A stretch of 64,000 bases of DNA, taken from the IMG/VR virus record IMGVR_UViG_3300028573_000011, positions 1 to 64,000 of that record; one strand, 5' to 3'. This document shows positions 1 through 64,000 of this stretch, one piece after another. The notes under the pieces are model-generated. The model worked only from the letters and a program-made list of their open reading frames with translations. It was not told the origin of the DNA and ran no database searches. The number at the start of each line of letters is the position of its first letter. The stretch's first letter is position 1. The position numbers and the translations under genes are program-made. Source of the DNA: a virus.

Positions 1-1399
1 GGTACTCCTTGCGCAGGGCGGCTGCGGTCTCGGTGCCGCCGCCGAGGAAGAAGCCGCTGTTCGCCCACCGGTCCAGTGAGCGCAGCACGGACTCGCCGGG
101 CAGGATCGTGAAGTGCTTGGTGTGGGCGCCGGGGGCCTGGTGCGTGTACTGCTGCGTGGAGGAGAAGGAGACGACGTTGGCGGTGTCGCAGCGGATCGCG
201 AGGGCGATGCCGAGCAGCGCTGCGGCGTGCCACCGGGCCATCTCGGAGTTGTCCGACATGGGCTCGCGCATGGACGTTGAGGTGTCGACCATGATGAGGG
301 TTCGTCCGGGCAGCTCCGGGATGTTGGCCAGGGAGGCGGACAGCGCCCGCTCGAGTGCCCCGGCCCAGCGGAGATTGTGGCCGGCGGCCCGGTAGGCGGA
401 GAGGAAGCGGATCGGCAGTTGCCGGGACCGGGCGGCTTCGATGGGGTCGGCGATCCTGGCGGCGACGGTCTCGGCGGTGGTGTCTGAGATCTTCGCGTTG
501 TCGAGGTTCCGCAGGTTCCGGAGCAGGGCCATGTAGCCCATCGACGGGATGATCGCTTCCCACGCTGCGGCGTCCATCGGTCCTTGCAGCCAGCCGCTGA
601 GGGCTTCCCAGGTCATGCCGGCCTGGGCCAGCAGGCGATGGGCTCCGGGTTCTGTCAGGAGGGTTCGGCGCTTCTGGGTGGGGAGGCCCAGGAGCCATGC
701 GCGCCGGTTCAGCATGGGGAGGGAGGCCGGGATGGTGCTGCCTCGGCCGTGGCGGCGGTCCAGGGCACAGCGGAACAGGTCACCCTGCCAGGCCTTGGCG
801 GGGTCTGGGCTGGGGTGCACCAGGTCGATAACGTCGCCGAAGCGGAAGCCGGCGGCCGGGCTGTCGTACTTGAGCAGCGCGTGCTCGGTGTACAGCTGCC
901 GCACGGCGTCGGCGACGCCGTTCTTGACCGGCTTGGGGATGGCCCGGCCGTAGTGGGACGTCCAGTAGGCGAGGATCTCGCCGGGCTCGTCGGCGCGGGC
1001 GCAGGCGCTGCGGATGAACTGGCGGTTGTAGCCGGCGCCGTTGTCGGCTCCGGTGTCGAGCCGTGCCTTCACGGCTTCGCAGGCTACGACGACTGCGGCG
1101 CTGCGCATGTGGGCCGAGTTGCGCAGCCACGGGATGAAGCCAGCCATCCAGGCGGGGTCGTCGACGGCCACGGTCTGGGCAAGGGCGGCCAGGCGCTTGC
1201 CGCGGACCTCGGCGGTCTCGTAGTGGGTGTTCTGGCCGGCCATGTCGGTGACGGCGAGCAGGAAGAGCTCGCTGGCCGGGGTGCGCGCGAAGCCGGGGGC
1301 GCCCTCGTGGGTCAGGGCGTGGCCGGTGGTGGTGATCGGGCTAGTGATGCCGGCGGCACGGGCGGCGGCCAGGCCGGGCTTGCGATTCCAGTGGCCCAT
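1..1399 (-). CDS. rsr: Ro60/TROVE domain ribonucleoprotein (3' end outside window)
   Basis: Hand translation from ATG 1399 (RBS GGAAGG): THEGAPGFARTPASELFLLAV...WLRNSAHMRS...RADEPGEILAYW...YGRAIPKPVKNGVADAVRQLYTEHALLKYD...FRFGDVIDLVHP; vWA MIDAS motif LIMVDTSTSM near 270-300. Missing from the ORF track because it has no stop in the window. Confidence 0.95.
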   Translation of the reverse strand, partial: MGHWNRKPGLAAARAAGITSPITTTGHALTHEGAPGFARTPASELFLLAVTDMAGQNTHYETAEVRGKRLAALAQTVAVDDPAWMAGFIPWLRNSAHMRSAAVVVACEAVKARLDTGADNGAGYNRQFIRSACARADEPGEILAYWTSHYGRAIPKPVKNGVADAVRQLYTEHALLKYDSPAAGFRFGDVIDLVHPSPDPAKAWQGDLFRCALDRRHGRGSTIPASLPMLNRRAWLLGLPTQKRRTLLTEPGAHRLLAQAGMTWEALSGWLQGPMDAAAWEAIIPSMGYMALLRNLRNLDNAKISDTTAETVAARIADPIEAARSRQLPIRFLSAYRAAGHNLRWAGALERALSASLANIPELPGRTLIMVDTSTSMREPMSDNSEMARWHAAALLGIALAIRCDTANVVSFSSTQQYTHQAPGAHTKHFTILPGESVLRSLDRWANSGFFLGGGTETAAALRKEY

Positions 1400-1443
1400 G
1401 GGGGTCCCTTCCTGCAGCGGGGCGGGAAGGGCCGGGGCTGTAT

Positions 1444-1579
1444 GCCCGAGGTCGGGTCGGCTGCGCTGTTCGTGCCTGCCGCTCTCCCAAGTGAGCTACC
1501 GCCCCTCGCGCAGGGCGTCCCGGAGTTGAACCGGGCCCGTCACAGACTTACTGAAGCACTCGCGGCCATCGCACCGGGC
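1444..1579 (-). ncRNA. yrlA: Y RNA, YrlA-type tRNA mimic (copy nearest rsr)
   Basis: Ends pair as CCCGGUGCG...CGACCUCGGG; inside, T-arm CCGGUUCAACUCCGG precedes a closed acceptor-like hairpin and D-arm GUAGCUCACUUGGGAGAGC; adjacent to TROVE gene. Confidence 0.85.
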
Positions 1580-1590
1580 GGGGCTCAAGC

Positions 1591-1618
1591 CCTTCCGAGG
1601 TCGTTTCGCACCGGAAGG
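1591..1618 (-). ncRNA. Minimal Ro-binding hairpin (mini Y element)
   Basis: CCUUCCGGUGCGAAACGACCUCGGAAGG: same GGUGCG/CGACCUC bulged helix as the flanking Y RNAs, closed directly by a short GAAA-containing loop. Confidence 0.7.
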
Positions 1619-1634
1619 TGCGTTGCGTCTTCGT

Positions 1635-1760
1635 ACAGTCCCGAGGTCGGGTGATCACGGAGTTGCGATAGGCCGCTCCGCCACGGTGCCGCAGCACCAC
1701 CGGGATTCGAACCCGGGATTCGTCTGCACGAAGTACCCGTGGTCGGCGCACCGGGACTGT
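1635..1760 (-). ncRNA. yrlA: Y RNA, YrlA-type tRNA mimic
   Basis: ACAGUCCCGGUGCG...CGACCUCGGGACUGU terminal helix; T-arm CCGGGUUCGAAUCCCGG; D-arm GUGGCGGAGCGGCCUAUCGC. Confidence 0.88.
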
Positions 1761-1768
1761 CGGGTTCC

Positions 1769-1917
1769 TCGAACCGAGGTCTGGCGACCAAGGAGACAAC
1801 AGTGCTCTGCCTGCTGAGCTACGGTCGGCCGCTGCTAGCTGCGGCTGGACCGGCCGGATTTGCACCCGCGACCTCTGCCTTAACTGGGAAGTAGCCCTGG
1901 TCTGCGCACCGGTTCGA
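1769..1917 (-). ncRNA. yrlA: Y RNA, YrlA-type tRNA mimic
   Basis: UCGAACCGGUGCG...AGACCUCGGUUCGA terminal helix; T-arm-like GCGGGUGCAAAUCCGGC; D-arm GUAGCUCAGCAGGCAGAGC. Confidence 0.85.
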
Positions 1918-1926
1918 AGAGTGCTT

Positions 1927-1991
1927 CTCAGAGTTCCAGATCGGATCCGGTAGGCCGCGTCAAAGGAGGAACCGGGTCCTGCGCACCTGAG
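1927..1991 (-). ncRNA. Short Y-like RNA without tRNA domain
   Basis: CUCAGGUGCG...GGAACUCUGAG terminal helix, inner CCGGU/ACCGG stem and pyrimidine-rich loop UCCUCCUUU. Confidence 0.65.
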
Positions 1992-2002
1992 TTGCGAGAT
2001 CA

Positions 2003-2032
2003 ACAGTAGCGCTCGGGGGCGCCGAAGGTCGA
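2003..2032 (-). promoter_or_regulatory. Putative housekeeping promoter of the Y-RNA/rsr transcript
   Basis: TCGACC-N18-TACTGT just upstream of the first Y-like element. Confidence 0.45.
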
Positions 2033-2098
2033 GAGGCTGTCGCAAGCCTCGAATAAAGTGTTGAATGGCTAAATCAATGGTCCGCTGTATCAAGAACC

Positions 2099-2866
2099 CT
2101 ATGGAGTGCCGCTCGCGCGCCGCTTCTGCTTGCGCTTCCAGGCACCCCAGCCAGTCGCGTTCCAGAACGGCGTCCAGCCCTTGCAGACCGCGCACGGGAA
2201 CGCATGCTTGGTCAGGGTCCCATTGATGGTCACCCTGAACACCATCTGGCCGGTACTCTCGCAGCTCGGACAGATGAACCGGGACGAGTTGGCCGGTGCC
2301 TTCTGCGCGGGGCCGCCGCCGTCGACCGCCCAGGCGTGGCCGCATTCGACGAGGCCGATGACGGTCAGGATCCGGCCGGCGCGCGTGTACAGGGGCCGCT
2401 GGCCCGAGCCGCGGCACCAGTCGCAACGCAGCCGGTTCAGGCCGATCAGATCGGCCGGCGTCGGGGACCTGGGCTTCGACCTGCTCGATCCGTCCATGCG
2501 GCCGCCGGGGCCCCGCCGGTAGTCCCGGGCCTGGGACGAGCGCTGCGTGCCGCCGGCCCCGGCCCGCTTGGCGTCCGCGCGCCGCGGGGTCGCAGCCGCG
2601 CCGGGCCGCGGGGTGCCGGCGGCTGGCGCGCGGTAAGTCCGGGCGCGGCGTGCGGACGCGAGCTCCCAGGTGCCGTCGGCACGGCGGCGCGCGCCGCGGG
2701 CGGAGACGGTCCTGGTGTCTGGGTCGCGACGGATCGAGGCAACTGTCTTGGGCCCGAACAGCGCCCGGGCCACCCGGCGCGGGGTCGGGTGGTTCCGCTC
2801 GTCGCCGAACAGGATCCGCGCGGCCACGCGGTGCGGCGCCCAGCCGGACGACTTGCGCCTGCCCAT
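2099..2866 (-). CDS. Basic protein with DnaJ-like CxxCxGxG zinc fingers
   Basis: CDWCRGSG, CPSCESTG, CAVCKG; starts 1 nt after the traB stop. Confidence 0.7.
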   Translation of the reverse strand: MGRRKSSGWAPHRVAARILFGDERNHPTPRRVARALFGPKTVASIRRDPDTRTVSARGARRRADGTWELASARRARTYRAPAAGTPRPGAAATPRRADAKRAGAGGTQRSSQARDYRRGPGGRMDGSSRSKPRSPTPADLIGLNRLRCDWCRGSGQRPLYTRAGRILTVIGLVECGHAWAVDGGGPAQKAPANSSRFICPSCESTGQMVFRVTINGTLTKHAFPCAVCKGWTPFWNATGWGAWKRKQKRRASGTP

Positions 2867-2867
2867 C

Positions 2868-5078
2868 TCAGGCCTCCCGTGCTCGGCGAGTTGGGGGGAC
2901 GGTGCACTCGAAGCGCTCGCTGCGGCCGTCGTCGTCGCGGCGGCTGGTCGCACCCTGGTGGATCTTGAATGCGTTCAGGGCGGCCTTGCAGGAGTCGCGG
3001 GCGGTCAGCCCGGGCAGCCGGTAAGCCTGGAGCTCGGCGATCGTGGCCGAGCCCAGGACGCGGAACAGCTGCCAGGCGTCCAGGAGCTCGTCGGCGACAG
3101 GGCTGTCGTCGGGGTAGGTCTCGCCGACGACCCGCAGGTAGGGGACGCCGGCGTGGAAGGCTTCGGCGTCGTCGACCACATCGCGGCCACCGCGCGGCCG
3201 GGGCCCGGCGGGCCCGGCCGGGCCGCCGGGATGGCGCGGGTCGCAGCGCCCTTGGAGGACCTCCTCCATCGCCTCGGCGGTGCGCTCGTCCAGGGCCGGG
3301 CGGCTGTCGCGGTTGGCTTCGACGGTGGCAACGATCTGCCCGGGTTCGATCATGTAGCCGCGGGCGACGGTTGGCCGGGGGTGGTCCGGCGACTTCGGCC
3401 GGAACATGCCGGGCTTGGGGAGCACGGTCTCGTCGGCGCGCCAGCCCTCGCCGTGGGCGCCGGGGCCGTGGATGACGTTTGTCTGGGTCGCGCTCCTGGT
3501 CCGGTAGCAGGCGATGTTGGTGAACTGGCCGGAGCCGTCGGTGGTCCCGCCGAGGGCCTTGCTCGACGGGGACTGGGTGGCGCCGATGATGATCAGGCCC
3601 AGGGCGCGGGAGACCTGCATCAGGCTGAGCCACTGGGTGAACAGCTTGGGGTCCAGGCGCAGCATCTCGGCGAGCTCGTCGATGAGGACGATGATGGCCG
3701 GCCCGTGGATGTCGGGGTCCCATTCGCGGACCGGCAGGCCGGTGCGCTCGCGCTCCTCGCGCAGGATCTGGCCGCGGACCTCCATCGCGGCGCCGAGCGC
3801 CTCCAGGAGCAGGGCGACGTCGCCGATGCCGTAGGCGGCGCGGTAGGCGACGGGCTCGTACGGGCCGAGTTCCAGCTGGCCGGGCTTGAGGTCCATCAGG
3901 ACCATGACGGCATTGTCCATGGAGGCGATGGAGCAGGCAGCGACGTTGACGCCGACGGACTTGCCGCCGTCGGTGATGCCGGCGTACAGCGTGTGGCGGC
4001 CGCGGAACCGGAAGGCAACCGGACGCTGGCCGTCGCGGACGCCGAGGTTGACCGGGTCCTTGATGCTGCGGGTGTTCGGGCCGGGCCACGGGACGGCGTC
4101 GTCGAGGGTGGAGTTCTCGCCGTCCTGGACGCGGATCTCGAAGCGGTTCCCGATCGCGGTGGGGATGATCTCCAGGCCGCGGCAGCCGAGGTTGCCGCGG
4201 AGGGTGTCGATGCGGGCGGCGAGCCAGCGGCTGTTCACGGTCTTGGACTCGGGGGTGTAGATCCAGGTGACCCAGGAGTCGGGGCCGCTTCGGCGGACTG
4301 CGTCGATGCGGATCGGCGCGACGCCGATGGCGGCGAAGGCGGCGTGGAGCCGGGCCGCCTCGTCGCTCATCATCGGCAGGCTGGCCGCCGTCGGCATCGG
4401 CGGCCCGCCGACGGGTGCCGGTGGCATCGGCGCCGACGCGACGGCGGCGTGGTAGTCGATGACGAAGTCGCGGTCGGCGGCCCGCCGATGGCGGCGCCAG
4501 TCGATCGAGCCGAGGGTGCCGACGGCGGCGAGCAGGAGGGTCGTCATCGCCGAGATGCCGGAGAAGCCGGCGCCGACGGCGGCGGCGCCTGAGACGCCGA
4601 CGGCGCCGCCGACGATGAGGCCGCGGGTGATGTGCCGGTCGGCGTCGGCGCCGTGGAGGTGGTGGCCCAGCCATCCGGCGGCGGGGGCGAGGGCCCCGGC
4701 GGCCAGGAAGGGGAGCATCAGCCAGATGTGGTTGGGCTCCATGTTGGCCCACCAGCCCGTCGCAGAGAACGCGCAGGAGCCGATGGCCGGCCACAGGTGG
4801 TAGTGGCGGATCAGGGCGAGGATCTCCGGCTCGGGCCGGGGGAGGTCGCGCTGGTCGATGAGGGCTGCGACGTGTAGCGGAAGCGGCTGGTAGGCGGGGT
4901 GCAGCGTGTAAGCGGGGTGGGCGGGAAAGACCGTTCCGTGCAGCTCAGAGCCGTTGTCGTACGGCGTGGCACGCCACACACCACAGTCATCAGAGGCCGG
5001 GTTCTCCGGCGCGCGCCGGAGATCGAGCGGGGCCTGGTGACTGTGGTGTGTGGCGTGGCCGTCCGTGATGTCGTGCAC
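2868..5078 (-). CDS. traB: FtsK/SpoIIIE-family conjugative DNA translocase (TraB/TraSA type)
   Basis: N-terminal TM helices, Walker A AGITDGGKS, DLKPGQLEL, Walker B IIVLIDELAE, RALGL..IGATQSP, C-terminal wHTH-like region; GTG 5078 overlaps upstream TAG. Confidence 0.88.
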   Translation of the reverse strand: MHDITDGHATHHSHQAPLDLRRAPENPASDDCGVWRATPYDNGSELHGTVFPAHPAYTLHPAYQPLPLHVAALIDQRDLPRPEPEILALIRHYHLWPAIGSCAFSATGWWANMEPNHIWLMLPFLAAGALAPAAGWLGHHLHGADADRHITRGLIVGGAVGVSGAAAVGAGFSGISAMTTLLLAAVGTLGSIDWRRHRRAADRDFVIDYHAAVASAPMPPAPVGGPPMPTAASLPMMSDEAARLHAAFAAIGVAPIRIDAVRRSGPDSWVTWIYTPESKTVNSRWLAARIDTLRGNLGCRGLEIIPTAIGNRFEIRVQDGENSTLDDAVPWPGPNTRSIKDPVNLGVRDGQRPVAFRFRGRHTLYAGITDGGKSVGVNVAACSIASMDNAVMVLMDLKPGQLELGPYEPVAYRAAYGIGDVALLLEALGAAMEVRGQILREERERTGLPVREWDPDIHGPAIIVLIDELAEMLRLDPKLFTQWLSLMQVSRALGLIIIGATQSPSSKALGGTTDGSGQFTNIACYRTRSATQTNVIHGPGAHGEGWRADETVLPKPGMFRPKSPDHPRPTVARGYMIEPGQIVATVEANRDSRPALDERTAEAMEEVLQGRCDPRHPGGPAGPAGPRPRGGRDVVDDAEAFHAGVPYLRVVGETYPDDSPVADELLDAWQLFRVLGSATIAELQAYRLPGLTARDSCKAALNAFKIHQGATSRRDDDGRSERFECTVPPTRRAREA

Positions 5079-6328
5079 TAGCGGGCCGCCGCGGTGTCGG
5101 AGCCGTCCTCGGCCAGGTCGTGGAGCTGACGGTAGAGCTCCTGGGTGGCCTTGTGGACGTCGCGGGCGAGGGAGTCGCTGGGCTCGGGCAGGCCGTATCG
5201 AGACCCTCCGATCGCTTCGACCAGGGCGGCCGCGGTCGGTGGGACACCGGTGCTCAGGAGGAGATAGCGGTAGGACGGGAACGCGCGGGCGACCAGGTCG
5301 TGGAGCTCGGCTGTGGCCTTGCGGATGTCGCGGGCGCGGGACGGCCCGAGTTCGCCCATGCCTGCTTGCTTGATCGCTTCGGCCAGGACCGGGGCGGTCG
5401 GGGTGGTGCCGGTGGTCTCGGAGAGGTGCCGATAGATCGGAAGGACGTCGAGGGCCCACTGGGCGGTGTTCCGGCGGACGGCGGCGCCGGCGGTGCTCCA
5501 GTCGTAGACGGTGGCGCCGCTGTCGGCGCCGACGTCGGCGGTCTGCGGCTTGCCGGCGGTCGGCGCCGCGTCGGCGGCGGTCGGCGCGTGGTCGGCGGCG
5601 GGTGCCGACGTCGGCACCGGCGGTGCCGTCGGCGCCGCATCGGCGGTCGGCACCCGATCGGCGGTCGGCGGGGCGTCGGCGGCGAGCGCCGACGTCGGCA
5701 CCGGGCGTGCCGTTGGCGTCGGCACCCGATCGGCGGCGGGGCGGCTGTCGGCGGGGGCGGTCCGGGTGCGGTCGGCGCCAACGGGGGCGTGCCAGTCGGC
5801 GGTCGCGGTCGGCGCCTGGTCGGCGGTGCCGGTGTCGGCGGGTGCCGAGGGGAGTTCGGCGGGGGCGCCGCCGGCGGCGAGGCGGTAGAGGTGGACGAGC
5901 CGGTCGGCGATGTAGACCGGCAGAGCCGTGACGGTGATCAGGAGGGTGACTTCAACCCAGGCGGGAATCTTGTTCCCGGCGAGGGTGAGGGTGTGGAACA
6001 CGGTGTTGGCGGCGACGGTGATGATGAGTGCCCGGCGAGTGTTGCCGATCACCTCGGCGTGCTTGGGGTGTGTGCGGGGGATGTTGGCCCCGAAGATGAT
6101 CGCGGTGATGGCGTAGCCGTCGATGACGGCGGGCAGCAGCCAGGCCAGTGAGGCCGGAGCCTTGGCCATGATGGCGATCTTGAAAAGTGCGGGCGCGGAC
6201 CATGCCTCGGCGCAGGCGAGCGCGAAGACGACGCCGATCAGGACGACCCAGCGTGCCCTGCGCGACACGGGTGGTAGCTCCTGTGGCGCGTGCGAAGTCG
6301 TGCGGGCGCTACCGTTGTGGGTGTTCAC
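5078..6328 (-). CDS. Spd-like (DUF2637-type) membrane spread protein
   Basis: Four N-terminal TM segments (AWLLPAVIDGY), Pro/Ala/Thr repeat linker, duplicated C-terminal HTH-like unit (PTAPVLAEAI/PTAAALVEAI); RBS AGGGAG; coupled to traB. Confidence 0.7.
   Translation of the reverse strand: MNTHNGSARTTSHAPQELPPVSRRARWVVLIGVVFALACAEAWSAPALFKIAIMAKAPASLAWLLPAVIDGYAITAIIFGANIPRTHPKHAEVIGNTRRALIITVAANTVFHTLTLAGNKIPAWVEVTLLITVTALPVYIADRLVHLYRLAAGGAPAELPSAPADTGTADQAPTATADWHAPVGADRTRTAPADSRPAADRVPTPTARPVPTSALAADAPPTADRVPTADAAPTAPPVPTSAPAADHAPTAADAAPTAGKPQTADVGADSGATVYDWSTAGAAVRRNTAQWALDVLPIYRHLSETTGTTPTAPVLAEAIKQAGMGELGPSRARDIRKATAELHDLVARAFPSYRYLLLSTGVPPTAAALVEAIGGSRYGLPEPSDSLARDVHKATQELYRQLHDLAEDGSDTAAAR
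5520..5850. repeat. Degenerate tandem repeats (GTCGGC-rich) encoding TAD/APT/VPT units
   Basis: Repeated GTCGGCACC, GATCGGCGG and GCCGACGTCGGC blocks. Confidence 0.6.
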
Positions 6329-6537
6329 GTCGCTCCCTATAGCGCGTGGACGGCAAAGCCCGGTGGTGCCTTGGCACCGCCGGGTTTTGTCTGTATCCCG
6401 TAGCCACCATATCCCCGAGCCGATCTGATGCAGGGCTCTTATTCCAGACGGTCCGCTGGAGGTCCTTGCTGGAGGGGTATGGGCCCGGCCGCCGCACCGG
6501 GATACAGATAGGGGGACGCGGCGGCCGAGTTCGTGGG

Positions 6538-6648
6538 CTACACGCTGGCGGTCAGCGCGATCGCGCACGCGATGGCGCAGATCACGGCGACGGCGATCAT
6601 CAGCGGTAGCGCGTGGGGTGCCGGCGGGCGCCGGTGGGCGGTGCTCAC
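6538..6648 (-). CDS. Small membrane peptide
   Basis: 36 aa with one hydrophobic helix; GTGA overlap with upstream gene. Confidence 0.45.
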   Translation of the reverse strand: MSTAHRRPPAPHALPLMIAVAVICAIACAIALTASV

Positions 6649-7166
6649 GGCTGGTCCACGGCCAGGACGGCGCGGACGGTCTTGGTGTCGCCCTCGCGGT
6701 AGGTGGTGACGGCCTCGGCGCGGGCGGCGACGTCGAGCAGGCCGCGGCCGTGGGAGGCGAAACGGTCGTCGTCGGGGTCGGCGTCGGGGTCGTCGAGCCA
6801 GGCCAGGGCGTGGTCGGTCCAGGCCGCGGCGCAGGGCCAGACGGGCATGTGGTCGGCGTCGGGGTCGGTGACCTCGATGACGACGGAGCAGCCGATCACG
6901 GTGAGGCGCAGCTCGATGGTGCCGCCGGGACCGGGCCACGTGGCGTGGCGGTCGGCGTTGGACACGAGCGCGTCGACGATCTGGACCAGGTCGTCGGCCG
7001 CCCTTATGGGCAGCTGGTGGTGGTGGGCGAAGCCGGCGGCGACCATGCGGCTGTAGGCGATCGGCTCGATCGCGTCGCGCGCGATGGAGCTCTGCAGGAC
7101 GGCGCCGTGCAGCAGCCGGTGCGCGGCGGCCGCGGGGGCGGCCTTCGGCATGGTGCTGAGTCTCAT
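6645..7166 (-). CDS. RsbW-like HATPase_c ATP-binding protein
   Basis: ALVSNADRHA, IEVTDPD, HGRGLLDV, KTVRAVL motifs. Confidence 0.85.
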   Translation of the reverse strand: MRLSTMPKAAPAAAAHRLLHGAVLQSSIARDAIEPIAYSRMVAAGFAHHHQLPIRAADDLVQIVDALVSNADRHATWPGPGGTIELRLTVIGCSVVIEVTDPDADHMPVWPCAAAWTDHALAWLDDPDADPDDDRFASHGRGLLDVAARAEAVTTYREGDTKTVRAVLAVDQP

Positions 7167-7618
7167 AAGGCACCGCCCGTCCGGCCGCGCTTGACCGCGG
7201 TGAGGATCATCGCGGCGAACGCTTCGGCCTCGTCGAGGTCCATGTCGTGGTCGCCGCCGTCGTTGAAGCACAGCTGGATGGCTGGCGGCGCGCCGTTCTC
7301 GGCGGTGAGGTGGATGTCGGCGGAACGCACGGCGGTGGCCGCGGGTCCGGCATCGGTGATGGTCAGGCGGGTGCTGGTGGCGTGGACGCCGCTGTCGGCG
7401 TCGTGGTCGTTGCACCAGGTGGGGCAGGCGGTTCGCGGTCGCGGCATGACGTGGGTCATCGCTCCGAGATCGTCCGGCATGTCGTCATCCTCAGACTCCG
7501 ATTGTGCTGACCGATTGCTAACGACGTTCCCCGCGTCGGATACACGCATCAGGGCTTTGAGATACGTCTTTCGCCCGGTCAGGTTGGCCGGCCCCAGGAC
7601 TATGCGCTGGGCCGTCAT
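7163..7618 (-). CDS. Hypothetical protein with CPxWCxxH motif (DUF6907-like)
   Basis: CPTWCNDHD...H...LDEAEAFA; start uncertain. Confidence 0.55.
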   Translation of the reverse strand: MTAQRIVLGPANLTGRKTYLKALMRVSDAGNVVSNRSAQSESEDDDMPDDLGAMTHVMPRPRTACPTWCNDHDADSGVHATSTRLTITDAGPAATAVRSADIHLTAENGAPPAIQLCFNDGGDHDMDLDEAEAFAAMILTAVKRGRTGGAL

Positions 7619-7824
7619 CGCGACACGCCCTTGCGCGGCGTGACGATCGCGGCGATCTGGCTCTGCGGGATCCGGATCCGGCCGGTCGGGGTCTCCCAGT
7701 AGGTGATGAGGCCGCCCTTGGCCCAGCGGCGGACGGTTCCGCGGTCGACCTCGAACGCCTCGGCTGCCTGGGCGCAGGAAAGCGAGGGCTCATCGCGGCC
7801 GGGCGGGGAGCTGGTGACGTCCAT
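7615..7824 (-). CDS. BldC/Xis-like MerR-type HTH DNA-binding protein
   Basis: LSCAQAAEAFEVDRGTVRRWAKGGLITYWETPTGRIRI; RBS GAGGA. Confidence 0.85.
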   Translation of the reverse strand: MDVTSSPPGRDEPSLSCAQAAEAFEVDRGTVRRWAKGGLITYWETPTGRIRIPQSQIAAIVTPRKGVSR

Positions 7825-7867
7825 CGGCGGTCGTCCTCACGTCGGGGTGGTTGCTGTGTTTGATGCA

Positions 7868-7896
7868 ACCGTAGCGCTATGGTGCTATAGCGTCAA
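7868..7896 (-). promoter_or_regulatory. Promoter of transfer operon with embedded operator
   Basis: TTGACG-N17-TACGGT; palindrome GCTATAGC (7884-7891) in the spacer. Confidence 0.75.
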
Positions 7897-7937
7897 TGCG
7901 GCTAGCGTGATCGCGCGCCGGTTTCGACGCAACAGAA

Positions 7938-7962
7938 AAGCCCCGGAGCATATCCGGGGCTT
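7938..7962 (-). terminator. Intrinsic terminator after GntR gene
   Basis: AAGCCCCGGA/TCCGGGGCTT hairpin ending in a T-tract on the minus strand. Confidence 0.7.
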
Positions 7963-7993
7963 GCAACGCTCAATTGATATGAAGGGCAGGCGC

Positions 7994-8731
7994 CTAATCG
8001 TGAACAGGGAGGTCGTATTCGAGGCGGTACCTGTTGCCGCCGAAGACCATCTCCAGCGCTTCGACGGGTCGGTCGTCGTCGGTCCAGGTCATCCGCAGCA
8101 GCCGAAAGACCGGCACGCCGGTCTGGAGCCTGAGGGTCTCGATCTCGTACGACGTCGGCATGCGGGCGTCGACCCATTCCCGGGACCGGCGCGGTGGGTA
8201 GCCCAGGCTGCGCAGGGCCGTCGGAACGCCGCCAGCCAGCTTCACGTGGCGGCCCAGCTTCGTCCCGCCGGCGATTTCAATCGGCAGGTGGGAGACCGCG
8301 ATCTCAAGAATCTCGTCGCCCTCGCGCATGTGCCGTGTGCGCCTGACAGCGGGTTCACCCGGATCGAGACCCAGCAGCTCGGCGATCTCGTCCGGGGGTG
8401 CCACCTCGGTAACCTCGATAAGGTCCGTGACAGCGTTGTAGGAGGCTGGCGCGCCCGGAACGACCGGGGAGACGTGATCTGCCGACCGGCTGATCTTTCG
8501 CCGGACCTCGCGCACGAAGACGCCGACGCCGGGGCGGGTCTCCACGAGCCCGGCCGCCTTGAGCGGCCGCAGGGCCTTCTGGACGGTGGCGTTCGCGATG
8601 CCGTAGGTCCGCATCAGCTCGTTCACGGACGGGATGGGCGCGCCGGGCGGGATCTCCCCCTTCTCAATCTTCGCCCGCAGGTCGTTGGCTACCCGCAGGT
8701 AGGCCGCCGGACCGCTGTCCCACTCGGACAT
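7994..8731 (-). CDS. GntR/HutC (UTRA) regulator, KorSA/TraR-like
   Basis: AYLRVANDLRAKIEKGEIPPGAPIPS...TVQKAL..L...GLVETRPGVGVFV plus UTRA domain; upstream of tra operon. Confidence 0.92.
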   Translation of the reverse strand: MSEWDSGPAAYLRVANDLRAKIEKGEIPPGAPIPSVNELMRTYGIANATVQKALRPLKAAGLVETRPGVGVFVREVRRKISRSADHVSPVVPGAPASYNAVTDLIEVTEVAPPDEIAELLGLDPGEPAVRRTRHMREGDEILEIAVSHLPIEIAGGTKLGRHVKLAGGVPTALRSLGYPPRRSREWVDARMPTSYEIETLRLQTGVPVFRLLRMTWTDDDRPVEALEMVFGGNRYRLEYDLPVHD

Positions 8732-8763
8732 CGCCGCCACTCCCGCCACGCTCGCAATGCGAC

Positions 8764-8787
8764 GCTATGCCGCTATAGCAGCATAGC
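8764..8787. promoter_or_regulatory. Palindromic operator, probable GntR site
   Basis: GCTATGC-C-GCTATAGC-A-GCATAGC; same core as in the tra promoter. Confidence 0.65.
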
Positions 8788-9037
8788 CCACTACGCAGGG
8801 GCTCCCAGGTGCTGTGGGTGCCGAGACCCCCCGGACGAGTCGAACGCAAGAAGGCCGGCCCCGAAGGACCGGCCCACGGACCGGCGAGCTGTCACTCGCC
8901 GATCAGACGCTCCCCCAATGCCGCGAAGCAAGGAGACCGTTCAGTGCTCACTGTAGCAACAGGACGCTGCCCCGCCAGGGCGGTTCCGTGAGGAACAGCG
9001 CACTGCGGCGGGTCCGGCATGCCGCCGGAGGCCCCGC

Positions 9038-10051
9038 GTGAAGATCATGAAGCCGGTACCGGACGGAACCGGCTGGGTAGCCATCCCAAACGCCACGGCG
9101 CGGGACACCCAGCTCGACCGCCGGGCCCTCGGCCTGCTGGTCGAGATCCTGTCCTTCCCCGACGGCTGGGAGATGAACGCCGACAGCCTCGCCACCGACG
9201 GCACCGAGGGCCGCAACGCCGTGCGCGCCGCCATGCGGAAGCTCGAGGATGCCGGCTACGTCGTCCACATCCGCCACCGCGGCGACCGCGGACGCTGGCT
9301 GACCGCAGCGTTCGCGGGCAACTCCCCTGCGGCGGCGCGCGCCGCCGCAGACGCGTGGCTGGAGCAGAATCCGGACGCGGCAGAGACACAAACGCCCAGG
9401 TCGGACCGAGGTACAGGAAACGGGGCGTCGGCCAACGGGGCGTCGGTGGAGGGGGCGTCGGCCGACGGGGTGTCGGCCAACCGGGCGTTCTATGAAAGAA
9501 GGGAGCCAAAGAAGGTGCCAAAGAAGGTCTCTAACACGTCCCCACCTGCGGCCCCGGCTCCCTCTCCCTCTCCCCCGGCTGCACCGGCGACTACGACCGT
9601 GGCCGAGCCAGACGGCGGAGAGAGGGGAAACCCATCGCCGTGGCTGCCACAACTCGATCCCGTCGCCGACGTCGTTGATGCCTGGGCCAAGGCCCGGGCC
9701 GAAACCGGCATGCCCGCGATGGCCAGCGAGCGAAGCCGGGTCCGATCCGGCGCCGTCGAGCTGCTCGGCGCAGGGCACGACGTCGCCTACCTGGCCCGGG
9801 TGGCATCCTGGATGGCCAGCGCGCATCCGGGCTGGTCAGACCTCGGGAGAGCTCGCACCGCCCCCGGCGCGCCGCTATTCGGTCACGGGCAGACGGCCGC
9901 CGTACCCGCGCCACGCCAGGACCGGCCTCCGTGTGTCGCGGATGCCTGCCGTGGCTGCGATCACGATGAATGCAATCGCAACGGGTTCCTGATCCACAGC
10001 GATCTCGGCGTCCGCTGCCCGTGCTGGTTCGTCCCGGAAGCGAGGTTCTAA
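9038..10051 (+). CDS. Replication initiator-like wHTH protein (Rep1)
   Basis: WVAIPNATARDTQLDRRALGLLVEILSFPDGWEMNADSLA...EGRNAVRAAMRKLEDAGYV; internal iterons; Cys-rich C-terminus. Confidence 0.75.
   Translation: MKIMKPVPDGTGWVAIPNATARDTQLDRRALGLLVEILSFPDGWEMNADSLATDGTEGRNAVRAAMRKLEDAGYVVHIRHRGDRGRWLTAAFAGNSPAAARAAADAWLEQNPDAAETQTPRSDRGTGNGASANGASVEGASADGVSANRAFYERREPKKVPKKVSNTSPPAAPAPSPSPPAAPATTTVAEPDGGERGNPSPWLPQLDPVADVVDAWAKARAETGMPAMASERSRVRSGAVELLGAGHDVAYLARVASWMASAHPGWSDLGRARTAPGAPLFGHGQTAAVPAPRQDRPPCVADACRGCDHDECNRNGFLIHSDLGVRCPCWFVPEARF
9421..9537. repeat. Iteron-like 15-bp direct repeats plus A-rich tract (candidate origin 1)
   Basis: CGGGGCGTCGGCCAA-like unit x4 at 9421/9436/9451/9466, then CCAAAGAAGGT x2 in an A-rich stretch. 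Confidence 0.65.
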
Positions 10052-10053
10052 CC

Positions 10054-10578
10054 ATGGAGTACGAGCCCACCGGATCGCGCCCGTGCCACCGCGGGGAATG
10101 CGAACGCCACCACCACCCGCCGTGCAACCAGGGCTGGATCAGCGTCGATCGCGTGTGCCCGTGCTGGTCGGCCCGGCGGCGTCTGGTCGTGAACCACAGC
10201 GGGCCGCCGGACCAGGCGCCGCCCGCGCCGATGCCTGCGAGCATCCGGGCGGCCTGGAACACGGCCCGGGCCGACGCGCGCCCGCTGCCGCAGTCCGGAC
10301 CGTCGCGGCGCCCGGATCCGGCGAGCAGTCCCCCGCCGGTACCGGGGCCGCTTGATCCCCGCGGCGCCGAGGTGGTGAGCCGCCTCAGCCTCGATCCGGC
10401 GCCGGCCGGTCCGCTACTGCGGCGGCTGGTCGGCGCCGTCGCGGCAGCCCTGGATCAGGGGTGGACCGTCGAGGATCTCGTGCAGCTGCTGGACGCCGAC
10501 CGGGATCCGGACCGTGAGCCGGTCCGGTACTGGATCTGGCGGCTCGGCTGGATCGGGCCGGCGCTTGATGCACGCTGA
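10054..10578 (+). CDS. Hypothetical protein with N-terminal Cys/His zinc motif
   Basis: CHRGECERHHHPPCNQGW...CPCW, resembling the Rep1 C-terminus; follows Rep1 stop by 2 nt. Confidence 0.6.
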   Translation: MEYEPTGSRPCHRGECERHHHPPCNQGWISVDRVCPCWSARRRLVVNHSGPPDQAPPAPMPASIRAAWNTARADARPLPQSGPSRRPDPASSPPPVPGPLDPRGAEVVSRLSLDPAPAGPLLRRLVGAVAAALDQGWTVEDLVQLLDADRDPDREPVRYWIWRLGWIGPALDAR

Positions 10579-10603
10579 CGGTGGGCGGCATCTGTCGACT
10601 GGG

Positions 10604-11227
10604 CTACACCTTCCAGTCCAGGATCGTGGACTCGATGCTGTACTCGATCCGTACCGGATTGCCGGTCTGCGCGGCGGGAATGTCGAAGGGGATCAGGCCC
10701 GTTCGGCACTGGCCGGTCTTCACGGCAGCCGTGTCGCTGTCGTTGGGATACAGCGGCTTGGGAAAGTCGCGAGGGCTGTACGCGCTGAGCGGTTGGACTC
10801 CGGCACCATCGGCGAAGATCAGGCTCCAGTACGTCCAGCTCAGCGCAGACACGCCACCCGGGGGCGACTTCAGACAGGTGGTCACGCTGATCGTGGCGAT
10901 CCGGTCGGCGGCGGGCACCAGGTCACCGTTCGCTCCGGCCTTGCGCGCGGTGTAGGCGCCGGCGGCGAACGTCACTGTCGTGCCGTCGGAATCGGTGAAC
11001 GTCTGCACCGTGCCGCTGGCGGGATCGGCGGACATGGAACTGGTCGGCGCCGTCGCCGCGGCGGTGGCGGCCGGGGCCGACGTGGCCGCCGCGGCCGATG
11101 TCGGCGGCGCACTGCTCGACGTCGGCACGATCGCCGCGACGGGATGAGAGGGGTGGCTGCTGGAGCATGAGGTCAGTACGGCGGCGGCCAGGACCGCAGC
11201 CGTAGCTATTCGAGGTCGACGGGTCAC
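10604..11227 (-). CDS. Lipoprotein
   Basis: Signal peptide with lipobox LTSC, Ser/Thr/Ala linker, beta domain GQCRTGLIPFDIP. Confidence 0.75.
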   Translation of the reverse strand: MTRRPRIATAAVLAAAVLTSCSSSHPSHPVAAIVPTSSSAPPTSAAAATSAPAATAAATAPTSSMSADPASGTVQTFTDSDGTTVTFAAGAYTARKAGANGDLVPAADRIATISVTTCLKSPPGGVSALSWTYWSLIFADGAGVQPLSAYSPRDFPKPLYPNDSDTAAVKTGQCRTGLIPFDIPAAQTGNPVRIEYSIESTILDWKV

Positions 11228-11588
11228 GCACCGACCGTAGCCGCGCGTCTGTGCTGTGACTGGCCGAATCGGGAAACTACCGCCGTCGCTTCCCCGCCAG
11301 TCGGTCGGCCACTCACTTGGGTGATGGACGTGTCGCCACAGCGCGTCTCGCAGCTGCTGCGCGCGCACACCACGACCACGGCAACCATGGCGAGCACGAC
11401 CACGCTGGCCTCAGCGGCAGCGCTACTCATGACGCTAATGCTCAACCTCTTCCGCGACTGATGCGCCAGGCCCTCGCCCGCTTACGTTCTGTCACCGGCT
11501 CGCAGTAGCCTGACGCCGTCGGCCACTGGCGGCCTTAAGCCCGTCGGAGCCGTCCGTTTCCAACCCGATTCGGCTCTGGAGGACAGGC

Positions 11589-11741
11589 ATGGGCGCACAC
11601 GGCCGCGATGACAAGGACGACGACGAGGACGTTCCGCAGGACACGGACGATGAGGTCCACCGCGGCGTCTCCAGCTCCGGCAAGGGCAAGCACGGCGGCG
11701 GCGCGGACGGCGATGACAAGGACGAGGACGAGGACGACTGA
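11589..11741 (+). CDS. Acidic 50-aa candidate RiPP precursor peptide
   Basis: MGAHGRDDKDDDEDVPQDTDDEVHRGVSSSGKGKHGGGADGDDKDEDEDD; RBS GGAGG; TGATG overlap with the methyltransferase. Confidence 0.75.
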   Translation: MGAHGRDDKDDDEDVPQDTDDEVHRGVSSSGKGKHGGGADGDDKDEDEDD

Positions 11742-12931
11742 TGCGGCCCGGCTGGCGTCCCCTGCACGACGCTCTCACCGAACAGCTCATCGCTGACGGC
11801 GCCGATTTCCTCGTCGACCCGGCGTGGCGTGCGGCATGGGACGCCAGCCCCCGCCACCTGTTCATCCCCGACGACGTCTGGCTGAAGGACGGTGCGGCCT
11901 ACCGGGCGGTATCCGCCGGAGACGCCGGCTTCGACTGGTTGCAGCTGGTGTACTCCGACCAGTACGTCACCGTCCAGGTCGACGACGGCCAGACCGAACA
12001 CGCTCCCGGGGCGGTCGGCGCCCGGGCCACGAGCTCGGCATCGGAACCGGCGCTCGTGGCCCGCATGCTCCACCTGGCCGAGCTCAAGCCGGGACAGCGC
12101 GTGCTGGAGGTCGGGGCCGGCGTCGGCTGGTCGAGCTCCATCACCGCGGCGTACGTCGGAGACGCCGGCGTCGTCGCCGTCGAGATAGACCCCGCGCTCG
12201 CCGTGGGAGCCGCGGCACGCGCCCGCCGGGCCGGCCGCAGCCACCTCATCGCCACCGGCGACGGCCTGGCCGGGTGGCCGCGGCGCGCGCCGTTCGATCG
12301 GATCGTGCTCACCTGCGCTGTTGCGAAGGTCCCGGCCGAGCTGATCGCGCAGACCGCGCCGGGTGGCATGCTGCTGGTGCCGTACTCCAGCTCCGGCTAC
12401 GGCGGCGCGATGGCGCTGCTCACCGCCGACGGGCACGGCGGCGCCGCCGGGCCGTTCGTCGCCGAGGCGCACATGATGCAGTCCCGAAGCCAACGCGTCG
12501 GCTACGTCCCCCTCAGCCGCGAGCCGGTGCGCGAGCGCACCTCGGAGCTTCCGGTGGAGGCGTTCGACAGCTGGCCAGCGCGGACGCTGCTTGAGCTGGC
12601 CATCCCGGACCTGGTGGCCCAGCCGCCGCGGCGCCGTGCCGACGGCTGGCTGTGGATGACCGTGCGCACCCCCGACGGGTCGAAGGCCTCGGCGGCCGTG
12701 CTGCCGCCGCCCGGCGAGGCCACGGACAGTACGTACGACGTCTACGAGTACGGGCCGCGCCGTCTGTGGGCCGAGCTGGAAGACGCCTGGTCGACGTGGC
12801 TGTCGGCGGGCCGGCCGGCGCTCCAGGACCACGTCCTGGCCGTTGACGCGGACGGCCGGCACCGGGTCGTCACCCAGAAGGGGGAAACCGTCGCGTCAGG
12901 GGTCCCCGCCATGACTGCGCCAGTAGCCTGA
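11741..12931 (+). CDS. PIMT-like methyltransferase, RiPP-associated type
   Basis: PRHLFIP, TSSASEP, VLEVGAGVGW, GDGLAGWPRRAPFDRI, C-terminal GPRRLWAELE..W..W. Confidence 0.9.
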   Translation: MRPGWRPLHDALTEQLIADGADFLVDPAWRAAWDASPRHLFIPDDVWLKDGAAYRAVSAGDAGFDWLQLVYSDQYVTVQVDDGQTEHAPGAVGARATSSASEPALVARMLHLAELKPGQRVLEVGAGVGWSSSITAAYVGDAGVVAVEIDPALAVGAAARARRAGRSHLIATGDGLAGWPRRAPFDRIVLTCAVAKVPAELIAQTAPGGMLLVPYSSSGYGGAMALLTADGHGGAAGPFVAEAHMMQSRSQRVGYVPLSREPVRERTSELPVEAFDSWPARTLLELAIPDLVAQPPRRRADGWLWMTVRTPDGSKASAAVLPPPGEATDSTYDVYEYGPRRLWAELEDAWSTWLSAGRPALQDHVLAVDADGRHRVVTQKGETVASGVPAMTAPVA

Positions 12932-13113
12932 GAGTGCTGCGGGCCCCGGTACGGACCCCCGAGCGTGCCGGGCCGCAGCAGCCAAGGGTCCAGCGGGGAC
13001 AGCTGACTCATCACGGCGCCCATACCGGGTCCTCGGTATGGGCGCCGCGGCGTTTCCAGGAACGGCCTTTCCGCACGCGTGGACGGGGCGCGCCGCCGGG
13101 GTGCCGACCTGGC

Positions 13114-13422
13114 ATGATCACGTCCGTGTCTTCTGTCGAGTTCCCTGCCGACCTGCTCGATCTCAAGATCGGGTTCCTTGACGTGGAAGCCGAGATCGCT
13201 GCGCACGCGGCGACGCTTCCCGCCGGCGCCGATATCATCGCCGGCCGGGCGAAGATCAGCGACGAGGACCGTGAGCGTTCGCGCGCGCTGCACGCCCGGG
13301 CTGCCGATCTGGCGAGCCGGATCAGCGGGCACCCGTTCTGGGCGGCCATGCAGGGTGCCGCGCGGGTGGACGCCATGACCGCGCTGACGCGGGCGGCCAG
13401 GGACGCTCGGGACGCGGCGTAG
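13114..13422 (+). CDS. Hypothetical protein
   Basis: Helical ORF with GC3 bias (FPADLLDL...GHPFW). Confidence 0.65.
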   Translation: MITSVSSVEFPADLLDLKIGFLDVEAEIAAHAATLPAGADIIAGRAKISDEDRERSRALHARAADLASRISGHPFWAAMQGAARVDAMTALTRAARDARDAA

Positions 13423-13445
13423 CCCGGAGGCCGGGCCGGCTGTCG

Positions 13446-13709
13446 TCAGATCTGGAGCGGGACGATGAGCGTGCCATCGTGGACGGCCCAGAGCATCGCC
13501 GACCAGCCGTCGTGCATGCCGTCGGAGGCGTGCTCGATGAGCAGGACCCACCGGCCGTCCTGAAGCTGCGCCTGGACCTTGACGATGCCGATGAGCCAGC
13601 GGCCGCGGTGGCGGAAGCGCACCGGTCTCCAAGCCACCAGCCAGCGGCGGACAGCCTCCCGATCCGGGGGTTTATCGAGAACGGCGACGTCGGACACGCA
13701 CGCAACCAT
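13446..13709 (-). CDS. Hypothetical protein
   Basis: Small beta-rich ORF convergent with upstream gene. Confidence 0.55.
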   Translation of the reverse strand: MVACVSDVAVLDKPPDREAVRRWLVAWRPVRFRHRGRWLIGIVKVQAQLQDGRWVLLIEHASDGMHDGWSAMLWAVHDGTLIVPLQI

Positions 13710-13755
13710 AGTCGCACTAACGTTCGATTGCGAGGGCGGGGCGCGCCGCACCCAG

Positions 13756-13992
13756 TCACTCGGCGACCCGGCCGTATCCCGGCGGTGCGCTCGCGGCGGG
13801 CCGGCGCAGCGCCGGCGCCCGGCGCCCGGCGGCGCGCGCCGCCAGCTGCCGCAGGAGGTCCGGCACGCCGCAGGAGCACGGCCCGTCGCGGTCGCCATCG
13901 ATGAGCGCGCCAGGGCACAGGTCGTGGTGGATGGCGTCGGCGTCGGCGGCCGCGGCGCGCAAGGCGTCGGCGAGCGCCCCGGTTCGTTCCAT
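13756..13992 (-). CDS. Hypothetical protein (HHxxC...CxC)
   Basis: HHDLC...CSCGVP metal-binding-like motif. Confidence 0.45.
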   Translation of the reverse strand: MERTGALADALRAAAADADAIHHDLCPGALIDGDRDGPCSCGVPDLLRQLAARAAGRRAPALRRPAASAPPGYGRVAE

Positions 13993-14045
13993 GTACCGGT
14001 TTTACCCGGCCCGGCCCACACCCGGAGGCTTCCCGGGAAAACAGG

Positions 14046-14071
14046 GCCGCCCCGGCCGGAGCCGGGGCGGC
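14046..14071 (-). terminator. Terminator of cassette A
   Basis: GCCGCCCCGGC/GCCGGGGCGGC hairpin followed by CCTGTTTT on the minus strand. Confidence 0.65.
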
Positions 14072-14078
14072 GTGTGGG

Positions 14079-14480
14079 CTACTCGCGGTTCTCCTCGCCG
14101 CCGGGCGCGTCGCGCTCGGTGATGAAGTCCTCCTCCGCGCCCTCAGCCGCCCCAAGGGCGAACTGCAAGGCGATGTCGGCGGTGGTGAACCGGCCGTCGT
14201 GCGGTCCGGCGCCGAACTTCAGGACCTGGTCGAAGGCGATGATCCACAGGTGGATCGCCACCATGACGGCCTCGGCGGTTTCCTCGCCGATCGGCGAGAT
14301 CTCCACCAGTTCCAGCGCGTCGTACAGCGGGGCGATGGTCACCGCCGGAGACTCCCCGCTGATGATGGGGGAGATCCGGATCGGGAGAGGGAACTGCTGG
14401 AGCAGTCCCACGATCATCGCGTAGATGACGGCGAGCTTGGTGAGCAGCTCTTGGAACTGCTCTTCCTCAGGAGCGTCCAC
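14079..14480 (-). CDS. Helical hypothetical protein, cassette paralogue A
   Basis: Behind conserved leader repeat; helix-P(L/I)P(I/V)-helix pattern shared with B and C. Confidence 0.75.
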   Translation of the reverse strand: MDAPEEEQFQELLTKLAVIYAMIVGLLQQFPLPIRISPIISGESPAVTIAPLYDALELVEISPIGEETAEAVMVAIHLWIIAFDQVLKFGAGPHDGRFTTADIALQFALGAAEGAEEDFITERDAPGGEENRE

Positions 14481-14500
14481 GTTCCTGCCTTTCAGTGTGG

Positions 14501-14582
14501 TGTTGTCAATCTGCTGCCGTTCGGGTTCTCAACCCCTCTCGACACTTCTAACTATACAACATAGACTCCTAGCTATGCAACA
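14501..14582 (-). repeat. Conserved promoter/operator/leader repeat, copy A
   Basis: TGTTGCATAGCTAG-N7-TGTTGTATAGTTAG...GGGGTTGAGAACCCGAACGGCAGCAGATTGACAACA. Confidence 0.9.
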
Positions 14583-14640
14583 CTCGGGCTGGTGTTCATC
14601 CGATCGAATGGACTATCGTGGGCCGGGACGTCCCGCGAGA

Positions 14641-14700
14641 GTGTGGCGTCAATCTGCTGGGCCGATGGGGTTCTCAGAACGGCAAACCCCCGTCGGCCCC
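14641..14700. ncRNA. Orphan leader-like hairpin, candidate sRNA
   Basis: Keeps GTCAATCTGCTG and GGGTTCTCA of the leader repeat inside a GGGCCGA...TCGGCCC hairpin; lacks the promoter repeat and an ORF. Confidence 0.4.
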
Positions 14701-14716
14701 AAGACTTTGAAACGCA

Positions 14717-14747
14717 GAAGGGCCCCGGCTTCCGCCGGGGCCCTTCC
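14717..14747 (-). terminator. Terminator of cassette B
   Basis: GAAGGGCCCCGGC/GCCGGGGCCCTTC perfect hairpin. Confidence 0.75.
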
Positions 14748-14754
14748 TGCTGGA

Positions 14755-15141
14755 CTAGCCCTGAACCTCCCCATCCCCGCCGTCTGCGACGAGACCGAGC
14801 CCTGCGATGCGCAGCGCCTTGCCCGCTTCGAGCAGCAGGAGCCTGGTGTTCATCTCGGCCCAGTCACCGCCGCGAGCGGCGAACCAGGCCATTGCGAACA
14901 TCGCGCCCATCGTGCGCTGGAGCGCCTTGCGCATCATCATGGCCACGCTCGGCGCCAGACCCGGCATCACGCCGATGAGCTCGGCCGCGTGCATCAGCGT
15001 TTCGGCCGATGCCTCCAGGTTGTCGGCGAGTTCGAACCCGACGGGGATCGGCAGCGCCGCCATGAAGTCCCTCAGGAAGAGCGCCTGTTCGGCGAACTCC
15101 AGCTTGAGGACCTGGAGACGTGCCTCGTGGTCTTCGGACAT
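14755..15141 (-). CDS. Helical hypothetical protein, cassette paralogue B
   Basis: MSED...AEQ...LPIPV...MHAAEL; RBS GGGAGG. Confidence 0.8.
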   Translation of the reverse strand: MSEDHEARLQVLKLEFAEQALFLRDFMAALPIPVGFELADNLEASAETLMHAAELIGVMPGLAPSVAMMMRKALQRTMGAMFAMAWFAARGGDWAEMNTRLLLLEAGKALRIAGLGLVADGGDGEVQG

Positions 15142-15157
15142 GCTGTCCTCCCTGTTG

Positions 15158-15239
15158 TGTTGTCAATCTGCTGTCGTTCGGGTTCTCAACCCCTCCCGAC
15201 ACTTCTAACTATACAACAGGGAACCCTAGCTATGCAACA
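15158..15239 (-). repeat. Conserved promoter/operator/leader repeat, copy B
   Basis: Near-identical to copy A apart from the 7-bp spacer. Confidence 0.9.
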
Positions 15240-15256
15240 GTCGTCAGGGTGAACCC

Positions 15257-15655
15257 TCAGTCGGCGGCCGGCCTGCGCCGCGGCCGCCGACTCTCCAGGT
15301 AGTCCGCGACCGCGTTCGCCCGGTACTGCATCACGCCGTCCTTCTCCACACCCTCCCCGAACAGGCCGCGGTGCGCGTGCCCGGCCATCGTCGACCGCGG
15401 CTGCCCGATGATCTCCCCCACCTCCCGAGGCGTCACCAGCCGCGTCCCCAGCTTGCGCAGCCGGCTGACCGCGGCCAGGTTGCGTCGTGCAGCCAGCACG
15501 GCCTCCACTGCGGCCGCCTCGTAGGTGTCGTAGAGCCCGCGCTTGTCCCCCTTGGGCGGCCAGTCCTGCTGGCCAACCCACAGGTCCACCGTCTTGATCG
15601 AGACGCCGTACTTCGCGGCGATCTCCTTCTTCGTGAGCCACTTCGTGTCGTTCAT
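15257..15655 (-). CDS. Tandem Xis/AlpA-like wHTH DNA-binding protein
   Basis: WLTKKEIAAKYGVSIKTVDLW and LVTPREVGEIIGQPRSTM; RBS GAGGAG. Confidence 0.75.
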   Translation of the reverse strand: MNDTKWLTKKEIAAKYGVSIKTVDLWVGQQDWPPKGDKRGLYDTYEAAAVEAVLAARRNLAAVSRLRKLGTRLVTPREVGEIIGQPRSTMAGHAHRGLFGEGVEKDGVMQYRANAVADYLESRRPRRRPAAD

Positions 15656-15710
15656 GGTCGCGTTCTCCTCTTCCGGCGGCCAGGGAGGACCGTCCAGTCC
15701 GAAGCTCGGG

Positions 15711-15740
15711 GCCGCCCCGGTTGAGAAGACCGGGGCGGCC
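15711..15740 (-). terminator. Hairpin/terminator after cassette C
   Basis: GCCGCCCCGGT/ACCGGGGCGGC inverted repeat. Confidence 0.55.
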
Positions 15741-15746
15741 GTCAGG

Positions 15747-16124
15747 CTACTTAGCGCCCGGGGGCAGCTGGCCGCCGAGGGCGACCAGACACCTTCCGGC
15801 GAGTTCGAAGCTGACCACTGCGTGGAACCGCGACTGGCGCAGGATCTTCGGCATGCCGTGGTAGCTGCGCGCGTGAGCCAGGATCGCCGCAGTGATCCAG
15901 TTCTCGACCGCGTACAGCGCCAGGTTCTCCGCCTCGTTGAGGCCGCCGCGCTCCATGAGCACGTCGGCCGCGTGTCGCATGTTCTCGACCGCGACGGAGA
16001 GGTTCCCTTCGGCGGCGACGTTGATCGGCGGTCGCAGGATTCCGAGGAGTGCTGCGAGCACCGTCGTCTGTTCCGCCAGGTAACGCACCAGATCGGCGCG
16101 CTGGGCCTGGATGTCTTCGGACAT
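15747..16124 (-). CDS. Helical hypothetical protein, cassette paralogue C
   Basis: MSED...AEQ...LRPPINV...MRHAADV; RBS GGGAGG. Confidence 0.8.
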   Translation of the reverse strand: MSEDIQAQRADLVRYLAEQTTVLAALLGILRPPINVAAEGNLSVAVENMRHAADVLMERGGLNEAENLALYAVENWITAAILAHARSYHGMPKILRQSRFHAVVSFELAGRCLVALGGQLPPGAK

Positions 16125-16140
16125 CGTGTCCTCCCTGTTG

Positions 16141-16223
16141 TGTTGTCAATCTGCTTGCCGTTCGGGTTCTCAACCCCTCCCGACACCTCTAACTATACAA
16201 CACAAACTTCTAGCTATGCAACA
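16141..16223 (-). repeat. Conserved promoter/operator/leader repeat, copy C
   Basis: Near-identical to copies A and B apart from the 7-bp spacer. Confidence 0.9.
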
Positions 16224-16224
16224 C

Positions 16225-16596
16225 CTATTGCGGGTCAAGTTCCCCACGCTCGGACAGCCTGAAGGACACCAGCTCCCCATCGGCGACCACAGCCAGGAAC
16301 CGCATGCCCGGCAGCGCCTCCGCGTCAACCCCGAGCTGCTCGGCGACCAACTCCGCCGGGAACCAGTGCTTGTTCCCGCTCGGCGGGATCAGCAGCGCGC
16401 GCGCCTCAGAACCGCGGCCGATCGTCAGCGACACGCGTACCGGCACGGGCTCGTTGGCGACGGCTGCCATCCCCCGCGCCTCATCACGGCCCTGCGCTGC
16501 GTCGGGACCGGCGCCGGCAAGCATGATTTCGACGCGTGCCAGGACACCCTCAGTCGCCTCGCTCCCCACGCTCGCGGCCCGCGGCATCTCAGGCAC
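16225..16596 (-). CDS. Hypothetical protein
   Basis: Overlaps stop of the Phd-like gene; no recognisable toxin motif. Confidence 0.55.
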   Translation of the reverse strand: MPEMPRAASVGSEATEGVLARVEIMLAGAGPDAAQGRDEARGMAAVANEPVPVRVSLTIGRGSEARALLIPPSGNKHWFPAELVAEQLGVDAEALPGMRFLAVVADGELVSFRLSERGELDPQ

Positions 16597-16804
16597 GATC
16601 GGCCCCCGCCAGAACCGCGAGCACTGCATCCGGGCCGCCGGCGCGCTGAATGGCCTCGCCCAGCTCGGCAGGGACGAGGGCAACCTGGCGCTTTCCGCGG
16701 CTGGTCAGGAAGTACGTGCGGCGTAGCAGCTTCACCGCGTTCATCAGTTCGCTGAGGTTCGCACGGGCTTCGACAATCGGCTGGTCTTCGGAGTTCATGT
16801 CCAT
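16589..16804 (-). CDS. Phd/YefM-family antitoxin-like DNA-binding protein
   Basis: IVEARANLSELMNAV....TYFLTSRGKRQVALVP; TAGAAT 7 nt before ATG (leaderless). Confidence 0.85.
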   Translation of the reverse strand: MDMNSEDQPIVEARANLSELMNAVKLLRRTYFLTSRGKRQVALVPAELGEAIQRAGGPDAVLAVLAGADRA

Positions 16805-16811
16805 GGCGGCG

Positions 16812-16882
16812 ATTCTAGCAATCCGGCTTGATGTACAGGAAGGCTTCATGTACATTAAGACTCGTAAGGCCGAGCCGTACAA
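16812..16882. promoter_or_regulatory. Divergent promoters with GTACA repeats
   Basis: Plus: TTGATG-N17-TACATT; minus: TAGAAT; TGTACA x2 and CGTACA overlap them. Confidence 0.65.
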
Positions 16883-16896
16883 GCCGAGGAGCCACG

Positions 16897-17118
16897 ATGA
16901 CCACCACCGCCCGCCAGACCACCGCCCGCCTCGCCGGCGCCACTGTTCTCCTGGCCGCCCTGGTCATCGCTGCCCTCATCGAGCAGTACGACGAGTGCGA
17001 CCTCTGCCCCCGCCGCGTCACCGAGCGCTTCACCCGCATCGACAACCGCGACGGCGCCGAGGTCGACGTCTGCGAGCACTGCGCCGACCACGGCGACGTC
17101 TCCCACATCGCCGGCTGA
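16897..17118 (+). CDS. Small TM plus CxxC...CxxC protein
   Basis: RBS GAGGAG; CDLC, CEHC. Confidence 0.7.
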   Translation: MTTTARQTTARLAGATVLLAALVIAALIEQYDECDLCPRRVTERFTRIDNRDGAEVDVCEHCADHGDVSHIAG

Positions 17119-17151
17119 CCACCCACCGCCACGACTCCGAAGGGCTCCACG

Positions 17152-18018
17152 ATGACCACCACCCGGCGCGCGTTCCAGGTCGTCGGCACCACCGACGACG
17201 TCACCACCTGCGGCTTGTGTGGTCGCGACGAGCTGCGCGGCACGATCGTGCTGGCCGTCCTCGACGCCGACGGCAACGACACCGGCGAGCGCAACTACTA
17301 CGGCTCGACCTGCGGCGCCAAGGCCGCCGGCTGGACCGTCGCCGAGATCAACCACCGCGTCCAGGCCGCCCACAAGGCCAAGCTCGACGCGGCCGAGCAG
17401 GACGCCGCCGCCTACTCCGCCCGCCGCTTCGAGGCCCTGGTCACCTGGGCCGGCCAGACCCTCGGCATCACCGACCGCAAGGCGCTGCGCGACTTCGCCA
17501 TCTTCAAGCAGTTCTGCGAGTCCGACGCCTACACCGTTTTCCAGGCCGCCGAGAACCGCACCCCGGCCACGCCGGCATCGGGCCCGGTCGTCGACGAGCA
17601 GCCCCGCGCGATGCGCCAGCCGACCGACCGCCCCCGCAAGGGCGCCAACCGCCCGGCCCGCACCGGCCGCGCTGCCCGGGCCCGCGTCGGCCACCACATG
17701 TCGATCGGCCGCCGCCACGCCGTCCTCGACGCGCTCGTGGCCCGCGTCAACGCCGGGAAGCTGACCGCCGCTCAGTACCTCGCCGACGTCCTCGGCGCCG
17801 ACGGCGCGTTCATCGGCTCCTACGCCGGCCCGTTCGGCAAGGCGATCGCGACGGCCTGGCGCGCCGTGCGCGGCACCGACCCGCAGCGCACGGGCCTGGC
17901 ACTTGTCGGCCGGCGCCTGGTGTCCGTCTTCGCCTACAGCGCCGACGAGCTCCCCATCCTGCAGGCCGCCGCCGAGGCCTACCCGCGCACCGCCGCGCTC
18001 CTGACCGCACGCCCGTGA
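17152..18018 (+). CDS. Hypothetical protein with N-terminal zinc finger
   Basis: CGLCGR...YYGSTC; strong GC3 bias. Confidence 0.8.
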   Translation: MTTTRRAFQVVGTTDDVTTCGLCGRDELRGTIVLAVLDADGNDTGERNYYGSTCGAKAAGWTVAEINHRVQAAHKAKLDAAEQDAAAYSARRFEALVTWAGQTLGITDRKALRDFAIFKQFCESDAYTVFQAAENRTPATPASGPVVDEQPRAMRQPTDRPRKGANRPARTGRAARARVGHHMSIGRRHAVLDALVARVNAGKLTAAQYLADVLGADGAFIGSYAGPFGKAIATAWRAVRGTDPQRTGLALVGRRLVSVFAYSADELPILQAAAEAYPRTAALLTARP

Positions 18019-18047
18019 CCGCCAACCCGACCAGCAAGGAGAACACC

Positions 18048-18488
18048 ATGCCCGAGGAGACCACCGACATCGAGCCCGGGGACCGCGTGACCCTGTTCAT
18101 CAGCGAGTACCCCGACATGGTGTCCGGGACGGTCCTGCGCGTCTACCTCGACGCGATCGGCAGCCTGGTCGCCGACGTCGAGCTGTGCTCCGGGGACGTC
18201 TGGCCGCAGTGCGTGCGGTTCCTGATGAAGGACACGGCGCACCCCCCATACAAGGAGCGGCTGCTCCAGCGCTGGCGCGACGCGGACGAGGCCCTGCGGG
18301 CGCACCCGGGCGACCACCCGGTGTGCGCGTTCCCCGGCCAGCGCTGGGGCTGCCCGGACTGGCAGCGCCTCAGCACGGTCATGGACGACATCGAGTCCCG
18401 GATGCTCGACGCCGGCATGCCGTCGCCGAGCTCCGAGGTCTACGCCGGCGCCGGGGGCGCCGAGTTGTATCTCGCCGACCTGGCCTGA
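18048..18488 (+). CDS. Hypothetical protein
   Basis: RBS AAGGAG; GC3 bias. Confidence 0.75.
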   Translation: MPEETTDIEPGDRVTLFISEYPDMVSGTVLRVYLDAIGSLVADVELCSGDVWPQCVRFLMKDTAHPPYKERLLQRWRDADEALRAHPGDHPVCAFPGQRWGCPDWQRLSTVMDDIESRMLDAGMPSPSSEVYAGAGGAELYLADLA

Positions 18489-18540
18489 CCGCGCACGGCG
18501 CTCCCCGGAATCGGGGCCGGGAAGCGCCGCGCACGACCAG
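18489..18540 (+). repeat. 52-bp structured intergenic repeat, copy 1
   Basis: CCGCGCACGGCGCTCCCCGGAATCGGGGCCGGGAAGCGCCGCGCACGACCAG. Confidence 0.85.
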
Positions 18541-18564
18541 CCCGCCGGACCGAGGAGAGAGACC

Positions 18565-18858
18565 ATGACCATCACGACCACCGCCCGAGACAAGCTGTTC
18601 GCCTTCTACGCCGCCCACCCGGACGTCGAGAACGCCGACGGCGACCAGTTCCTGGCGCTGCCCGACACCCTCACCGCCGAGCTGGACTCCCTGCTGTTCG
18701 AGGCCGCGATGGAGAAGGCCATCAACGAGCACGTGGCCCAGTGCGTGCCGTGCCGGGAGCTCGGCCTCTGCGTCACCTTCCTGGCCGAGGGCACCATCCG
18801 CTGCCACTACGACAGCGAGGACGGATGGGACGGGCGCCGGTACGACAACCAGGCCTGA
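18565..18858 (+). CDS. Hypothetical protein (HxxxCxxC)
   Basis: RBS GAGGAG; flanked by the 52-bp repeats. Confidence 0.75.
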   Translation: MTITTTARDKLFAFYAAHPDVENADGDQFLALPDTLTAELDSLLFEAAMEKAINEHVAQCVPCRELGLCVTFLAEGTIRCHYDSEDGWDGRRYDNQA

Positions 18859-18867
18859 CGGTACTGG

Positions 18868-18919
18868 CCGCGCACGGCGCTCCCCGGGTTCGGGGCCGGG
18901 AAGCGCCGCGTACGACCAG
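18868..18919 (+). repeat. 52-bp structured intergenic repeat, copy 2
   Basis: 49/52 identical to copy 1. Confidence 0.85.
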
Positions 18920-18956
18920 TCCCTGCGCTTTCCACCCACGACGAGGAGCCCACACT

Positions 18957-19466
18957 GTGACCACCACGCCCACCATCCAGGCGCCGACCTTCCGGCTGAC
19001 CGCCGACACCCGCCAGGTTCCCGCCGTCGGCGCCTACGCGGCCGGCTACGCCGTCACCCACGGTCGCGACGCGCTCGGACGCTTCGCGAGCAACATCAAC
19101 CAGGTGCGGGTCCGGGTCACCCGGCGCGGCCACTGGTACCGCACCGACGACGTCAACGACGGCCTGAACAACGACACCGTCTGCCGGGGCTGCGGCCACC
19201 ACGGCCACTTCCCCTACATTCTCGACTACGAGGCCTGCTCCAGCCCTGCCACCGCCGCCGGCGTCGCCGCCGCCCTGTCCGGCCCGGCGCGCGCCTTCCA
19301 GGCCGGCGACGAGGTGCACGGCTACCTGGTCGCCCTCCGCGGCCACTTCACGGCGACCGTGAAGCGCTTGTACATGAAGGACAACGCCGAGGTCGCCGAC
19401 GTCGAGACGCGCGACGGCACCGCCGCCACGTGCCTGACGCCGAAGGACCTGCGCCGAGCGCACTGA
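18957..19466 (+). CDS. Hypothetical protein
   Basis: RBS GAGGAG; CRGC motif, SH3-like C-terminus. Confidence 0.7.
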   Translation: MTTTPTIQAPTFRLTADTRQVPAVGAYAAGYAVTHGRDALGRFASNINQVRVRVTRRGHWYRTDDVNDGLNNDTVCRGCGHHGHFPYILDYEACSSPATAAGVAAALSGPARAFQAGDEVHGYLVALRGHFTATVKRLYMKDNAEVADVETRDGTAATCLTPKDLRRAH

Positions 19467-20009
19467 ATCGCCCCGCCGGCTGTACTGTCACAGGGCGGGG
19501 CCGGGCACTGCCGGAGAACGCTGGGCGTCGAAGACGCTGAGTCGGAGGCTGACCGGGTGGCCACGGCGCGCTGTGCCGGGGCCAGGACGCGCCGATGCCG
19601 GGCGACGGAGACGAACTCGCGCCGGACCGGCCCCGCCTGAACCCCAACGTGCGTCCTCATCGCACGGCGCCCAGGTGTCCGATGGCCCTCGAAGACCTCT
19701 GGCGATCCGGATCCTGCTGACAACCTCCGGCCCGTCATGCTTCGTGCCGTCGCGGCCCGAATCTCAGCCGTACGTGTATCCGGCGGACCCTCTTCACCTG
19801 ATGGTGTGACCTGCGGGAATCCGATTCTCGAGTGCCGTTTTTAACCAGTATCGTGTCCTTGGGTGTTTCCTCGGCCGTCCGGCACATCAGGCCGGACGGC
19901 CTCCCCTTTCCCGGTCGCAGCGCTGCCGGATCCTTGCCCTGGACTGCCCGCGTCTCGGACAGAGACGATGAATTCGCACCTCCGCCCCCACGCGAACGGA
20001 GCGCTCACC

Positions 20010-20525
20010 ATGGACACCACCAGCGCGGACGAAGCCGCCGAGCAGATCCTCCAGGACGCCGGCACCACCTACCACGAGGCGCATGGCTTCTACCTGCGTG
20101 CGGTCGCCGCCGAGCTCGACCGCCGCGGCGTCCCCGTCCTCGAAGTCGGCGCCCACCCGGATGATCCCCGCAGCGGCTTCATCGCCGTCGACGTCCTGGC
20201 CAAGCCCGACGACGACAGCTTGTTCGTCGCCTGGCACGAGGAGGACGGCTGGACCTACTGCCCGTGTGCCGACGAGGAAGGCAGGCCGTACGACGACATC
20301 GCGCTCAGCGTGGAGCTGCTCGCCTACCCGGTCGACGTGGTCTCCGCGTTCCTCGCGGCCCTCGGCCGCGACGTCCTTCCAGTGCCGGCTCAGTGGGAGC
20401 CGCCAGCTGGGTACATCTCCGAGATCACCAGGAGCGAGTTCACTGAAACCAGCCCCGATCTCGAGCGCTCCCTGGTCGCGTACATCGGCTACCCAGGTGC
20501 CGACTGCGAACGGTACGCAGGCTGA
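20010..20525 (+). CDS. Hypothetical protein (DUF6292-like)
   Basis: YLRAVAAEL...WHEEDGW...ELLAYPVDVV. Confidence 0.7.
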   Translation: MDTTSADEAAEQILQDAGTTYHEAHGFYLRAVAAELDRRGVPVLEVGAHPDDPRSGFIAVDVLAKPDDDSLFVAWHEEDGWTYCPCADEEGRPYDDIALSVELLAYPVDVVSAFLAALGRDVLPVPAQWEPPAGYISEITRSEFTETSPDLERSLVAYIGYPGADCERYAG

Positions 20526-20543
20526 GATGGCAGGACATCCGGG

Positions 20544-20756
20544 ATGACCAGCACCCTGGATCTCGCGCGGAGTCTCGCCGCCCGATACGGCGTCGATGTC
20601 CTCGAGATGATCAGGCCCGTGGTGAGCTACACCGCAGAGATCGTCGACGACCCGGCCCTGTGGGACGAGGACGCGCAGGAGCTCTTTGACGCAGGCGTCG
20701 AGGTCGTGTCCGGCGAGATTGCCGTATGGCAGGGCGAGGGTCCCGAACTGTACTGA
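20544..20756 (+). CDS. Small acidic hypothetical protein
   Basis: ORF followed by hairpin 20770-20796. Confidence 0.6.
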   Translation: MTSTLDLARSLAARYGVDVLEMIRPVVSYTAEIVDDPALWDEDAQELFDAGVEVVSGEIAVWQGEGPELY

Positions 20757-20769
20757 TCAGCCGCGCAGC

Positions 20770-20796
20770 ACCGCCCGGTCCGCCAGGCCGGGCGGT
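20770..20796. terminator. Terminator between convergent units
   Basis: ACCGCCCGG/CCGGGCGGT inverted repeat. Confidence 0.55.
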
Positions 20797-20932
20797 CGGT
20801 GCGTTCCGCTGACAGTGCCAGCACGAACTACTACCGGAGGAGCACCTCCGATGCCTGTGAACGCCAGCACCCGCACGCAGAACAGCGCCCGGCCGTTGGC
20901 CGGGCGCTGCGCGTGTCTGGCAGAGGCAGGGC

Positions 20933-21400
20933 TCAGCTGCCGACGTCGTACCCAGCGGCCACGATCAGCGCCCGCGCGTCCCGGACGATCCGGGCGTGGT
21001 CGAACGCAACCTTCGCCGCGGGGTCCAGAACCTCGTTGACGAAGACCCACTCGACGTCGGCGGCATCGTCGCCGGCCGTGACCGCGGGTCGCTTGGGGAG
21101 CACGACCGTGTACGCGAAGGTGACGTAACGGCCACGCGGGTCCCGTCCCGGTTCGGCGTAGACGCCGACGGGCTTAAGGGTCCTGCCGCCCAGGTCCAGA
21201 TTGGTCTCCTCGGTGAGCTCGCGGCGCGCGGCCAGCTCGATGTCCTCGCCCGGGTCGACGTGTCCGCCCGGGAGCGCCAGGGCCCCGGCGAACGGCTCGT
21301 ACGCGCGGCGGATCATCAGGACGTACAACTCGCCATCGTTGATGCCAAAGACAACAACGTCCACTGTCAGCCTGGCGGTCTCTCGCCCGGTATCGGTCAT
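20933..21400 (-). CDS. NUDIX hydrolase (ADP-ribose pyrophosphatase/NrtR-like)
   Basis: LPGGHVDPGEDIELAARRELTEETNL, RDPRGR, AGDDA, AFDH. Confidence 0.93.
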   Translation of the reverse strand: MTDTGRETARLTVDVVVFGINDGELYVLMIRRAYEPFAGALALPGGHVDPGEDIELAARRELTEETNLDLGGRTLKPVGVYAEPGRDPRGRYVTFAYTVVLPKRPAVTAGDDAADVEWVFVNEVLDPAAKVAFDHARIVRDARALIVAAGYDVGS

Positions 21401-21428
21401 GATCAGGTTCCTTTCGAAGGGAAGGTAT

Positions 21429-22820
21429 CTAGCTGGGCTGCTCGGCAGCTGTCGCGAGCGGCTGGGGTCCGGCCGATGCGCCGGCCCAGACCGGTGCCTC
21501 AAGGCTGACCTCGACGGCAGCGCGCGTGGACCAGCCGGTTCGGGCGAAGGTGCACAGCCCGACCCACTGCAGGACCCAGCCCAGGTACAGCTGCAGGACC
21601 GAGGCGACCGGGGCCAGCGCGAACGTGAGCCACTGCGATCCGCGGGGCAGGTCGGTCCGGACCAGGGACAGGTAGCGCACAGCACCGACGTAGGACAGCA
21701 GGACGTACACCGCGGCGAAGCCGGCGGCCGTGTGCCAGTCCTGGCAGCTGCGCCACAGCACCGCCGGCAGGATCAGCGCCATCCACGCGAACGTGATGAA
21801 GTCCCAGGTGACCATCCACCAGGCGATCCGGCGGGCCTGGAAGTTCCGCAGGAACCAGGCGTTGCCCCACCAGAATGACCGCCACCAGCGCGTCCGCTGC
21901 TTGGACAGGTGCCGCAGCGTCACCGGGTGCAGGGTGTAGCCCAGCGCGCGCCGCTGGAACACGGTGCGCCCGGCCTTGAGCGCGAACTTGGTGAGCATCG
22001 CGTCGTCACCGCTGGCGACCTGGCGGCCCGCGACCGTCTGGCCGAGGTAGAACTCGAGGTTGTCCCGGACGACGCGGCCGCGGTAGAACGCCAAGCCGCC
22101 GGCGTTCACCGTGACCGAGCCGAGCCGGGAGTACTGGGCCCGCCCGGACAGGAACGAGCAGACGAACCCGAGGTCGACCAGCCGCGTGAGCAGGTTCGCG
22201 GTGGTGTTCGCACCGACCAGGAACCCGGCCACGGACATGGTCCGGCGCCTGGTGAACGGCATCAGCCCGTACTCGATCGCCCCGGGGTCCAGGATGACGT
22301 CGGAGTCGACGGTCACGTAGATGTCGGCGGCCGGGTCCATCTCGAACGCCCGCGCCTGGGCGTGCCGCTTGCCGCCGTTGTCCTGGCGCACGAAGTCGGC
22401 CTCCAGGCCGTCCGGGCACCGGGCACCGTGCCAGGTCTCGAACACCAGCTGGCAGTCGCGGGTGTCGGATCCGTCGTCGACGACGATGAGCCGGGCCGGG
22501 AGCCGGGTCTGCGCGCCCAGGGAGTCGAGCATCCGGGCGAACATCGCCGGGTCCTCGTTGAACAGCGGCACCACCACCGTGACGTGCAGCGCGGCGAGCT
22601 TCGCCGCCGTCGCGCCGGTGGCCGGCACGATCGTGTCGCGGTGGGCTTGGGCCAGGACGGCCATGAGGACGAGCCAGCAGAACGCCGCGGTGGCGACCGC
22701 CGCGGCGTTGCTGGGGTGGCCGGACATCAGGGCGTCGGCGTGCCGTAGCCCGAGCCAGCCGAGGACGGCGGCCAGGGCGAGCAGGACCAGCGGGTAGCTG
22801 CGGCGCGGGCGCACGGTCAC
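21429..22820 (-). CDS. Processive GT2 glycosyltransferase, hyaluronan/chitin synthase-like
   Basis: VVDDGS, GKRHAQ, TVDSD, SGDD, QRTRW; TM helices at both ends. Confidence 0.9.
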   Translation of the reverse strand: MTVRPRRSYPLVLLALAAVLGWLGLRHADALMSGHPSNAAAVATAAFCWLVLMAVLAQAHRDTIVPATGATAAKLAALHVTVVVPLFNEDPAMFARMLDSLGAQTRLPARLIVVDDGSDTRDCQLVFETWHGARCPDGLEADFVRQDNGGKRHAQARAFEMDPAADIYVTVDSDVILDPGAIEYGLMPFTRRRTMSVAGFLVGANTTANLLTRLVDLGFVCSFLSGRAQYSRLGSVTVNAGGLAFYRGRVVRDNLEFYLGQTVAGRQVASGDDAMLTKFALKAGRTVFQRRALGYTLHPVTLRHLSKQRTRWWRSFWWGNAWFLRNFQARRIAWWMVTWDFITFAWMALILPAVLWRSCQDWHTAAGFAAVYVLLSYVGAVRYLSLVRTDLPRGSQWLTFALAPVASVLQLYLGWVLQWVGLCTFARTGWSTRAAVEVSLEAPVWAGASAGPQPLATAAEQPS

Positions 22821-22972
22821 CGCTGCTTGAGCTTGGCGTGGGCGCGCATGCTCAGCGCGCCGATCAGCACGAAGGCGGCGGCCGCGATGGCGAGCCAGGG
22901 CACGGTGACGCCGGCGACGGCGACTCCGGCCAGCGCGGCACCGGTGTGGGCCAGGGTGGGGCGTCCATACAT
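22817..22972 (-). CDS. 51-aa micropeptide that is almost only a LAxTG sortase signal
   Basis: MYGRPTLAHTG + hydrophobic helix + basic tail; RBS GAAAGGA; overlaps GT2 start. Confidence 0.7.
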   Translation of the reverse strand: MYGRPTLAHTGAALAGVAVAGVTVPWLAIAAAAFVLIGALSMRAHAKLKQR

Positions 22973-23093
22973 GAGCAGGGGGTCCTTTCGGATTGAGAGG
23001 TGGATGGCGGCGACGTGCGCGACGCTGGGGAATGGCCCCCGATCAGCCGGGGGCCCTCGCGCACGTTCTTCCTGGCTGCCCGGCCGCCCGGTG

Positions 23094-23618
23094 CTACTCC
23101 GCCCGGACGTCCGGGTCGGAGAACTGTGCGTACAGGGCGTCGGCACGCTGCAACGTGCCGGGGAACACCGCGCACACCAGCAGCGCGGCGTCCGGGCCCT
23201 GGTCGCGGACGCGGTCCTGCGCGACGTCCTCGGCGGCCAGCGGCGACAGCGCCCAGACGTGCTCGCAGTACCGCTGGCCGCCGGTGCGCTGGGTCCACTC
23301 CGGGTCGGCCCGGTCGATGACCAGGCCCAGGACGGTCCAGTCGGTGACCTCGAGCTCGTTCATGTCCGGCGTGAGGTTCTTGGCGTCCGCGTTGCGGACG
23401 TCGCGCGGGTCGACGTACAGCGTGTAGCCGTCGGCGGTCGGGACCTTGCCCTCCAGGACGCCGGCGACGTGGAAGCGCGCGCCGGCCTCGGCCGCGCTCA
23501 TTCGAGCCAGGTCCTCGGCGGCGCGCGCCGACGTCGCCGTGTACCGGTCGCCGAAGCGCTCCTGGTTGTGCGGGAAGTACCCGAAGACGCTGAACTCCCG
23601 CTCGTCCAGTCCCGTCAT
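23094..23618 (-). CDS. Hypothetical protein with internal duplication
   Basis: ATSARAAEDLA...VAGVLEG and ALSPLAAEDVA...VCAVFPG. Confidence 0.75.
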   Translation of the reverse strand: MTGLDEREFSVFGYFPHNQERFGDRYTATSARAAEDLARMSAAEAGARFHVAGVLEGKVPTADGYTLYVDPRDVRNADAKNLTPDMNELEVTDWTVLGLVIDRADPEWTQRTGGQRYCEHVWALSPLAAEDVAQDRVRDQGPDAALLVCAVFPGTLQRADALYAQFSDPDVRAE

Positions 23619-24244
23619 CGTCGGCCCCCGCGCAGGGACCCGCCGGAGATGCCGCCGCTGCTGGTCCGGGAGCCGCTGGTGCCGCCGATGGTCGTCTTGG
23701 AACCGCCGGTGGTGCCCGTCCCGGACTTGGAGCCGCCGGTCACGCTGCCCGAGGTGCCGCCGCGCAGGGATCCGCCGCCCATTGTCCCGACCGAGCCGCT
23801 GCCCGAGCCGAACTTCAGCTTGGCCGTCGACGGACCGGTCACCGTCTTGCCGGTGCTGGTCTTGTAGACCGCGGTCTTGGCCGCTGCGGTGATCTGCTTG
23901 GAGTACGTCGTGTGGAACACGGTCTCGGTGTGCACGTAAACGGTCCGGTGCGCCGGAAGCACGTAGACGTTGTAGTAGGCCGGGCTGTCGTAGTACGCGA
24001 AGTACTCCTCCTGCCACGACAGCGGCGCCCGGGTCGGGATCCAGCCGGCGGGGCAGCGGCCGTCGGCCAGCATCTGCTGGGCCTCGTACGGGTCGTCGAG
24101 GTAGTAGCAGCGGCCGACGCCGTTGATGACCTGGCCGGCGGCGACCGGGACGAGAGTGGGCTGCGACCCGCTGGAGCAGCCACCGAGGGTGACACCGAGG
24201 AGGATGGCCAGCGCCAGCAGCAGCGCGCGCAGGGTCTTCTTCAT
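23615..24244 (-). CDS. Lipoprotein with Gly/Ser-rich tail
   Basis: Lipobox LGGC, Tyr-rich middle, low-complexity C-terminus. Confidence 0.8.
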   Translation of the reverse strand: MKKTLRALLLALAILLGVTLGGCSSGSQPTLVPVAAGQVINGVGRCYYLDDPYEAQQMLADGRCPAGWIPTRAPLSWQEEYFAYYDSPAYYNVYVLPAHRTVYVHTETVFHTTYSKQITAAAKTAVYKTSTGKTVTGPSTAKLKFGSGSGSVGTMGGGSLRGGTSGSVTGGSKSGTGTTGGSKTTIGGTSGSRTSSGGISGGSLRGGRR

Positions 24245-24789
24245 GAGGCACGCGTTCCTTCGGTGCGCCACAGCGCACGGCCGTTGTTGCGTCCGGTGAA
24301 CCAGTCCGGGAGTTCGGCCCATGCTTGGCCGAACAGAGCCTCCAGGCCCTCAGGGCTCTCGGCGAGGATGTCGCGGCACAGGCCGGCGACGGCGCGTGCG
24401 TCGGCGAGGAGAACCCCGGGGTCAGCCGTCTCGTGGTCGTCCGGCCAGGAGTAGGTCGCGCCGGCCGTCTTCGCGAGCTCCTTGACGCGGGCCTCGAGCG
24501 CGTCGAGCCGGTCGTAGGAGAAGTGCGCCAACCGGGGGTCGTCTCGGTACTGCGCCGCGACGTCGGCGCGATAGATCACGCGCGCACGAGCTTCCATCGT
24601 CCGGGCCGCGTACTCGCGGGCGAGCGTCTCGTCCTGGTAGGGCTCAGGGCCGGCCGCGTCGCGCTGACAGGGCTCGCACACCACGGCGGTTTCGGGTGGT
24701 GCGCCAGGATCGCACTCGGGGGCGTGGTTGTCCACGCCGTGGTGTGCTGTGCACACATAGTGGCAGCGCCGGACGGCGGTATCGGTCAT
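24241..24789 (-). CDS. Hypothetical protein with LPDWxTG..GRALW domain
   Basis: Coupled ORF; C-terminus resembles that of 32175-32705. Confidence 0.7.
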   Translation of the reverse strand: MTDTAVRRCHYVCTAHHGVDNHAPECDPGAPPETAVVCEPCQRDAAGPEPYQDETLAREYAARTMEARARVIYRADVAAQYRDDPRLAHFSYDRLDALEARVKELAKTAGATYSWPDDHETADPGVLLADARAVAGLCRDILAESPEGLEALFGQAWAELPDWFTGRNNGRALWRTEGTRAS

Positions 24790-25208
24790 GCTCGGGTTCC
24801 CTTCTTGATCGATTCGGTGGACTTCCCGACGGCGGGTGCCGCGGGCTCCTCGGCGAGCGTCAGGCCCTTCAGTGCGAGCGCCGTTTCGATCTCGTTGAGG
24901 CGGTTCAGCCCGAGGCCTCGGATGTCGAGCAGGTCGTCGCGGGTTCGGGTGAGCAGCTGCGCGATGGTGCCGATCCCGCCGCGCCAAAGCGCGCCCTGGG
25001 CCGGGTCGGGCAGATTCAGGTCGCGCAGGTCGCTGACCATGAGGCTGGCCGTGGAGAACACGGCGCGCAGGTCTGCGACGGAGATGCGGATCCGGAATGC
25101 CGCGTCGCAGACGATCTCGACGCCGTCCCGGTCGCACCGGTCCAGCGCCAGACCGATCCGGTCGAGCGGAGTTACGGCAGAGACGTTGCTATCCGGCATG
25201 GCTGTCAC
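24786..25208 (-). CDS. RNA polymerase alpha-CTD domain protein
   Basis: LRDLNLP....ALWRGGIGTIAQLLTRTRDDLLDIRGLGLNRLNEI...L...GL. Confidence 0.85.
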   Translation of the reverse strand: MTAMPDSNVSAVTPLDRIGLALDRCDRDGVEIVCDAAFRIRISVADLRAVFSTASLMVSDLRDLNLPDPAQGALWRGGIGTIAQLLTRTRDDLLDIRGLGLNRLNEIETALALKGLTLAEEPAAPAVGKSTESIKKGTRA

Positions 25209-25626
25209 CTCCCGCAGGATCGGTTGTCGCCATGCACTCGAGGGTGGCGGCCAGCTCGTCGGCGAGCGCCCGTTGGAGCATGGCCTCGGCGCGCTGGAAC
25301 CTGATCTGTGCCGTCAGCAGGTTGCTGTAGGCCGCATGGCATACGGCTTTGAGCTCGGGGATGCTCGTGCCGGTCTGGGCCGGCTCAGCCTCAGCCGGTT
25401 CCGGCGGCGCGAGGAGGTCCAGCCCGGCGGCTTCCATCGTGTGGAGGATGTCTGCCAGGGACGTTGCGCCCAGGCCCTTCAGCGCGGCGAGTTCAGTGAC
25501 GCTGAGCTTCGTGAGCTGGCCGATGGTGGTGATGTCACTGTTAGTCAGTGCGTTGTAGGAGCGCGGGAGCAGGCCCAGTTCGACGATGTGGTCGCCCGGC
25601 CGAAGCGCGGTGTCGGTGTCAGCCAT
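25189..25626 (-). CDS. RNA polymerase alpha-CTD domain protein
   Basis: IVELGLLPRSYNALTNSDITTIGQLTKLSVTELAALKGLGATSLADI. Confidence 0.85.
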   Translation of the reverse strand: MADTDTALRPGDHIVELGLLPRSYNALTNSDITTIGQLTKLSVTELAALKGLGATSLADILHTMEAAGLDLLAPPEPAEAEPAQTGTSIPELKAVCHAAYSNLLTAQIRFQRAEAMLQRALADELAATLECMATTDPAGGDSHAG

Positions 25627-26023
25627 GGTCGTCGCTCACCGCCCCACTCAGCGCACAGACGTGGAGCTCGGCGAAGCGCGCGAGGTCGACGAGCGTCCAG
25701 GCGTGCCCGGTGGTGCGGTAGCCGCAGTTGCGGCATCCGATCTCGACGGCGCCCTGCTGGGCGCGCACGTCGAAGTCGCGGATAGTGCCGGCGCTGATGG
25801 CGCGGATCGGGCTGTCGGGCCACTCGACGGCGATGATCGCCTCGGTGAGGGTGTTGGCCAGGCGGTTGCGGACCAGGTTCGCGGCGCTGTAGCCGAGGCC
25901 GGAGAACCGCGGGTCGTCGCGGACGATCTGGCCGAGGGCGTCCCAGTCGACGGCCCGGACTGCGCGGGTGACGAGCTCGATGGCGACGGCTTGGACAAGG
26001 TCGTTGTCGGGCAGGTCGTTCAC
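25619..26023 (-). CDS. Hypothetical protein
   Basis: Overlap-coupled ORF, CRNC motif. Confidence 0.6.
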   Translation of the reverse strand: MNDLPDNDLVQAVAIELVTRAVRAVDWDALGQIVRDDPRFSGLGYSAANLVRNRLANTLTEAIIAVEWPDSPIRAISAGTIRDFDVRAQQGAVEIGCRNCGYRTTGHAWTLVDLARFAELHVCALSGAVSDDHG

Positions 26024-26358
26024 GGCCGACTGCCGTTCGTGATCGACGGTGCCTGCCGCCGCTGGATCGAGCCGTGGATGTGCTCGCCGATGACACCGAC
26101 GAGGGCCGCGACATACTCGCCGACCAGGTAGTCGGTGACGGTCTCCCGCCGCCGCAGTTCGGGCAGCAGGTGCGGGAGGTAGTGACCCAAGTGCAGCAGG
26201 ATCTTGGCGACGTGCTCCTCGGGGACGTCGGGCAGCTCCTGGCGGAGGACGGCGGCGAGGCGCGATGCGGGATCGGCCAGGGTGTCGGCCATGGCCCGGC
26301 GTCGGCGCAAGTTGTCGCGGACGGCGATGGCGAGGGCGTCGGTGGACCGCTCGGGCAT
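26020..26358 (-). CDS. Hypothetical protein
   Basis: RBS AGGAG, coupled ORF. Confidence 0.65.
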   Translation of the reverse strand: MPERSTDALAIAVRDNLRRRRAMADTLADPASRLAAVLRQELPDVPEEHVAKILLHLGHYLPHLLPELRRRETVTDYLVGEYVAALVGVIGEHIHGSIQRRQAPSITNGSRP

Positions 26359-26360
26359 GA

Positions 26361-27215
26361 TCAGTCTCCTGTCGGGACAACAACGAGAGCGCCCAAGCGC
26401 TGTGCACACCGGTGATCGGCGATGCGCGTCAGCAGCTCGGCGGCGTCGAGTTCGTAGGGATCGGCGGGGCCGCCGAAGGGCCAGGCGCCGCAGGGATCGT
26501 GGCGGACGTAGGCATACGCGCGACCGTCGTCGTCGATGTCGCCGCGGATGCTGAACTCGGCGGGCGCGAGCGCTTTCGCGGCCGGCGTCGCGCGGGCGCC
26601 GAGCTTGGCCAGGGCGATGAGTTCGCGCATCTCGCTGACCTTCAGGGTCTTGCGATCGGGGTCGCGTTCCCACGGTGTCGTGGCCGCGATGTGGTTCCAA
26701 CCTGCGGCGGTGAAGACGTCGACGAACGTCTGGACTCGCGCGACGACGTCGGTGTCGTCGTCGGGTTGCCCGGCGCCCATGGCTTCGCCGGCCGCCCGGT
26801 TGGCTGCGGCCTCGCCTGCCGTCGTACCGGTCCAGTCGGACCAGGTTCCGGTGGTTTCGTCGAGCACCTGGGTGTCGAAGCCCTCGACGGGCTCGGGGTC
26901 ATCGCCGTCGCGGCCGGTGCCGATGAGCCACCAGGTGGTACGGACCCGGTACGTCCCGTACTGGTCGCCGGCGGGCCACCAATGGCGGTGCGGGTCATGG
27001 GCGAACCAGCAGCTCGCGCCCGGGGGCAGCGTTTCGCACTGGGCCGAGTGGCCCACCTCGTAGAGGTTGTGCAGGCCCGGGTCGAAGGGGTGGTCGCCCT
27101 GGAACAGCCGCAAGGTGTGCCAGGCGAAGGCCGCGCCGGTGCTGCTGGAGTAGCTGTCGTCGTCCTCGGCGGAAGCGCGCAGCGCCTTGACCACGTTCTC
27201 AGTGGGATTCGCCAT
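26361..27215 (-). CDS. Hypothetical protein
   Basis: HxxxCxxLPxGxxCxF motif shared with 28641-29468. Confidence 0.65.
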   Translation of the reverse strand: MANPTENVVKALRASAEDDDSYSSSTGAAFAWHTLRLFQGDHPFDPGLHNLYEVGHSAQCETLPPGASCWFAHDPHRHWWPAGDQYGTYRVRTTWWLIGTGRDGDDPEPVEGFDTQVLDETTGTWSDWTGTTAGEAAANRAAGEAMGAGQPDDDTDVVARVQTFVDVFTAAGWNHIAATTPWERDPDRKTLKVSEMRELIALAKLGARATPAAKALAPAEFSIRGDIDDDGRAYAYVRHDPCGAWPFGGPADPYELDAAELLTRIADHRCAQRLGALVVVPTGD

Positions 27216-27217
27216 GA

Positions 27218-28102
27218 TCACTCACCGGCCCTGGGCGTCTGCGCGTCAGCTGCGGTCGGGGAAACCGGTTCGGGATCGACCATGGGCACGATGCGTCCGA
27301 AGTGCCCCTGGAACGCGGCGGTCAGCACGGCTGTCGGACCGCTGCGATGCTTGGCCAGGATCAGATCGACCTCACCGAGGCGCGGGGTGTCGCGCTTGTC
27401 GGTGTCGGGGCGGTGGACGAGGATCACGAGGTCCGCGTCGTGTGCGTAGGTGTGGCGTGCCCCAAAGTCGGCCAGAGTGGGCGGGTCGTAGTAGTTCTTC
27501 GGCGTGCGGGGCGCCAGGTGAGTGGTCACGATGACGTGCATCTGGCGGTTGATGGCCCAGGCCTTCAGGAGGTGGGATGCCGCTGCGGTCCGCTCGTGGA
27601 TCAGGCGCGGGTCGGAACCGGCGTCGAGCAGGTCAACGCCGTCGATCACCAGGAGCTCGGGGGCGCCGTCGTCGTAGGCATCGAGGTACCTCTCGATGTC
27701 GGCGAAGGTGAGGGGGCTGTCGAGGATCAGCGGCAGCGGTTCGGCCTGGATGCGCTTGCGGGTCGCCTCCATCCGGGCGGCCTCGGCCGGCGCGGACACA
27801 CCGGCGGTGATCCAGTGCATGGCCACCTGGGATTCGGCGGCAGCGAAACGCCGAGCGGTGTCGTCGACCGAGCTCTGCAGGGCGGCGAAGTAGGTCTCGC
27901 GCTTGGCGGCAACGGCGGCGCGGGTGAGAGTGAGGGCGAGGGTGCTGCATCCGTGACTGGGCCGTCCGGCGATGACGGTGAGGTGTCCGGGCTGCAAGCC
28001 GCCCGTGAGGGTGTCGAGGTCGGGGAAGCCGGTAGGGATCCCAGCGGCGATGCTGTGGAGACCGTCGGTGACGGCATCGTGAATGTTGTGTGAGAGATCC
28101 AT
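27218..28102 (-). CDS. DnaB-like helicase C-terminal domain, degenerate Walker A
   Basis: GIPTGFPDLDTLTGGLQPGHLTVIAGRPSHGCS, DADLVILVHRPD, LILAKHRSGPT. Confidence 0.88.
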   Translation of the reverse strand: MDLSHNIHDAVTDGLHSIAAGIPTGFPDLDTLTGGLQPGHLTVIAGRPSHGCSTLALTLTRAAVAAKRETYFAALQSSVDDTARRFAAAESQVAMHWITAGVSAPAEAARMEATRKRIQAEPLPLILDSPLTFADIERYLDAYDDGAPELLVIDGVDLLDAGSDPRLIHERTAAASHLLKAWAINRQMHVIVTTHLAPRTPKNYYDPPTLADFGARHTYAHDADLVILVHRPDTDKRDTPRLGEVDLILAKHRSGPTAVLTAAFQGHFGRIVPMVDPEPVSPTAADAQTPRAGE

Positions 28103-28641
28103 CAGGCGTCCTTGGACTCGGGATTGATGTGGGATGCGCCAGCGGCAGCGCGCGCCGCGTCTGCGGCGGCCAGGTCGTACTCGGTCCAGCCATCGGCCCA
28201 CTGGGCGGGGCCCATGGCGGCGCTGATCCAGTCGTTGCCCGGGAAGGCGTGTGCCTCGAAGCCGAACGCGCGCGGCTCGTTCTTGGCGGGATGCTTGGCC
28301 AGCACGACGCAGGAGAAGATCTCGAGCAGCTCGGGAGGCGTCCACGGCGCGCGCCGGATGTAGGTCTTGCCGTCCTCGAAGAAGTCCGGCGTCTCCGGGG
28401 CCGCGGCCTGCTCGGCCAGGGCGACCTTCCGCATGAAGCGCTCGCTGACGTCAGCAGGAGTGCGCGCTCGGATCGCCAAGGCCTCCGGGGAGCCGAGACT
28501 CGACGCGGCGAGCAGCTCATCGAAGTCATCGACGGCGGCGCGGAGCGTCTTGGCCGGGAGCTCGAACAACTCGGACTCGGGGTAGGCGTCCAGCCAGCCG
28601 CGGATCTCTTCGATGGCGGTCGACGGGTCCGTGGCCGCCAT
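28102..28641 (-). CDS. Hypothetical protein
   Basis: TGATG-coupled ORF. Confidence 0.7.
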   Translation of the reverse strand: MAATDPSTAIEEIRGWLDAYPESELFELPAKTLRAAVDDFDELLAASSLGSPEALAIRARTPADVSERFMRKVALAEQAAAPETPDFFEDGKTYIRRAPWTPPELLEIFSCVVLAKHPAKNEPRAFGFEAHAFPGNDWISAAMGPAQWADGWTEYDLAAADAARAAAGASHINPESKDA

Positions 28642-29468
28642 CAGAGGTCGTCCCGCCCCACTCGGGTCATGGGGCCGAAGTGCTGCTGGACCTCGTTGGC
28701 GTTGGCGTCGCCGGGGTGGAGGGTGCGCAGCGTTCCGTTGGGGAGCGTCACCCAGGGGTCGCCCTCGCTGTCGCGCCAGAAGGTGCCGCCGGGGCCCGGG
28801 AACTGCGGCACGACAGGCTCGGGCTGGCCGACGCGGGTGATCGGCTTCTCATCGACGTAGATGTACTCGTCGCTGACAGCGCCGTTGGCACCCGACAGAA
28901 CCACCCAGGCCGCGTACTCGCCGGGCGTGGTTCCGGGGGCGATCGGGATCTCGCCCTGGGCGACCTGGTCGAAGGCGCAGGTCTCGCCGTACGGGAGACG
29001 GTCGCAGTCCGGTCCGTGGGTGATCGTGTAGTTCCAGGTGCCGTCGGCACGCTGGTCGCTGACGACGATGGTGTGGATCGCGAAGGGGTTCGGCTCGGGC
29101 TCGTGGCCGGCGCGCCAGGCCAGCAGCTGGTTCACGAACCAAGTGGACGTGGCGGCCTTGACGAGGCCGACGCGCGGGTTCCGCTCGGGGTCGTCGTCGA
29201 CCTCGTCAGTGAAGTACACGTCGTGGTCCGTGAGCAGCTGGTCCAGGAGGATCGCGCTGCCGGTGCCAGGCATCGTGATCACGCGGTCAACGAACGCTTC
29301 GGCCCAGGCCTGGTTGTAGGCGGCGCGCTCCTGGGGCGTGATGTTCGCCGGCCAGGTCATGCTCAGGGCCGCGCGGAGCACGTCGGCCGCGTTCGGGGCG
29401 TTGGTGACCAGCAAGTCCATGGACTGCCTGGGGTCGCTCAGGGGCGCTTCGACGGTGGTGTCGGTCAT
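28641..29468 (-). CDS. Hypothetical protein
   Basis: RBS GAAGGA; C-terminal WRDSEGDPW...FGPM module. Confidence 0.7.
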   Translation of the reverse strand: MTDTTVEAPLSDPRQSMDLLVTNAPNAADVLRAALSMTWPANITPQERAAYNQAWAEAFVDRVITMPGTGSAILLDQLLTDHDVYFTDEVDDDPERNPRVGLVKAATSTWFVNQLLAWRAGHEPEPNPFAIHTIVVSDQRADGTWNYTITHGPDCDRLPYGETCAFDQVAQGEIPIAPGTTPGEYAAWVVLSGANGAVSDEYIYVDEKPITRVGQPEPVVPQFPGPGGTFWRDSEGDPWVTLPNGTLRTLHPGDANANEVQQHFGPMTRVGRDDL

Positions 29469-29635
29469 CAGAATTCCTTCGTGCCGCTGCGGCGACGTCA
29501 TCGTGGGCTGATCTTCCAGGCATGCCGGAAGAAGGATGGTGAAGGGGGATCTTGGACAGCTGCAGAACGCAGCGTCTTGTGTCTAACGAGGTAGCCCCGG
29601 CTCGGGTAGCTCCCGAAGCCGGGGCGAAAGCCGGT

Positions 29636-30553
29636 TCAGGTCCGGGCGGTGCGGATCGCCTCGGCGAGGTCCAGGATCGCGATGCAGAGCGCTTCGGTGG
29701 CGGCGAGCTGGACGGAGTCCTGGCGGGTGACGTTGTCGCCGGGGATGGAGTGCAGGAGGTGCTCGGCCCGGCCGGCGGCGGTCCGCGGCTTGTACTCGTG
29801 GCGGCCACCCCTGGCCAGCGCCCGGCCGATCGTGGCCAGGCCGTCGAGGGGCCCAACCGGCAGGTACCTGCCCTCGTTCTCGGAGAGACCCTCGTCGTCC
29901 TCGGCGAAGATCCACACGTCGCCGTCGCGGAGCGTGGCCACGACGCCCGGCCGGTACTCCCCCTCCCAGTCGCCCGACTCGTCGTCGTAGTGGCGGGTGT
30001 CCTGCGCGGGGAAGATCGGCACGCAGAGCGCGCCGTCGTCGCTGTTGCGGACCGCCACCTTCTTGTCGACGGGCACGCCGATGGCCTCGAACGCGTCCCA
30101 GATCCTCTGGAAGTCGGCGGCGGCCGTCTCCTGCGCGGCCGCGGTGCGCCTGGTCTCCTCGTGGTCGAAGGCGGCGGCAGCGCGCGCCGCCAGTTCGCTG
30201 GTGTCGTTCATCGGGACTGCTTCCTGATCAGTGGCCGGCCGCGGTCGGCTGGCCGAAGTGAGTCGCCCGCCGGGTGTTGATCCCGGGTCTGCCTCGGTGC
30301 CGTCAGCGGTGTGGAACCGCTTGGCCTCGGCCTCGCGCATCCGCTTGCACAGCTTGCACTCGAACATGCAACGCGTCTCGATCAGCTGTACCGCCTCGTC
30401 GAAGGTGCACTCGGTGAGGTCCGGACAGTTGCCGCGGCCGACGCCGTTGCGCAACCGCTGGTAGTTCGCGACGGTCGCGCATCGCATGGTGTGGGCGACT
30501 CCGCGTCCCTGGCTGCTCAGGTGGGCGGTGCGGGTGGCGGTCGCGGTGGTCAT
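29636..30553 (-). CDS. Hypothetical protein (possible second in-frame start at 30211)
   Basis: N-terminal HxxxC...CKLC zinc motif; acidic C-terminal part with its own RBS. Confidence 0.6.
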   Translation of the reverse strand: MTTATATRTAHLSSQGRGVAHTMRCATVANYQRLRNGVGRGNCPDLTECTFDEAVQLIETRCMFECKLCKRMREAEAKRFHTADGTEADPGSTPGGRLTSASRPRPATDQEAVPMNDTSELAARAAAAFDHEETRRTAAAQETAAADFQRIWDAFEAIGVPVDKKVAVRNSDDGALCVPIFPAQDTRHYDDESGDWEGEYRPGVVATLRDGDVWIFAEDDEGLSENEGRYLPVGPLDGLATIGRALARGGRHEYKPRTAAGRAEHLLHSIPGDNVTRQDSVQLAATEALCIAILDLAEAIRTART

Positions 30554-30572
30554 GTCGGAGCCCTTCTCGCTA

Positions 30573-30640
30573 AAGTCACTTTTTGTGACTCTAGAACCAT
30601 GCTCTCACCAGCCGCTTCTAAAGTCAACGAATGTGACTTA
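30573..30640. promoter_or_regulatory. Two palindromic operators between divergent genes
   Basis: AGTCAC-TTTTT-GTGACT and AAGTCA-ACGAATG-TGACTT, both preceded by CTAA. Confidence 0.7.
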
Positions 30641-30696
30641 CGATGGGCTGGGAACCACCCCACCGATCTGCGATCATGTGCCGAGTGGAGGACGTG

Positions 30697-30909
30697 ATGA
30701 GTCGACTAGCCGCTCAAGCCGCGCGCGAAGCCGGCGAGCGCGCCAGGACCGAGGCCCTCATCGTCGAGGCGTACGGCGACGACCGCAGCCTCCGCGACAT
30801 CGCGCGCACCGTCGAGCTCAGCCACGAGCAAGTGCGCCGAATCCTGACGCGCCACGGAGTCGAGATCCGCGGCCGCGGTCGCGCCGCCCAGCCGAAGCCC
30901 GCCGAGTAG
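30697..30909 (+). CDS. Small HTH DNA-binding protein
   Basis: SLRDIARTVELSHEQVRRIL...GVEIR; RBS GGAGG. Confidence 0.8.
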   Translation: MSRLAAQAAREAGERARTEALIVEAYGDDRSLRDIARTVELSHEQVRRILTRHGVEIRGRGRAAQPKPAE

Positions 30910-31054
30910 GACTCGTCACCACATCAGGGCTTCGCCCAAAAGCGGCTCATCGCCCGGTTCATCTTCTTCTCCGCGCGGCGCCGCTGCTTCGGAGTGAGGA
31001 GCGACTCCGGCCCTTTACTACGGGTGTAGACCGCGATACGGCGCTGTGTGTCCA

Positions 31055-31546
31055 CTAGTCCACGCCTTCGGACAGTTCTTCGTCGACGCGTTTCCAGCCA
31101 CCGACGGAACGCCGGTACAGGTAGTTCTGGCAGTCGGGGTCCTCAGCGAAGTGGCGCGCGTCGGCTTCCCGCATGATGTGGTTCGAGTCGTAGGGGTCGA
31201 CGTCGTCGCCGAGCGTCCACTCCGGGCGCATTCCGTTGAGCTGCCGGCGCGCCTCGGCCAGCTTGGCGCATGTGGAGTCGTAGACGTCGAGCAGCGCACG
31301 CAGCTCATCCAGCGTCGTCTCGGGCTGTGGGAGGTCGTGGTCGAAGGCGAACGGACGTGCCGGTCCAAGCAGTTGCGGCGCCAGCTGGACCACGTAGCTG
31401 TGGCGGTAGTGCGTCGGCGGGCTGATGTCGTCGGGACCGATCGCGGCCGAGGCCCTCTCGATCTCCCGGACCCGGGCCCGGAGCCACGCCAGGGCCGTAT
31501 CGGCGAGCGCTTGGCGTGTACTGACCGCCGGCCCGGCTGCGTTCAC
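31055..31546 (-). CDS. Hypothetical protein
   Basis: Coupled ORF. Confidence 0.6.
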   Translation of the reverse strand: MNAAGPAVSTRQALADTALAWLRARVREIERASAAIGPDDISPPTHYRHSYVVQLAPQLLGPARPFAFDHDLPQPETTLDELRALLDVYDSTCAKLAEARRQLNGMRPEWTLGDDVDPYDSNHIMREADARHFAEDPDCQNYLYRRSVGGWKRVDEELSEGVD

Positions 31547-31824
31547 AGGGTCACCGCCGGGTCGAGATTCATGCAGGCGTTGTCCGGCAGCTCGGCGCCG
31601 TCCTCGTGCGGGATCGTCCAGGCGCCGACGCCGTCGAGCACAACAAGCGCGCCGACAGTCCAGGTTGGCGGCCGCGGGTTGGTACCTTCGAGGCCCTGGA
31701 CGTTGCGAAGGTCGTGATCTTCGATGACGGCGCCGCACCAGCCACAACGCTGGCGCAGGTGCGGGCCGATCTGGATGTCAGTGCCTGCGATGTGAGTGAT
31801 CTGGCCCCTGGGCTCCTGCATCAT
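31543..31824 (-). CDS. Hypothetical protein (QRCGWCG)
   Basis: Zinc-ribbon-like motif. Confidence 0.65.
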   Translation of the reverse strand: MMQEPRGQITHIAGTDIQIGPHLRQRCGWCGAVIEDHDLRNVQGLEGTNPRPPTWTVGALVVLDGVGAWTIPHEDGAELPDNACMNLDPAVTL

Positions 31825-31830
31825 CGGGCC

Positions 31831-32175
31831 TCAGCTGAACTTGGAGGTCAGTCGCCACAGGGGCGTCTGGTCAGTCAGGTTGTAGTCGAGCACGGCCGCG
31901 GCGGCGGCCAGCTGCTCGGCGGCGTCCGGCGGCAGTTCCAGGGACTCGATCTCTGTGGCTGCGCCGGCCGTGTTGTGGTGCGATGCAACAGCGAGGATCG
32001 TGGCGCCCGTGTGGTCGTCGTAGACGAGGGTGACGGGGTTCTCGATTCCGGCCGCGCGGAGTGACCGGGTGCCGTATTCGCCGATGTCGTCCAGGTCGTC
32101 GTTGTCGTGCCAGTGCGGGGACTGGTTGGTGACGTCGTGGCCGTACGTGAGTGCGGCTCTGGCGCTGTAGCCCAT
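31831..32175 (-). CDS. Hypothetical protein
   Basis: RBS GGAGG, TGATG coupling. Confidence 0.7.
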   Translation of the reverse strand: MGYSARAALTYGHDVTNQSPHWHDNDDLDDIGEYGTRSLRAAGIENPVTLVYDDHTGATILAVASHHNTAGAATEIESLELPPDAAEQLAAAAAVLDYNLTDQTPLWRLTSKFS

Positions 32176-32705
32176 CAGGTCTGTCCTCCGTGTTGGTTGT
32201 CGGCGCGGTTCTCGGCGTTGTCGGAGCCGTGTGCCCACAGCGCGCGCCCGGTGCCGTCGCCGGTGAGCCAGTCGGGCAGGACGTCCCAGGACAGTCCGTC
32301 GCCGAAGACGTCGTCGTCGCCGATGAAGTCGCGCAGCCGGTTGAAGATGACCTTGGTGAGGTCGCGTGCGTCGTCGATCAGCGTGTCGGGCGCGATGTCG
32401 CGCCAGCGGTGGCCGTTGCCGTCGTCGTGGTCGCCGTCGTGGCCGTCGTTGAGGGTGCAGACATGATCGCCTTCCCAGTCTTCCGTTTCGCAGGGAAGGT
32501 GGATGTCGTGCTGGCGGAAGGCTGCGATGATCGCGGGCTCAGTGGAGTACTGAGCGAGGCTGTCGTGGTGGGTGTCCCAGTCCTCGCTGCGTAGCAGGCT
32601 GATGAGGTCCGAGCACACCTCGGTGACGACGTCGTCCGGGGCGCCGCTCTCCAGGAGAGAGTCGGCCACCCGCTCGAAGATGGTCCCTGCTGTTCCCCAG
32701 CCCAT
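32175..32705 (-). CDS. Hypothetical protein (MGW..A..IF; DWDT; LPDWLTG..GRALW)
   Basis: Coupled modular ORF. Confidence 0.75.
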   Translation of the reverse strand: MGWGTAGTIFERVADSLLESGAPDDVVTEVCSDLISLLRSEDWDTHHDSLAQYSTEPAIIAAFRQHDIHLPCETEDWEGDHVCTLNDGHDGDHDDGNGHRWRDIAPDTLIDDARDLTKVIFNRLRDFIGDDDVFGDGLSWDVLPDWLTGDGTGRALWAHGSDNAENRADNQHGGQT

Positions 32706-33106
32706 CAGGCACCGCCGCCGGTCGGGATGACGACGATCAGCGCGGCTCCGTGAACGACGTGGCCGGCACGGATGACGGTGAGGGTGCCTGGCTGTGCGTC
32801 GAACCAGAGGTCGGTGAACGGGAAGTGCTCGTCCTCGTCGGCGATATCGGACGCGTCGGCGCCGGTGACGGAGACCAGACGAAGGCTGACGCCGCTCGCG
32901 CTGCGCTCGTCCGCCTCGGCGAGGTAGGTCAGGCCGATGCCGACGTCCTCGGCTGAAGCGCTGAGAACGACGTCGCCGGCCTGGAGCGGATACCAGGGCT
33001 GCGCCTCAAGGTTGTCCTCGGCGGCCTGCAGAACCGTCATAGCAGTGCCGAGGTGGCTATGGTGCATCGCTTTGATGGCAGTCTCGTTTGGGGACTGGTC
33101 GGTCAT
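32705..33106 (-). CDS. Hypothetical protein
   Basis: Coupled ORF (PWYPLQAGDVV...VIRAG). Confidence 0.7.
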   Translation of the reverse strand: MTDQSPNETAIKAMHHSHLGTAMTVLQAAEDNLEAQPWYPLQAGDVVLSASAEDVGIGLTYLAEADERSASGVSLRLVSVTGADASDIADEDEHFPFTDLWFDAQPGTLTVIRAGHVVHGAALIVVIPTGGGA

Positions 33107-33149
33107 GAGGGTCTCGATCCTGATCGTGAGTCAGCGCGCACTGTGCTGC

Positions 33150-33788
33150 TCATGAGCGGCCCCCCAGCGCGAACTCGGTCTTGTCCTGGGTGGGCTGCTG
33201 CTGCTCTGCCTCGGTGAGGTCGTCAACGTTCACGGCGCCGCGGATACGTTCCAGGAGCTCGCGGCCCTCCTTGACGGCGCATGGCCGGGATGACAGGTGC
33301 GTCTCGCAGTCGCCGTGGTGGTTGGGGACGCAGGGGTCGTCCTGGTGGTCGACGAGGCGGCCGAGGACGTTCAGCATGGCGGACTGGTCGGCGGCGGCAA
33401 TCGGGGTGGTGCGCGCGCCCAGCTGGTCAACGAGGGTGAGGACAACGTCGAGATCGTCGTCAGCGCTCGGGACCACGGGTCGGGGTACGAGTCCCGCGTC
33501 GTATTTGATGGCGTTGCGCAGCTGGCGGTCCTCGGCGCGCGCCCGGATCCGGTTCAGCACCGTGATGTCTGGGATGGGCTGGCCGAGGCGCTCGATGCGC
33601 TGGATGGCGTCGCGGATGTCGCCGGCGTGCAGCGGGACGTATTCGCCGATCTCTCCGGCCCACTGGGCTTCGTGGCCGTGCTGGCAGGCCACGACGGCGG
33701 TTCCGTGGCCAGCCCGTGCGTAGGCGCCGTACCAGGCGCGCAGCCGGTCCAAGACCGTGCCGGTTGCGGGGCGTGGGCGGTCAGTCAT
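33150..33788 (-). CDS. Hypothetical protein
   Basis: RBS GAGGA; C..HHG.C..H...PC motif. Confidence 0.65.
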   Translation of the reverse strand: MTDRPRPATGTVLDRLRAWYGAYARAGHGTAVVACQHGHEAQWAGEIGEYVPLHAGDIRDAIQRIERLGQPIPDITVLNRIRARAEDRQLRNAIKYDAGLVPRPVVPSADDDLDVVLTLVDQLGARTTPIAAADQSAMLNVLGRLVDHQDDPCVPNHHGDCETHLSSRPCAVKEGRELLERIRGAVNVDDLTEAEQQQPTQDKTEFALGGRS

Positions 33789-34314
33789 CGGTGTCCTCGG
33801 GGGTGCGGGGTGCGGGGTTGGTGACGGCGTCGCCGGTGATGCGGGCGCGTTCCTTGGCTGCTTCGAGCTCGGCCATGCGGATCTCGAGTTCGATGGCTGC
33901 GGCGCGTGCTTCGGCTTCGGCACCTCGGCGCCGGCGCAGCTCGGCCAGGTCGTCACGGATACGGCGGGCAGCGGCCCGGACGCGGAGGTTGTCGTGGCGG
34001 CTGCCCCAGTCGAGCAGGTCGCCGACGGTATCCGTGATCGGCTCGGTTGTCGCGCCGGTAGCCGCGGTTGTTGCCGTCCGGGTTGTCGTTTTGGTTGTCG
34101 TTCCGGTTGTCCGTGGCGTGCGGGGGCGCGACCGTGAAGCGGAGGTGCCGGCGCGCGCCGTGAGCGGTCCGTGGGTGGCGTTGTCGAGGGCGTCTTGGAC
34201 GTCGCGCTCGTTCAGGCCGGTCTGCTTGGCGATCTCCGCGACGGTCTTTCCGGCGGCTCGGAGGCCGACGACGTGGGTGTGCGGGAGTTCGGGTAGGACG
34301 GCGGGCGCTGTCAT
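33781..34314 (-). CDS. HTH plus coiled-coil protein
   Basis: LRAAGKTVAEIAKQTGLNERDV. Confidence 0.65.
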   Translation of the reverse strand: MTAPAVLPELPHTHVVGLRAAGKTVAEIAKQTGLNERDVQDALDNATHGPLTARAGTSASRSRPRTPRTTGTTTKTTTRTATTAATGATTEPITDTVGDLLDWGSRHDNLRVRAAARRIRDDLAELRRRRGAEAEARAAAIELEIRMAELEAAKERARITGDAVTNPAPRTPEDTDD

Positions 34315-34481
34315 TCGGCGTCCGGTGCGGCGGTCAGGGCGGTGTGCTGGGCGTCGGCGGCGCGGAGGCGCTCGTAGGCGTTGGGAACCGCCGCCAGGAG
34401 CTCGGTCAGGTCGGCGGGTGTCCGGGGCTGCCACTCGACCAGCAGGCCGTCAGGGGCGCGGTGTCGTGCGCGACCGGTCAT
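34311..34481 (-). CDS. Small hypothetical protein
   Basis: ATGA overlaps on both sides. Confidence 0.5.
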   Translation of the reverse strand: MTGRARHRAPDGLLVEWQPRTPADLTELLAAVPNAYERLRAADAQHTALTAAPDAE

Positions 34482-34771
34482 GATCGTCGGGTCCTGTCGT
34501 CGTCGGGGGCCGGCCAGTGGCGGCCGATGACGCGGTCGACGCGCTGGTCGGGCCGGTGGGCATGGCGGAGTGCTTCGGCTTGGAGGCGGCGGGCGCGGAC
34601 GTCCCGCAGGTTCGGGATGGGCAGCGCGACCGCCGCGGCGTAGAGCGCGCCGGCGAGAAGCCCGAGGAGAACGCTGCCTGTGAGCAGTGCTGCCAGCGCG
34701 AAGGCGGTGGCGAACACGGCGACGTCCCGGGCGCGCGCGCCGAAGCCGGGCCAGGAGCGGCGGGGCGTCAC
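34478..34771 (-). CDS. Membrane protein
   Basis: Two TM helices; RBS GGAGG. Confidence 0.65.
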   Translation of the reverse strand: MTPRRSWPGFGARARDVAVFATAFALAALLTGSVLLGLLAGALYAAAVALPIPNLRDVRARRLQAEALRHAHRPDQRVDRVIGRHWPAPDDDRTRRS

Positions 34772-35253
34772 GGCTGGTTCCTCCGCGCAGCGGTCCTGGC
34801 CGCCGTTTCGGGCTCGGGTTGGGTTTCCCACTGGGCCATCAGCAGGTTTCGGGCTCTGCTCGCCGTGGCGGCGTTCGCCACGATGGTGACCCAGCCGATC
34901 ACGAGGTAGACGATCGATGTCTTGGCGTGGCCGGTCAGTGCCTTGTACATCGCCCAGGCCCACAGGAGGCTGGTGGCCGTTCCCGCGGCGTAGGAGAGGC
35001 GCTGCCAGACGCGAGGGCTCCGGCGGAGTCGTTGCACGCGCATCTGGGTGTGGTCTGAGAGGACGTCGGCGTTCCACAGGGCCACGGCCCAGAGCACGAA
35101 AGCGCTCGCCGCAGTGCCCAGCAGGATGGACGACGCCAGGGGGTGGGATGTCAGCAGGGCTACGAGTGACGCGATGGCGGTCAGGACGGACGTGAGTGCG
35201 GCGATGCACATCACGACGCGCCAGACGAGGGCGCGGGTCGAGCACGAGTCCAT
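34768..35253 (-). CDS. Membrane protein (4 TM)
   Basis: Four hydrophobic segments. Confidence 0.65.
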   Translation of the reverse strand: MDSCSTRALVWRVVMCIAALTSVLTAIASLVALLTSHPLASSILLGTAASAFVLWAVALWNADVLSDHTQMRVQRLRRSPRVWQRLSYAAGTATSLLWAWAMYKALTGHAKTSIVYLVIGWVTIVANAATASRARNLLMAQWETQPEPETAARTAARRNQP

Positions 35254-35327
35254 GGGGATGCTCCGGGGTTCCGGCGGGGAGAGCGCCGGGGCGGCATGTG
35301 CCGCCCCGGCGCCGGTGGCGGGGTGGA

Positions 35328-35747
35328 TCAGTCGGCGACGGTGCGGACCTCGTCGGCCATCTCGCGCTGGCGGCCGCACTGGTAGGTGCCGGGGACGAAC
35401 TGGAAGGCGCCGTGCTCCGGGTGGAGCATGAACGCCTCGGAGCCCTCGGGGACGCGCAGGGTGCCGAGCGCCAGGCCGCCGTTGTTCGGGGCGGGCTCGT
35501 AGTAGATCGGTCCGTTGCCGTGCAGGCTGTGGGTGTTGCCGCCGTTCTCGCCGGCGACGACGGCGACGCCGTCGGCCGGGACGGGCTCGGTGCCCTCGGC
35601 GATCACGGGCAGGTCGGTGCCGATGCGCAGGATGCTGACGTCGCCCTGGCAGGCCGCCGTGGTCACGACGGGGATGGCGGCCTCGAGGTCGAGGTGCTCC
35701 AGGACGTCGACGCCGGTGGCGTCGGTCAGCTCGGCGAGTGTGGTCAT
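35328..35747 (-). CDS. His-motif partner protein of DUF6745-like genes
   Basis: QGDV...GE...THSL...HPEH....PGTY...RQRE...VAD. Confidence 0.8.
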   Translation of the reverse strand: MTTLAELTDATGVDVLEHLDLEAAIPVVTTAACQGDVSILRIGTDLPVIAEGTEPVPADGVAVVAGENGGNTHSLHGNGPIYYEPAPNNGGLALGTLRVPEGSEAFMLHPEHGAFQFVPGTYQCGRQREMADEVRTVAD

Positions 35748-35811
35748 CAGTGTCTGCCTCTCGTGATGAGGGGTGACCGGGATCCGCGGGTGCGGTCCCG
35801 GGGTCTGTGGG

Positions 35812-37098
35812 TCAGCGCCGGTGCTCCAGCGCTGCGTACTGTTCGCGGGTCCAGCCGAAGGACCAGGCCGCGGCCGCGACTGGGTCGGCGAAGTGGCCGG
35901 GGACGGTCAGGCCGAAGCGGCGGCGGGTACCGTCGCGCTCGGTGGAACCGTTGGTACACAGAAGAACGCGCACGTGGGCCCGGTAGACACGGCTGGGTAC
36001 GTCGTACAGCGCGAGTTCCTGGCCCGGGTTGCCGGGGTCCGGGACGGGCAGGCCGACGGGCACCATGGCAGCCTGGTCGATGAACCGGTCCCAGCCGAGG
36101 CGTTCGATGGCAACGCGTCGGATCTCGGTGTTGCGCTCGGCCAGGATCTTGTCGCTGGGCCACTCGGGGCCTTCGATGAGGTCGGCTGGGACTTGGGTGC
36201 CGTGCCAGGCGTGGATGCCCCATCCGTCGCGGTAGGCCACGGCTGGGCCCTTGTCGGCGTGAAGCTGTTGCTGATCGTCCAAATGGATGGACTCGGGTCG
36301 GTCGCAGATCACGACGGTGTCCTGGAAGGGCCACCAGGGGCCGGCGTTGCTGGCGATCAGCATCTCCGCGTGGAGCGCCGGCTTGTTGGGCTCGAACTTC
36401 GCCGGCGGAACCCCGTCGATCAGGGGCCCGCTGAGACGCGACCGGTTCCACGGCATGGGCAGGTACTCGGACATCTCCCTGGCTCGCCGCCGGTCCTCGG
36501 CTCCCATTCGCGCGATGAGCTCGCAGCGGGTCAGCCTTTCGGCATCGAACTGCCCCGGGTGCACGCGGAGTCTGCGGAGTGCGTAGTAGAGATCAGCGTC
36601 TCTGGCTGATCGAAGGTCGAAGCCCACCTGAAGAGTAGTCTCGCGATTCGGAATGACCGCGTTTGTGAGCTGGGCTCCGATGGGCCGGATGAAGTCGGCC
36701 GCGAGCATGCCTGAGACCCTGCTGGCCCACCAGACATTTTCGGTGTTGTAAAAGCCCTGTCGTTCGTGTGGTGGCAGGAGTACGTCCCAGGGCAGCGGCT
36801 GGTCGTGCGCGAGGAGGCATTTTTTGACGAGGCGGACGGCGTCGGCGGGCGAGGTGGCCCATTCGATCCAGGGCTGTCGCTGCTCGCGGGCCCGGTAGAA
36901 GTCGCTGATCCCGATCTCGGCCAGCTGCCGGTTGGCGGGCTCGGTGGACAGACCCCAGGTCCGCCACGTCCGGCTGAGTTCCTGGGCCCGGGTCGCCGGA
37001 TCCAGGTAGCGGTGAAGAGGCACCCACGCCTCGCGGGCCGACCAGTACGGCGAGAGGGGCGGCCGGGTCGAACTGTTGGGGATCGGTTCCGACGTCAT
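35812..37098 (-). CDS. DUF6745-like protein, paralogue 3
   Basis: GPWWPF...DRP...LHADKGPAVAYRDGWGIHAWHG...NTEIRRVAIERLGW...NGSTERDGTRRRFGLTVP. Confidence 0.85.
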   Translation of the reverse strand: MTSEPIPNSSTRPPLSPYWSAREAWVPLHRYLDPATRAQELSRTWRTWGLSTEPANRQLAEIGISDFYRAREQRQPWIEWATSPADAVRLVKKCLLAHDQPLPWDVLLPPHERQGFYNTENVWWASRVSGMLAADFIRPIGAQLTNAVIPNRETTLQVGFDLRSARDADLYYALRRLRVHPGQFDAERLTRCELIARMGAEDRRRAREMSEYLPMPWNRSRLSGPLIDGVPPAKFEPNKPALHAEMLIASNAGPWWPFQDTVVICDRPESIHLDDQQQLHADKGPAVAYRDGWGIHAWHGTQVPADLIEGPEWPSDKILAERNTEIRRVAIERLGWDRFIDQAAMVPVGLPVPDPGNPGQELALYDVPSRVYRAHVRVLLCTNGSTERDGTRRRFGLTVPGHFADPVAAAAWSFGWTREQYAALEHRR

Positions 37099-37137
37099 CA
37101 GGAGCCTCGATTCGGGTGGCGGGGGTGGCCGGCGGGT

Positions 37138-38307
37138 TCAGCGGCGATGTTCCAGGGCTGCGTACTGCTCGCGGGTCCAGCCGAACGTCCAGGCGGCGGC
37201 TTCGACCGGGTCCGTGAAGCCTGCGGGGACGGTGAGACCGAACCGCCGGCGCGTGCCGTCGCGCTCGAGAGAGCCGTTCGTACAGACCAGAACGAGAACC
37301 GGCCTGTCGTAGATGCGGACGGCGGGGACGTAGAGGCGTAGTTCCTGGCCTGGGTTGCCGGGGTCCGGGACTGCCGGCCCGAGGGGCTGCAGGATGTCGG
37401 ACTCGACGAAGCGGTCCCAGCCGATGCGTTCGATCGCAGCTCGGCGCACCTCAACGTTCCGCTGGGTGAGAACCTGCTCGGGGGTCCAAGGCGGCCCTTC
37501 AATGAGGCTGGCCGGGACGACGGTGCCGTGCCAGGCGTGGACGCCCCAGCCGTCGGGGTAGCGCACGGCCGGACCGTTGTCGGCGTGGAGGCGCAGCTCA
37601 GGGTCGAAATGGATGGCTGTGGGGCGTTCGCTGATGATGACGATGCTTTCGAAAGGCCACCAGGGGCCGGCGCTTCGAGCGATCTGCAGCAGCGCGTGCC
37701 AAGCGCCGTAGTGCACCGCTGAGATGGATGCCTCTTCCTTCACCAGCTCCAGTTCGTAGCGGGCGAGAGCCTCGGCATCGAACTGGCCCGGCACGACGGC
37801 ATGGCCCTTCATCCGCAGAGTGTGGAACGGGCCTAACGTCATGTTGGCGGTCAGGTCGGTCGCGGCCAGGACCTGTTCGCCGACCTGGCGGGCGGCTCGG
37901 AGCGGACGGAGCTGCTGTTGCACCAGTCCCCAGTTGATCCGGTGGTTCCGGCCAAGGACGTACAGCTCTGATTCGGGCGTGAGATCTTCGCGGGCGCACG
38001 GCCACGCTGTGCCCTGCGCCACGGCGTAGTCCGCTGCTCTGTGCGCCGCGTGGGGCGAGTCGGCCCAGATGATGCGCGGTTTCTGTCTGCCGCCCAGCTG
38101 CCTGAAGGCATAGAGGTCGATGATCGCCCGTTCGGCCGCGTCCCGGTCGGCGGGGTCCGTGGACAATCCTCGCTTGGCCCACCACGCGGCACTGTCGAGG
38201 TACCTGAGCGTGTCGTCGGAGTACTCGCGGAGGTACTTGGCGAAGTACTGCTCGACCAGCGGCGGGACCAGCTGGTCGGGTTGCGTCTCGGGCTGTGGGT
38301 CTGTCAT
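37138..38307 (-). CDS. DUF6745-like protein, paralogue 2
   Basis: Same motifs; ends AAAWTFGWTREQYAALEHRR. Confidence 0.85.
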   Translation of the reverse strand: MTDPQPETQPDQLVPPLVEQYFAKYLREYSDDTLRYLDSAAWWAKRGLSTDPADRDAAERAIIDLYAFRQLGGRQKPRIIWADSPHAAHRAADYAVAQGTAWPCAREDLTPESELYVLGRNHRINWGLVQQQLRPLRAARQVGEQVLAATDLTANMTLGPFHTLRMKGHAVVPGQFDAEALARYELELVKEEASISAVHYGAWHALLQIARSAGPWWPFESIVIISERPTAIHFDPELRLHADNGPAVRYPDGWGVHAWHGTVVPASLIEGPPWTPEQVLTQRNVEVRRAAIERIGWDRFVESDILQPLGPAVPDPGNPGQELRLYVPAVRIYDRPVLVLVCTNGSLERDGTRRRFGLTVPAGFTDPVEAAAWTFGWTREQYAALEHRR

Positions 38308-38372
38308 GGGTCCTCGCTTCGGATGGTGGAGGCTTCACGGTCAGCGCGCGCCGTGACTGGCGCCGCGGTGGA

Positions 38373-39695
38373 TCAGCGGCGGTGCTCCAGGGCGGCGTAG
38401 TCGTCGCGATCCCAGCCGAAGGTCCAGGCCGCGGCTTCGACCGGGTCGGTGAAGCGGGCCGGGACGGTCAGACCAAAGCGCCGACGCGTGCCATCGCGCT
38501 CCTCGGAGCCGTTCGTGCACAGCAGGACACGTACGGGGTTGCGGTAGATCCGGCCGGGCACGTCGTACAGCGCGAGCTCCTGGCCGGGGTTCCCCGGGTC
38601 CGGGACAGGGGCACCCACGGGCGCCAGCTTCGCGTCTGCGATGAACCGGTCCCAGCCGATGCGCTCGACGGCCGCGCGGCGGACCTCGGTGTTGGGGTGG
38701 GTCAGGATCTGCTTTGCGGTCCAGCCGGGCCCGTCGATCAGGTCGGCGGGGACAGGCGTGCCGTGCCAGAAGTAGACGCCCCAGCCGTCCGGGTAGACCA
38801 CGGCGGGGCCGTCCTCGGCGTGAGGACGCTCCTGCTGGTCCATCAGGATGCCGCTGGGGCGCTCGCAGGCGATGACCAGCTTGTCAAAGGGCCACCAAGG
38901 TCCGGCGCTGCGCGCGATTTTTGCCAGGGCGTCCAGGGCAGCGCTGCGGGGTCGGTTCGGGCGGGCCCGCTTGCCGACCTCGTGCAGAGCGAAGCTCTCG
39001 GCGTCGAACTGCCCGGGGATCAGCGGAGGGCCGTCCTTGCTGGCAAAGCGGACGAGCGTTCCTGCGGGCGACGTTGCCAGTGCTGCGCGGAAGACCTCGC
39101 GGCCGATCTGACCCACCAGCTGCAGGTTGGCCGTAGTCCCGAGCATGAACCTCCAGAGAACGTCGGTTCCCCCGACCAGCGCCTTGTATTCGTTGTCAGG
39201 CATGAGCTCGTCGCGTGACAGGCTTCTGGCATCAGCAGCGGCGATCACGGCCTTGTAGATTCCGACTGCGGCACGGGGTGACTGCGCCCAGATGATCTGG
39301 GACGGCTGTGGCAGCCCGCGCGCCTGGTACACCTTGCGGATACCGGCCTCGGCCGTGGCACGATCGGCGGGCTCGGTCGACAGCCCGGCTTTCGCCCACC
39401 GCGCGGTGGTGCTCGTTGAGATGCTCACGTCTCCGAAAGCCTCCACAGTGCTGAAGAACACGGGCAGGTCGAATTCCACGGAGAAATCCATCGTCGAGGG
39501 CAGCAGCGCACCTCTGTGATCGACGTTCCATGACACCGGCGTGTTGACGCCCGGGATCAGAACGGGTGGTGACGGGCTCACCGCGCCCGCGTGCTTCCGG
39601 GAGCGACGCCGGTGGCGGTGCAGGCCGACGGCCCCGGCGGCGGCACCGGCCGCTGCTGTGACGAAGGGCGCGACAGTGAGGATGGCGGTGATCAT
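38373..39695 (-). CDS. DUF6745-like protein, paralogue 1, N-terminal membrane anchor
   Basis: Same motifs; MITAILTVAPFVTAAAGAAAGAVGL then basic stretch. Confidence 0.85.
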   Translation of the reverse strand: MITAILTVAPFVTAAAGAAAGAVGLHRHRRRSRKHAGAVSPSPPVLIPGVNTPVSWNVDHRGALLPSTMDFSVEFDLPVFFSTVEAFGDVSISTSTTARWAKAGLSTEPADRATAEAGIRKVYQARGLPQPSQIIWAQSPRAAVGIYKAVIAAADARSLSRDELMPDNEYKALVGGTDVLWRFMLGTTANLQLVGQIGREVFRAALATSPAGTLVRFASKDGPPLIPGQFDAESFALHEVGKRARPNRPRSAALDALAKIARSAGPWWPFDKLVIACERPSGILMDQQERPHAEDGPAVVYPDGWGVYFWHGTPVPADLIDGPGWTAKQILTHPNTEVRRAAVERIGWDRFIADAKLAPVGAPVPDPGNPGQELALYDVPGRIYRNPVRVLLCTNGSEERDGTRRRFGLTVPARFTDPVEAAAWTFGWDRDDYAALEHRR

Positions 39696-39829
39696 CAGGG
39701 TCCGATCAGCTGGTCGACGCAGCAGGCGAGAGCAACGCCGCCGAGGGCTGCGATGAGGACGATCAGGGCAAGCAGCCCGGCTGCGGCTGCCAGGCGTCCG
39801 GCGGCCCACGCGGCCCGGCGCGCGGTCAC
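39695..39829 (-). CDS. Small membrane peptide
   Basis: Single TM helix, coupled on both sides. Confidence 0.5.
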   Translation of the reverse strand: MTARRAAWAAGRLAAAAGLLALIVLIAALGGVALACCVDQLIGP

Positions 39830-40296
39830 GGCGTCCTGCCGGGGCGGCTCGCGGTCGCGCGGCGGTGAAACTCGACGCGGCGCATGACGGCGCGGGCGTG
39901 CTCGCGCACGGGCGTGGGTGTCGGCGAGTTGGCGACGGCACCGACGACGCCGAGCAGCCCGTCGACGAGCCGGGCCGGCAGCAGGACGGCATTCCCGCCA
40001 GTTGGCGGCCGCGGCACCGGGACGGGGATGGGAACGGGAGCGGGCGTCTCGGGCTGCTGGGCTGGCCCCGGGGGTGCCGGGATGGTGCCGAGGCCGATGG
40101 CGATCGCAGCGGCCTCGGTGCGGCTGGCGGCGCCGAGCTTGAGGCAGATGCGGCTGAGGTGCGACTTGACGGTGAAGAACGCGATGCCGAGCTCGGCGCC
40201 GATCCGGGCGTTGGAGTGGCCGGCGGCCACCAGCACGAGGACGTCGATCTCGCGGGTGGACAGCGGGGAGCCTAGGCGGGGCGTGCGGCGCTTCAT
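39826..40296 (-). CDS. LuxR-type HTH regulator
   Basis: LSTREIDVLVLVAAGHSNARIGAELGIAFFTVKSHLSRICLKLGAASRTEA. Confidence 0.9.
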   Translation of the reverse strand: MKRRTPRLGSPLSTREIDVLVLVAAGHSNARIGAELGIAFFTVKSHLSRICLKLGAASRTEAAAIAIGLGTIPAPPGPAQQPETPAPVPIPVPVPRPPTGGNAVLLPARLVDGLLGVVGAVANSPTPTPVREHARAVMRRVEFHRRATASRPGRTP

Positions 40297-40453
40297 CGCG
40301 GAAGGTCCCTTCGCGCGCCCTGGACGGTCGTGTCACGGGCGGATGGGTTTGGGCCGGTACGCCTGGGCCGGACCGGTGTCGGCGCGCCTTCTGCGTGGCT
40401 TGTGGGCGTTTGGCCGTAGGCGGAGCCATTCGTCAGTTCGTTTGATGACGTGA

Positions 40454-40906
40454 TCATGCTGCTGCGCCTGTGGGGTATCCGGGCCCGGAGAGGCTGGAGG
40501 CGTCGTCGGGGACGGTCATGTCGGGGGTGGCGAGCAGCCGGACGTGTACGGCGAAGGGGAGGAGTTCTTCGTCGCCGGTGGTGGTGTTGCGGAGGTGGAC
40601 GTCGACGATCTGGGGGGCGTTCTCCCAGTTGGTGTCAGGGTTGTCGCGGGTGCTGGGTGTGCCGATGACCTGGCATTCTTCGCCGTTGATGCGGACGAGG
40701 TACTTGTCCCGGATGTCGGTGATGCCCATCGGTACCCAGGGGCGGCGTTCGGGTTCGGGTTCGTCGTCTGGGGTGAGGGTGTTGCGGAGGACGGCGAGGG
40801 TGCGGCGGATGGCGTCGGCGAGGCCTTCGGTGAGTTCGAGGGCGGCGTCGAGGATGGTGGTGGCGATGCCGGGGACTGCGCGGGTGGTGGCTTGCAGCAG
40901 GTTCAT
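40454..40906 (-). CDS. Hypothetical protein
   Basis: Coupled ORF. Confidence 0.6.
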   Translation of the reverse strand: MNLLQATTRAVPGIATTILDAALELTEGLADAIRRTLAVLRNTLTPDDEPEPERRPWVPMGITDIRDKYLVRINGEECQVIGTPSTRDNPDTNWENAPQIVDVHLRNTTTGDEELLPFAVHVRLLATPDMTVPDDASSLSGPGYPTGAAA

Positions 40907-41223
40907 GGTCGGTCCGGGGGGTCGGGGGTTGGTCTGGCGGCGTCGAGTCGGGAGGGGTGGAGCGCGGTCATGGGGCGGCCGGTGACGGTTTGGCAGCCGA
41001 GTCCGGGGGCGGCTTTGCAGAAGGGGCAGCGGACGGCTCGGGCGCCGCCCTGTCGTGTAGGGATGGCCGGGGTGCCGTCGGGGGCTGGTATGGGGTTGGC
41101 AAGGGGCGGTCTGTGAGGCTTAACGACGTTGGTGCGCGCAAGGGCGCGGATGCCGTCTGACATGCGGCGGGCGTCTTCCATGGCGCGGCGTTCGGCGTCG
41201 GGCTCAGTGTCGGTGTTGGTCAC
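40903..41223 (-). CDS. Phage zinc-finger protein
   Basis: AVRCPFCKAAPGLGC......HPSR; RBS GAGGAG. Confidence 0.75.
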   Translation of the reverse strand: MTNTDTEPDAERRAMEDARRMSDGIRALARTNVVKPHRPPLANPIPAPDGTPAIPTRQGGARAVRCPFCKAAPGLGCQTVTGRPMTALHPSRLDAARPTPDPPDRP

Positions 41224-41300
41224 GGGTGCTCCTCGGTGCGGCTGTCGTCGGGGCCCGGTGGGGTCGGGCCGGCCGGGGCTGGCGGTTGACGGGACGGTGG

Positions 41301-42374
41301 CTATGGGCCGTGGAGGCTGGGCATGCGGCTGCGGGCGCAGGCGGCGGCGCGGGTGATGACCAGCGGGGTGGGTGCGTTGGTGACGCCTCGGCGGGCGAGG
41401 TCGGCTTCGACTTCGGCCTGGAGGGCGGCGCCGAAATCGTCGAGTTGGCCAAGGAGCCGGCGGGCGGCGTTGTACTCCTCGTCGGTGATCACGATGTCGT
41501 CGAGGTTTTCCACAGACGTGATCGTTTCGACAAGTGAGGTGGTCGCCTTGGGTGAGTTGGTTGGTGGTAGTTGGTCAAGGTTGGTCACCGGCAACGGGTT
41601 GCCGGAACTGTGGCAACCCGTTGCCGGAAGGCTGGCAACGGGTTGCCGGAAGGGGTCGTCGCCCGGGGCGCCACTGGCGGCAACGGGTTGCCGGGAGCCT
41701 GGACCGTCGGCGGGGTTTTCCACAGGGCCTTGCGGCACCGCGTTGCCGGAAGCGGCCGTGTTGTCCACAGGGCGTTCCGGCACCGTGTTGCCGGTAGCGT
41801 GGATCCCGGGGTTCTGTTCCGGCATCCCGTTGCCGGGAGCGGGCTCGTCGTTGCCGCGCTGTTCCGGCACCGCATTGCCGGTAGGGGTCTTGGGCTCGCG
41901 GTCGATCGGCATCGCCCGGGCTGGCAGCGGCTTGCCCTGGAGCTCGGCCAGGAAGGGCCGGAGCGCGAGCGGTTTCGGCCGGATGAGCTTGCCGTCGTCG
42001 TCGCGCTCGCAGGGCTGTCCGTCGCGGCCGATGGGCTTGCCCTGGGGGTCGCGGCGCATCGGGATCGCGGGGTAGCCGGGGCCGGGCAGCGTCAGCTGGT
42101 AGGTGTCCGGGACGCCGAGCTTCCTGCCGTACTTGGTGATCTCGATCAGCCCGAGTTCGGTCAGGACACGGATGTTGTCGCGGAGGTAGCGGACGTCGGA
42201 GATGATCGCCTCGTCGGCGAGCGTCTCCTCGCTGACCTTGACGTTGGAGCCGTCGGGGTCCGCGTAGGTGGCGAGGATCCCGGCGACGGCCTTGACGATC
42301 TGGGGCAGGTCGGAGCGTCGGATCCAGACGGCCCACATGTAGTTGCCGACCGGCTGGTGCTTCAGGTCAGCCAT
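41301..42374 (-). CDS. Phage replication initiator, N-terminal wHTH (Rep2)
   Basis: VKAVAGILATYADPDGSNVKVSEETLA...VRYLR...LTELGLI; internal iterons. Confidence 0.75.
   Translation of the reverse strand: MADLKHQPVGNYMWAVWIRRSDLPQIVKAVAGILATYADPDGSNVKVSEETLADEAIISDVRYLRDNIRVLTELGLIEITKYGRKLGVPDTYQLTLPGPGYPAIPMRRDPQGKPIGRDGQPCERDDDGKLIRPKPLALRPFLAELQGKPLPARAMPIDREPKTPTGNAVPEQRGNDEPAPGNGMPEQNPGIHATGNTVPERPVDNTAASGNAVPQGPVENPADGPGSRQPVAASGAPGDDPFRQPVASLPATGCHSSGNPLPVTNLDQLPPTNSPKATTSLVETITSVENLDDIVITDEEYNAARRLLGQLDDFGAALQAEVEADLARRGVTNAPTPLVITRAAACARSRMPSLHGP
41506..41879. repeat. Candidate origin 2: eight 14-bp palindromic iterons and three DnaA boxes
   Basis: GGCAAC-NN-GTTGCC-like at 41590, 41612, 41634, 41679, 41734, 41779, 41821, 41866; TTGTCCACA 41761, TTTTCCACA 41716 and 41506. 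Confidence 0.8.
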
Positions 42375-42481
42375 GGCGGCGCCCTTTCTCTCGTGTGCTC
42401 GGTCGGGGATCGGCGGGTCGGCCCGGCGCGTGGCCGGCGGTCCGCGGCCTGCCGGGCTCCCCTCCCGGCGGCGTGCTTGGG

Positions 42482-43135
42482 TCAGGGGCTGCCGCTGGCG
42501 ACGAGCCCGGCGGCTGGCGACGTCGAGTCGGCGCCCCAGGGACGGCCCGGGTCCCGCAGGCCCGCGGTGACGAGCGCGCTGAGGATGGCGGGAAGGGTCG
42601 CGTCTCCTATCCCGGGCCGGCTGCGCAGGTCGGCGTCAGAGGCGGCCATGAGTTCGGCGACGGTGTGGATGCCGGCCCGGCGCAGCCGGTTGTGCACCTT
42701 GACGGGCAGCGCGAGCGTCCACAGCGGGGCGTCGGGGTTGAGGGGCGTCTGCGGGGCCGCCAGCTGGGCGGCCCGGGCCGCGCGCGAGGTGTCCCGGAGC
42801 GCGTGGGTCGGCGGTGTGCCCAGCATCAGGGGCGCGTGCACGGCGGGAGGCGTAGCCCGAATCGCGTCTCGCGCCTGGGCCAGGGCCCGCTTGCCGTACG
42901 CGGTGATCATCAATCCCCCGCGTTGGCGCTCAAGGAACCCGTCGCGCACTAGGTAGCTGGCAACATTCGCGACGTGGTTGGCGGACCGGCCGATGCGCAG
43001 CGCGATCTCGGCGGGTCGCGCGCAGGGCTGCTTGGCGCACGCCGACAGCAGCAGGTAGTCCATCCCGTTCAGCCCGAGGTGCCTCAGGCGGTAGGTGTCG
43101 GCGTGGCGCTGCTGGGTGCCGGGGAGTGTGGTCAC
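42482..43135 (-). CDS. wHTH fused to RNA polymerase alpha-CTD
   Basis: MarR-like HTH then LALPVKVHNRLRRAGIHTVAELMAASDADLRSRPGIG. Confidence 0.8.
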   Translation of the reverse strand: MTTLPGTQQRHADTYRLRHLGLNGMDYLLLSACAKQPCARPAEIALRIGRSANHVANVASYLVRDGFLERQRGGLMITAYGKRALAQARDAIRATPPAVHAPLMLGTPPTHALRDTSRAARAAQLAAPQTPLNPDAPLWTLALPVKVHNRLRRAGIHTVAELMAASDADLRSRPGIGDATLPAILSALVTAGLRDPGRPWGADSTSPAAGLVASGSP

Positions 43136-43620
43136 GGGGTAGCTCCGATCGTCCAGATGCGGATGAGCACACCCGGAGCGGCTGGCGCGAGGGGGTGCTG
43201 GCCCGGGTAGTACTTGCCGGTGTCGCGGTACTCGACGACCTGGGCGTCGTCGAGCCACGCCAGGCCCTTGAGCGCGTCCTCGGTGGAGCGCAGCAGCTTG
43301 GACAGGTCCGGGGTGCAGCTGGGCAGCACGCGGCCCTTCGGCATGCGCTGGGGCGGCTGGAGCGTGAAGATCATGGAGGCGGCCAGTGCGCCGGCCAGGG
43401 GCGCGCAGTTGGCAGCGGCGTCAGCAACAGCCGCGCGCCAGGGCTTCACCTTGGCCGAGGACTCGACGAGGATCGGCGTGCGGCCGCCGTTCTTCGCGGC
43501 CCGCGTCCCGACCGCCTTCTTCGAGCCCTGCGGGCCGGGCGTGCCGCTCACGGCGAGCTGGATGGCGGGGTCGGTGTCCAGGTTGAGGCACCGGGCGCAG
43601 CAAGTGGTCGGGAAGTTCAT
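43132..43620 (-). CDS. rusA: RusA-like Holliday junction resolvase
   Basis: GTPGPQGSK, VKPWR, PDLSKLLRSTEDAL...WLDDAQVV. Confidence 0.92.
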   Translation of the reverse strand: MNFPTTCCARCLNLDTDPAIQLAVSGTPGPQGSKKAVGTRAAKNGGRTPILVESSAKVKPWRAAVADAAANCAPLAGALAASMIFTLQPPQRMPKGRVLPSCTPDLSKLLRSTEDALKGLAWLDDAQVVEYRDTGKYYPGQHPLAPAAPGVLIRIWTIGATP

Positions 43621-45359
43621 GCTGTCACCAGCTCGCGGTCAAGCTCGATCCCGTGGATGATCTCGGAGAGCGCCGAGACGATGACCTCGGCGGGCGGGGG
43701 CGTGACCGCGTTGCCGTAGAGCCTGGTAGCGACCTCAGCGCTGATGTCGTCGGGCATCACGAAGTCGTCGTCGAAGGCCATGCCCCTGTGCGACTCGTCG
43801 ATCTTCATCATCCGGAACAGCACGGACTCCAGGCCCATGCGCTCGGCGGTCCTGGCCGCCTCGGCGCCGAGCCGGGCGATAGCATCCGTGTGCCGCTTGT
43901 CGTCGTCGGCCCGGCCCGCGTCGTCCTTCTTCAGCTCCCGGGTCTTCAGGGTGATCTCCTGGATCCGCTCGACGGACTGGATGATGTGCCGCGGGTCGAC
44001 CTCCAAGCTGTTGTGGGCGCGGGACAGGGCGTAGCGGTCGCGGGTGGTCAGGGTGCCCATGGGCTCGTCGGCGGGCGCGGCGTTGCCGTTGCCGTAGTAG
44101 GGCACCATCAGGTCGAGCGTCGGCTGCTGCATCAGGCCGATGTGGTTGCCGTTCGCGGTCAGGGTCGGCATCGGTGCGGCGGTCTTGCGGGCGCCGTTCA
44201 GGGAGCCCCCGCCGCGCATGGTGATGAGCATCGGCGGGATCGTGACGCTGGCGGTGCCCGTGTGCTGCCGGGCCCAGGCGGCCGATCTGCCTTCGGTGTC
44301 GTGCGCGATTTCGATGGGGGGCACAGCGATGCCGTCGGACTCGCGGGTGGTCCTGGTCGGCATGGGCTCGGAGACGGGCGTCGGGCTGGTCCGCCAGGTG
44401 CCGCCCGCCGGGACGAGGAAGGGCTCTCCGTACTTGACGACACCCATGCCGATGCGGGCCATGGTCATGGGGGCGAGCGGCGCCTCGCGGTCCCCGATCG
44501 CGGTGATCGGCTTGGTGAAGTCGAGGGCTGTCGCCGCGCCGATGACTTCGGGGTGGACGACCTGTCCGCGGCAGTCGCTGTTCGGGCAGCGGTAAACGTA
44601 CTGTCCGCTCTTGATCCCGTAGACGCCCATATCCTTGCGCGGGTCCTTGAACACCTGCATCGCCCACACTCGGCGGTCGCAGCGCGGGCACCAGGCGCGG
44701 GGCCGCAGCCACTTGTCCCAGTCGGGGTCGCGGCCGAGGGCTTCGAGCCAGTACGCCAGGTACGCGCGGTCGCGGGACTGCGGGCAGCGCTTGGTACGCA
44801 CCGGGACGGCGTGTGCCGAGTTCAGCGCGATCAGCTTGGTCTTGTAGCCGAGCATGTGGAACCGGTGCAGGTACTTGTCCCACTCGGCCCACTTGCGGAC
44901 CTGCGGCACGTTCTCCACGACGCCAGCCAGCACCGGAAATCCGGTCAGCCACATGGCTTCCAGATACAGGGGCACCTCGGTCATCAGCGCGCGGGAACGG
45001 ATCCCCGTCTCGGAGATCTCCGGCTCCAGCCCGGGGATGGCGTACTGGTTGATCTTGTCGAACCACATCGGGCGGCCGGCGGCGTCGGTCCAGTGCGGGC
45101 AGGCCGGGGAGTCCCACTTGAACGCGCGCGGCTTGCGCTTGCTCACGCAGGTCGTCTGGATGTCGGTCTGGAGGTGCTCGGCGTCCGGGAAGTTCAGCGC
45201 ATGCACGCGGATCGCGTGCGGACTGTGGTTGATGCCCTCAACGACCCTGATGCCGGGAACCTTCCGGAGCGCCTGGGAGGAGCCGCCGGCACCGCAGAAG
45301 CCGTCTCCGGCTTCGATGTCGCCGTCGCGGTCGCGGCCACAGGTCAGCAGCGAGGTCAT
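43617..45359 (-). CDS. DNA (cytosine-5) methyltransferase
   Basis: FCGAGG, SPAC, ENV, QSRDR, YGNAV. Confidence 0.92.
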   Translation of the reverse strand: MTSLLTCGRDRDGDIEAGDGFCGAGGSSQALRKVPGIRVVEGINHSPHAIRVHALNFPDAEHLQTDIQTTCVSKRKPRAFKWDSPACPHWTDAAGRPMWFDKINQYAIPGLEPEISETGIRSRALMTEVPLYLEAMWLTGFPVLAGVVENVPQVRKWAEWDKYLHRFHMLGYKTKLIALNSAHAVPVRTKRCPQSRDRAYLAYWLEALGRDPDWDKWLRPRAWCPRCDRRVWAMQVFKDPRKDMGVYGIKSGQYVYRCPNSDCRGQVVHPEVIGAATALDFTKPITAIGDREAPLAPMTMARIGMGVVKYGEPFLVPAGGTWRTSPTPVSEPMPTRTTRESDGIAVPPIEIAHDTEGRSAAWARQHTGTASVTIPPMLITMRGGGSLNGARKTAAPMPTLTANGNHIGLMQQPTLDLMVPYYGNGNAAPADEPMGTLTTRDRYALSRAHNSLEVDPRHIIQSVERIQEITLKTRELKKDDAGRADDDKRHTDAIARLGAEAARTAERMGLESVLFRMMKIDESHRGMAFDDDFVMPDDISAEVATRLYGNAVTPPPAEVIVSALSEIIHGIELDRELVTA

Positions 45360-45754
45360 CGGGCGTAGCCGTTGAGCAGCTGCATCATCTGCTCATACAG
45401 CGGGTTGCCCGGCAGCGCATGGCCTTCGACGACGCCGGCGAGTTCGACGGCGGCCTTGGCCATCTCCTCTCCCACCGGGGTGTGGCTGATCCAGGAGCTG
45501 ACCTGCGTATCGAGCATGTTCCAGTTGGCGATCGGCATGACACGCGTGCCCAGGTTGGGACGCGCGTTGATCATGCCCTTCGCTTCGAGGATCTTGAGCG
45601 CTTCGCGCACCGCCGTACGCGAGAGGCCGTAGGTGCGTGCCAGAGCCTCCGGAGAGAGCGCGCCGCCGGGGGTGTATTCGCCGGCCGCGATGGCCTTGCC
45701 GAGGATCTCGGCAAGGCGATGCGGCAGGGTGCGCCTGATGATGATCGTGACCAT
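45356..45754 (-). CDS. GntR/FadR-type HTH protein (short)
   Basis: YGLSRTAVREALKILEAKGMINARPNLGTRV...WNMLD. Confidence 0.85.
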   Translation of the reverse strand: MVTIIIRRTLPHRLAEILGKAIAAGEYTPGGALSPEALARTYGLSRTAVREALKILEAKGMINARPNLGTRVMPIANWNMLDTQVSSWISHTPVGEEMAKAAVELAGVVEGHALPGNPLYEQMMQLLNGYAR

Positions 45755-45822
45755 AATGTGCCTTTTCGGTGTGAGGTAAGGAAGACCGGTGCGTATGCCA
45801 CGATCCGGATCGTGAACAGATG

Positions 45823-46395
45823 TCAGATCGCGTCGGCCGGCAGCAGGCGGGCCAGGCTTCGGACGGCTCGGTATTGCAGGGTCTTGACGGCGCCTTCCTG
45901 CTTGCCCATGATCTCGGCGGTCTCGGTGACGGACTTCTGTTCGAGGAAGCGCAGCGTGACGCACATCTGCTGCTGCTCGTTGAGCCGTTTGACGGCGCTG
46001 CGGAGTACGCAGTTGTCCAGGTACGTCACGATGGCGTCCTCGGTCGACGGCTCCAGCTCATCGCCGTCGAGCATTTCGCCGGTCGAGACCTCCCGGCGGT
46101 GGCGACTCGACTTGAAGTTGTCCGCGATGAGGTTGCGGGCGATGGTGATGAGCCACGCTCCGAGGTCCTTGCCCTGCCAGCTGAAGGTGGTGATCCGGCA
46201 CAACGCGCGGACGAACGTCTCGCTGGTGAGGTCTTCGGCCAGCGGACGGGTGGCGACGCGGTAGTAGATGAAGCGGAACACCGTGTCGCGGTAGGCGACA
46301 TACAGCTCGCCGAAGGCTTCTCGGTCGCCGGCCTGGGCAGCCGTGACGATCTCCACCATTCGCTCGTGCGCGAGCACCTGGGTGCGGTCAGTCAT
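45823..46395 (-). CDS. bldN: ECF sigma factor closely resembling sigma-BldN/AdsA
   Basis: AEDLTSETF.RAL.RI.TF.WQG.D.GAWL.TIARNL.AD.FKSSR.R.EV.TGEMLD and EGAVKTLQYRAVRSLARLLP, as recalled for Streptomyces BldN. Confidence 0.85.
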   Translation of the reverse strand: MTDRTQVLAHERMVEIVTAAQAGDREAFGELYVAYRDTVFRFIYYRVATRPLAEDLTSETFVRALCRITTFSWQGKDLGAWLITIARNLIADNFKSSRHRREVSTGEMLDGDELEPSTEDAIVTYLDNCVLRSAVKRLNEQQQMCVTLRFLEQKSVTETAEIMGKQEGAVKTLQYRAVRSLARLLPADAI

Positions 46396-46609
46396 CGTGG
46401 AGTCCTGGGGTTGGTCTGGGTGAGGGGACAGAGACCGGTGCTGCGCGTCGTGCCGTGCGCCTGTGTAGGGCCTTCTCGATCAGCGACAGCGAGGCGCCGA
46501 CCGCGATCACGGTCACCAGGAAGATCAGGGCGAGCAGCAGGCTGGCCAGCGGGTCGACGCAGATGGCGCCGAGGATGCGCCAGCTGGCGGTAAAGATCCG
46601 GAAGATCAC
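46388..46609 (-). CDS. Membrane protein
   Basis: Hydrophobic helix; start uncertain. Confidence 0.5.
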   Translation of the reverse strand: MIFRIFTASWRILGAICVDPLASLLLALIFLVTVIAVGASLSLIEKALHRRTARRAAPVSVPSPRPTPGLHDD

Positions 46610-46827
46610 CGCGGGGAGCCCGCGGAGCTGCCGACGGTCACGCCGCGGCGAGGTGAAGAAGACATGCCGAATACGGCTTTCGAGAGTGATGAATGCGACG
46701 TGCTGCGAAACCGGCGGGCGCGCACTCCAGGAGAATCGCTCGAAACTCGACGCGCGCCCGTCGGCGATGAAGGCCCAGCCCGCCCGACCGGGGGGGAAGA
46801 GAGGCGGGCTGGGCCGCTCGGGGGCCG

Positions 46828-47061
46828 CTACTCGGCGGCGGCCGGTTCCTGCATTGGCGGCGCGTGCGCGAGTGGGGGCGTCGTAGCCCAGCGGGACGGC
46901 GGGACGTGCTCGAAGGCTTCGGCGCGACCCGCCCTCGGGCGCCGCGGCGGGATGATCGGCTCGTCCTTGTCGCGGCGGATCGCCACGTAGCTCATGGCCA
47001 CACCGACGCCGATGCAGATGCCGACCAGCAGCACGGCGCCGTAGGACAGGAACGTCATCAT
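46828..47061 (-). CDS. Small membrane protein
   Basis: N-terminal TM helix; coupled start. Confidence 0.55.
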   Translation of the reverse strand: MMTFLSYGAVLLVGICIGVGVAMSYVAIRRDKDEPIIPPRRPRAGRAEAFEHVPPSRWATTPPLAHAPPMQEPAAAE

Positions 47062-47957
47062 GACGCTGCCGCCGTTTCGGTTTCGGCGACCTCGGGCGCG
47101 GCTTCCGCCGTCGCGTCCTCGCCGACCGGGGCGGTGGCCGAGGGGAGGTCGAGCAGCCCGCGCACGGTGTCCTCCTGGAGAGGGAACTCGATCGGGATCG
47201 TGCACCCACCGCGGCCCAGACTCGACCAGATGATTTCGAGCTGTACGACGTCCTGGATGCCCCAGTTGCGCTTCTTGCAGCTGACCTTGCCCTCCAGCCG
47301 CTTGAGCTCGACGTTTCGACTGGCGTAGTTGGAGACGACCTTGGCGATGCGGTCTTCCAGAGACACACCGTTGCCGCGCTCCAAGGTCTGGAAGCACAGC
47401 GCCTTGGCCTGGTCCACGTACCAGAGCGGCAGTACCTGGAAGATCACCTCCCGGACGAACGTGGCGCCGATCCTGTTGATCGGGCCTCGGTTGTCCGGCT
47501 GTCGCTGGTCGCTCGACGGCACCACCTCGCGGCGTACCCAGTCGGGCACGAAGAACGTGGCGCTGGCCTCGCTGTTGTCTTCCTGGTCCCAGGCGAAGGC
47601 GCGGGCGTGCGTGCCGCTGTGCTGGCTGTCGCGGTGGAGCTCGATCGTGCCCCACACGGTGTTCGTCCAGCAGCGGGCGATCTCGCGTGCCAGGTAGACG
47701 CTCGCGCCGCTGGTCTGAAACGGCTTGCCGTCGTGGTCCCGTAGCGTGCGCCGGTAGAACGCCCTTTCCGCCACCACCGGGATGCTGCACGTGTAGGTCA
47801 TCATCTTCCGGGCGCGCTCGATGTCGCGGGGGAACCGGCGCGCGGTGGCGATCGCGGTGTGCTTGTCCGCGATGAGCTGGGCCAGCTCCGCGTTGGCGTT
47901 CTCCCGGGCCACGATGGCCCGGTGCGGCAGCGAAACCTCGTCGTCGAGAATGCTCAT
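47058..47957 (-). CDS. Putative ssDNA-annealing recombinase
   Basis: ARRFPRD...G.SVYLAREIARCW.N.W...AWDQEDN; directly after exonuclease. Confidence 0.65.
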   Translation of the reverse strand: MSILDDEVSLPHRAIVARENANAELAQLIADKHTAIATARRFPRDIERARKMMTYTCSIPVVAERAFYRRTLRDHDGKPFQTSGASVYLAREIARCWTNTVWGTIELHRDSQHSGTHARAFAWDQEDNSEASATFFVPDWVRREVVPSSDQRQPDNRGPINRIGATFVREVIFQVLPLWYVDQAKALCFQTLERGNGVSLEDRIAKVVSNYASRNVELKRLEGKVSCKKRNWGIQDVVQLEIIWSSLGRGGCTIPIEFPLQEDTVRGLLDLPSATAPVGEDATAEAAPEVAETETAAAS

Positions 47958-47961
47958 CGCT

Positions 47962-48900
47962 TTACCAGCGCTCCCAGTTGTAGGCGTTCATCACCCACGG
48001 CGGCAGCGGCAGGCGTTCGATCCGGTCGGGGTAGGCAGGCCATTGGCCGGACTCGGTGCACTCCCGGTAGAGGCGGATAGCCTTGCGGTTCAGCTCGCGG
48101 CCGATCTGCATCGCGTCGGGGTCGGGCCGGACGCAGCGCACGTAGTAGGGCGCCGTCTTCTCCTGGCAGACGAGGAGGAAGTCGATGTCGTCCTTGTCGG
48201 CCAGGCCGAGCTCGACGGCGCCGTTTTCGTACCAGTCGGCCTGCTGGTGCCAGCCCTTCTCGTGCATCGCCTTACTCAGCGACAGGTCGTCGATGGCGTG
48301 GCAGCTCTTGAGGTCAACGATGACGAGACGTCCGCGACGCGTGAAGATCATCGAGTCGGGCCGGGCCCGGAGCATGACGCCGTGCTCCTCGTCGCGCCAG
48401 AACAGCGAGTGCTCGACCATGGCGTCGTCGACGGCGAACAGCGGGCCGGCCTCAGGATGGCGACGGACGATGTCGGCCATCGCCTTCATCCGGAGATACT
48501 CGTGCTTCAGCAGCGTGATCACGCCGCTCGCACGGTTCGCCTGCTCCTTCTCCTGCGTGTCCTTCTTCCGCCGGTTCTGCTCGTCGAGCATGACGACTTC
48601 GGGGTCGCCGCCGAACAGCTCGCTGTGCAGCGCGGTCCCGAACTCCATCTCGGGGGTCGCGATGCGGCCGTGGAGGCGGTCGTAGTCGAAGCGGGCCGGG
48701 GTGCCCGGCGGGAGGATCCGCCGGGCGCCGGTGGAGGACAGGGAGCCGCCGGCGACGGGGTCGGCGTGGTACTCGCGCAGCGACATGCGCGCGCGGATGC
48801 CGGGCTCGGTGATCGGTTCGCCGCGGTACTCGGCCAGGAACTGCGCCGGGGCGTCCGAGGCGGCCGGGTCGATGGCGAGGATGTCAGCGATGACGGTCAC
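47962..48900 (-). CDS. RecE/ExoVIII-like PD-(D/E)XK exonuclease
   Basis: YHADP...LSSTG, FGTALH, EHSLFW, RARPD, IVDLKS, QADWY, QEKTAPY. Confidence 0.9.
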   Translation of the reverse strand: MTVIADILAIDPAASDAPAQFLAEYRGEPITEPGIRARMSLREYHADPVAGGSLSSTGARRILPPGTPARFDYDRLHGRIATPEMEFGTALHSELFGGDPEVVMLDEQNRRKKDTQEKEQANRASGVITLLKHEYLRMKAMADIVRRHPEAGPLFAVDDAMVEHSLFWRDEEHGVMLRARPDSMIFTRRGRLVIVDLKSCHAIDDLSLSKAMHEKGWHQQADWYENGAVELGLADKDDIDFLLVCQEKTAPYYVRCVRPDPDAMQIGRELNRKAIRLYRECTESGQWPAYPDRIERLPLPPWVMNAYNWERW

Positions 48901-49196
48901 AGTCCTCGTCCCTTCGACCAGTCGGTGAGGCCGATGGTCTGCTCCCACGGCAGATGCGTCGGCCCGGCGGGGTGGTTGACGTGCGGCGGGTACTGCCGTC
49001 CCGCCTGCCGCGTCTCGTCATCGACCTGGGTGCCGGCGGCGATGGCGGCCGCGATCGGCCGCCAGGCCTCGGCGGCCTCGGCCGCGAGTCGCTCGGCGTC
49101 GTCATGGGCGCCGCCCCAACCGCCGGTGTCGGTCAGCGACACGGCGTACGCGGCCTGCTCGGCCGCCGCATGGGCGCGCAGGAACGTGGCGCTCAC
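48897..49196 (-). CDS. Hypothetical protein
   Basis: Coupled ORF. Confidence 0.55.
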   Translation of the reverse strand: MSATFLRAHAAAEQAAYAVSLTDTGGWGGAHDDAERLAAEAAEAWRPIAAAIAAGTQVDDETRQAGRQYPPHVNHPAGPTHLPWEQTIGLTDWSKGRGL

Positions 49197-49669
49197 CACC
49201 GGGCCACCGCTTCCAAGAACTGGGCGTGGACCGCCTCGGAGGCGGCGCTGGCCTCCTGCGGGGAGCCTCCCGCGCGAAGGACACGGGCGTAGGCTTCGAA
49301 GCGGTTGTCCTGAACCGGGCCGGGCTGGGCCAGCACCTGCATACGCACGCTGACGGTCTTGCTGAACGCGACGTCGTACCAGGTCCCGCGGGCGTCGGTG
49401 TGTTCCTGGCGGTAGTCCCAACGCGCGCGGACCTGCTTCTCAGCCGACTCCGCAACGGCTTGGAGGCGCTCGATGCGCCGGGAGTTGTCCTCGTACTCCT
49501 CGCTCGGCACGATCAGCGTGATCGGGTCCAGGCCGCCGGGCATGATCCGTGCCGCCTGCTCGGGGTGCTCCTCGATCCAGTCCGCGAGCGCGCGGAGTCC
49601 GGCAACAGTGGTGTCCGCCAGTTGCAGCGTCGCGAGCGGGATGTCGGGGTGCAGCTGGTCCTCGTTCAT
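49193..49669 (-). CDS. Hypothetical protein
   Basis: AGLRALADWIEEHP motif; coupled. Confidence 0.7.
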   Translation of the reverse strand: MNEDQLHPDIPLATLQLADTTVAGLRALADWIEEHPEQAARIMPGGLDPITLIVPSEEYEDNSRRIERLQAVAESAEKQVRARWDYRQEHTDARGTWYDVAFSKTVSVRMQVLAQPGPVQDNRFEAYARVLRAGGSPQEASAASEAVHAQFLEAVARW

Positions 49670-50517
49670 GCCGCCGCTCCGAGTGCTTCGGCGATCTGCT
49701 CGACGCTGGCGTCCAGCGCGATCGCGCGGCCGACGATGGCCTTCGTGAGCTCGGCGGCGACGTAGTCGCCGGACTCGGAGCTGTCCGCAGCGACCTGGAC
49801 GCGGGCGCGGTCAACGGCGGCGAGGTTGTACCAGCGGGCGTGGAGCGACGTGGTGCGGGCGTCGGCCCGCTCTCCCGCGGCGTCCGGGTTGCTTACGTGG
49901 CGGACCCAGGCAGCGCGGCCGGCGTCGACCGGACCGAGCGTCTGGCGGGTTCGCGCTTCGAGCTCCATCAGCGGGCGGTCGTCGCGAATCGGGGCCATCT
50001 CCCGCGTCTGCTCCACGTCGGCGACCGGGACGTCGGGCCACTCGTCGTTGCTGCGCGTGTCGTGCTTCGCGGCCCACCACAACGTGGGGTCGAGGGCGAT
50101 CCAGCGCGCTCCGTCGAAGGCGTTCGGCTGGGTAGGCGGCGCGGGCGGAACCGAAGCGTTCTGCGTTCCGCTGGTGCCCGGCTTGGCCAGGAGCAGCGTC
50201 GTCGCCGAGGCGCCGTCGACCGTCGCTGGCCAGGTCGCCGAGTCGTAGGGGTTCACGCCCCAGCCGGCACCCTCGAAGACCAAGCTGACGGTCGTCGACG
50301 GCGGCAGAGACGCGATGCCGACCTCGGCGGGAACGGGCTCCATGTCGATCAGCGTGGGCGCCGAGTCGTTGACGCGCTGGGCCATCTGCGGACGACTGAC
50401 CCGCGACATGGGTCGAGCGGGACGGGTGTCGGTCTCGCGGGCGAACGGTGCCCGGATCCGGCGAAGTCCGGTCGGTTCGGTGGCGCTGCGCCCGTTTCGG
50501 GCGCTACGGTTCATCAT
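49666..50517 (-). CDS. Hypothetical protein
   Basis: RBS GGAGGT. Confidence 0.6.
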   Translation of the reverse strand: MMNRSARNGRSATEPTGLRRIRAPFARETDTRPARPMSRVSRPQMAQRVNDSAPTLIDMEPVPAEVGIASLPPSTTVSLVFEGAGWGVNPYDSATWPATVDGASATTLLLAKPGTSGTQNASVPPAPPTQPNAFDGARWIALDPTLWWAAKHDTRSNDEWPDVPVADVEQTREMAPIRDDRPLMELEARTRQTLGPVDAGRAAWVRHVSNPDAAGERADARTTSLHARWYNLAAVDRARVQVAADSSESGDYVAAELTKAIVGRAIALDASVEQIAEALGAAA

Positions 50518-50588
50518 GCCGGTCACCTCCAAGTGCTGATGTCGGGAAATAGGTGGCTGTGCGTGGCGGCTGTTCCGGGCTGGGCTGG

Positions 50589-50897
50589 CTACGGAACGGC
50601 CGCCTTCGTCTTGCGGCGGGCTTCGCGTTGGACTGCCTTGTCGTAGGACTTGGCCGGGGTCTCCCGCCGCGGCACAAGGGGCTCCCGGGCCTCGACGCGG
50701 TTCTCGCGGCGCAGCTTTTCGCGGTAGGCGCGCGCCTCGGCCCGGAGGAAACGCGGGTCGCGTCCGTTTCCGGCCCAGTAGAAGGGCACCCGGCCCTCGG
50801 TCACGAGCAGCTCCACGTGGCTGACCGGCTTCCCGAGGAACTCGGCGAACTGCTCCTTGGTCAGGTCGGGAAGGTCGTCATCGCTGGTGTGGCTCAT
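50589..50897 (-). CDS. Excisionase-like HTH protein
   Basis: LTKEQFAEFLGKPVSHVELLVTEGRVP......PRF. Confidence 0.7.
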   Translation of the reverse strand: MSHTSDDDLPDLTKEQFAEFLGKPVSHVELLVTEGRVPFYWAGNGRDPRFLRAEARAYREKLRRENRVEAREPLVPRRETPAKSYDKAVQREARRKTKAAVP

Positions 50898-51178
50898 CGC
50901 GGCGCTCCCACGCGCTCGCGCCGGCGCGGCTCGTCAGTCACCAGCCGGAACAACCGCTCGTAGGCGGTGCCCGGCTTGACCCCGGTGCCGGTGGCGACGT
51001 GCATCAGGCCGGAGACCACCTCGATGCCGCAGGCGTCGTGAATGCCGCGGCTCACGGACGAGGCATCGACGCCGGCCGCGTGGGCGATCTGCTCGTTGGT
51101 GTCCAACTTGGCCCTGCGGCCGAGCCATCTCAGGCCCGCAGGGTCGATCCGGTGGTGCGCGGGCGCCTTGGATCGCAT
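50894..51178 (-). CDS. Cro-like HTH protein
   Basis: TNEQIAHAAGVDASSVSR; first gene of leftward operon, divergent from repressor. Confidence 0.7.
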   Translation of the reverse strand: MRSKAPAHHRIDPAGLRWLGRRAKLDTNEQIAHAAGVDASSVSRGIHDACGIEVVSGLMHVATGTGVKPGTAYERLFRLVTDEPRRRERVGAPR

Positions 51179-51206
51179 GACGGTTTGCTCCACAGTTGTG
51201 TTGTAT

Positions 51207-51417
51207 GGATGCAATCTCGCATCGCATTGCGTGGATGCAATCTACGCCGCGTATCCATGCAATGCAACTGGAGCTGGTATTGATACGTGTTCGCAGGTGG
51301 CGTGCGTGCGCCCGTTGGCGTGATTTCGCTCTCGCGGTCGGATGCGCGCGCGGCTAGCCTGACCGCTGGGCGGGTGCGGCGCGGATTTGCGCCCGGGTAC
51401 CGGGCTCAGATTGCATG
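51207..51417. promoter_or_regulatory. Immunity switch region with ATGCAATCT operators
   Basis: GGATGCAATCT at 51207 and 51233; inverted AGATTGCATG at 51408. Confidence 0.6.
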
Positions 51418-51450
51418 TATGCGATGCACGCACGGCGCGAGAGGTCACGT

Positions 51451-51900
51451 ATGCCCAGGTTGGACAGCGCGGAACGCAAGAAGGTGTGGCAGGCGTACGT
51501 GAAGAGCCGCCTCGACGATTCGGGCCTCAAGCAGTTTGAGCTCGAAGCCCTCACGGACGGCGTTGTCACCACCACGATGGTCTCGAACTGGGTGACCGGC
51601 CGGTCCGGCGTGGAGGCGGAGGCTGCGGCGCTCTTCGCGCTGGCGACGAACTCCCCCGTGGGGGAAGCGCTCGAGGCTGCCGGCTACGGCAAGTTCGCCG
51701 AGATCGTCGCGTCCCAGATGGCACCACAGGCGGATCCGCGAATCACCCGGCTGCTGGACGACCCGCTCTTGACGGAGGAGGACCGGTCGGACTTCCGGGA
51801 GCTGCTTCAGCGTCGGCAGAACCGCCTTGCCGTCGAACTCGTCGCGATCCTTGTCGAGATGGTGAAGACGCGCCAGTCGGAGTCGAGCAGGCAGGAATAG
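51451..51900 (+). CDS. XRE-type immunity repressor
   Basis: GLKQFELEALTDGVVTTTMVSNWVTG...EALEAAGY; upstream of att/int. Confidence 0.7.
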   Translation: MPRLDSAERKKVWQAYVKSRLDDSGLKQFELEALTDGVVTTTMVSNWVTGRSGVEAEAAALFALATNSPVGEALEAAGYGKFAEIVASQMAPQADPRITRLLDDPLLTEEDRSDFRELLQRRQNRLAVELVAILVEMVKTRQSESSRQE

Positions 51901-51922
51901 ACCCTTGCACAGCCATGATCAA

Positions 51923-52124
51923 CGGTGCACTTTTCTGGTGCACGGCCCGGGAGAACTTGGGCGAAGTTCGGGGAACATGGACGATGATCGGCGTCTCAGC
52001 GCCCTGATCAGCAGAAGTTAAGGGGGTTCAAGTCCCCCCTCGGACACTTTGCTGAGCTCCTGAACTGCATGTTTGCAGTCAGGGGCTTTACACTTTCGGA
52101 ATCTGGTGCACCGTCTGGTGCACC
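51923..52124 (+). mobile_element. att site (attP-like): tRNA 3'-end core with arm-type repeats
   Basis: GGGGGTTCAAGTCCCCCCTCGGACAC (52022-52047; T-arm plus acceptor strand, probably tRNA-Leu); GGTGCAC pairs at ~51923-51943 and TCTGGTGCACC x2 at 52102-52123. Confidence 0.8.
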
Positions 52125-52185
52125 TCCGAGTGAGCGCCATACGAAAGCCGGTCCACCGACGGTCCACTCGTCGTACGTTCCAAAT

Positions 52186-53595
52186 ATGGCGTGGATCGAG
52201 ACTACCGAGCGCAAGGCCAAGCCGGGGCAGAAGAAGAAGCCCCTCTCCTACCATGTCCGCTGGCGCCAAGGCGGCGCCCGGGACGGCGGCAGCGAGGTCG
52301 AGACCTTCCGGGACGAGAAGGAGGCCGAACACTTCAAGGCCGCAGTCAACCTCGCCGGTGACCAGTACCCCCCCAACTTCATCCCGAAAATCGGCTGGGT
52401 CACGCCCGACGTGTACAAGGCGTTCCTCGTCGACGTCGAGGCCGCCGAGACGGAAGCCGAGCAGCCACCGCCGCCCGAGACGATCGGCGCGTTCGCCCGG
52501 AAGCTCGTACTGAGCATGACCAAGGTCGGGCGGGGCGGAAAGAAGAAGTACCTACGGATAATCGCTCTCCACATCAATCCCTGGTGGGGATCCCTCCCGA
52601 TCAATGACGAGGCAACCCTCAACATGATCGGCATCGGCACGTGGATCAACGATCTGCTGGACGGCAAATCACCCCCCGTCGACCAGACGCCGCAAGATCC
52701 GCACCCGAAGCGCACGAAGCTCAAGCCGAAGACCGCCCGGAACATCCACGGTCTCTTCTTCGCGATCATCCAGACCGCGCTGGAGATGAAGCTGCGGGCC
52801 GACAACCCGTGCCTGAAGACACAGCTGCCGAACGTCGATGACGGCGAAGGCGACTGGGAGATGGTCTTCCTGTCCCCCGAGGAGTACGGCATGATCCGTC
52901 GCCACATGCGCGCCGACGCGGTGGATCTCACGGACCTACTTGTCGGCACCGGGGCTCGCTACTCAGAGGCCACGGGCTTCCGAAAGCGCGACCACGTCCA
53001 TGACGAGACCGGCCGACCCTGGCTCAACGTGCGCAAGGCGTGGAAGAACGAGGCCGGCAACTGGGTCTTGAGCAAGCCCAAGACGCGGAAGTCCGTACGC
53101 GGGCTCGTTCTCACCGCAAGCCAGGACGAACTGGTTGCCAGACTCACGGAGGGCAAGCAGCCCGACGACCTGGTCGTCACGAACCGGGGTGGCAACCGAT
53201 GGATTCACCAGACCTACTACACACAGTGCTGGCGCCCGGCGGTCTATTGCGCGGTCCGCTGCGAACGGCACAGGAACGCCGACCTGGCCGCGGGTATCGG
53301 ACGTCGCGGCTATCGGTACCTGCTTTCCGCGCACATCGTGCCCTGTGGATGTCCGGGCACGCTCACGAAGGTCCCGCGCATCCACGACCTACGGCACACT
53401 CACGTAGCGTGGCTGATCGCCAAGAAGGTCCCGGTGAAGGCGATCCAGGAGCGGCTCGGCCATCGATCGAGCCAGACTACGTTGGACCGCTACGGGCACC
53501 TGCTGGATGAGGTCGTCGACGACGTCCAGGCTGCAGTCGACGTGATGATGGAGCGGGCAGCCGTGGACGTGGCCCAGCTGCCCGCCGCAGCCTAG
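52186..53595 (+). CDS. int: Tyrosine integrase
   Basis: TGARYSE, PKT, IHDLRH, RLGH, TTLDRYGHL; N-terminal arm-binding region. Confidence 0.95.
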   Translation: MAWIETTERKAKPGQKKKPLSYHVRWRQGGARDGGSEVETFRDEKEAEHFKAAVNLAGDQYPPNFIPKIGWVTPDVYKAFLVDVEAAETEAEQPPPPETIGAFARKLVLSMTKVGRGGKKKYLRIIALHINPWWGSLPINDEATLNMIGIGTWINDLLDGKSPPVDQTPQDPHPKRTKLKPKTARNIHGLFFAIIQTALEMKLRADNPCLKTQLPNVDDGEGDWEMVFLSPEEYGMIRRHMRADAVDLTDLLVGTGARYSEATGFRKRDHVHDETGRPWLNVRKAWKNEAGNWVLSKPKTRKSVRGLVLTASQDELVARLTEGKQPDDLVVTNRGGNRWIHQTYYTQCWRPAVYCAVRCERHRNADLAAGIGRRGYRYLLSAHIVPCGCPGTLTKVPRIHDLRHTHVAWLIAKKVPVKAIQERLGHRSSQTTLDRYGHLLDEVVDDVQAAVDVMMERAAVDVAQLPAAA

Positions 53596-53879
53596 TCGCT
53601 GGACTCGGTCAGCGCGCCACGGAGCTTCAGCAAGCGCTGGTCGGCACGGTCCTCGGCATCGGTCAGTGCCCACTTGACGTCCGTCACGTGGGCCCGGCCT
53701 AATCGTGCGACCGCATAGCCCACCGTCAGCGCCAGCGCGAGGGCGTCGGCCAGGTCTGCGACCTCGCCGCTCCTCGGCGTCGTCGGCAACCACAGCGTGA
53801 TCACTGCCGATACCGCCCACGCCACCGCCACGGCCGGACCGCCGATCCTGCGGAAAATGCGAACAACAACTTCGGACAT
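53592..53879 (-). CDS. Small membrane protein
   Basis: Two TM helices; RBS GGGAG. Confidence 0.55.
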   Translation of the reverse strand: MSEVVVRIFRRIGGPAVAVAWAVSAVITLWLPTTPRSGEVADLADALALALTVGYAVARLGRAHVTDVKWALTDAEDRADQRLLKLRGALTESSD

Positions 53880-54124
53880 CGGGTTGTCTCCCCACAGCCT
53901 GAACTGCCTCTACTTGCCCCCAAGTGAACGACACGCTACGCAGCGCGTACCAGCGACGCGATCACCAACACAGAGACACTTTTCGAACTCGGGACGTTTC
54001 GGAATACCCTGACATACGGCGCCTTTCATCGATATTTGATTCTCCAACGACACAGGGCTCTGACGTGGCAGTGTGGTGCGACGCGCCAGGGGACGCGGTC
54101 GGATCCAGGGGAGGGCACGGCGGC

Positions 54125-54979
54125 ATGGCGGGCATGCAGTGGAGCGATACACGGATACGGGGTGCGGGCCACGTGGTAGAGGTGCTCGCGGTCTCATGGC
54201 GTGGCTCTTCCCTGGCCGCACTGAAAAACGGACCGTTGTCTCCCCCGGAGCTGCTTGCCGTCTTCAAGACAGTGCAGCCGTCGACCGTGCCGGTTTTCGG
54301 ACCGCATGCGGTCTACATCGAATGTGTCAAGCGGCACCTGGCCGTGCTGGCCCGCGGCGGTCTACTCGACGTCGGGCCGCTGAACGGCGGTCGCCGGCAG
54401 TACCTGCTCACGCCGTTTGCCCGCGCGATGCTCGATGCCGCAGAGCAGACTGCGGACTATGGCGTGCGGGTTTACGACTGGTTGGTCGACGTCGGCCGCC
54501 AGTCCCGCAAGATCAGCACATCCCTGTCCGCGCGGGACTTCGAGCCCGCGGTCCTGGGCATGTCCGAGTCGGAGCGCTTCCGTTGGCGCGCGGTCTTGTT
54601 GATCTTCGCGCGGTTGCTTGGCCATCGCTGGTCGTTCACAGTTCTGGCAATGCTGGCCGACGGCCCAGCACGGTTTTCCTCGCTGCTGGAGCGCGCAGGC
54701 AGCCTTCTGCCAGCCGCTCCAACATCCGCCTCGACGACCGTACGCCTCGGCCGGTCCACCCTGACCAACCGACTGGAGTACCTACGCAGTGTCGGACTGG
54801 TCGAGAAGGTCGACGACTCGGCTCATCGCAACCCGGCGCGGCCCCCGGGCTCCAGGGAGGTGGCCTATGTCCTCACGGACGGTGGCCGAGATCTTCTGGA
54901 GAACTTGGAAGGCATCGCTGAATTCGGCGTCCTGCACGATGCGGCACTCGTCAAGGCGGTTCGAGCCCTAACCCCGTAG
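54125..54979 (+). CDS. Tandem HxlR-type wHTH regulator
   Basis: RWSFTVLAMLADGPARFS...L..RLEYL...GLV...REVAYVLTDGGRDL, with a similar N-terminal copy. Confidence 0.75.
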   Translation: MAGMQWSDTRIRGAGHVVEVLAVSWRGSSLAALKNGPLSPPELLAVFKTVQPSTVPVFGPHAVYIECVKRHLAVLARGGLLDVGPLNGGRRQYLLTPFARAMLDAAEQTADYGVRVYDWLVDVGRQSRKISTSLSARDFEPAVLGMSESERFRWRAVLLIFARLLGHRWSFTVLAMLADGPARFSSLLERAGSLLPAAPTSASTTVRLGRSTLTNRLEYLRSVGLVEKVDDSAHRNPARPPGSREVAYVLTDGGRDLLENLEGIAEFGVLHDAALVKAVRALTP

Positions 54980-55053
54980 CGCTGACGGCACGCGCTCTTC
55001 CCCCTACGATGAGTGCTGACGTACAACCGTAGGCGGCTCGCTTAGGGGGAACC

Positions 55054-56271
55054 ATGCAGGACGCTGCGGATCTCAATGCGCTTCAGCTGCCCTTCCCGCC
55101 AGGGCCCGATGGCGGCCCTCCCCCCCTGTACGCCGAGCTCCGGCAGCGGTGCCCGGTGACCCACGTGACAACGCCGGCCGGGGACGACGTCGTGCTCCTG
55201 CTCACCGCGGACGATGCACGCTACCTCTACGAGGACCCCGACCGGCTACTGTCCCGGAACCTGCGCAGGCCAGGCGCACCCCGGTACGTCGACGGCGCCG
55301 ACCCCACGATGGTTCCGGGCACGATGATGAACGAGGACGACCCCGAGCACCTCCGGCTACGCCGGGCGTGCGCCAGGTGGTTCACACCGCGAGCAGTGGC
55401 CGGCTACCGCGACATGCTCGTCGGCATCGCGGAGGACTTCGCGGATTCGCTGACGTCCTGCTCCAGCCCAGTGGACATCGTGCCGATACTGGCCGCTCCG
55501 CTCCCAGTCAGAGTGATCAGCAGGGTGATCGGTTTTCCCGAGGACGACGACGTCGTCCTGTCGGCCTTGTCCTCGACGATCCTGTCGACCAGCACCTCCG
55601 ACGCCGAGCAACGCATCGCCGCTCGCGCTGAGTTCGTCAGCTACATCCGCGAGATCCTCGACTGGCAGCGGCGGGAGGGCCCGGCGGATACGCTGCTTGC
55701 TCACGTCACCGCAGAGAGCGACCGCGGCGCCGGCCTGACCGAGGCCGAGCTGATCCAGTCGCTGCTCACAGTGATCCTGGCCGGCCACGAAACCACCGCG
55801 CACGTAATCGCCCGCGGCGTCCTAAGATTCCTACGGACCGGCGTCTGGAGCCAACTGGCCGCCGATCCCTCGATCGTGCCGAGCGCCGTGGAGGAGCTAC
55901 TCAGAATTGACGTGCCGGGCCACGGTGCGATCCTGCGCCTGACAATGGAAGACGTCGAACTGCCATCCGGCGTGACGATACCTGCGGGGACCGGGCTCCT
56001 GGCCCCGACTGTGGTGCACAACCACGACCCGGACCGCTACCACGATCCGGACCAGTTCGTGCTCGGCCGGGAGAGCCCCCACCTGACTTTCGGCGACGGC
56101 ACCCATGTCTGTCTCGGCGAGTCCCTCGCGATCGCCGAGCTGGAGGCTGTCTTCACAATCCTCCCTCCGCGTTTCCCCGATCTCCGAGTTGCCGCTGCGC
56201 CTGACGCAGTGAGATGGAGCGATCCGACACTCAAGATCAACGGTCCGACTCGGCTGCTGGTCGCTTGGTAG
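55054..56271 (+). CDS. Cytochrome P450
   Basis: DDPEHLRLR, AGHETT, VEELLR, HLTFGDGTHVCLG. Confidence 0.95.
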   Translation: MQDAADLNALQLPFPPGPDGGPPPLYAELRQRCPVTHVTTPAGDDVVLLLTADDARYLYEDPDRLLSRNLRRPGAPRYVDGADPTMVPGTMMNEDDPEHLRLRRACARWFTPRAVAGYRDMLVGIAEDFADSLTSCSSPVDIVPILAAPLPVRVISRVIGFPEDDDVVLSALSSTILSTSTSDAEQRIAARAEFVSYIREILDWQRREGPADTLLAHVTAESDRGAGLTEAELIQSLLTVILAGHETTAHVIARGVLRFLRTGVWSQLAADPSIVPSAVEELLRIDVPGHGAILRLTMEDVELPSGVTIPAGTGLLAPTVVHNHDPDRYHDPDQFVLGRESPHLTFGDGTHVCLGESLAIAELEAVFTILPPRFPDLRVAAAPDAVRWSDPTLKINGPTRLLVAW

Positions 56272-56321
56272 GACGCTGGTGCGAACAGGGCGTTGAGGCA
56301 ACGAAACTCGCGTTTCTCACG

Positions 56322-56834
56322 CTAGGCAGCTCCCGAAACCGCGTCCAATCCGAGCCCCCAGGGGAACGGCTTGCTCTGGTTCCGGTCCTCGCCGAGGACG
56401 ATGTCCACTCCGTCCCCACGGAGGTACGCCACCGAGCGATCAAACGCGGAATGAGCGGCCTGCCACGAATTCAGGTGGGGCAGCGCCGCCAGCGGTACTG
56501 ACTTGCCGACGCCCTCTGTAATCAGGCCTAGGGCCAGAGTGTCGGCGATCCCCGCGGCCCACTTGTTGATCGTGTTGAAGGAGGCCGGAGCCACCAGGAT
56601 CGCGCTCGCCGGCGGCAGGACGTCGGGCTCTCCGGGGCGCTTGTATCGGAACCGGACGGGGTGCCCCGTCAGCGCTGCTAGGGCTGGCAGTTGGTCCTCC
56701 AGCCACACCGCTGCTGTCGGTGTCAGAATCAAGCACACATCCCAGCCGCGGGCCTTCGCCCGCTCGACCAGATCAGCGATCTCAAGCACCGGCGGTGTAG
56801 CACAGCCAACGAGGTACAGAACAGGTTGAGTCAC
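56322..56834 (-). CDS. Flavoprotein (HFCD/CoaC-like family)
   Basis: ILTPTA, VAPASFNTINKWAAGIADTL. Confidence 0.9.
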   Translation of the reverse strand: MTQPVLYLVGCATPPVLEIADLVERAKARGWDVCLILTPTAAVWLEDQLPALAALTGHPVRFRYKRPGEPDVLPPASAILVAPASFNTINKWAAGIADTLALGLITEGVGKSVPLAALPHLNSWQAAHSAFDRSVAYLRGDGVDIVLGEDRNQSKPFPWGLGLDAVSGAA

Positions 56835-58000
56835 AGGGCTACTCCAGCGCGCAGCGCGAGTGCGCGCAAACCGCGTCCATCCGCTGGCGTCTGTTCGGTG
56901 ATCAGATCGGCGATGACCGCCCGCGCCAGGTTCCATGACCGGACTGTCGCCGGGTCCTCCCGTTCGGCATCCAGCAGCAGTCGTAGGGCTGTGTCGGGTT
57001 TGCCGGCGCGCTGGGCCGAGCGGGCCGTGTCCACCAGGTGGTGGATACGACGCTCCCTGGGCAACGCGGCGTAGCCGCGGGGATCGATCTGCATGACAGC
57101 CTGGAGGGCCTGGTCGTAGAGACCGAGATCGCCAAGTATCGAAGCCTCGTAGACCGAGACGTTGGTGATGTTGAACGTGCTCAGGCGGTGGTTCGCATCG
57201 GGGGCGATCAGCGCAGCCAGAGCGCGGCCTTGCTCGATCATCAGGGTCGCCAGCCCGGGATCGGGAAGGCTGCCCGCCGCGTAGGCCGCCTTCAGGTACA
57301 CCATCCCGAGCGCAGACACCCCGTCGTCTCCCAGCCCGCGCAGATCGCCCCCGTACCGATCGATGACGTCCTGAGCCAGTCCGAGGCCGACGTCCGGGCG
57401 TCCCGATGCGGTGGCGGCGTAGACGGCGCTCTGGGTAGCGAGCGCAATCCCGATGGGGTCGCCCGCGGCTTCGGCCTTCAACACGCCCTCGTGGCCGGCT
57501 GCCCATCCGCCCACCGCGTCGCCGAGCGTGGTGAGCGTGACAGCGGCCAGGTGGCAGACATCGGCGAGCTGCGCGAGCGCGCGCGGCTCCCCAGCGCCGC
57601 CCTCGCGGGCCCGGGCCGCGTTGATCAGGCGCGGCAGCAGGGCCACCGCGTCGTGCCAGCGTCCTGCGTGGAACGCGTGGTAGCCGTATGTGGTCTGTTG
57701 GAGGACGTCGAGTCCCGGGTCCTGTTGTGCGGCCGGGGTGAGCAGAGCGGCCCTGACCTCGTCTGCGGACGTGTCGTCACTACCGTCCGGGTCGTCGTCG
57801 ACGAGGACGGCCAGTGGAACAGCGAGGGTGCGAGCCAGGCTTTTCAGCACGCTGAGACGCGGGTCGGTCTGGAGGCCGCCGCCCTCGAAGCTCTTGACCC
57901 ACGGCAGGCTCATACCGAGCGCGGTCGCGAGCTGTTGCTGCGTCAGGCCGCGCTGAACCCGCAGTGCCTTGACACGTGGTCCGATACCGAGCTCTGCCAT
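56831..58000 (-). CDS. XRE HTH regulator with helical (TPR-like) domain
   Basis: IGPRVKALRVQRGLTQQQLATALGMSLPWVKSFEGG; coupled to flavoprotein. Confidence 0.9.
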   Translation of the reverse strand: MAELGIGPRVKALRVQRGLTQQQLATALGMSLPWVKSFEGGGLQTDPRLSVLKSLARTLAVPLAVLVDDDPDGSDDTSADEVRAALLTPAAQQDPGLDVLQQTTYGYHAFHAGRWHDAVALLPRLINAARAREGGAGEPRALAQLADVCHLAAVTLTTLGDAVGGWAAGHEGVLKAEAAGDPIGIALATQSAVYAATASGRPDVGLGLAQDVIDRYGGDLRGLGDDGVSALGMVYLKAAYAAGSLPDPGLATLMIEQGRALAALIAPDANHRLSTFNITNVSVYEASILGDLGLYDQALQAVMQIDPRGYAALPRERRIHHLVDTARSAQRAGKPDTALRLLLDAEREDPATVRSWNLARAVIADLITEQTPADGRGLRALALRAGVAL

Positions 58001-58084
58001 ATCAAGACGGTATAGGACTCGTATACCCACGGTGAGCGTCTTTGCCGATACCGTCCAAACTACCAGGTCAGAGCGGAGGGCGCC

Positions 58085-58354
58085 GTGGTGGACGAGCTCG
58101 AACAATGGCGCGTTGAAGGACGCGTGGCCAGGGCTGTCAAGAACGTGCAGGAGTCCCTCACGCGGCTGCAAGCCGACGGGCAGGAACTCGCCACCGCCGT
58201 CAACGAGGCCCGCGCCCTCGGCATTTCGCCTCAGCACGCTGGGTCGAGTGCCCTGTCCTGGTGCTGGTTTGGGAATGGCTGCGCACAACGTATGGCCCCA
58301 CCTCGACGAGGAGAGCATGATGCCCCCGCCCCTACGTCAACTTGCACGCGATGA
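58085..58354 (+). CDS. Hypothetical protein
   Basis: RBS GGAGG; divergent from XRE gene. Confidence 0.45.
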   Translation: MVDELEQWRVEGRVARAVKNVQESLTRLQADGQELATAVNEARALGISPQHAGSSALSWCWFGNGCAQRMAPPRRGEHDAPAPTSTCTR

Positions 58355-58517
58355 ATCCGGCCGCATCGGCGAGATCATGGGATCTCCCCAGCCCAACTCG
58401 CGTCTCGTCGCGCTGCGCCCTCCCGGCGGTGGCCTCGAATGGAATGTCCCTGAGGAGTCCATCACACGGGTTGATATCGACGGGAACCCGCTTCAGTCGC
58501 CCCAGGACGATGCATGA
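58317..58517 (+). CDS. Small conserved actinobacterial protein (LRPxGGGxEW)
   Basis: RIGEIMG...LRPPGGGLEW; RBS GAGGAG. Confidence 0.7.
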   Translation: MMPPPLRQLARDESGRIGEIMGSPQPNSRLVALRPPGGGLEWNVPEESITRVDIDGNPLQSPQDDA

Positions 58518-58813
58518 GCCAGCGACCGACGCCTGACGACGTCACCCTCTTCGGCGGTCGCCAAACGTGCCGTGCTGATCGCCTGGCCGTCGGCACATGT
58601 ATCTCAGCTGGCTGGACCTGTGGGCCCATCGCCGAGCTGCGCCGCGGCGTACCCATCACTCACGAAGGCGAGGTCGTCCAACGTGTCAGTGCACGTATCA
58701 AGGACGATGACCAGTGGCATACCTGGTGGCCCGGTGACCGCGTCTACCTCGAGCCCCCGGCTCACCTGCTCCCGCTCCTGGCGCCGCCTGCCGCGCCCAC
58801 GATGCCATCGTAG
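58514..58813 (+). CDS. Hypothetical protein
   Basis: ATGA-coupled. Confidence 0.5.
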   Translation: MSQRPTPDDVTLFGGRQTCRADRLAVGTCISAGWTCGPIAELRRGVPITHEGEVVQRVSARIKDDDQWHTWWPGDRVYLEPPAHLLPLLAPPAAPTMPS

Positions 58814-58929
58814 CCGGACGTAAGTCTGTGCCGCCGGGCTCGTCTTCGTCCAGCGAGTTTCCAACTACGACGACTACGGCTGGCCAACAAGCGCGTTGGG
58901 CGGCTTGGTGGCCGGGAACGCAAAGAAGC

Positions 58930-58962
58930 CGCCCGCCCTCCCCTTGACGGGGAGGGCGGGCG
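58930..58962 (-). terminator. Terminator of late/lysis operon
   Basis: CGCCCGCCCTCCCC/GGGGAGGGCGGGCG hairpin then GCTTCTTT on the minus strand. Confidence 0.75.
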
Positions 58963-58975
58963 ATGCAGTGGTTTG

Positions 58976-59662
58976 CTATGAGCGCGGACGCTCCGGCGGG
59001 AATGCCAGCGCGCCGAACAGGAGCAGGAGGGGCCAGGCGGGTACGCCTTGCTCGTGGGTATCGGCAGCTCGGATCGCGGCTGGGGACGCTGACGGCGTGC
59101 CGGGGTCGGATGCCTCGCAGACCACCGCGGCGTGCTCGTTGATCGTCTCCGGCGTCGCGGTGTAGCCGTCAGGACATTGGGGCCCGGCGGGCCCGGACGG
59201 TCCGGTAGGGCCCGGGTTCCCGGCGGGGCCCTGTTCGCCGGCCGGGCCCGATGGCCCCGGCGGTCCAGGCTCGCCTTCCGCGCCGGCGGGACCGGCAGCT
59301 CCTTCCGCGCCGGTCGGTCCGGCTGGCCCGGCCGGGCCCGGAGATCCCGCTGGGCCCGCTGTTCCCGGCGCGCCGGATGGGCCAGCAGCGCCGGCGGGAC
59401 CGGATTGGATCCGCTCGATGATCTGCTGTGGGGCGGGCTGGGATGGTGCGATCCCGTGCTGCTTCAGCTGTTCCTGGGCTCCGGTCAGGTTCACGGACAG
59501 GTCGGAGATCGTCTGGGCCTGGCGTGTTTGCTGCTGGCGCAGCCCTTGCAGCTGGTGCGAGGCCGCGCCGAGTTCGGCCAGCATGAAGCCCAGCACGATG
59601 CCCACGGCCGTGACCAGGACGGCCACGACCGCGTTCCACCAGTGGCGGCGGATCCAGTCCAT
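58976..59662 (-). CDS. Collagen-like membrane protein (lysis cassette)
   Basis: TM helix, coiled coil, (Gly-X-Y)n run, CPDGY...VVC. Confidence 0.85.
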
Positions 59663-60027
59663 CAGTGGATGCCCTTCGACTGCCCCAGGAGCGTAACGAC
59701 CACCAGCGCGAGCGCGGCCAGCGCGCTGATCAGCCCGATGGCCTTCTGCCAGGTGAGCTCCGCGCGAGAGCTGGTCTCGTCGCGGAGATCACGGATCTCT
59801 TTGCGTACTTCGTCAACGTCGCCGGACAGCGTCTGCCCGAGGTCCTTCGTGCTCTGCTCCACGCGCGCGATGTGCTCCACGAGCGCCTTGTGCTGGACGT
59901 TCCAGAGGGCGACCGGTAGGAGTTCGGTAGCCAGCCGCGTGATCTGTGCCGCGAGGGCCTGGTCTGCGGTTTCCAGCCGAGCGATGGCGCGGCCGGCTTC
60001 GCGCGGGGTCAGCCCGTCGTCGGTCAC
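59662..60027 (-). CDS. Holin-like coiled-coil membrane protein
   Basis: C-terminal TM helix, follows endolysin. Confidence 0.65.
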
Positions 60028-60044
60028 CAGATCTCCAGACGCGG

Positions 60045-61019
60045 TTACGGGGTGGCTAAGGCTGTGGCCAGGTGCGCGACGACGGCGGTCGCGATCTGGT
60101 CCGCGGTTGCCCCGGCAATCAGCAGCGGGGCCAGTGCGGCGGCCAGCGCCTTCGCGTCGACGGCCGGGGGCTGCTGGATCTTGACGGCCAGTGCGTTGAC
60201 GGCGTCGCGGGCCTGCTTGGCGTACAGGGCCGCGGCCCGGGCGCCGCCGTCGGCCCAGATCAGCGCGGCGTCGTCGTCGAACTGGCCATTCGCCGGGAAG
60301 TCAGCCGCGATCTCCGGCCACTTCTGGCCGATGGTGGCTGGGATGGTGCCCATGAGGTCTCCGGAGGTGGTGGCGGTCGCTGTCGGCGTTTCCGCGCTGA
60401 GGAGGGTGAGGAGTTGCGCGACGGTGCCCCGGAAGGCGTTGTAGTCGAGCGCGCGACCGCCGTCGGTGGCCTGGTTGGTGTACTGGTACAGCGCGGGGGT
60501 CACACCGCCGTAGGCGTTCCAGCCCGAGGCCTTGTCCCCGGGGTACAGGTGCGTGGGGCTGCCGGCCCCCCCGGGGTAGGCCGAGGAGATGAGTCCCAGG
60601 CCGCGCGAGGTCAGGCCGCTCAGGCTCGGCGACCCGAGCTCCTGCCAGTACCAGTGCGGGAGGTAGACCAGGCGCAGCCGCAGTCCCGCCGCCTTCGCCG
60701 CGTCGGCGTAGGCCAGCACCTGGCTCAGGGTGGGTTTGGACGAGCCGGACGGCTCGACGTCGAGCATGCCCGGCAGGGTCGGGTCGCCCACACACGCCTT
60801 GGTGTGCGCGATCTGCGCCGGGACGCTCTCGCTGGTCAGGAAGTGGTACCAGACGAAGGGCCGCTTCAGGCTCGCGGCCTGCCGCCGCCAGCCCTGGTAC
60901 GCGGAGTCGGTGTAGTACGTGCCCTCGCTCGCCTTGGCGATGACGAAGGAGGCGGCCGCGAGGCGCGACAGGTCCAGCCCGGCCTGATAGGCGGAGATGT
61001 CGGGTCCGTGGATCGTCAC
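60045..61019 (-). CDS. Endolysin, GH25 lysozyme
   Basis: DISAYQ, AKASEG, YHFL, MLDVE, YQYT, LDYNAFRG; RBS AGGAGG. Confidence 0.92.
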   Translation of the reverse strand: MTIHGPDISAYQAGLDLSRLAAASFVIAKASEGTYYTDSAYQGWRRQAASLKRPFVWYHFLTSESVPAQIAHTKACVGDPTLPGMLDVEPSGSSKPTLSQVLAYADAAKAAGLRLRLVYLPHWYWQELGSPSLSGLTSRGLGLISSAYPGGAGSPTHLYPGDKASGWNAYGGVTPALYQYTNQATDGGRALDYNAFRGTVAQLLTLLSAETPTATATTSGDLMGTIPATIGQKWPEIAADFPANGQFDDDAALIWADGGARAAALYAKQARDAVNALAVKIQQPPAVDAKALAAALAPLLIAGATADQIATAVVAHLATALATP

Positions 61020-61345
61020 GGCGTGGCCTCCTGGGGCGGTTCGTCTCCTGCTGCGGGAAAAGGCCCTGCGAGTCGTGCGGCGGCGGCGATCCCGGCGGCC
61101 GAGATGCGGGCGGGGACCCGGGGATGGTGCCGCTTGCAGGTCTTGAACGGTGTGCCCGGGACCGGGTGGATGGCTGGCCGCCAGCAGCGCTTCGGGTGGT
61201 CCACGTGGCAGAGGTGCCGCTTGTAGTGGGCGGCAAGGGTGCCGATGATGGCGAGTTCGCCGAGGTCGGAGCCCATGCCGGACCACCACATGTACCAGTA
61301 GCCTGATCCGCTGTCCAGGCCGAGCACGTGCGCGAGCCAGTTCAC
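61016..61345 (-). CDS. Small membrane/zinc protein
   Basis: WYMWWSGMGSDLGEL..., CH...CWR...CKRHHP. Confidence 0.7.
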   Translation of the reverse strand: MNWLAHVLGLDSGSGYWYMWWSGMGSDLGELAIIGTLAAHYKRHLCHVDHPKRCWRPAIHPVPGTPFKTCKRHHPRVPARISAAGIAAAARLAGPFPAAGDEPPQEATP

Positions 61346-61788
61346 GCCGGCTCGTCTCTGGCCGGCACGAACTCGGCCGCGGCGTCAGAGCCGTCGCGTC
61401 GCCACCGGTTGGCCTCCCAGAGCGCCGCAGGCAGCACGTGGATGCCGTAGTGGGTCCGGTGGTGCGCCGCGCACAGCACCTCCAGGTTCCCCGGGGACTC
61501 AGCCCAGGCCTGGAAATCCTCGTCGGAGTTGAAGTGCAGCCCCAGGGCTCGTTCGATCTTGTGCGGGTCGGTGTGGTTGATCTGGGAGAACTCCACGTGG
61601 GTGTGGTGGAGCTCCGGCGTGCCGTCGCAGAGGTCGTCGTCGATGACACACTTCCACAGGCCCTGGCGCTTCAGCCGGGCCTTCGCGGCTTCGAACAGGT
61701 GGTAATGGGGGTCGTTCTCGCGCGGGGCGTGTTCGGGGATGTGCGTCAGCAGATGCACTGTCTGGCGCTGGTCGTGGGCCGCGGTCAT
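61342..61788 (-). CDS. HNH-like zinc protein
   Basis: CVI...C...ELHH...NLEVLCAAHHR. Confidence 0.65.
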   Translation of the reverse strand: MTAAHDQRQTVHLLTHIPEHAPRENDPHYHLFEAAKARLKRQGLWKCVIDDDLCDGTPELHHTHVEFSQINHTDPHKIERALGLHFNSDEDFQAWAESPGNLEVLCAAHHRTHYGIHVLPAALWEANRWRRDGSDAAAEFVPARDEPA

Positions 61789-61827
61789 CGTGGTCCTGCC
61801 TGGAATTCGACTGTGGAGAGAACTTGG

Positions 61828-62364
61828 CTACGAATGCAGCCAGAACAGCGTGAAAGTCGATGTGATGTCCGAAGACGTGAAGGTGTTCAGCGGGCTTCCA
61901 GTGCTTTGCGACACGTACAGTTCGACATAGTCTCCTACGTTCAGGAAGACGGGCATCGAAACTGCCGGATATGCGGTTGCGTTTCCTGTGGACACCGGTG
62001 GTGCAAAGGTCGTGGTCCCCTGGATCACCGTGCCGTTCTTCGCGAACTTCACGCCTCGTGCGCTCGTACTGCTCGACGCGAAAGCGCCGCATCCAGCAAG
62101 CATGTACCAGCCGGCCACCTGGGCCGTGATCCTGGTGTTGTTGACCGAGTTGCTGTGCTGATTGTCGGTATCGAGATTCGATCCGTCATAGTTGACCGGA
62201 GCCCAGATGCCGCTGGGGATGGACTGTGTGGCGATCTGATACACGGAGGCGGCCGGAACCGCTGTCAGAAAAGAGTTGCTGGCGGCAGGGCCCGCATTCC
62301 ACAGAGCACCGGTCACCAGATTTCCCGGGGCTTGGTTTGCACTGACGGGGACTGTCCGGGGCAC
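61828..62364 (-). CDS. Tail fibre/receptor-binding protein, C1q-like domain
   Basis: TRITAQVAGWY...FLNVGDYVELYVSQ; RBS AGGAGG. Confidence 0.75.
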   Translation of the reverse strand: MPRTVPVSANQAPGNLVTGALWNAGPAASNSFLTAVPAASVYQIATQSIPSGIWAPVNYDGSNLDTDNQHSNSVNNTRITAQVAGWYMLAGCGAFASSSTSARGVKFAKNGTVIQGTTTFAPPVSTGNATAYPAVSMPVFLNVGDYVELYVSQSTGSPLNTFTSSDITSTFTLFWLHS

Positions 62365-62403
62365 GATACCCTCCTTTTTCTGTATTTCGCCGCAGGCACA
62401 AAT

Positions 62404-62430
62404 GCGCCCCGCACGGCATGTGCGGGGCGC
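62404..62430 (-). terminator. Hairpin between tail genes
   Basis: GCGCCCCGCAC/GTGCGGGGCGC followed by ATTTGT on the minus strand. Confidence 0.55.
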
Positions 62431-62444
62431 TGAAGTGCTTGGGA

Positions 62445-64000
62445 TTAGTAGGCGAATTGGGCGGTATCGAATACCGCGAACGCGTCGTAGACGGTAGAAC
62501 TGGTGACCCCGGCTGGCATCGGCTCGCAGACGGCAGCGCTGACTGCGTGGTTCTGCGTGAGGTTCGCGGTCAGCGTGATGGTCACCGAGGTGTAGCCGGG
62601 CGACGTCACCGGAACCCCGCCGGTTGCGATCGTCACGGTCTCCTGCGTCCCGGCGCCGAGGTCCAGGACGAGCTGCTGGCCTCCGCACAGGGTGCCCGCG
62701 GCCGGGTTGGTCGCTGCGTCGGCCAGCGGGTTGAGCACGATGGTGTTCGCGCCGGCGCTCGCCGGGTTCTTCAGCGTGGCGTGGATCGATGTGAAGACCG
62801 CATAGGGCGTCGTGGTGAACGGGCTGATCTGGAACGAGCTGGTCCAGTTCCCGCTGTCGTCGCCGGAGTGCGTGATCTGCTCGATGAAGCCGTCCATAGT
62901 GATCATCGGTGCAGGCGATGGCGGGCGGCGGTTGATCCGAACGCGCTGGCCGAGGTCCAGCGCGAGCACGCTCGGGAAGAGGGCCGGGTTGGACCCCAGA
63001 TCCACCAGCAGCTGCGAGATCCGCGGGTGGGGGTCCTTGTACCTCGACAGGTGGAAGTTTGCTGCGTCCTGGCATTCGAAGCCCGACGAGGACTGGTTGT
63101 TCCGGGTCATCGTGCGGGTGCCGTAGGCGGCCTGGCTGGCTGCGTTCGCCGCGGAGAATTCCTGGTTGGTCGACGACTGCGTGACCACGATCGCGTTCGA
63201 GATGTGCGTCGTGTCGTCGTCGATCGTCAGGGACGTGTACGGCAGCTCCCCGGCGTTCTCACCGAACGTCGCCACGGGGGTCGTCGCCAGGTAGCGACGG
63301 CTGCGCGCCTGGAACGTGAGGGCTCCCCCGGCGGCGATGAAGTGCTGGCCGGCCTCGGTGTTGACGACGTCCTGCAGAGCACTGAGAGCGTCGGATCCGC
63401 TGATGTCGTTGCAGGGGCCCATGCTCAGCGTCGAGCCGGTGTCGATGCTCGTGGGCCCGGTGTAGCCGCCGTATCCGGCGATCCGGGCGTAGCGGCTGCC
63501 CGAGGACTCCCCGGTGAAAGCGGTACGCCATGCGCTGTACAGGTTCGCGATCTGGCCGTTGGTCAGGACCGTGGGCCACTGGGCGTAGTGCGCGAGGTCT
63601 CCGGCGAAGTTGCTGCCGATGGCGCCGCTGAGCGGCCACATGCTGCCGCCGATGGATTCGTACGTGGCATTGGTCGGGTGCACGTCGAAGCCGCCGGAGG
63701 AGCCGGTGGCGACGTTCCCGTCGATCCAGAGGTTGACGGTCTGGCCGTTCGCCGACATCGTGATGAAGACCAGGTGCCAGTTGCCGTCGTTGGCCGTGAC
63801 CGAGGTGTTGGTGACGCTGACTGAATGGTTGGCGGCGTTGTTGACCTGGACGAACAGCTGGGTTCCGGACGTGATCAGGTTGACGTTCCAGAAGTCGTTG
63901 AACAGCCCGCTCACGGCGCCCGGGGTGGCGCCCGCGAGGGCGTTGCCGCCCGCGGAGGTGGTGGTCGACCGGAACGCGATCATCCGGGTGAATCCGCCGG
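62445..64000 (-). CDS. Minor tail protein with LamG-like domain (5' end outside window)
   Basis: NDGNWHLV...LWIDG LamG pattern, then SQAAYG.R, LDLGQRVRINRRP, GFIEQITH. Confidence 0.85.
   Translation of the reverse strand, partial: GGFTRMIAFRSTTTSAGGNALAGATPGAVSGLFNDFWNVNLITSGTQLFVQVNNAANHSVSVTNTSVTANDGNWHLVFITMSANGQTVNLWIDGNVATGSSGGFDVHPTNATYESIGGSMWPLSGAIGSNFAGDLAHYAQWPTVLTNGQIANLYSAWRTAFTGESSGSRYARIAGYGGYTGPTSIDTGSTLSMGPCNDISGSDALSALQDVVNTEAGQHFIAAGGALTFQARSRRYLATTPVATFGENAGELPYTSLTIDDDTTHISNAIVVTQSSTNQEFSAANAASQAAYGTRTMTRNNQSSSGFECQDAANFHLSRYKDPHPRISQLLVDLGSNPALFPSVLALDLGQRVRINRRPPSPAPMITMDGFIEQITHSGDDSGNWTSSFQISPFTTTPYAVFTSIHATLKNPASAGANTIVLNPLADAATNPAAGTLCGGQQLVLDLGAGTQETVTIATGGVPVTSPGYTSVTITLTANLTQNHAVSAAVCEPMPAGVTSSTVYDAFAVFDTAQFAY

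What the first reader, a model, noticed from the sequence alone, without database searches (positions are those of the whole stretch)
2099..10578. TraB conjugation module and second replicon in the same element as tail and lysis genes: phage-conjugative element hybrid
Seen: traB, spd-like, BldC/Xis-like HTH, KorSA-like GntR with matching operators and a Rep with iterons, contiguous with a phage early region, att/int, endolysin and tail genes, with no host housekeeping genes between. Established: TraB alone mediates dsDNA transfer of Streptomyces plasmids and AICEs. Inference: a temperate phage that could also spread between hyphae by conjugation, or an AICE nested in a phage.
Basis: partly seen in the sequence, partly recalled or inferred. 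Interest (0 to 1): 0.75.

Follow-up and report, generated by a model that had tools for sequence, protein, structure and literature searches.

The report
Temperate actinophage carrying TraB transfer module
A complete 95-kb temperate phage of a Streptomyces-like soil bacterium carries, as a conserved part of its own genome, the plasmid-type DNA pump (TraB) and helper genes that could move it between hyphae without virus particles; this kind of hybrid has been known since the plasmid-phage pZL12 (2010).

Summary
Window 2099-10578 encodes a membrane protein, a TraB-like FtsK-type DNA pump and a basic zinc-ribbon protein (coupled trio). It also encodes a kinase-like protein, a BldC/Xis-like HTH, a GntR/UTRA repressor with two matching 17-bp operators, and an O-like replication initiator with iterons inside its own gene.

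The contig is a circular ~95.3-kb IMG/VR phage genome with a full head, tail and lysis set. It has one tyrosine integrase, whose attP core equals the 3' end of tRNA-Leu(GAG). A second, unrelated initiator has its own iterons.

It is not a chimera: independent assemblies from several samples give the same 95-kb contig. It is not a nested AICE: there is no second integrase or att pair, and the trio sits next to packaging or lysis genes in many independent viral contigs and Streptomyces/Kitasatospora loci.

The architecture matches pZL12, whose tra gene plus two neighbours mediate conjugation, but the sequences are nearly unrelated, and this element has integrase/attP where pZL12 has ParAB. Transfer function is untested.

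New here: a position-conserved hairpin of short repeats over the first ~110 nt of traB, a candidate clt or attenuator.

This scan has reported TraB cassettes in temperate actinophages on other DNA several times.

The parts
1..1399 (-). Ro60-like TROVE+VWA protein (runs across the contig origin). First gene of the phage RNA-repair cassette that abuts the tra trio.
   Evidence: Pfam TROVE E 6.6e-15 and VWA_2. The rest of the cassette (HNH, RNA ligase, RlaP, PNKP) is.
1444..1991 (-). Y-RNA-like repeat array between Ro60 and g2.
2099..2866 (-). g2: basic, Cys-rich (CxxC zinc-ribbon-like) 255-aa protein, translationally coupled to traB. Third gene of the conserved trio.
   Evidence: GC3 0.91; weak DnaJ_CXXCXGXG match; homologs 37-46% identical directly after traB in L007-L011.
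2868..5078 (-). TraB-like membrane-anchored FtsK-type dsDNA translocase, 736 aa.
   Evidence: Pfam PF01580. Walker A GKS 372-374 and Walker B DE 467-468 are invariant in 24 homologs. Hydrophobic helices at about 96-215. FtsK motor fold. C-terminal winged helix.
4961..5066 (-). Long hairpin/inverted repeat of short CCACG/ACACG-type repeats with an inner GC mini-hairpin, covering codons ~5-39 of traB. Candidate clt or translational attenuator.
   Evidence: I7. DNA fold z = -6.0 here and -2.4 to -3.0 in L008, L013, L014 and L015 at the same position, with different arm sequences. Formal covariation inconclusive.
5078..6328 (-). g4: membrane protein with 3-4 N-terminal TM helices, a P/T/A-rich repeat linker and a duplicated C-terminal domain. 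Spd-like by position.
   Evidence: TM prediction; DUF2637 below cut-off; homologs directly upstream of traB in L007-L011 and L016.
6645..7166 (-). g5: HATPase_c_2 (anti-sigma-factor-kinase-like) protein.
   Evidence: Pfam E 5.2e-8.
7163..7618 (-). g6: small protein with a weak DUF6907 match.
7615..7824 (-). g7: 69-aa HTH_17 protein (BldC/excisionase-like).
   Evidence: Pfam HTH_17 E 4.3e-7. NCBIfam HTH_BldC 40.9 bits and excisionase domain 22 bits, both below cut-off.
7876..7892 (.). Operator O1 (CGCTATAGCACCATAGC) in the promoter region of g7-g6-g5.
7994..8749 (-). g8: GntR/HutC-type repressor with UTRA domain (KorSA-like).
   Evidence: Pfam GntR E 3.9e-18 and UTRA E 2.7e-22. Homologs lie upstream of traB in L012, L013, L014, L019 and L039, and on the opposite strand in L053 and L054.
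8764..8787 (.). Operator O2: two overlapping copies of the 17-mer in the divergent g8/g9 promoter region.
9038..10051 (+). g9: O-like replication initiator (N-terminal wHTH) whose gene contains its own iterons.
   Evidence: PHROG 1456, 4707, 428, 270. The wHTH is shared with phage 'replication initiation O-like' proteins and with pSLE1 and Gilgamesh-type plasmids.
9419..9528 (.). Iteron array (15 bp x 4.7) followed by A-rich 12-mers. Candidate origin inside g9.
   Evidence: TRF score 91; sequence.
10054..10578 (+). g10: 174-aa protein of unknown family, coupled to g9.
   Evidence: No family hit.
20933..21364 (-). NUDIX hydrolase, candidate Pif-like transfer-immunity factor.
   Evidence: Pfam NUDIX E 2.2e-22. 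Homologs lie directly upstream of the trio in L007, L011 and L024. 45% identical to pZL12.76c in the pZL12 tra region. Pif role from PMC2440964.
41301..42374 (-). g63: second, unrelated initiator-like protein in the early operon, with about eight palindromic iterons (TTCCGGCAACnnGTTGCCGG) at about 41598-41870 inside the gene.
   Evidence: 8-mer cluster; sequence; weak PHROG 270; no similarity to g9.
52022..52047 (+). attP core candidate: 26/26 identical to the 3' end of tRNA-Leu(GAG) of a Streptomyces and a Kitasatospora genome.
   Evidence: It is the only copy in the circle.
52186..53595 (+). The only site-specific recombinase: a tyrosine integrase, 469 aa.
   Evidence: PF00589; no serine recombinase.
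60045..61019 (-). GH25 endolysin.
   Evidence: Pfam.
62445..64000 (-). Start of the tail/head/packaging module, which continues beyond the window to 82 kb (minor tails, tape measure, major head protein, protease, portal, large terminase).
   Evidence: PHROGs.

Best explanation
The window is two thirds of one complete, circularly assembled ~95.3-kb temperate siphovirus-type actinophage from rhizosphere soil.

Besides a full virion, lysis and early-gene set, it carries a Streptomyces-type double-stranded-DNA transfer cassette as an integral, lineage-conserved part. The cassette is a multi-TM membrane protein (g4), a membrane-anchored TraB-like FtsK motor with a C-terminal winged helix (g3), and a basic zinc-ribbon protein (g2). 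Next to it are a GntR/UTRA repressor with two palindromic operators, a small BldC/Xis-like HTH and an O-like initiator with iterons inside its own gene. A NUDIX (Pif-like) gene lies elsewhere in the genome.

Proposed working (inferred):
1. The phage lysogenises by integrating at tRNA-Leu(GAG) through its single tyrosine integrase.
2. The GntR repressor keeps the g7 operon and the divergent initiator gene silent.
3. On derepression the excised circle replicates from the g9 origin.
4. TraB hexamers at the membrane load on a cis site, for which the conserved repeat hairpin in the first 110 nt of traB is the best candidate. They pump the double-stranded genome into neighbouring hyphae or compartments, helped by g4.
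5. The phage would thus spread without virions, in addition to normal infection driven by the second initiator (g63), the DnaB-like helicase and the structural module.

Shown: the gene content, the circular single-molecule nature, the conservation of the cassette inside phages, the operators, the iterons and the attP match. Inferred: regulation, the clt assignment and transfer itself.
For: One molecule:
- 127-bp terminal overlap.
- IMG/VR record with direct terminal repeats, CheckV 100% complete.
- Independent Logan assemblies of two samples each give a 95,233-bp contig with 0 differences over 1-20000. A strain variant in a third sample spans Ro60 to the initiator.

Phage identity:
- Large terminase, portal, protease, major head protein, tape measure and minor tails.
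- GH25 endolysin and integrase.
- DnaB-like helicase.

TraB-type protein:
- Pfam match and invariant Walker motifs.
- FtsK motor fold, followed by the conjugative coupling protein TcpA.
- N-terminal membrane helices.
- C-terminal winged helix.
- Best named NCBIfam match is plasmid_TraB.

Integral, not nested:
- The g4-g3-g2 trio lies next to g123..g114, terminase and portal homologs, or next to endolysin and tail homologs, in many of 37 IMG/VR loci and 12 genome loci.
- Those neighbours belong to phage families.
- Only one integrase and one att core.
- No bracketing repeats.

Regulation: operators occur only in the two promoter regions of the module.

Precedent:
- pZL12 has GntR, NUDIX, a membrane protein and an FtsK-like Tra just upstream of its packaging genes.
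- AICE biology of KorSA and Pif is described in PMC2440964.
- TraB, clt and TRS are described in PMC4170104.
Against: - No experiment exists on this element or any close relative.
- TraB scores only 37 bits against the NCBIfam plasmid_TraB equivalog (cut-off 800). It is 26% identical to pIJ101 Tra and 24% over 162 residues to pZL12 Tra, so function cannot be transferred by homology alone.
- g4 and g2 have no significant family membership.
- The clt assignment is unproven. Formal covariation was inconclusive, and the hairpin is absent in L009 and L012.
- The g9 initiator is of a type common in phages as well as plasmids, so it is not evidence of a plasmid origin.
- Recent phage papers read FtsK-like genes as developmental mimics instead (PMC13587820).
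Confidence: 0.6

Rival explanations
1. The TraB-like pump serves a phage-specific purpose other than conjugation. Examples: moving replicating phage DNA across septal cross-walls within an infected mycelium, interfering with host FtsK/SpoIIIE-dependent chromosome segregation and sporulation, or excluding superinfecting DNA.
For: - The cassette sits among phage genes at a conserved place near the packaging genes.
- PMC13587820 links phage FtsK-like genes to host development.
- Large Bacillus phages, whose hosts are not mycelial, also carry FtsK-like genes.
- Sequence distance from proven TraBs is large.
Against: - The full AICE-type set (GntR repressor, NUDIX, Xis-like HTH, membrane partner, wHTH-bearing pump) recurs together.
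- In pZL12 the analogous locus was reported to mediate conjugal transfer.
- Movement across cross-walls is itself the 'spread' half of Streptomyces conjugation, so this rival partly overlaps the main reading.
Confidence: 0.28
2. The element is maintained mainly as a low-copy plasmid prophage (a phage-plasmid like pZL12, pSLE1 or pAmyja1). In this reading g9 is the plasmid replicon and the tyrosine recombinase is a dimer resolvase rather than an integrase.
For: - Circular assembly.
- Two unrelated initiators with their own iterons, as in P1-type phage-plasmids.
- The closest capsid relative is the 92.5-kb circular replicon pAmyja1.
- Gilgamesh relatives exist as 125-132-kb circular plasmids although Gilgamesh encodes an integrase.
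Against: - No ParA or ParB.
- A 26/26 match to the 3' end of tRNA-Leu(GAG) lies 140 bp upstream of the recombinase gene, which is the classical attP arrangement.
- Distant relatives of the TraB locus lie inside Mb-scale Streptomyces contigs.
- A circular contig is also what a terminally redundant or cohesive-ended phage genome gives.
Confidence: 0.3
3. The tra/rep block is a separate AICE or small plasmid that inserted recently into a phage (nested element).
For: The gene set resembles an AICE core: GntR, Xis-like HTH, Rep, TraB and a membrane protein.
Against: - No integrase or serine recombinase in or beside the block.
- No second att core.
- No bracketing direct repeat longer than 16 bp of GC-rich low-complexity sequence.
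- GC content and GC3 are the same as the flanks.
- The trio occupies the same position in many diverged phage genomes.
- It is flanked directly by phage RNA-repair genes.
Confidence: 0.04
4. Assembly chimera of a plasmid and a phage.
For: The source is metagenomic.
Against: - The same 95,233-bp contig is produced by a different assembler in two separate samples with 0 differences.
- A variant strain contig crosses both borders of the trio.
- An independent 11.6-kb contig from another metagenome links NUDIX, g4, traB and g2 to homologs of g123-g114.
Confidence: 0.02

Closest known systems
pZL12 / phage phiZL12 of Streptomyces sp. (GQ919031; Zhong et al. 2010, J Bacteriol 192:3747, cited through PMC3583192 and PMC4487206)
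   Same: - ~90-kb circular element with full siphovirus genes.
- GntR regulator, NUDIX, a membrane protein and an FtsK/SpoIIIE-type Tra lie just upstream of terminase, portal, head, tail and lysis genes.
- Transfer reported to need the major tra gene plus two adjacent genes, matching the conserved trio here.
   Different: - Almost no sequence similarity: Tra 24% over 162 aa, GntR 30%, NUDIX 45%, no virion protein hit.
- pZL12 has ParA/ParB; this element has none but has an attP matching tRNA-Leu.
- This element has two O-like initiators with internal iterons.
pFP4, a second published Streptomyces plasmid-phage (Chen et al. 2012, Plasmid 68:170)
   Same: Described by its title as a Streptomyces plasmid-phage (reference lists seen).
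Streptomyces phage Gilgamesh (MN234216) and the 125-132-kb circular Streptomyces 'plasmids' related to it (CP108533, CP107934, CP109288, CP108441, CP070374, CP122459, CP107821)
   Same: - Cultured temperate phage with terminase, tyrosine integrase and an 'FtsK-like DNA translocase' followed by a membrane protein near the genome end.
- Its translocase is the best phage-collection match to this TraB: 34% identity, E 3e-40.
- Relatives persist as circular plasmids.
   Different: - Larger genome; no DNA similarity to this element.
- The other genes of the module gave no match in the 17 kb around Gilgamesh's translocase, although the N-terminal wHTH of g9 matches Gilgamesh gene 81, about 70 kb away from it.
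- No function has been proposed for the gene in the record.
AICEs (pSAM2, SLP1, pMEA300) and Streptomyces conjugative plasmids (pIJ101, pSVH1, pSG5)
   Same: - Functional toolkit: tRNA-targeting tyrosine integrase with attP, GntR (KorSA) repressor, Xis-type HTH, FtsK-domain Tra, NUDIX (Pif), and a Rep that binds repeats inside its own gene as RepAM does (PMC2440964).
- TraB acts as a hexamer on a clt made of 8-bp repeats (PMC4170104).
   Different: - AICEs are compact (the best characterised are 10.9-17.3 kb) and carry no virion genes.
- Here the toolkit is dispersed over a 95-kb phage, with int/attP 42 kb and NUDIX 15 kb from traB.
- TraB is far below the plasmid_TraB equivalog cut-off.
- The candidate clt lies at the 5' end of traB.
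pAmyja1 of Amycolatopsis japonica (NZ_CP008954, 92.5 kb, circular)
   Same: - Closest relative of the virion module: major head protein 62%, portal 57%, 16 structural genes in the same order.
- Also shares the GntR, a P450 and an HTH regulator.
   Different: Lacks the TraB trio. Has ParB-domain genes next to the terminase. Typed in PLSDB simply as a non-mobilizable plasmid.

Membership tests
FtsK/SpoIIIE dsDNA translocase superfamily | RecA-type motor domain with Walker A and B motifs; FtsK alpha/beta fold | tested here: met
   PF01580 E 4.8e-8. GKS 372-374 and DE 467-468 invariant in 24 homologs. Foldseek hits to FtsK motors 6t8o, 6t8b and 2iut, E about 1e-16, TM 0.62-0.66.
Streptomyces TraB (main transfer protein of plasmids and AICEs) | N-terminal membrane association ahead of the motor | tested here: met
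   Hydrophobic segments at 153-192. Long helices at 96-215 in the AlphaFold model. This is a prediction only.
Streptomyces TraB (main transfer protein of plasmids and AICEs) | C-terminal winged-helix DNA-binding domain | tested here: met
   H-S-H-H-S-S topology with pLDDT 82-93. All top PDB matches are winged-helix domains (MarR, MecI, ArsR, ORC2-WH) at rmsd 1.7-2.5 A, with weak E-values of 0.03-0.09.
Streptomyces TraB (main transfer protein of plasmids and AICEs) | A clt locus of 8-bp TRS repeats on the same element | tested here: inconclusive
   No non-coding 8-mer cluster was found. The candidate is the repeat-built hairpin at 4961-5066, conserved in position in most relatives. RNAalifold did not recover it. 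Binding is untested.
Streptomyces TraB (main transfer protein of plasmids and AICEs) | Sequence membership: NCBIfam NF041214 plasmid_TraB equivalog | tested here: not met
   37.1 bits against a cut-off of 800. 26% identity to pIJ101 Tra, E 7e-6.
Streptomyces TraB (main transfer protein of plasmids and AICEs) | Mediates dsDNA conjugal transfer and pock formation | not testable with these tools
   Needs mating experiments.
AICE (actinomycete integrative and conjugative element) | Tyrosine or serine integrase with an adjacent attP that matches a host gene (criteria from PMC2440964) | tested here: met
   Integrase at 52186-53595. attP core at 52022-52047 equals the 3' end of tRNA-Leu(GAG). It lies 42 kb from traB and upstream, not downstream, of int.
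AICE (actinomycete integrative and conjugative element) | GntR/XRE regulator, FtsK-domain transfer gene, Nudix hydrolase, replication protein | tested here: met
   All are present somewhere in the element.
AICE (actinomycete integrative and conjugative element) | Compact element (best-characterised examples 10.9-17.3 kb) bounded by att sites and without virion genes | tested here: not met
   95.3-kb circle with a complete head, tail and lysis module. Single att core. No bracketing repeats.
Phage-plasmid | Complete virion and lysis genes together with a plasmid-type replication initiator | tested here: inconclusive
   Virion genes are present. The g9 initiator with iterons is present, but its type is common to phages and plasmids.
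Phage-plasmid | Partition system (ParA/ParB or equivalent) | tested here: not met
   No PF01656 or PF02195 match in six frames. Other partition types were not searched.
Phage-plasmid | Extrachromosomal maintenance in the lysogen | not testable with these tools
   Metagenomic contig; only assembled contigs of the runs were available.
pZL12-type conjugative plasmid-phage | Gene order: GntR, NUDIX, membrane protein, then FtsK-like Tra directly upstream of packaging, head, tail and lysis genes | tested here: met
   Annotation of GQ919031 compared. In this element NUDIX lies 15 kb away, but it is adjacent to the trio in relatives L007, L011 and L024.
pZL12-type conjugative plasmid-phage | Sequence homology of Tra and virion proteins | tested here: not met
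   Only GntR, NUDIX and two small proteins match. Tra matches at 24% over 162 aa, E 1e-3.

The most novel reading that the evidence does not exclude
A TraB-type dsDNA transfer cassette, with its cis site built into the first ~110 nt of traB itself, may be an old, widely shared organ of temperate phages of mycelial actinomycetes. It would be combined with several unrelated virion modules and with either integrative or plasmid lysogeny. These phages would then routinely spread hypha to hypha without virions. AICEs and these phages would share one toolkit (tRNA integrase/attP, Xis, GntR, Nudix, self-binding Rep, TraB) by descent rather than by recent capture.
Probability: 0.3. Interest if true: 0.75.

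Novelty: new variant of a known kind. Interest (0 to 1): 0.5.

Why it matters
If the cassette works, these phages have two routes of horizontal spread: infection by virions, and receptor-independent, DNase-protected DNA pumping between hyphae. That would alter how prophage host range, immunity and gene flow are modelled in antibiotic-producing actinomycetes. It would also blur the line between AICEs, plasmids and phages.

The general idea has been published for pZL12. This case adds four things:
- An integrative, ParAB-less, sequence-unrelated lineage.
- Evidence that the cassette is common in viral contigs and prophages.
- A concrete, testable candidate cis site.
- Cultivable handles for experiments (Gilgamesh and its plasmid relatives).

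Tried and rejected
IMG/VR and GTDB loci were used instead.
- Megablast of window 1-25000 found nothing useful in phages or plasmids.
- The first genome-contig scan with the single protein found nothing. The alignment-based scan worked.
- The gene at 11741-12931, suspected to be an integrase, is a PCMT methyltransferase.
- No serine recombinase. No ParA or ParB.
- g9 and g63 are not detectably related.
- Rfam did not score the ~35-nt tRNA fragment at the attP. The tRNA identity was shown by exact match to genomic tRNA-Leu genes instead.
- MAFFT plus RNAalifold did not recover the traB 5' hairpin because the repeat units slip in the alignment. No covariance model was built.
- The 8-mer clusters in 5520-5900 are the coding repeats of the P/T/A linker of g4 and use words common throughout the genome, so they were not taken as clt.
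- The ARAGORN 'tRNA-Ala' inside the terminase gene was taken as a false positive.
- The joints listed have sides of only 20-23 nt and were ignored.
- The pZL12 paper itself (PMC2897331) is not held. LN831788 was not found without the NZ_ prefix.

Full report
WHAT THE DNA IS. The window is the first 64 kb of a single-contig record of 95,441 bp. Its first 127 bases are repeated at its end, so it closes into a circle of about 95.3 kb. The record is an IMG/VR virus entry with direct terminal repeats and a CheckV completeness of 100%. G+C is about 70% throughout. I called genes by third-position G+C, which gave about 131 genes, mostly on the minus strand.

The part beyond the window holds a complete virion module: large terminase, portal, head-morphogenesis protein, protease/scaffold, major head protein, tape measure and minor tail proteins. 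The window itself holds the following:
- a GH25 endolysin, a tyrosine integrase, a P450, an HTH regulator and a sigma factor;
- a DnaB-like helicase, a C5 methylase and three DUF6745 paralogs;
- a NUDIX hydrolase and a glycosyltransferase.

No host housekeeping genes interrupt it.

THE OBSERVATION.
- The 736-aa protein at 2868-5078 (minus strand) has an FtsK_SpoIIIE domain. Its Walker A (GKS 372-374) and Walker B (DE 467-468) motifs are invariant in 24 homologs.
- An AlphaFold model built on that alignment (mean pLDDT 73) shows N-terminal membrane helices, the motor, and a C-terminal helix-strand-helix-helix-strand-strand unit.
- Foldseek places the motor with solved FtsK motors (TM 0.62-0.66, E about 1e-16), followed by the conjugative coupling protein TcpA.
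- The C-terminal 105 residues, folded separately, match only winged-helix DNA-binding domains.
- Upstream, and overlapping traB by its stop codon, is a 416-aa protein with 3-4 transmembrane helices, a P/T/A-rich repeat linker and a duplicated C-terminal domain. Its DUF2637 match is below threshold, so 'Spd-like' is a statement about position and topology only.
- Downstream, and also coupled, is a basic Cys-rich 255-aa protein.
- Further upstream lie a kinase-like HATPase_c_2 protein, a small protein, a 69-aa HTH_17 protein that resembles BldC and excisionases below their cut-offs, and a GntR/UTRA repressor.

The 'matching operators' are real. The 17-mer CGCTATAGCAnCATAGC occurs in 64 kb only at 7876-7892 (promoter region of the HTH operon) and as two overlapping copies at 8764-8787 (divergent GntR/initiator promoter). 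Chance expectation is 0.1.

The 'Rep' at 9038-10051 has a strongly coding N-terminal winged helix that matches phage and plasmid initiator families. Its iterons (15 bp x 4.7 at 9419-9488, then A-rich 12-mers) lie inside its own reading frame. This is the lambda O arrangement, and it is also the arrangement reported for the AICE protein RepAM (PMC2440964).

TESTS OF THE TWO STATED REFUTATIONS.

Chimera. The DNA occurs in many rhizosphere metagenome runs. In two separate samples, an independent assembler gives one 95,233-bp contig with no differences over positions 1-20000. It breaks only at an inverted repeat inside traB. In a third sample, a slightly different strain has a 12-kb contig running from beyond the origin through Ro60, g2, traB, g4, the GntR and into the initiator. 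An 11.6-kb contig from another metagenome links NUDIX, g4, traB (62% identity) and g2 to homologs of the genes that precede the terminase here.

Nested element. There is one tyrosine integrase and no serine recombinase in six frames. There is one att core in the circle. No direct repeat longer than 16 bp of GC-rich sequence brackets the block. The block is flanked directly by the phage's Ro60/Y-RNA/RNA-repair cassette.

Both refutations fail.

THE CASSETTE BELONGS TO THE PHAGE LINEAGE. A profile of 24 homologs found 37 IMG/VR contigs and 12 loci in Streptomyces, Kitasatospora and MAG genomes that encode relatives with 28-67% identity.

I mapped all 131 proteins of this element onto those loci.
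- The g4-traB-g2 trio is kept in the closest loci.
- Downstream of traB, homologs of g123, g120, g119, g118, g114 and g111, the terminase and the portal recur. Alternatively, convergent endolysin and tail genes recur.
- Upstream, the GntR homolog recurs in seven loci and the NUDIX in three.
- g123, g116, g114 and g111 belong to phage protein families.
- Among the 12 genome loci, which were not preselected as viral, eight show such phage neighbours.

The virion module itself is closest to pAmyja1. This is a 92.5-kb circular Amycolatopsis replicon with the same head and tail genes but no TraB. The TraB is closest to the 'FtsK-like DNA translocase' of the cultured phage Gilgamesh and to 125-132-kb Streptomyces plasmids that turn out to be Gilgamesh relatives. 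The cassette is therefore combined with at least three unrelated phage backbones.

LIFESTYLE. About 140 bp upstream of the integrase gene, 26 of 26 bases (52022-52047) equal the 3' end of tRNA-Leu(GAG) genes of a Streptomyces and a Kitasatospora genome. This is the usual form of an attP core and points to integration and to a Streptomycetaceae-like host. There is no ParA or ParB.

A second initiator-like gene (41301-42374) in the early operon contains about eight palindromic iterons, TTCCGGCAACnnGTTGCCGG. It is unrelated to g9. The g9 type is common in phages as well as plasmids, so it does not mark a plasmid ancestry.

A NEW DETAIL. The first ~110 nt of traB form a long hairpin (4961-5066). 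Its arms consist of short CCACG/ACACG-type repeats and their complements, around a small GC hairpin.
- It folds far better than shuffles here (z = -6.0).
- It is found at the same position in L008, L013, L014 and L015 (z from -2.4 to -3.0). It is weaker in L016 (z -1.7), and weaker still in L007, L010 and L011. It is absent in L009 and L012.
- The arm sequences and the peptides they encode differ between relatives. The protein segment is poorly conserved and predicted disordered. This argues for selection on the nucleic acid.
- A standard alignment could not register the slipping repeats, so the formal covariation test is inconclusive.
- The style resembles the published clt of pJV1: nine CCGCACA[C/G][C/G] repeats plus inverted repeats (PMC3583192).
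- A translational brake on a lethal 'kil'-type gene is an equally simple reading.

COMPARISON WITH WHAT IS KNOWN. pZL12/phiZL12 (GQ919031) is a 90-kb circular Streptomyces plasmid-phage. Its annotation shows a GntR regulator, a NUDIX protein, a membrane protein, a 766-aa protein and a 725-aa FtsK/SpoIIIE protein immediately upstream of the packaging, head, tail and lysis genes. It also has ParAB and an integrase. [quoted passage not shown] A second plasmid-phage, pFP4, is cited in the literature, but I could not read it.

The layout here is the same, but the sequences are almost unrelated. The NCBIfam equivalog for plasmid TraB is missed by a wide margin. Taken as a whole, the element meets the functional list for AICEs in PMC2440964 (integrase plus attP, GntR, Xis-like HTH, FtsK-domain Tra, Nudix, Rep). 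It fails the compact, virion-free, att-bounded definition. A recent review of plasmid mobility treats phage-plasmids and Streptomyces TraB conjugation in separate sections. Recent Streptomyces phage papers mention FtsK-like genes only in passing.

VERDICT. The 'nested AICE' and 'chimera' readings are rejected. The 'phage that may also conjugate' reading is supported as an architecture and remains untested as a function.

It is a new, integrative, ParAB-less and sequence-unrelated variant of a kind known since 2010. Other follow-ups in this scan reported the same class on other DNA; I used them only as a lead to pFP4.

Confidence is about 0.85 that the cassette is an integral phage module, and about 0.5 that it mediates virion-independent transfer. 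Taken together, I put the full explanation at about 0.6.

Noticed in passing
window 4961-5066 (minus strand); L008:10001-10130, L013:9821-9950, L014:1368-1497, L015:4059-4188: Position-conserved long hairpin made of short CCACG/ACACG-type repeats over the first ~110 nt of traB. DNA fold z = -6.0 in the window. The arms differ between relatives but stay complementary. The Logan assemblies break exactly here.
   Followed up: partly
window 41301-42374, iterons at about 41598-41870: Second initiator-like gene in the early operon with about eight palindromic iterons (TTCCGGCAACnnGTTGCCGG) inside its coding sequence. It is unrelated to the g9 initiator, which also carries its iterons internally.
   Followed up: partly
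window 52022-52047: 26/26 identity to the 3' end of tRNA-Leu(GAG) of a Streptomyces and a Kitasatospora genome, 140 bp upstream of the only integrase. Probable attP core and a host clue.
   Followed up: yes
PLSDB records CP108533, NZ_CP107934, CP109288, NZ_CP108441, NZ_CP070374, NZ_CP122459, NZ_CP107821: Seven circular 125-132-kb Streptomyces 'plasmids', most of them typed non-mobilizable. They share about 80% DNA identity with the terminase, and in three records also with the FtsK-like region, of cultured phage Gilgamesh. They look like unrecognised phage-plasmids.
   Followed up: partly
NZ_CP008954 (pAmyja1; L056, L057): The 92.5-kb Amycolatopsis japonica 'plasmid' carries a complete head/tail/lysis module collinear with this phage (major head protein 62% identical), plus an integrase and ParB-domain genes. 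It is probably a phage-plasmid, and it lacks TraB.
   Followed up: partly
window 1-1399 and 1444-1991; contig 91158-95441 (L002:12158-16441): RNA-repair cassette: Ro60/TROVE-VWA, HNH, Rnl1-type ligase, RlaP nucleotidyltransferase and PNKP. A Y-RNA-like array gives weak Rfam YrlA hits. The cassette lies directly downstream of the tra trio.
   Followed up: partly
window 20933-21364; L007, L011, L024; pZL12.76c: A NUDIX hydrolase travels with the TraB cassette. It is adjacent to it in three relatives and lies in the pZL12 tra region (45% identity), which recalls the Pif transfer-immunity factor of pSAM2.
   Followed up: partly
window 35812-39695: Three tandem DUF6745 paralogs (E about 1e-33 to 1e-35 each).
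   Followed up: no
window 55054-56271 and 56831-58237: A cytochrome P450 and an HTH_31/XRE regulator next to the integrase region. Both are shared with pAmyja1 (32% and 25% identity).
   Followed up: no
contig 88899-88973 (L002:9899-9973, minus) and 81875-81956 (L002:2875-2956): A tRNA-Met gene among the small genes between traB and the terminase. ARAGORN also calls a tRNA-Ala inside the terminase gene, which is probably a false positive.
   Followed up: no

What the first reader, a model, noticed from the sequence alone, without database searches (positions are those of the whole stretch)
14046..16223. Triplicated regulatory cassette driving three diverged paralogues: candidate new regulated system
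Seen: three ~82-bp copies, each with TTGCAT-N18-TATAGT embedded in two 14-bp direct repeats (TGTTGYATAGYTAG) 21 bp apart. The 7-bp spacer differs in all three (GAGTCTA, GGTTCCC, AAGTTTG) while the 14-mers are invariant. A conserved ~45-nt leader (GGGUU-GAG-AACCC hairpin, GCAGAUUGACAAC) precedes the RBS. Each cassette drives a 125-133 aa helical protein with acidic start and P(L/I/P)-type hinge and ends in its own hairpin. The non-coding DNA is far better conserved than the proteins. Inference: one regulator and one RNA-level control act on a diversifying effector family (toxin, exclusion, anti-defence or immunity specificity variants). I recognise no known family.
Basis: partly seen in the sequence, partly recalled or inferred. 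Interest (0 to 1): 0.8.

Follow-up and report, generated by a model that had tools for sequence, protein, structure and literature searches.

The report
Self-contained gene units in Streptomyces phages
The three repeats are real: they are the fixed promoter plus folded RNA leader that precedes every copy of an unnamed family of small acidic proteins, found with two partner genes in about 4% of sampled Streptomyces-type genomes, mostly in prophages; what the proteins do is unknown.

Summary
Three roughly 90-bp cassettes on the minus strand each precede a diverged gene of 125-133 aa and each gene has its own terminator.

It is not a local triplication. A profile of the protein family found 1-4 tandem copies in 15 of 401 sampled genomes of the order that holds Catenulispora. 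Every copy I examined has the same unit: an upstream terminator, a GTGTTGCAA -35 box, a -10, a two-tier leader hairpin, a CA-rich tail with Shine-Dalgarno, and the ORF. A covariance model of 35 cassettes hit 27 sites in 298 kb, all in front of family genes.

Every locus checked also carries a gene with a shared roughly 70-aa C-terminal domain ("U") and a tandem MerR/BldC-like winged-helix protein. Most loci sit just upstream of terS-terL-portal in prophages.

Cassettes are 78-92% identical within most genomes (58% in one). The coding sequences they drive are 53-61% identical, and the proteins 20-41%. The proteins are acidic four-helix bundles (median pI 4.5) with no Pfam, PADLOC, NCBIfam or PDB relative. 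The leader matches no Rfam family.

Regulation by the tandem winged-helix protein, an RNA-level role for the leader, and a phage-host conflict function are all inferred. An earlier-findings look-up with one related family protein (G021) found no look-alike elsewhere.

The parts
16589..16882 (-). Phd/YefM-like antitoxin gene (97 aa). Its stop lies 1 nt before the U-gene start. This neighbour is specific to the window and is not part of the conserved module.
   Evidence: TIGR01552 scores 24.2 bits against a cut-off of 20.8. Pfam PF02604 scores 24 bits, below its cut-off of 29.8. The TGAGATG junction was read.
16225..16587 (-). U-domain protein gene (120 aa). The conserved C-terminal ~70 aa contain the motif PPSGxKxWFPA..LAEQLGV. 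This is the first gene of the conserved module.
   Evidence: It is 50% identical to the Catenulispora homologue. tblastn finds a U-domain match in every related genome tested. No Pfam, PADLOC or NCBIfam match.
16125..16227 (-). Cassette 3. Repeat R1 is 16210-16223 and holds the -35 TTGCAT. Repeat R2 is 16189-16202 and holds the -10 TATAGT. The leader with its hairpin and Shine-Dalgarno is 16125-16188.
   Evidence: CM R1 scores 85.8 bits and CM R2 66 bits.
15747..16124 (-). Paralogue 3 (P0002, 125 aa). It belongs to the clade with the GGxWPP C-terminus.
   Evidence: The clade has 99/97 support and includes Catenulispora gene A.
15708..15740 (-). Terminator-type hairpin after paralogue 3: an 11-bp G+C stem with loop UCUUCUCAA.
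   Evidence: Read. It has no T-run, so the simple scan does not list it.
15257..15655 (-). Tandem winged-helix (MerR/BldC/Xis-type) DNA-binding protein gene (132 aa). It has no cassette of its own.
   Evidence: Pfam places MerR_1 at residues 10-52 and HTH_17 at 74-124. phrog_2474 matches at 1.2e-10. The AF2 model shows two wHTH units with pLDDT 84.5. Single domains match BldC, RacA and small-terminase HTH with TM 0.6-0.78. Homologues occur in all related loci.
15142..15243 (-). Cassette 2. R1 is 15226-15239, R2 is 15205-15218 and the leader is 15142-15204.
   Evidence: CM R1 scores 90.3 bits.
14755..15141 (-). Paralogue 2 (P0001, 128 aa).
   Evidence: The AF2 model is a four-helix bundle with pLDDT 88.2 and pTM 0.80. 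It falls in a clade with Catenulispora genes B and C.
14720..14747 (-). Terminator-type hairpin after paralogue 2.
   Evidence: Inverted repeat I7. Only terminator-like sRNA models match here, below their gathering scores.
14642..14700 (-). Leader copy with no promoter and no gene. It has a long stem (7+7 bp) around the UGAGAA motif, followed by AGCAGAUUGAC.
   Evidence: Families D3 and D4; fold of -42 kcal/mol; CM R1 scores 15.3 bits, E 0.015. Its architecture matches the long-stem leaders that precede the winged-helix gene in canonical loci.
14481..14586 (-). Cassette 1. R1 is 14569-14582, R2 is 14548-14561 and the leader is 14481-14547.
   Evidence: CM R1 scores 77.5 bits.
14079..14480 (-). 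Paralogue 1 (P0003, 133 aa; GTG start; pI 4.1, net charge -18).
   Evidence: It falls in a clade with P0013 at 94/94 support.
14046..14071 (-). Intrinsic terminator after paralogue 1: an 11-bp G+C stem followed by a T-run.

Best explanation
This is the window's copy of a conserved accessory module of temperate actinophages. The module holds a U-domain gene, one to four genes for small acidic four-helix-bundle proteins, and a tandem winged-helix regulator gene. Each bundle-protein gene is a complete expression unit. Shown by sequence comparison: the previous unit's terminator, a fixed promoter, a ~60-nt leader, the ORF and its own terminator. The promoter has an extended -35 box (G)TGTTGCA and a -10 located 18 bp downstream. 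In the window's type both elements sit inside 14-bp direct repeats spaced 21 bp, two helical turns, apart. The leader has a two-tier hairpin with a conserved apical loop, then a CA-rich single-stranded tail and a strong Shine-Dalgarno. Inferred: host HrdB-type RNA polymerase transcribes the units. Inferred: the tandem winged-helix protein places one domain on each direct repeat, covers -35 and -10, and so represses all units together. Inferred: because its gene follows a unit's terminator and has no promoter cassette, it is made by read-through, which would close a negative feedback loop. Inferred: the leader hairpin acts in the mRNA, as a 5' stabiliser or a site for translational control. Inferred: the proteins evolve fast, are acidic and multi-copy, and lie at the end of the phage genome next to the packaging genes, so they most likely act on host or rival-phage targets (anti-defence or exclusion).
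For: Anatomy in the window. The same module with the same order of elements occurs in the Catenulispora chromosome and in a prophage of genome G021. The family was found in 15 of 401 genomes of the order, with 1-4 tandem copies each, and every upstream region examined carries the cassette. CM R2 hit 27 sites in 298 kb, all in front of family genes. The U-domain and tandem winged-helix genes were found in every related genome checked. In four loci terS, terL, portal and a minor capsid gene follow directly. Cassettes are far better conserved than the coding sequence. The paralogue lineages predate the split of the genomes, yet cassettes resemble each other most within a genome. Positions 12-14 of both direct repeats change together between lineages: TAG/TAG in the window and most type-I loci, CAG/CAG in Catenulispora, ACT/ACT in G021. 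The 7-bp spacers between the repeats are free to vary. Hairpin evidence: 97.9% of cells pair and two pairs show changes on both sides. There are 12 distinct outer helices, and an enclosing helix of at least 3 bp occurs in 20 of 35 leaders against 17% of flank shuffles. Each winged-helix domain resembles BldC, RacA or Xis-type units. BldC and mycobacteriophage D29 Gp36 bind direct repeats, and Gp36 represses phage genes (PMC5859096, PMC12266134). The proteins are acidic, with median pI 4.5 and net charge -10.
Against: There are no expression data: no RNA run is listed and no transcription start is mapped. The -35 hexamer matches the consensus at only 3 of 6 positions, and the generic scan calls none of the three promoters. 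A second promoter type (TTGCAA-N18-CATAAT), found in several genomes with the same winged-helix protein, shows no clear direct repeat, so pairing of the protein with the repeats is not general. The G021 winged-helix protein is about 60% identical to those of TAG-type loci although its repeats end in ACT. Folding z-scores of the window's own leaders are weak, -0.3 to -2.3. The related sequences are not independent samples. Nothing links the proteins to any target: there is no PADLOC, Pfam or structural match beyond a generic helical bundle. The Catenulispora copy has no phage gene within 10 kb. In the window phage the module is not next to the terminase.
Confidence: 0.5

Rival explanations
1. 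The cassette is only an efficient constitutive expression signal, a good promoter with a stabilising 5' hairpin and a strong ribosome site, comparable to the T7 gene 10 leader. It has no dedicated regulator. The direct repeat is a by-product of similar -35 and -10 surroundings.
For: The tail is CA-rich and unstructured and ends in GGAGGA. Type-II promoters lack a clear repeat. Only family genes carry the cassette.
Against: Positions 12-14 of both repeats lie outside the -35 and -10 hexamers, yet they are conserved and change together between lineages. A winged-helix gene is kept in every locus. The apical loop sequences are conserved beyond what stability alone needs.
Confidence: 0.2
2. The tandem winged-helix protein is an activator, acting like MerR or BldC by distorting DNA at an 18-bp-spacer promoter. 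Alternatively it serves another task such as excision or packaging. On this reading the units are switched on at a set stage and are not repressed.
For: The domains are MerR/Xis/small-terminase-like. In many loci the gene sits immediately before terS. The -35 is weak. BldC both activates and represses (PMC5859096; the dual role is from my own knowledge of that work).
Against: Sites that cover both -35 and -10 usually repress. The gene travels with the module even in the non-phage Catenulispora island. A separate terS with HTH_38 is present.
Confidence: 0.2
3. The conserved leader works as DNA, not RNA. It would be a further protein-binding site or a cruciform: its reverse complement carries TGTTGTCAAT, which resembles the repeat core TGTTGY.
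For: The TGTTGT motif appears in inverted orientation about 55 bp downstream of R2 in the window and in Catenulispora (read). Stem covariation fits a DNA hairpin equally well.
Against: The tail differs in class-B leaders (CCACCCACCGAAAGGA) while the hairpin is retained. The element always lies between the -10 and the start codon on the coding strand. The winged-helix gene has a leader of the same type but no promoter.
Confidence: 0.1
4. The three copies result from recent duplication or gene conversion in this phage and have no selected function.
For: The cassettes are highly identical within the genome.
Against: The spacers differ completely while the flanks are identical. The paralogue lineages are old. 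The unit is conserved across 15 genomes.
Confidence: 0.03
5. The bundle proteins serve the phage's own late functions, such as control of late transcription or packaging. They would not be host-conflict effectors.
For: The position directly upstream of terS/terL in prophages is the classical place for late regulators (the general rule is from my own knowledge).
Against: Copy number varies from 1 to 4 and the sequences diverge fast. Each gene has its own promoter and terminator. The module also occurs away from packaging genes in the window phage and in a chromosome island without phage genes.
Confidence: 0.17

Closest known systems
Start-associated sequences (SAS) and extended SAS of Cluster K mycobacteriophages (PMC3203893)
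   Same: Both are short conserved non-coding sequences, repeated within an actinophage genome, placed immediately upstream of start codons and including the ribosome site. Both have an adjacent inverted-repeat element, consensus differences between lineages and an unknown function.
   Different: SAS sit in front of many unrelated gene families, 10-19 per genome. Here the element precedes one family only (27 of 27 hits) and comes with its own promoter. The SAS authors found little support for RNA pairing in ESAS, whereas here the helices keep pairing through different sequences. There is no sequence similarity.
BldC of Streptomyces and Gp36 of mycobacteriophage D29 (PMC5859096, PMC12266134)
   Same: Both are small MerR-type winged-helix units without the MerR coiled coil. 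They bind direct repeats head to tail, and Gp36 represses phage genes. Single domains of the window protein superpose on BldC with TM 0.66-0.70 and rmsd 2.5.
   Different: The window protein joins two such units in one chain. It scores far below the BldC family threshold, 16.6 against 77 bits. Its repeats are 14 bp spaced 21 bp, not BldC's AATT-type repeats. Binding is untested.
Anti-CRISPR operons with Aca repressors (from my own knowledge)
   Same: Both have small, fast-evolving phage proteins of variable number, driven by a promoter of their own, with an HTH gene fixed in the same cluster that could restrain that promoter.
   Different: Aca proteins bind inverted repeats and the genes usually share one promoter. 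Here each gene has its own promoter, leader and terminator. No anti-defence activity is shown and there is no PADLOC or Acr-type match.
Phage morons (autonomous promoter-gene-terminator units in prophages; from my own knowledge)
   Same: Each unit has its own promoter-like site and terminator and lies between conserved phage blocks.
   Different: Morons are usually single, unrelated insertions. These units form a family that shares one regulatory cassette and two fixed partner genes.

Membership tests
SAS/ESAS of Cluster K mycobacteriophages | A 13-bp asymmetric consensus GGGATAGGAGCCC lying 3-7 bp before the start codon | tested here: not met
   The leaders end in GGGAGGAC or AAGGAGGAC after a CA-rich tail, and no such 13-mer is present (read). 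The definition comes from PMC3203893.
SAS/ESAS of Cluster K mycobacteriophages | Placement in front of many unrelated gene families of one genome | tested here: not met
   CM R2 hits 27 sites in 298 kb, all before genes of one family. There are only three sites in the 95-kb phage.
BldC family regulators | Sequence membership in NCBIfam NF033787, cut-off 77 bits | tested here: not met
   The score is 16.6 bits, E 0.0053, over residues 6-27 only.
BldC family regulators | A MerR-type winged helix without a coiled-coil dimerisation helix | tested here: met
   The AF2 model has two wHTH units joined by one helix. Foldseek aligns single domains to 6ama_B and 6amk_B with TM 0.66-0.70. Note that the protein has two units whereas BldC has one.
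BldC family regulators | Head-to-tail binding to DNA direct repeats | not testable with these tools
   Direct repeats are present at the promoters. Binding needs EMSA or footprinting.
Acr-Aca type anti-defence operon | The HTH regulator binds inverted repeats in the operon promoter | tested here: not met
   The conserved promoter elements are direct repeats, not inverted.
Acr-Aca type anti-defence operon | The proteins inhibit a host defence system | not testable with these tools
   There is no similarity to any PADLOC, Pfam or PDB entry.
Moron (autonomous prophage transcription unit) | Own promoter and own terminator flanking a single ORF | tested here: inconclusive
   Terminator hairpins follow each ORF. 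The promoter is inferred from conserved -35 and -10 boxes only, and the generic scan does not call it.
Type II toxin-antitoxin pair (Phd/YefM with a toxin), for genes 16589-16882 and 16225-16587 | A Phd/YefM antitoxin domain | tested here: inconclusive
   TIGR01552 scores 24.2 bits, above its cut-off of 20.8. Pfam PF02604 scores 24 bits, below its cut-off of 29.8.
Type II toxin-antitoxin pair (Phd/YefM with a toxin), for genes 16589-16882 and 16225-16587 | The partner belongs to a known toxin family | tested here: not met
   The U protein has no Pfam, NCBIfam or PADLOC match. In other genomes the U domain has other N-terminal partners and no Phd gene.
Any Rfam RNA family | A covariance-model match to the leader | tested here: not met
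   Nothing matched the cassettes at E up to 1 in the window, and nothing at E up to 0.1 in five related loci.

The most novel reading that the evidence does not exclude
The leader is a new class of cis-regulatory RNA: a two-tier hairpin with a conserved apical loop and purine-rich internal loop, read by a module protein or a small ligand. Together with a tandem winged-helix repressor of direct repeats, it gives two-layer control over a diversifying family of acidic phage proteins. These proteins would disarm host defences or exclude rival phages on entry. A long-stem version of the same RNA would gate read-through into the regulator gene.
Probability: 0.25. Interest if true: 0.75.

Novelty: new variant of a known kind. 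Interest (0 to 1): 0.6.

Why it matters
It defines a compact, unannotated three-component module found in roughly one in 25 sampled Streptomyces-type genomes, most of it in prophages. The regulatory DNA and RNA are under much stronger constraint than the proteins they control.

It yields three things that can be tested at once:
- a candidate new structured 5' leader that is absent from Rfam;
- a natural tandem version of the BldC/Xis-type winged helix, with a matching pair of direct repeats whose specificity positions differ between lineages;
- a fast-evolving acidic protein family placed at the genome end next to the packaging genes.

The promoter-leader unit could also serve as a portable expression part for Streptomyces.

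Tried and rejected
- **Isolated phages and plasmids.** DNA searches of INPHARED phages and PLSDB plasmids with 13900-16800 found nothing. Protein searches in plasmids (paralogue 2) and phages (G021 winged-helix protein) also found nothing. Only the N-terminal part of the G021 U-fusion protein matches phages Chymera and Kromp.
- **Exact-pattern scans.** IMG/VR gave no hit for the operator or the leader. The leader pattern in metagenome contigs gave three chance matches inside unrelated coding sequence.
- **The search for related loci.** Family, U and winged-helix alignments found nothing in viral or metagenome contigs.
- **Early homology searches.** The first word-based and profile searches suggested a tiny family of 6 and 11 hits. 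This was an artefact of a narrow profile and was corrected. Word-based searches with the winged-helix and U proteins returned only themselves.
- **Structure searches for paralogue 2.** Foldseek against PDB and BFVD, VIA-align wide and the ESM Atlas gave only generic helical bundles. A profile against PDB sequences gave nothing below E 0.3.
- **Sequencing runs.** No RNA holder is listed. Contigs of four other rhizosphere runs were identical fragments of the same phage and gave no variant information.
- **HEPN idea.** An Rx4H motif in paralogue 3 is not conserved in the family.
- **Membrane-protein idea.** The helices carry many charged residues, and the model is a soluble bundle.
- **Leader peptide.** The GTG-initiated frame in the window leaders is absent in Catenulispora.
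- **Alignment-based folding.** RNAalifold on the MAFFT alignment recovered only the inner stem, because the outer helices are misaligned. Per-sequence folding was used instead.
- **Gene-less leader as a general feature.** CM R2 found no gene-less copy in nine other loci.
Full report
**Setting.** The window is the first 64 kb of a 95,441-bp IMG/VR virus record with 70% G+C and a 127-bp terminal repeat. The record encodes portal, major capsid, tail tube and tape-measure proteins. It also encodes an FtsK/TraB-like protein and a GntR regulator. It is therefore a tailed actinophage with plasmid-like genes. Sequencing runs place it in rhizosphere metagenomes.

- Three 91-nt direct copies lie at 14496-14586, 15153-15243 and 16137-16227.
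- The 14-mer TGTTGYATAGYTAG occurs six times on the minus strand without mismatch, in pairs 21 bp apart. It occurs nowhere else in the window or the record, and 0.04 matches are expected by chance.
- The 7-bp spacers differ completely between the three copies.
- Each cassette precedes an ORF with coding-type composition: 14079-14480, 14755-15141 and 15747-16124. Each ORF ends in a G+C-rich hairpin.
- The proteins are about 20% identical to each other. The 95 nt upstream of the starts are 84-88% identical and the CDS 58%.
- A fourth, gene-less leader copy lies at 14642-14700.
- A gene for a protein with two MerR/Xis-type winged helices lies at 15257-15655, between units 3 and 2.

**The family is not confined to this phage.** The first searches suggested a tiny family, but two hits were adjacent genes of Catenulispora yoronensis. 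That locus carries the same module:
- a homologue of window gene 16225-16587, here called U, at 50% identity;
- a cassette and gene, then the tandem winged-helix gene, then two further cassette-gene units;
- a weak gene-less leader copy.

The six cassettes from the two loci align end to end.

A search with the U alignment then found a prophage in genome G021. There a U domain is fused to a larger protein and is followed by one cassette-gene unit and the winged-helix gene. A wider protein profile found the family in 15 of 401 sampled genomes of the order, with 1-4 tandem copies each. In a class-wide sample it appeared in only 3 of 401. All upstream regions carry the cassette. A covariance model built from 35 cassettes found 27 sites in 298 kb of window, phage remainder and loci, and every one lies in front of a family gene.

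Every related genome also encodes the U domain and the tandem winged-helix protein. In four loci the winged-helix gene is followed directly by terS (HTH_38), terL, portal and a minor capsid gene. In others a terminase lies a few kb away. Most copies are therefore in prophages, at the end of the non-structural arm. The Catenulispora island has only ordinary chromosomal neighbours within 10 kb.

**Anatomy of the unit.** The -35 region is (G)TGTTGCA in nearly all copies, and the -10 lies 18 bp downstream. There are two promoter types.
- Type I includes the window, Catenulispora, G021 and eight other genomes. Here -35 and -10 sit in 14-bp direct repeats 21 bp apart (TGTTGCAAnnnTAG, N7, TGCTGTAAAGTTAG). 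Positions 12-14 lie outside both hexamers but are the same in both repeats of a cassette, and they differ between lineages: TAG, CAG and ACT.
- Type II (TTGCAA-N18-CATAAT or CATACT) shows no clear second repeat.

The leader has four parts:
- an inner GGGG/CCCC stem, with loop GUGAGAG (UUGAGAA in the window) or CCGCGAA;
- a small purine-rich internal loop;
- an outer helix;
- a CA-rich tail that runs into GGAGGA.

On the six window and Catenulispora leaders, 97.9% of cells pair and two pairs change on both sides. Across 35 leaders the outer helix has 12 different sequences. An enclosing helix of at least 3 bp is present in 20 of 35 leaders, against 17% of flank shuffles, and the mean z-score is -1.4. 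No Rfam family matches.

In canonical loci the winged-helix gene has no promoter cassette. It has a long-stem version of the leader, with 10-11-bp outer stems that differ in sequence, z-scores of -1.5 to -3.8, and the same tail and Shine-Dalgarno as its genome's other leaders. The gene-less copies in the window and in Catenulispora have this long-stem architecture. In both loci the winged-helix gene sits after the first unit, not at the end. I therefore read the gene-less copies as that leader left without its gene. Whether they still act is open.

**Evolution.** The tree separates a paralogue-3 clade (99/97 support) that contains window, Catenulispora and metagenome members from the remaining family members. 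Paralogues 1 and 2 also have their own orthologues. So the gene lineages are older than the genomes compared.

Cassettes nevertheless resemble each other most within a genome: 78-92% within most genomes (58% in G731), against 62-77% between genomes. Identical repeats flank unrelated spacers. Plain gene conversion of the whole tract would have homogenised the spacers too. The pattern instead points to selection on defined positions, with lineage-wide co-adaptation to trans-acting factors.

**The proteins.** AlphaFold gives a confident four-helix bundle for paralogue 2 (pLDDT 88). Foldseek, VIA-align, the ESM Atlas and a profile search of PDB sequences return only generic bundles. There is no Pfam, PADLOC or NCBIfam match, and only a weak unnamed PHROG. 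The family shares an acidic N-terminus, an LPxP(I/V) turn after helix 1 and an acidic tail. Median pI is 4.5 and median net charge -10.

The tandem winged-helix model has pLDDT 84.5. Its single domains superpose on BldC, RacA and small-terminase HTH units. Its sequence score for the BldC family is far below threshold.

**Reading.**
- Shown: a conserved three-component module in which every bundle-protein gene is a self-contained promoter-leader-ORF-terminator unit. The non-coding part is under stronger constraint than the coding part.
- Inferred, in falling order of confidence:
  1. The cassette holds the promoter, and the hairpin forms in the mRNA.
  2. The tandem winged-helix protein reads the two direct repeats. 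Repression is more likely than activation, because the sites cover -35 and -10. BldC and D29 Gp36 provide precedents for direct-repeat binding by this fold.
  3. The regulator is made by read-through, which would give feedback.
  4. The proteins act in phage-host or phage-phage conflict.

Point 4 rests only on fast divergence, variable copy number, acidity, autonomous expression and position at the genome end next to the packaging genes. In lambda-type phages that end enters the cell first; this is from my own knowledge.

**Comparison with known systems.** The closest known non-coding analogue is the SAS/ESAS system of Cluster K mycobacteriophages. It differs in serving many unrelated genes, in lacking a promoter, and in lacking pairing support. 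Stoperators, Acr-Aca operons and morons each share one aspect, and none fits as a family (see the membership tests).

**Limits.** One earlier follow-up report that overlaps this stretch exists and was withheld. An earlier-findings look-up by sequence, using the family protein of G021, found no look-alike on other DNA.

Noticed in passing
window 16585-16591 and 16589-16882: A Phd/YefM-like antitoxin gene ends 1 nt before the start of the U gene (TGAGATG), an antitoxin-toxin-like coupling. It is seen only in this phage. In other genomes the U domain has different N-terminal extensions of 79-323 aa.
   Followed up: partly
window 15708-15740: The loop of the hairpin after paralogue 3 (UCUUCUCAA) is the exact complement of the leader apical loop UUGAGAA, so a loop-loop contact is possible. 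The match is not conserved in Catenulispora.
   Followed up: no
window 14539-14567 (+): A sigma-70-like site TCGACA-N17-TAGACT lies on the opposite strand inside cassette 1. It uses that cassette's unique spacer and is absent from the other two cassettes.
   Followed up: no
L021:7819-8736 (genome G021): The U domain is fused to a ~230-aa N-terminal part with CxxC pairs. That part is homologous to gp50 of Streptomyces phage Chymera and gp65 of Kromp, genes near the right genome end next to MerR-like HTH and HNH genes.
   Followed up: partly
L051 and L031 (genomes G083, G074): In these loci the two cassette-gene units lie on opposite strands with the winged-helix gene between them, so the units can be inverted as whole blocks.
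   Followed up: no
record 91158-94026, outside the window (L005:11158-14026): Adjacent polynucleotide kinase-phosphatase and T4-type RNA ligase genes form a tRNA-repair pair, of the kind phages use against anticodon nucleases.
   Followed up: no
window 35812-37098 and 38373-39992: Two paralogous DUF6745 proteins (428 and 539 aa) lie close together on the minus strand.
   Followed up: no
window 1-127 and record end: The 127-bp terminal direct repeat of the record may simply mark a circular assembly. That would fit the plasmid-like TraB/GntR genes at 2.9-8.7 kb.
   Followed up: no

What the first reader, a model, noticed from the sequence alone, without database searches (positions are those of the whole stretch)
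14612..14747. Orphan fourth leader copy that could be a trans-antisense RNA or decoy for all three cassettes
Seen: 14641-14700 keeps GTCAATCTGCTG and GGGTTCTCA of the leader but lacks the promoter repeats, RBS and ORF, and is rebuilt as a hairpin (GGGCCGA.GGGG...CCCC.TCGGCCC). Read on plus, GUCAAUCUGC is single-stranded and complementary to the leaders just upstream of each RBS; a TATCGT -10-like hexamer lies upstream and a strong hairpin at 14717-14747 downstream. Read on minus, its loop UGCCGUUC is complementary to the leader GAACGGCA. Inference: one sRNA controlling three mRNAs, like a shared type I antitoxin.
Basis: partly seen in the sequence, partly recalled or inferred. Interest (0 to 1): 0.7.

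Follow-up and report, generated by a model that had tools for sequence, protein, structure and literature searches.

The report
Detached leader-derived antisense RNA gene
The "orphan leader copy" is real; in related prophages the same conserved, structured element lies opposite the leader of a regulator gene, and here it has lost that gene but kept a promoter-like hexamer, a 12-base match to three gene leaders, a hairpin and a terminator, so it probably makes a small plus-strand RNA that pairs with those leaders, although no expression data exist.

Summary
Window 14648-14700 carries the two invariant blocks of the three cassette leaders (12/12 and 9/9) inside a 12-bp hairpin. A TATCGT hexamer lies upstream and a 13-bp terminator hairpin lies downstream. 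The similarity is far beyond chance (0 of 1000 shuffles).

The element is not a decaying duplicate. The same module (cassettes plus a tandem-HTH gene) occurs in Catenulispora yoronensis and in eight other actinomycete genomes searched. There, the equivalent long-hairpin element follows the last cassette's terminator and usually forms the 5'UTR of the HTH gene. It has been detached from that gene three times: this phage, Catenulispora and G488.

All three detached copies lost the start codon, and the two old ones also the RBS. All kept the hairpin (with compensatory changes), the adjacent leader motif and a TANNNT hexamer.

Within the conserved helices, pairing is nearly perfect on the strand opposite the genes (98.5% and 100%). 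It is poorer on the gene strand (79.8% and 94.2%).

Best reading (0.55): a plus-strand RNA of about 120 nt that pairs with the three leaders. No RNA data were available. No Rfam family matches. The scan held no look-alike stretch from other windows.

The parts
14614..14619 (+). TATCGT, candidate -10 hexamer (TANNNT) of the plus-strand RNA. On the minus strand, ACGATAGTCC looks like the relic of the HTH gene start ATGGTAGTCC seen in G230.
   Evidence: all 11 elements have TANNNT 27-39 nt from the hairpin. In 8 attached modules it is TACCAT, overlapping ATG-GTA (a rare Val codon, 8/8 here against 1/61 elsewhere).
14626..14750 (+). Predicted extent of the small RNA (about 122 nt). The start is inferred from the -10 hexamer and the end from the terminator hairpin.
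   Evidence: predicted lengths 122-168 nt in the 11 elements; 149-nt plus-strand fold, -80.2 kcal/mol, z -4.2
14648..14659 (+). Seed GTCAATCTGCTG, complementary to CAGCAGAUUGAC in the three minus-strand leaders.
   Evidence: duplex energy -18.8 kcal/mol
14659..14700 (+). Long hairpin: 12-bp stem (14659-14670 with 14688-14699) and a 17-nt loop.
   Evidence: the outer helix is 100% paired in 5 type II sequences on this strand, with 3 pairs showing compensatory change.
14668..14676 (+). GGGTTCTCA block. Its loop part (UUCUCA) is complementary to the apical loop (UGAGAA) of each leader hairpin, making it a candidate loop-loop contact.
   Evidence: unpaired segment after the 5' arm in all elements
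14717..14747 (.). 13-bp GC-rich terminator hairpin, shared by cassette 2 (minus strand) and the predicted RNA (plus strand).
   Evidence: The T-richer tail is on the minus side.
14505..14531 (-). Target site in the cassette 1 leader (motif plus hairpin loop).
15162..15188 (-). Target site in the cassette 2 leader.
16145..16172 (-). Target site in the cassette 3 leader (11 of 12 in the seed).
15257..15655 (-). Tandem-HTH gene, the orthologue of the gene that the element precedes in related modules. Here it sits elsewhere and does not start with ATGGTA.
14079..16224 (-). Array of three cassettes (genes 14079-14480, 14755-15141 and 15747-16124), each with a TTGCAT-N18-TATAGT promoter inside direct repeats and a shared leader.

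Best explanation
Window 14614-14750 is a small-RNA gene read on the plus strand, opposite to the cassettes. It descends from the leader region of the module's tandem-HTH gene. In most related prophage modules an antisense RNA appears to start at a TACCAT hexamer overlapping the HTH start codon. It then runs back through the HTH leader motif and a long hairpin, and ends at the terminator of the preceding cassette. In this phage the HTH gene has moved and the element stands alone.

Shown:
- homology to those elements;
- a conserved helix with compensatory changes;
- better pairing on this strand;
- retention of the TANNNT hexamer, seed, hairpin and terminator while the RBS and ATG decayed.

Inferred: the RNA (about 122 nt) pairs with the three cassette leaders through a 12-nt seed that ends 21 nt upstream of the start codons. 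A loop-loop contact (UUCUCA with UGAGAA) may help. The pairing would lower translation or trigger duplex cleavage. With cassette 2 it also shares a fully complementary terminator.
For: 1. The homology to the leaders is real, and the two retained blocks are the ones invariant among the leaders.

2. Catenulispora yoronensis carries the syntenic module: cassette, terminator, HTH (37% identity), cassettes, terminator, orphan. Its orphan has a 12-bp stem next to GGCAGATCGAC and no RBS or ORF. Only three such motif copies occur in 11.6 Mb.

3. A profile search found the cassettes in 9 of 301 genomes of that order. In 8 modules a promoterless long-hairpin leader follows the last cassette's terminator and precedes the HTH gene. 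G488 has a third detached copy.

4. Strand test inside the conserved helices:
- Type I: 98.5% of cells paired and covariation 0.367 (0 of 500 shuffles) on the antisense strand, against 79.8% on the sense strand. RNAalifold gives -28.2 against -16.0.
- Type II, which includes this phage: outer helix 100% against 94.2%, and -25.3 against -21.9.

5. There are ten C(UUCG)G tetraloops on the antisense strand.

6. HTH codon 2 is GTA in 8 of 8 attached modules, against 1 of 61 other Val codons. All three detached copies lost ATG but keep TANNNT.

7. All 11 elements share one architecture.

8. The target sites in the leaders are predicted to be open, at 0.7-1.1 kcal/mol.
Against: - No transcript evidence of any kind exists, and no conserved -35 was found. 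TACCAT could instead reflect selection on the first codons.
- The raw MFE and G.U strand bias is confounded by composition. Bona fide sense leaders also fold better on their antisense strand in 16 of 23 cases.
- For the phage copy alone the two strands tie in energy. It has one strand-specific wobble and no UUCG loop.
- Substitutions between the HTH-type elements and the cassette leaders show no excess of wobble-compatible transitions (18 against 13).
- In some genomes contiguous complementarity to the cassette leaders is only 6-8 nt, so action in trans is not supported family-wide.
- The seed is partly sequestered in predicted folds, at 4.3-8.6 kcal/mol.
- The terminator's T-richer tail is on the minus side.
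Confidence: 0.55

Rival explanations
1. The element acts on the gene (minus) strand. It would be a retained HTH-type mRNA leader hairpin sitting in read-through transcripts of cassette 2. It might serve as a second terminator or insulator in front of the cassette 1 promoter, a 3' stabiliser, or a processing site.
For: In 8 of 11 cases the element is physically the 5'UTR of the HTH gene on the gene strand. The hairpin is also stable on that strand (-24.9 kcal/mol, z -3.0). It lies 15 nt after a terminator whose T-rich tail faces this direction. The composition confound weakens the strand call.
Against: On the gene strand the conserved helices carry recurrent C-A mismatches: 79.8% paired against 98.5%, and 94.2% against 100%. 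The old detached copies lost exactly the sense-strand features (SD, ATG) but kept TANNNT on the other strand. The hairpin is not followed by a T run.
Confidence: 0.2
2. The element is a non-functional relic left when the HTH gene or a cassette was deleted or moved. Its similarity to the leaders is residual or kept up by gene conversion.
For: The G488 copy still shows a recognisable remnant of the HTH start (CACATCGTAG), so such relics do arise by rearrangement. The phage carries a possible remnant, ACGATAGTCC. No close relative of this phage is available to measure constraint.
Against: The phage and Catenulispora share the detached arrangement although their proteins are only 25-37% identical. 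Both still keep a 12-bp helix, with 5 of 12 pairs changed on both sides. Every substitution in the stem arms relative to the leaders lengthens or strengthens the helix. Blocks of 12/12 and 9/9 sit beside diverged flanks.
Confidence: 0.12
3. The element is a decoy or extra binding site for a factor that recognises the leader motif or hairpin. It would titrate or recruit a protein such as the tandem-HTH protein or an RNA-binding protein.
For: The same two sequence blocks are invariant in all leader copies and in the orphan. The element lies 34 bp from the cassette 1 promoter repeats.
Against: Compensatory stem changes point to a folded nucleic acid rather than a duplex DNA site. The GGGTT-N3-AACCC palindrome of the leaders is split by 9 extra bases in the orphan. 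No candidate RNA-binding protein was identified: the cassette protein is a generic four-helix bundle without structural matches.
Confidence: 0.08
4. A minus-strand RNA uses its loop UGCCGUUC to pair with GAACGGCA in the leaders. This would be a same-strand antisense, as in phage P1 c4.
For: There is an exact 8-nt complementarity.
Against: The complementarity is not conserved. The loops of the Catenulispora and other elements carry no such complement. Minus-strand duplex energies against the leaders are at shuffle level.
Confidence: 0.03

Closest known systems
par locus of Enterococcus plasmid pAD1 (fst mRNA RNA I and antitoxin RNA II). Recalled from the literature, not tested here.
   Same: The RNAs are convergently transcribed and share a bidirectional terminator. 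Direct repeats on the DNA, read in opposite directions, give complementarity between the 5' region of the small RNA and the 5' leader of the mRNA. Cassette 2 and the predicted RNA have exactly this layout.
   Different: The par target encodes a 33-aa membrane toxin. Here the targets would be three 125-133 aa soluble four-helix proteins of unknown function, two of them encoded elsewhere. No toxicity or transcript has been shown.
Divergently encoded type I antitoxin sRNAs with 5'UTR complementarity (istR-1/tisB, orzO/zorO, ohsC/shoB). From general knowledge.
   Same: A short trans-encoded RNA next to its target has a seed of about 12-20 nt against the leader, upstream of the RBS. One RNA kind can serve paralogous targets.
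   Different: The defining small hydrophobic toxin is absent. Here the RNA gene derives from the leader of a regulator gene and is usually cis-antisense to it.
Phage antisense RNAs that restrain regulatory or late genes (P22 sar, lambda OOP and the paQ transcript, P1/P7 c4). From general knowledge.
   Same: A phage-encoded small RNA lies opposite the 5' region of a regulator gene. In the attached relatives the element lies opposite the leader and start of the HTH gene, which heads the region before the terminase genes.
   Different: There is no sequence or Rfam relationship. Here the copy is detached from its cis target and matches three other leaders.
Start-associated sequences (SAS/ESAS) of Cluster K mycobacteriophages. 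From general knowledge.
   Same: A conserved sequence with an adjacent hairpin is repeated in the leaders of several actinophage genes.
   Different: SAS elements lie at the RBS of many genes and have no promoterless, ORF-less copy with its own terminator. No similarity was tested.

Membership tests
Antisense element of the tandem-HTH gene leader (family defined here, 11 elements in 10 genomes) | Lies after the terminator hairpin of a cassette of the four-helix protein family, on the same DNA side | tested here: met
   Terminator 14717-14747, spacer 15 nt, hairpin 14659-14700. The same order holds in all 11 elements.
Antisense element of the tandem-HTH gene leader (family defined here, 11 elements in 10 genomes) | Outer helix of 11-14 bp, kept through compensatory changes, with an unpaired stretch after its 5' arm that matches the cassette leader loop | tested here: met
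   Type II alignment that includes the phage: outer helix 100% paired, 3 pairs with changes on both sides, covariation 0.295 (2 of 500 shuffles). The unpaired stretch starts UUCUCA.
Antisense element of the tandem-HTH gene leader (family defined here, 11 elements in 10 genomes) | The leader motif of the same genome's cassettes lies directly next to the helix | tested here: met
   12/12 with cassettes 1 and 2, and 11/12 with cassette 3.
Antisense element of the tandem-HTH gene leader (family defined here, 11 elements in 10 genomes) | TANNNT hexamer on the antisense strand, 27-39 nt from the helix | tested here: met
   TATCGT at 14614-14619, 39 nt from the helix.
Antisense element of the tandem-HTH gene leader (family defined here, 11 elements in 10 genomes) | Transcribed as a discrete RNA from the strand opposite the genes | not testable with these tools
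   No RNA run is listed for this DNA.
Type I toxin-antitoxin system | The toxin is a small (usually under 60 aa) hydrophobic peptide | tested here: not met
   The targets encode 125-133 aa proteins. The AlphaFold model of P0002 is a soluble four-helix bundle with pLDDT 86.7.
Type I toxin-antitoxin system | Antitoxin RNA complementary to the toxin mRNA | tested here: inconclusive
   Complementarity is present (12-nt seed, -18.8 kcal/mol). The RNA itself has not been shown.
Any Rfam family | Covariance-model match at the gathering score | tested here: not met
   No match in the window or in 9 related loci. Only sub-threshold hits to the terminator hairpin were found.
   The repeats occur only at the three cassettes. 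No RBS or coding ORF follows. The best homology is to HTH-type leaders of relatives.

The most novel reading that the evidence does not exclude
The element shows a cis-antisense RNA that has become a trans-acting regulator. The RNA normally overlaps the leader of a phage regulator gene. In three separate lineages (this phage, Catenulispora, G488) it has been cut loose from that gene. It survives as a stand-alone sRNA gene that controls a whole array of paralogous accessory-gene cassettes, through a linear seed plus a loop-loop contact. This would define a new RNA family of actinomycete prophages.
Probability: 0.35. Interest if true: 0.75.

Novelty: new variant of a known kind. Interest (0 to 1): 0.6.

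Why it matters
Regulatory RNAs of actinomycete phages are almost unknown, and none of Rfam's models matches this element.

If the plus-strand RNA exists, it defines a conserved RNA family. The family is tied to a compact, mobile module: a tandem-HTH regulator plus one to four cassettes of an uncharacterised four-helix protein. In prophages this module sits just before the packaging genes.

The detached copies would show how a cis-antisense RNA can become a trans-acting one while co-evolving with its targets. That is a long-discussed route for the origin of sRNAs.

The work also gives a concrete, cultivable test organism, Catenulispora yoronensis JCM 16014, for a phage known only from metagenomes.

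Tried and rejected
The short metagenomic contigs of the closest gene-2 relatives (P0005, P0006, P0007, P0009) could not be read.
- No RNA holder is listed among public runs.
- Laying contigs of four DNA runs showed only identical fragments of the same phage and no variants.
- Protein and DNA-pattern scans found no relative in viral contigs, metagenome contigs, phage records or plasmid records. The first genome-contig scan also failed.
- A loose motif scan of 400 Actinomycetes genomes gave only single, chance-like hits outside Catenulispora.
- Function of the cassette proteins: there were no Pfam or PADLOC matches and only one weak PHROG match (P0001, E 0.0017). Foldseek against PDB found no significant fold match, and the ESM Atlas gave only low-score leads.
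- RNAduplex-based target ranking is meaningless in 70% GC sequence, because long spurious duplexes dominate.
- The raw comparison of MFE and G.U counts between strands was dropped as primary evidence. The control on true leaders showed the same bias.
- The test for wobble-compatible transitions between element and leaders showed no bias.
- A MAFFT alignment of only the two orphans put the stems out of register. No covariance model was built because the type II alignment with flanks was not in structural register.

Full report
**Setting.** The window is the first 64 kb of a 95,441-bp virus record with direct terminal repeats and about 70% G+C. Between 14079 and 16224 the minus strand carries three cassettes. 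Each has a TTGCAT-N18-TATAGT promoter embedded in two 14-bp direct repeats, a leader of about 65 nt, and a gene of 125-133 aa (genes 14079-14480, 14755-15141 and 15747-16124). A tandem-HTH gene (15257-15655) lies between cassettes 3 and 2. The upstream regions are about 90% identical. Proteins 2 and 3 share only 27% identity, and protein 1 is barely alignable.

**The observation.** The finding lies on the minus strand between the terminator hairpin of cassette 2 (14717-14747) and the promoter of cassette 1.
- The local alignment to each leader is far above shuffles, with 0 of 1000 reaching it.
- The promoter repeats are absent, and nothing coding follows.
- The hairpin, the TATCGT hexamer and the downstream hairpin are as described.
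- The 8-nt inverted match in the loop is exact.

Compared with the leaders, every substitution in the stem arms lengthens or strengthens the helix. That is not what a decaying copy would do.

**Finding relatives.** Nothing similar was found in viral contigs, metagenome contigs, phage records or plasmid records. Other public runs hold only the same clone.

A profile search of 1.84 billion representatives found only five clusters. Two of them are adjacent genes of Catenulispora yoronensis. That locus (L003) carries the same module in the same order:
- a cassette (6936-7331) and its terminator;
- a tandem-HTH gene with 37% identity;
- two more cassettes and a terminator;
- at 9117-9180, a copy with no promoter, RBS or ORF, made of a 12-bp stem followed directly by GGCAGATCGAC.

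A leader-motif pattern matches exactly three times in that 11.6-Mb genome: the leaders of cassettes A and B, and this copy. The third cassette's leader carries a variant, GCAGGTTGAC, which the pattern missed. The module there is a 3-kb island between ordinary chromosomal genes.

A broader profile then found the cassette family in 9 of 301 genomes of the same order. In those prophage modules one to four cassettes are followed by three things: the last terminator, a promoterless long-hairpin leader, and the orthologous HTH gene. The region continues into terminase genes. The phage element is plainly homologous to the 'type II' HTH leaders, with GGGGCCGAC...TGAGA...GTCGGCCCC followed by the motif. 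So the 'orphan' is an HTH-type leader element that has lost its gene. G488 shows a third, younger detachment, with the remnant CACATCGTAG where the others have CACCATGGTAG.

**Which strand?** Raw folding energies and G.U counts favour the strand opposite the genes in 11 of 11 elements. I do not rely on this. True cassette leaders show the same bias in 16 of 23 cases, because the gene strand is C/A-rich. Shuffle-corrected z-scores still favour the antisense strand in 9 of 11.

The stronger test is pairing inside the conserved helices.

| Set | Measure | Antisense strand | Gene strand |
|---|---|---|---|
| Type I (6 sequences) | cells paired | 98.5% (covariation 0.367, 0 of 500 shuffles) | 79.8% (outer helix 74.4%) |
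| Type I | RNAalifold, kcal/mol | -28.2 | -16.0 |
| Type II (5 sequences, with the phage) | outer helix paired | 100% | 94.2% |
| Type II | RNAalifold, kcal/mol | -25.3 | -21.9 |

On the gene strand of type I the failures are recurrent C-A oppositions. Ten C(UUCG)G tetraloops lie on the antisense strand, though none is in the phage copy. By contrast, the cassette leader hairpin has its wobble pairs on the gene strand, as an mRNA leader should.

**A promoter?**
- In all eight attached modules the HTH gene starts ATG-GTA-G. GTA is 1 of 61 Val codons elsewhere in these genes.
- On the other strand this reads TACCAT, a TANNNT hexamer.
- The phage and Catenulispora HTH genes, which no longer adjoin the element, do not start this way.
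- The three detached elements have lost the ATG but still carry TANNNT (TATCGT, TAGACT, TACGAT) at the matching place, 28-39 nt from the helix.
- No conserved -35 was seen.
- All 11 elements share one plan on the antisense strand: hexamer, 27-39 nt containing the complement of the leader motif, a helix with an unpaired stretch after its 5' arm, 10-55 nt, then the terminator. Predicted RNAs are 122-168 nt.

**Mechanism.** In attached modules the RNA would be fully complementary to the HTH leader. In this phage there is no cis target, so continued conservation implies action in trans. The candidates are the three leaders.
- There is a 12-nt perfect seed (-18.8 kcal/mol) against a site predicted to be open (0.7-1.1 kcal/mol). 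The site ends 21 nt before the start codons.
- The loop UUCUCA is complementary to the apical loop UGAGAA of each leader hairpin.
- For cassette 2, the terminator is shared.

This step is inferred. The seed is partly buried in predicted folds. A test for wobble-compatible substitutions between elements and leaders showed no bias (18 against 13). In some genomes the contiguous match to cassette leaders is short.

**Comparison and verdict.** No Rfam family matches. The layout most resembles convergent type I systems such as par of pAD1 and the phage antisense regulators, but the cassette proteins are soluble four-helix bundles, so it is not a type I toxin-antitoxin system.

I rate the plus-strand RNA with trans action on the leaders at 0.55. 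A gene-strand role gets 0.2, a relic 0.12, a protein decoy 0.08 and the minus-strand loop model 0.03. Expression data would settle it.

Noticed in passing
window 14539-14567 (+): A second plus-strand promoter-like site, TCGACA-N17-TAGACT, lies inside the cassette 1 promoter and points towards the element. Both hexamers depend on bases unique to cassette 1. Catenulispora also has TAGACT before its copy.
   Followed up: partly
L039 (G488) 2750-4976: Composite module: two cassettes with type I leaders, a detached type I hairpin element (3732-3793) with a broken HTH start, then a cassette with a type II leader, a type II element (4457-4507) and the HTH gene. Modules seem to fuse by recombination at these elements.
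   Followed up: partly
L040 about 3500-3770 and L041 about 3810-4070: Downstream of a second, oppositely oriented cassette lies a run of several GC-rich hairpins with TTCG loops (for example GGCCGCCCCC..GGCCTTCGGCC..GGGCGGCC). Their nature is unknown.
   Followed up: no
window 15257-15655 (-) and L003 7419-7811: The tandem-HTH proteins match the PADLOC model mad1 (E 7e-8 and 4e-16) and the HTH part of small-terminase PHROGs. In prophage relatives the gene sits a few genes upstream of the terminase genes.
   Followed up: partly
window 16225-16683 (-) and L045 2820-3737: The gene just upstream of the cassette array carries the same PHROG domain (phrog_34071) in the phage and in G230, so synteny extends beyond the module.
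   Followed up: no
L003 6200-9290: In Catenulispora the whole module is a 3-kb island without phage genes. It lies between a thermolysin-like protease gene and an EamA/F420-oxidoreductase gene, so the module can exist on its own.
   Followed up: partly
L003 7380-7405: The leader of the relocated Catenulispora HTH gene still carries GCCGATCGAC (9 of 10 of the motif) just before its RBS. This could be a remaining target site.
   Followed up: no
window 14625-14634: A perfect 10-bp palindrome, GGGACGTCCC, lies at the predicted 5' end of the RNA.
   Followed up: no
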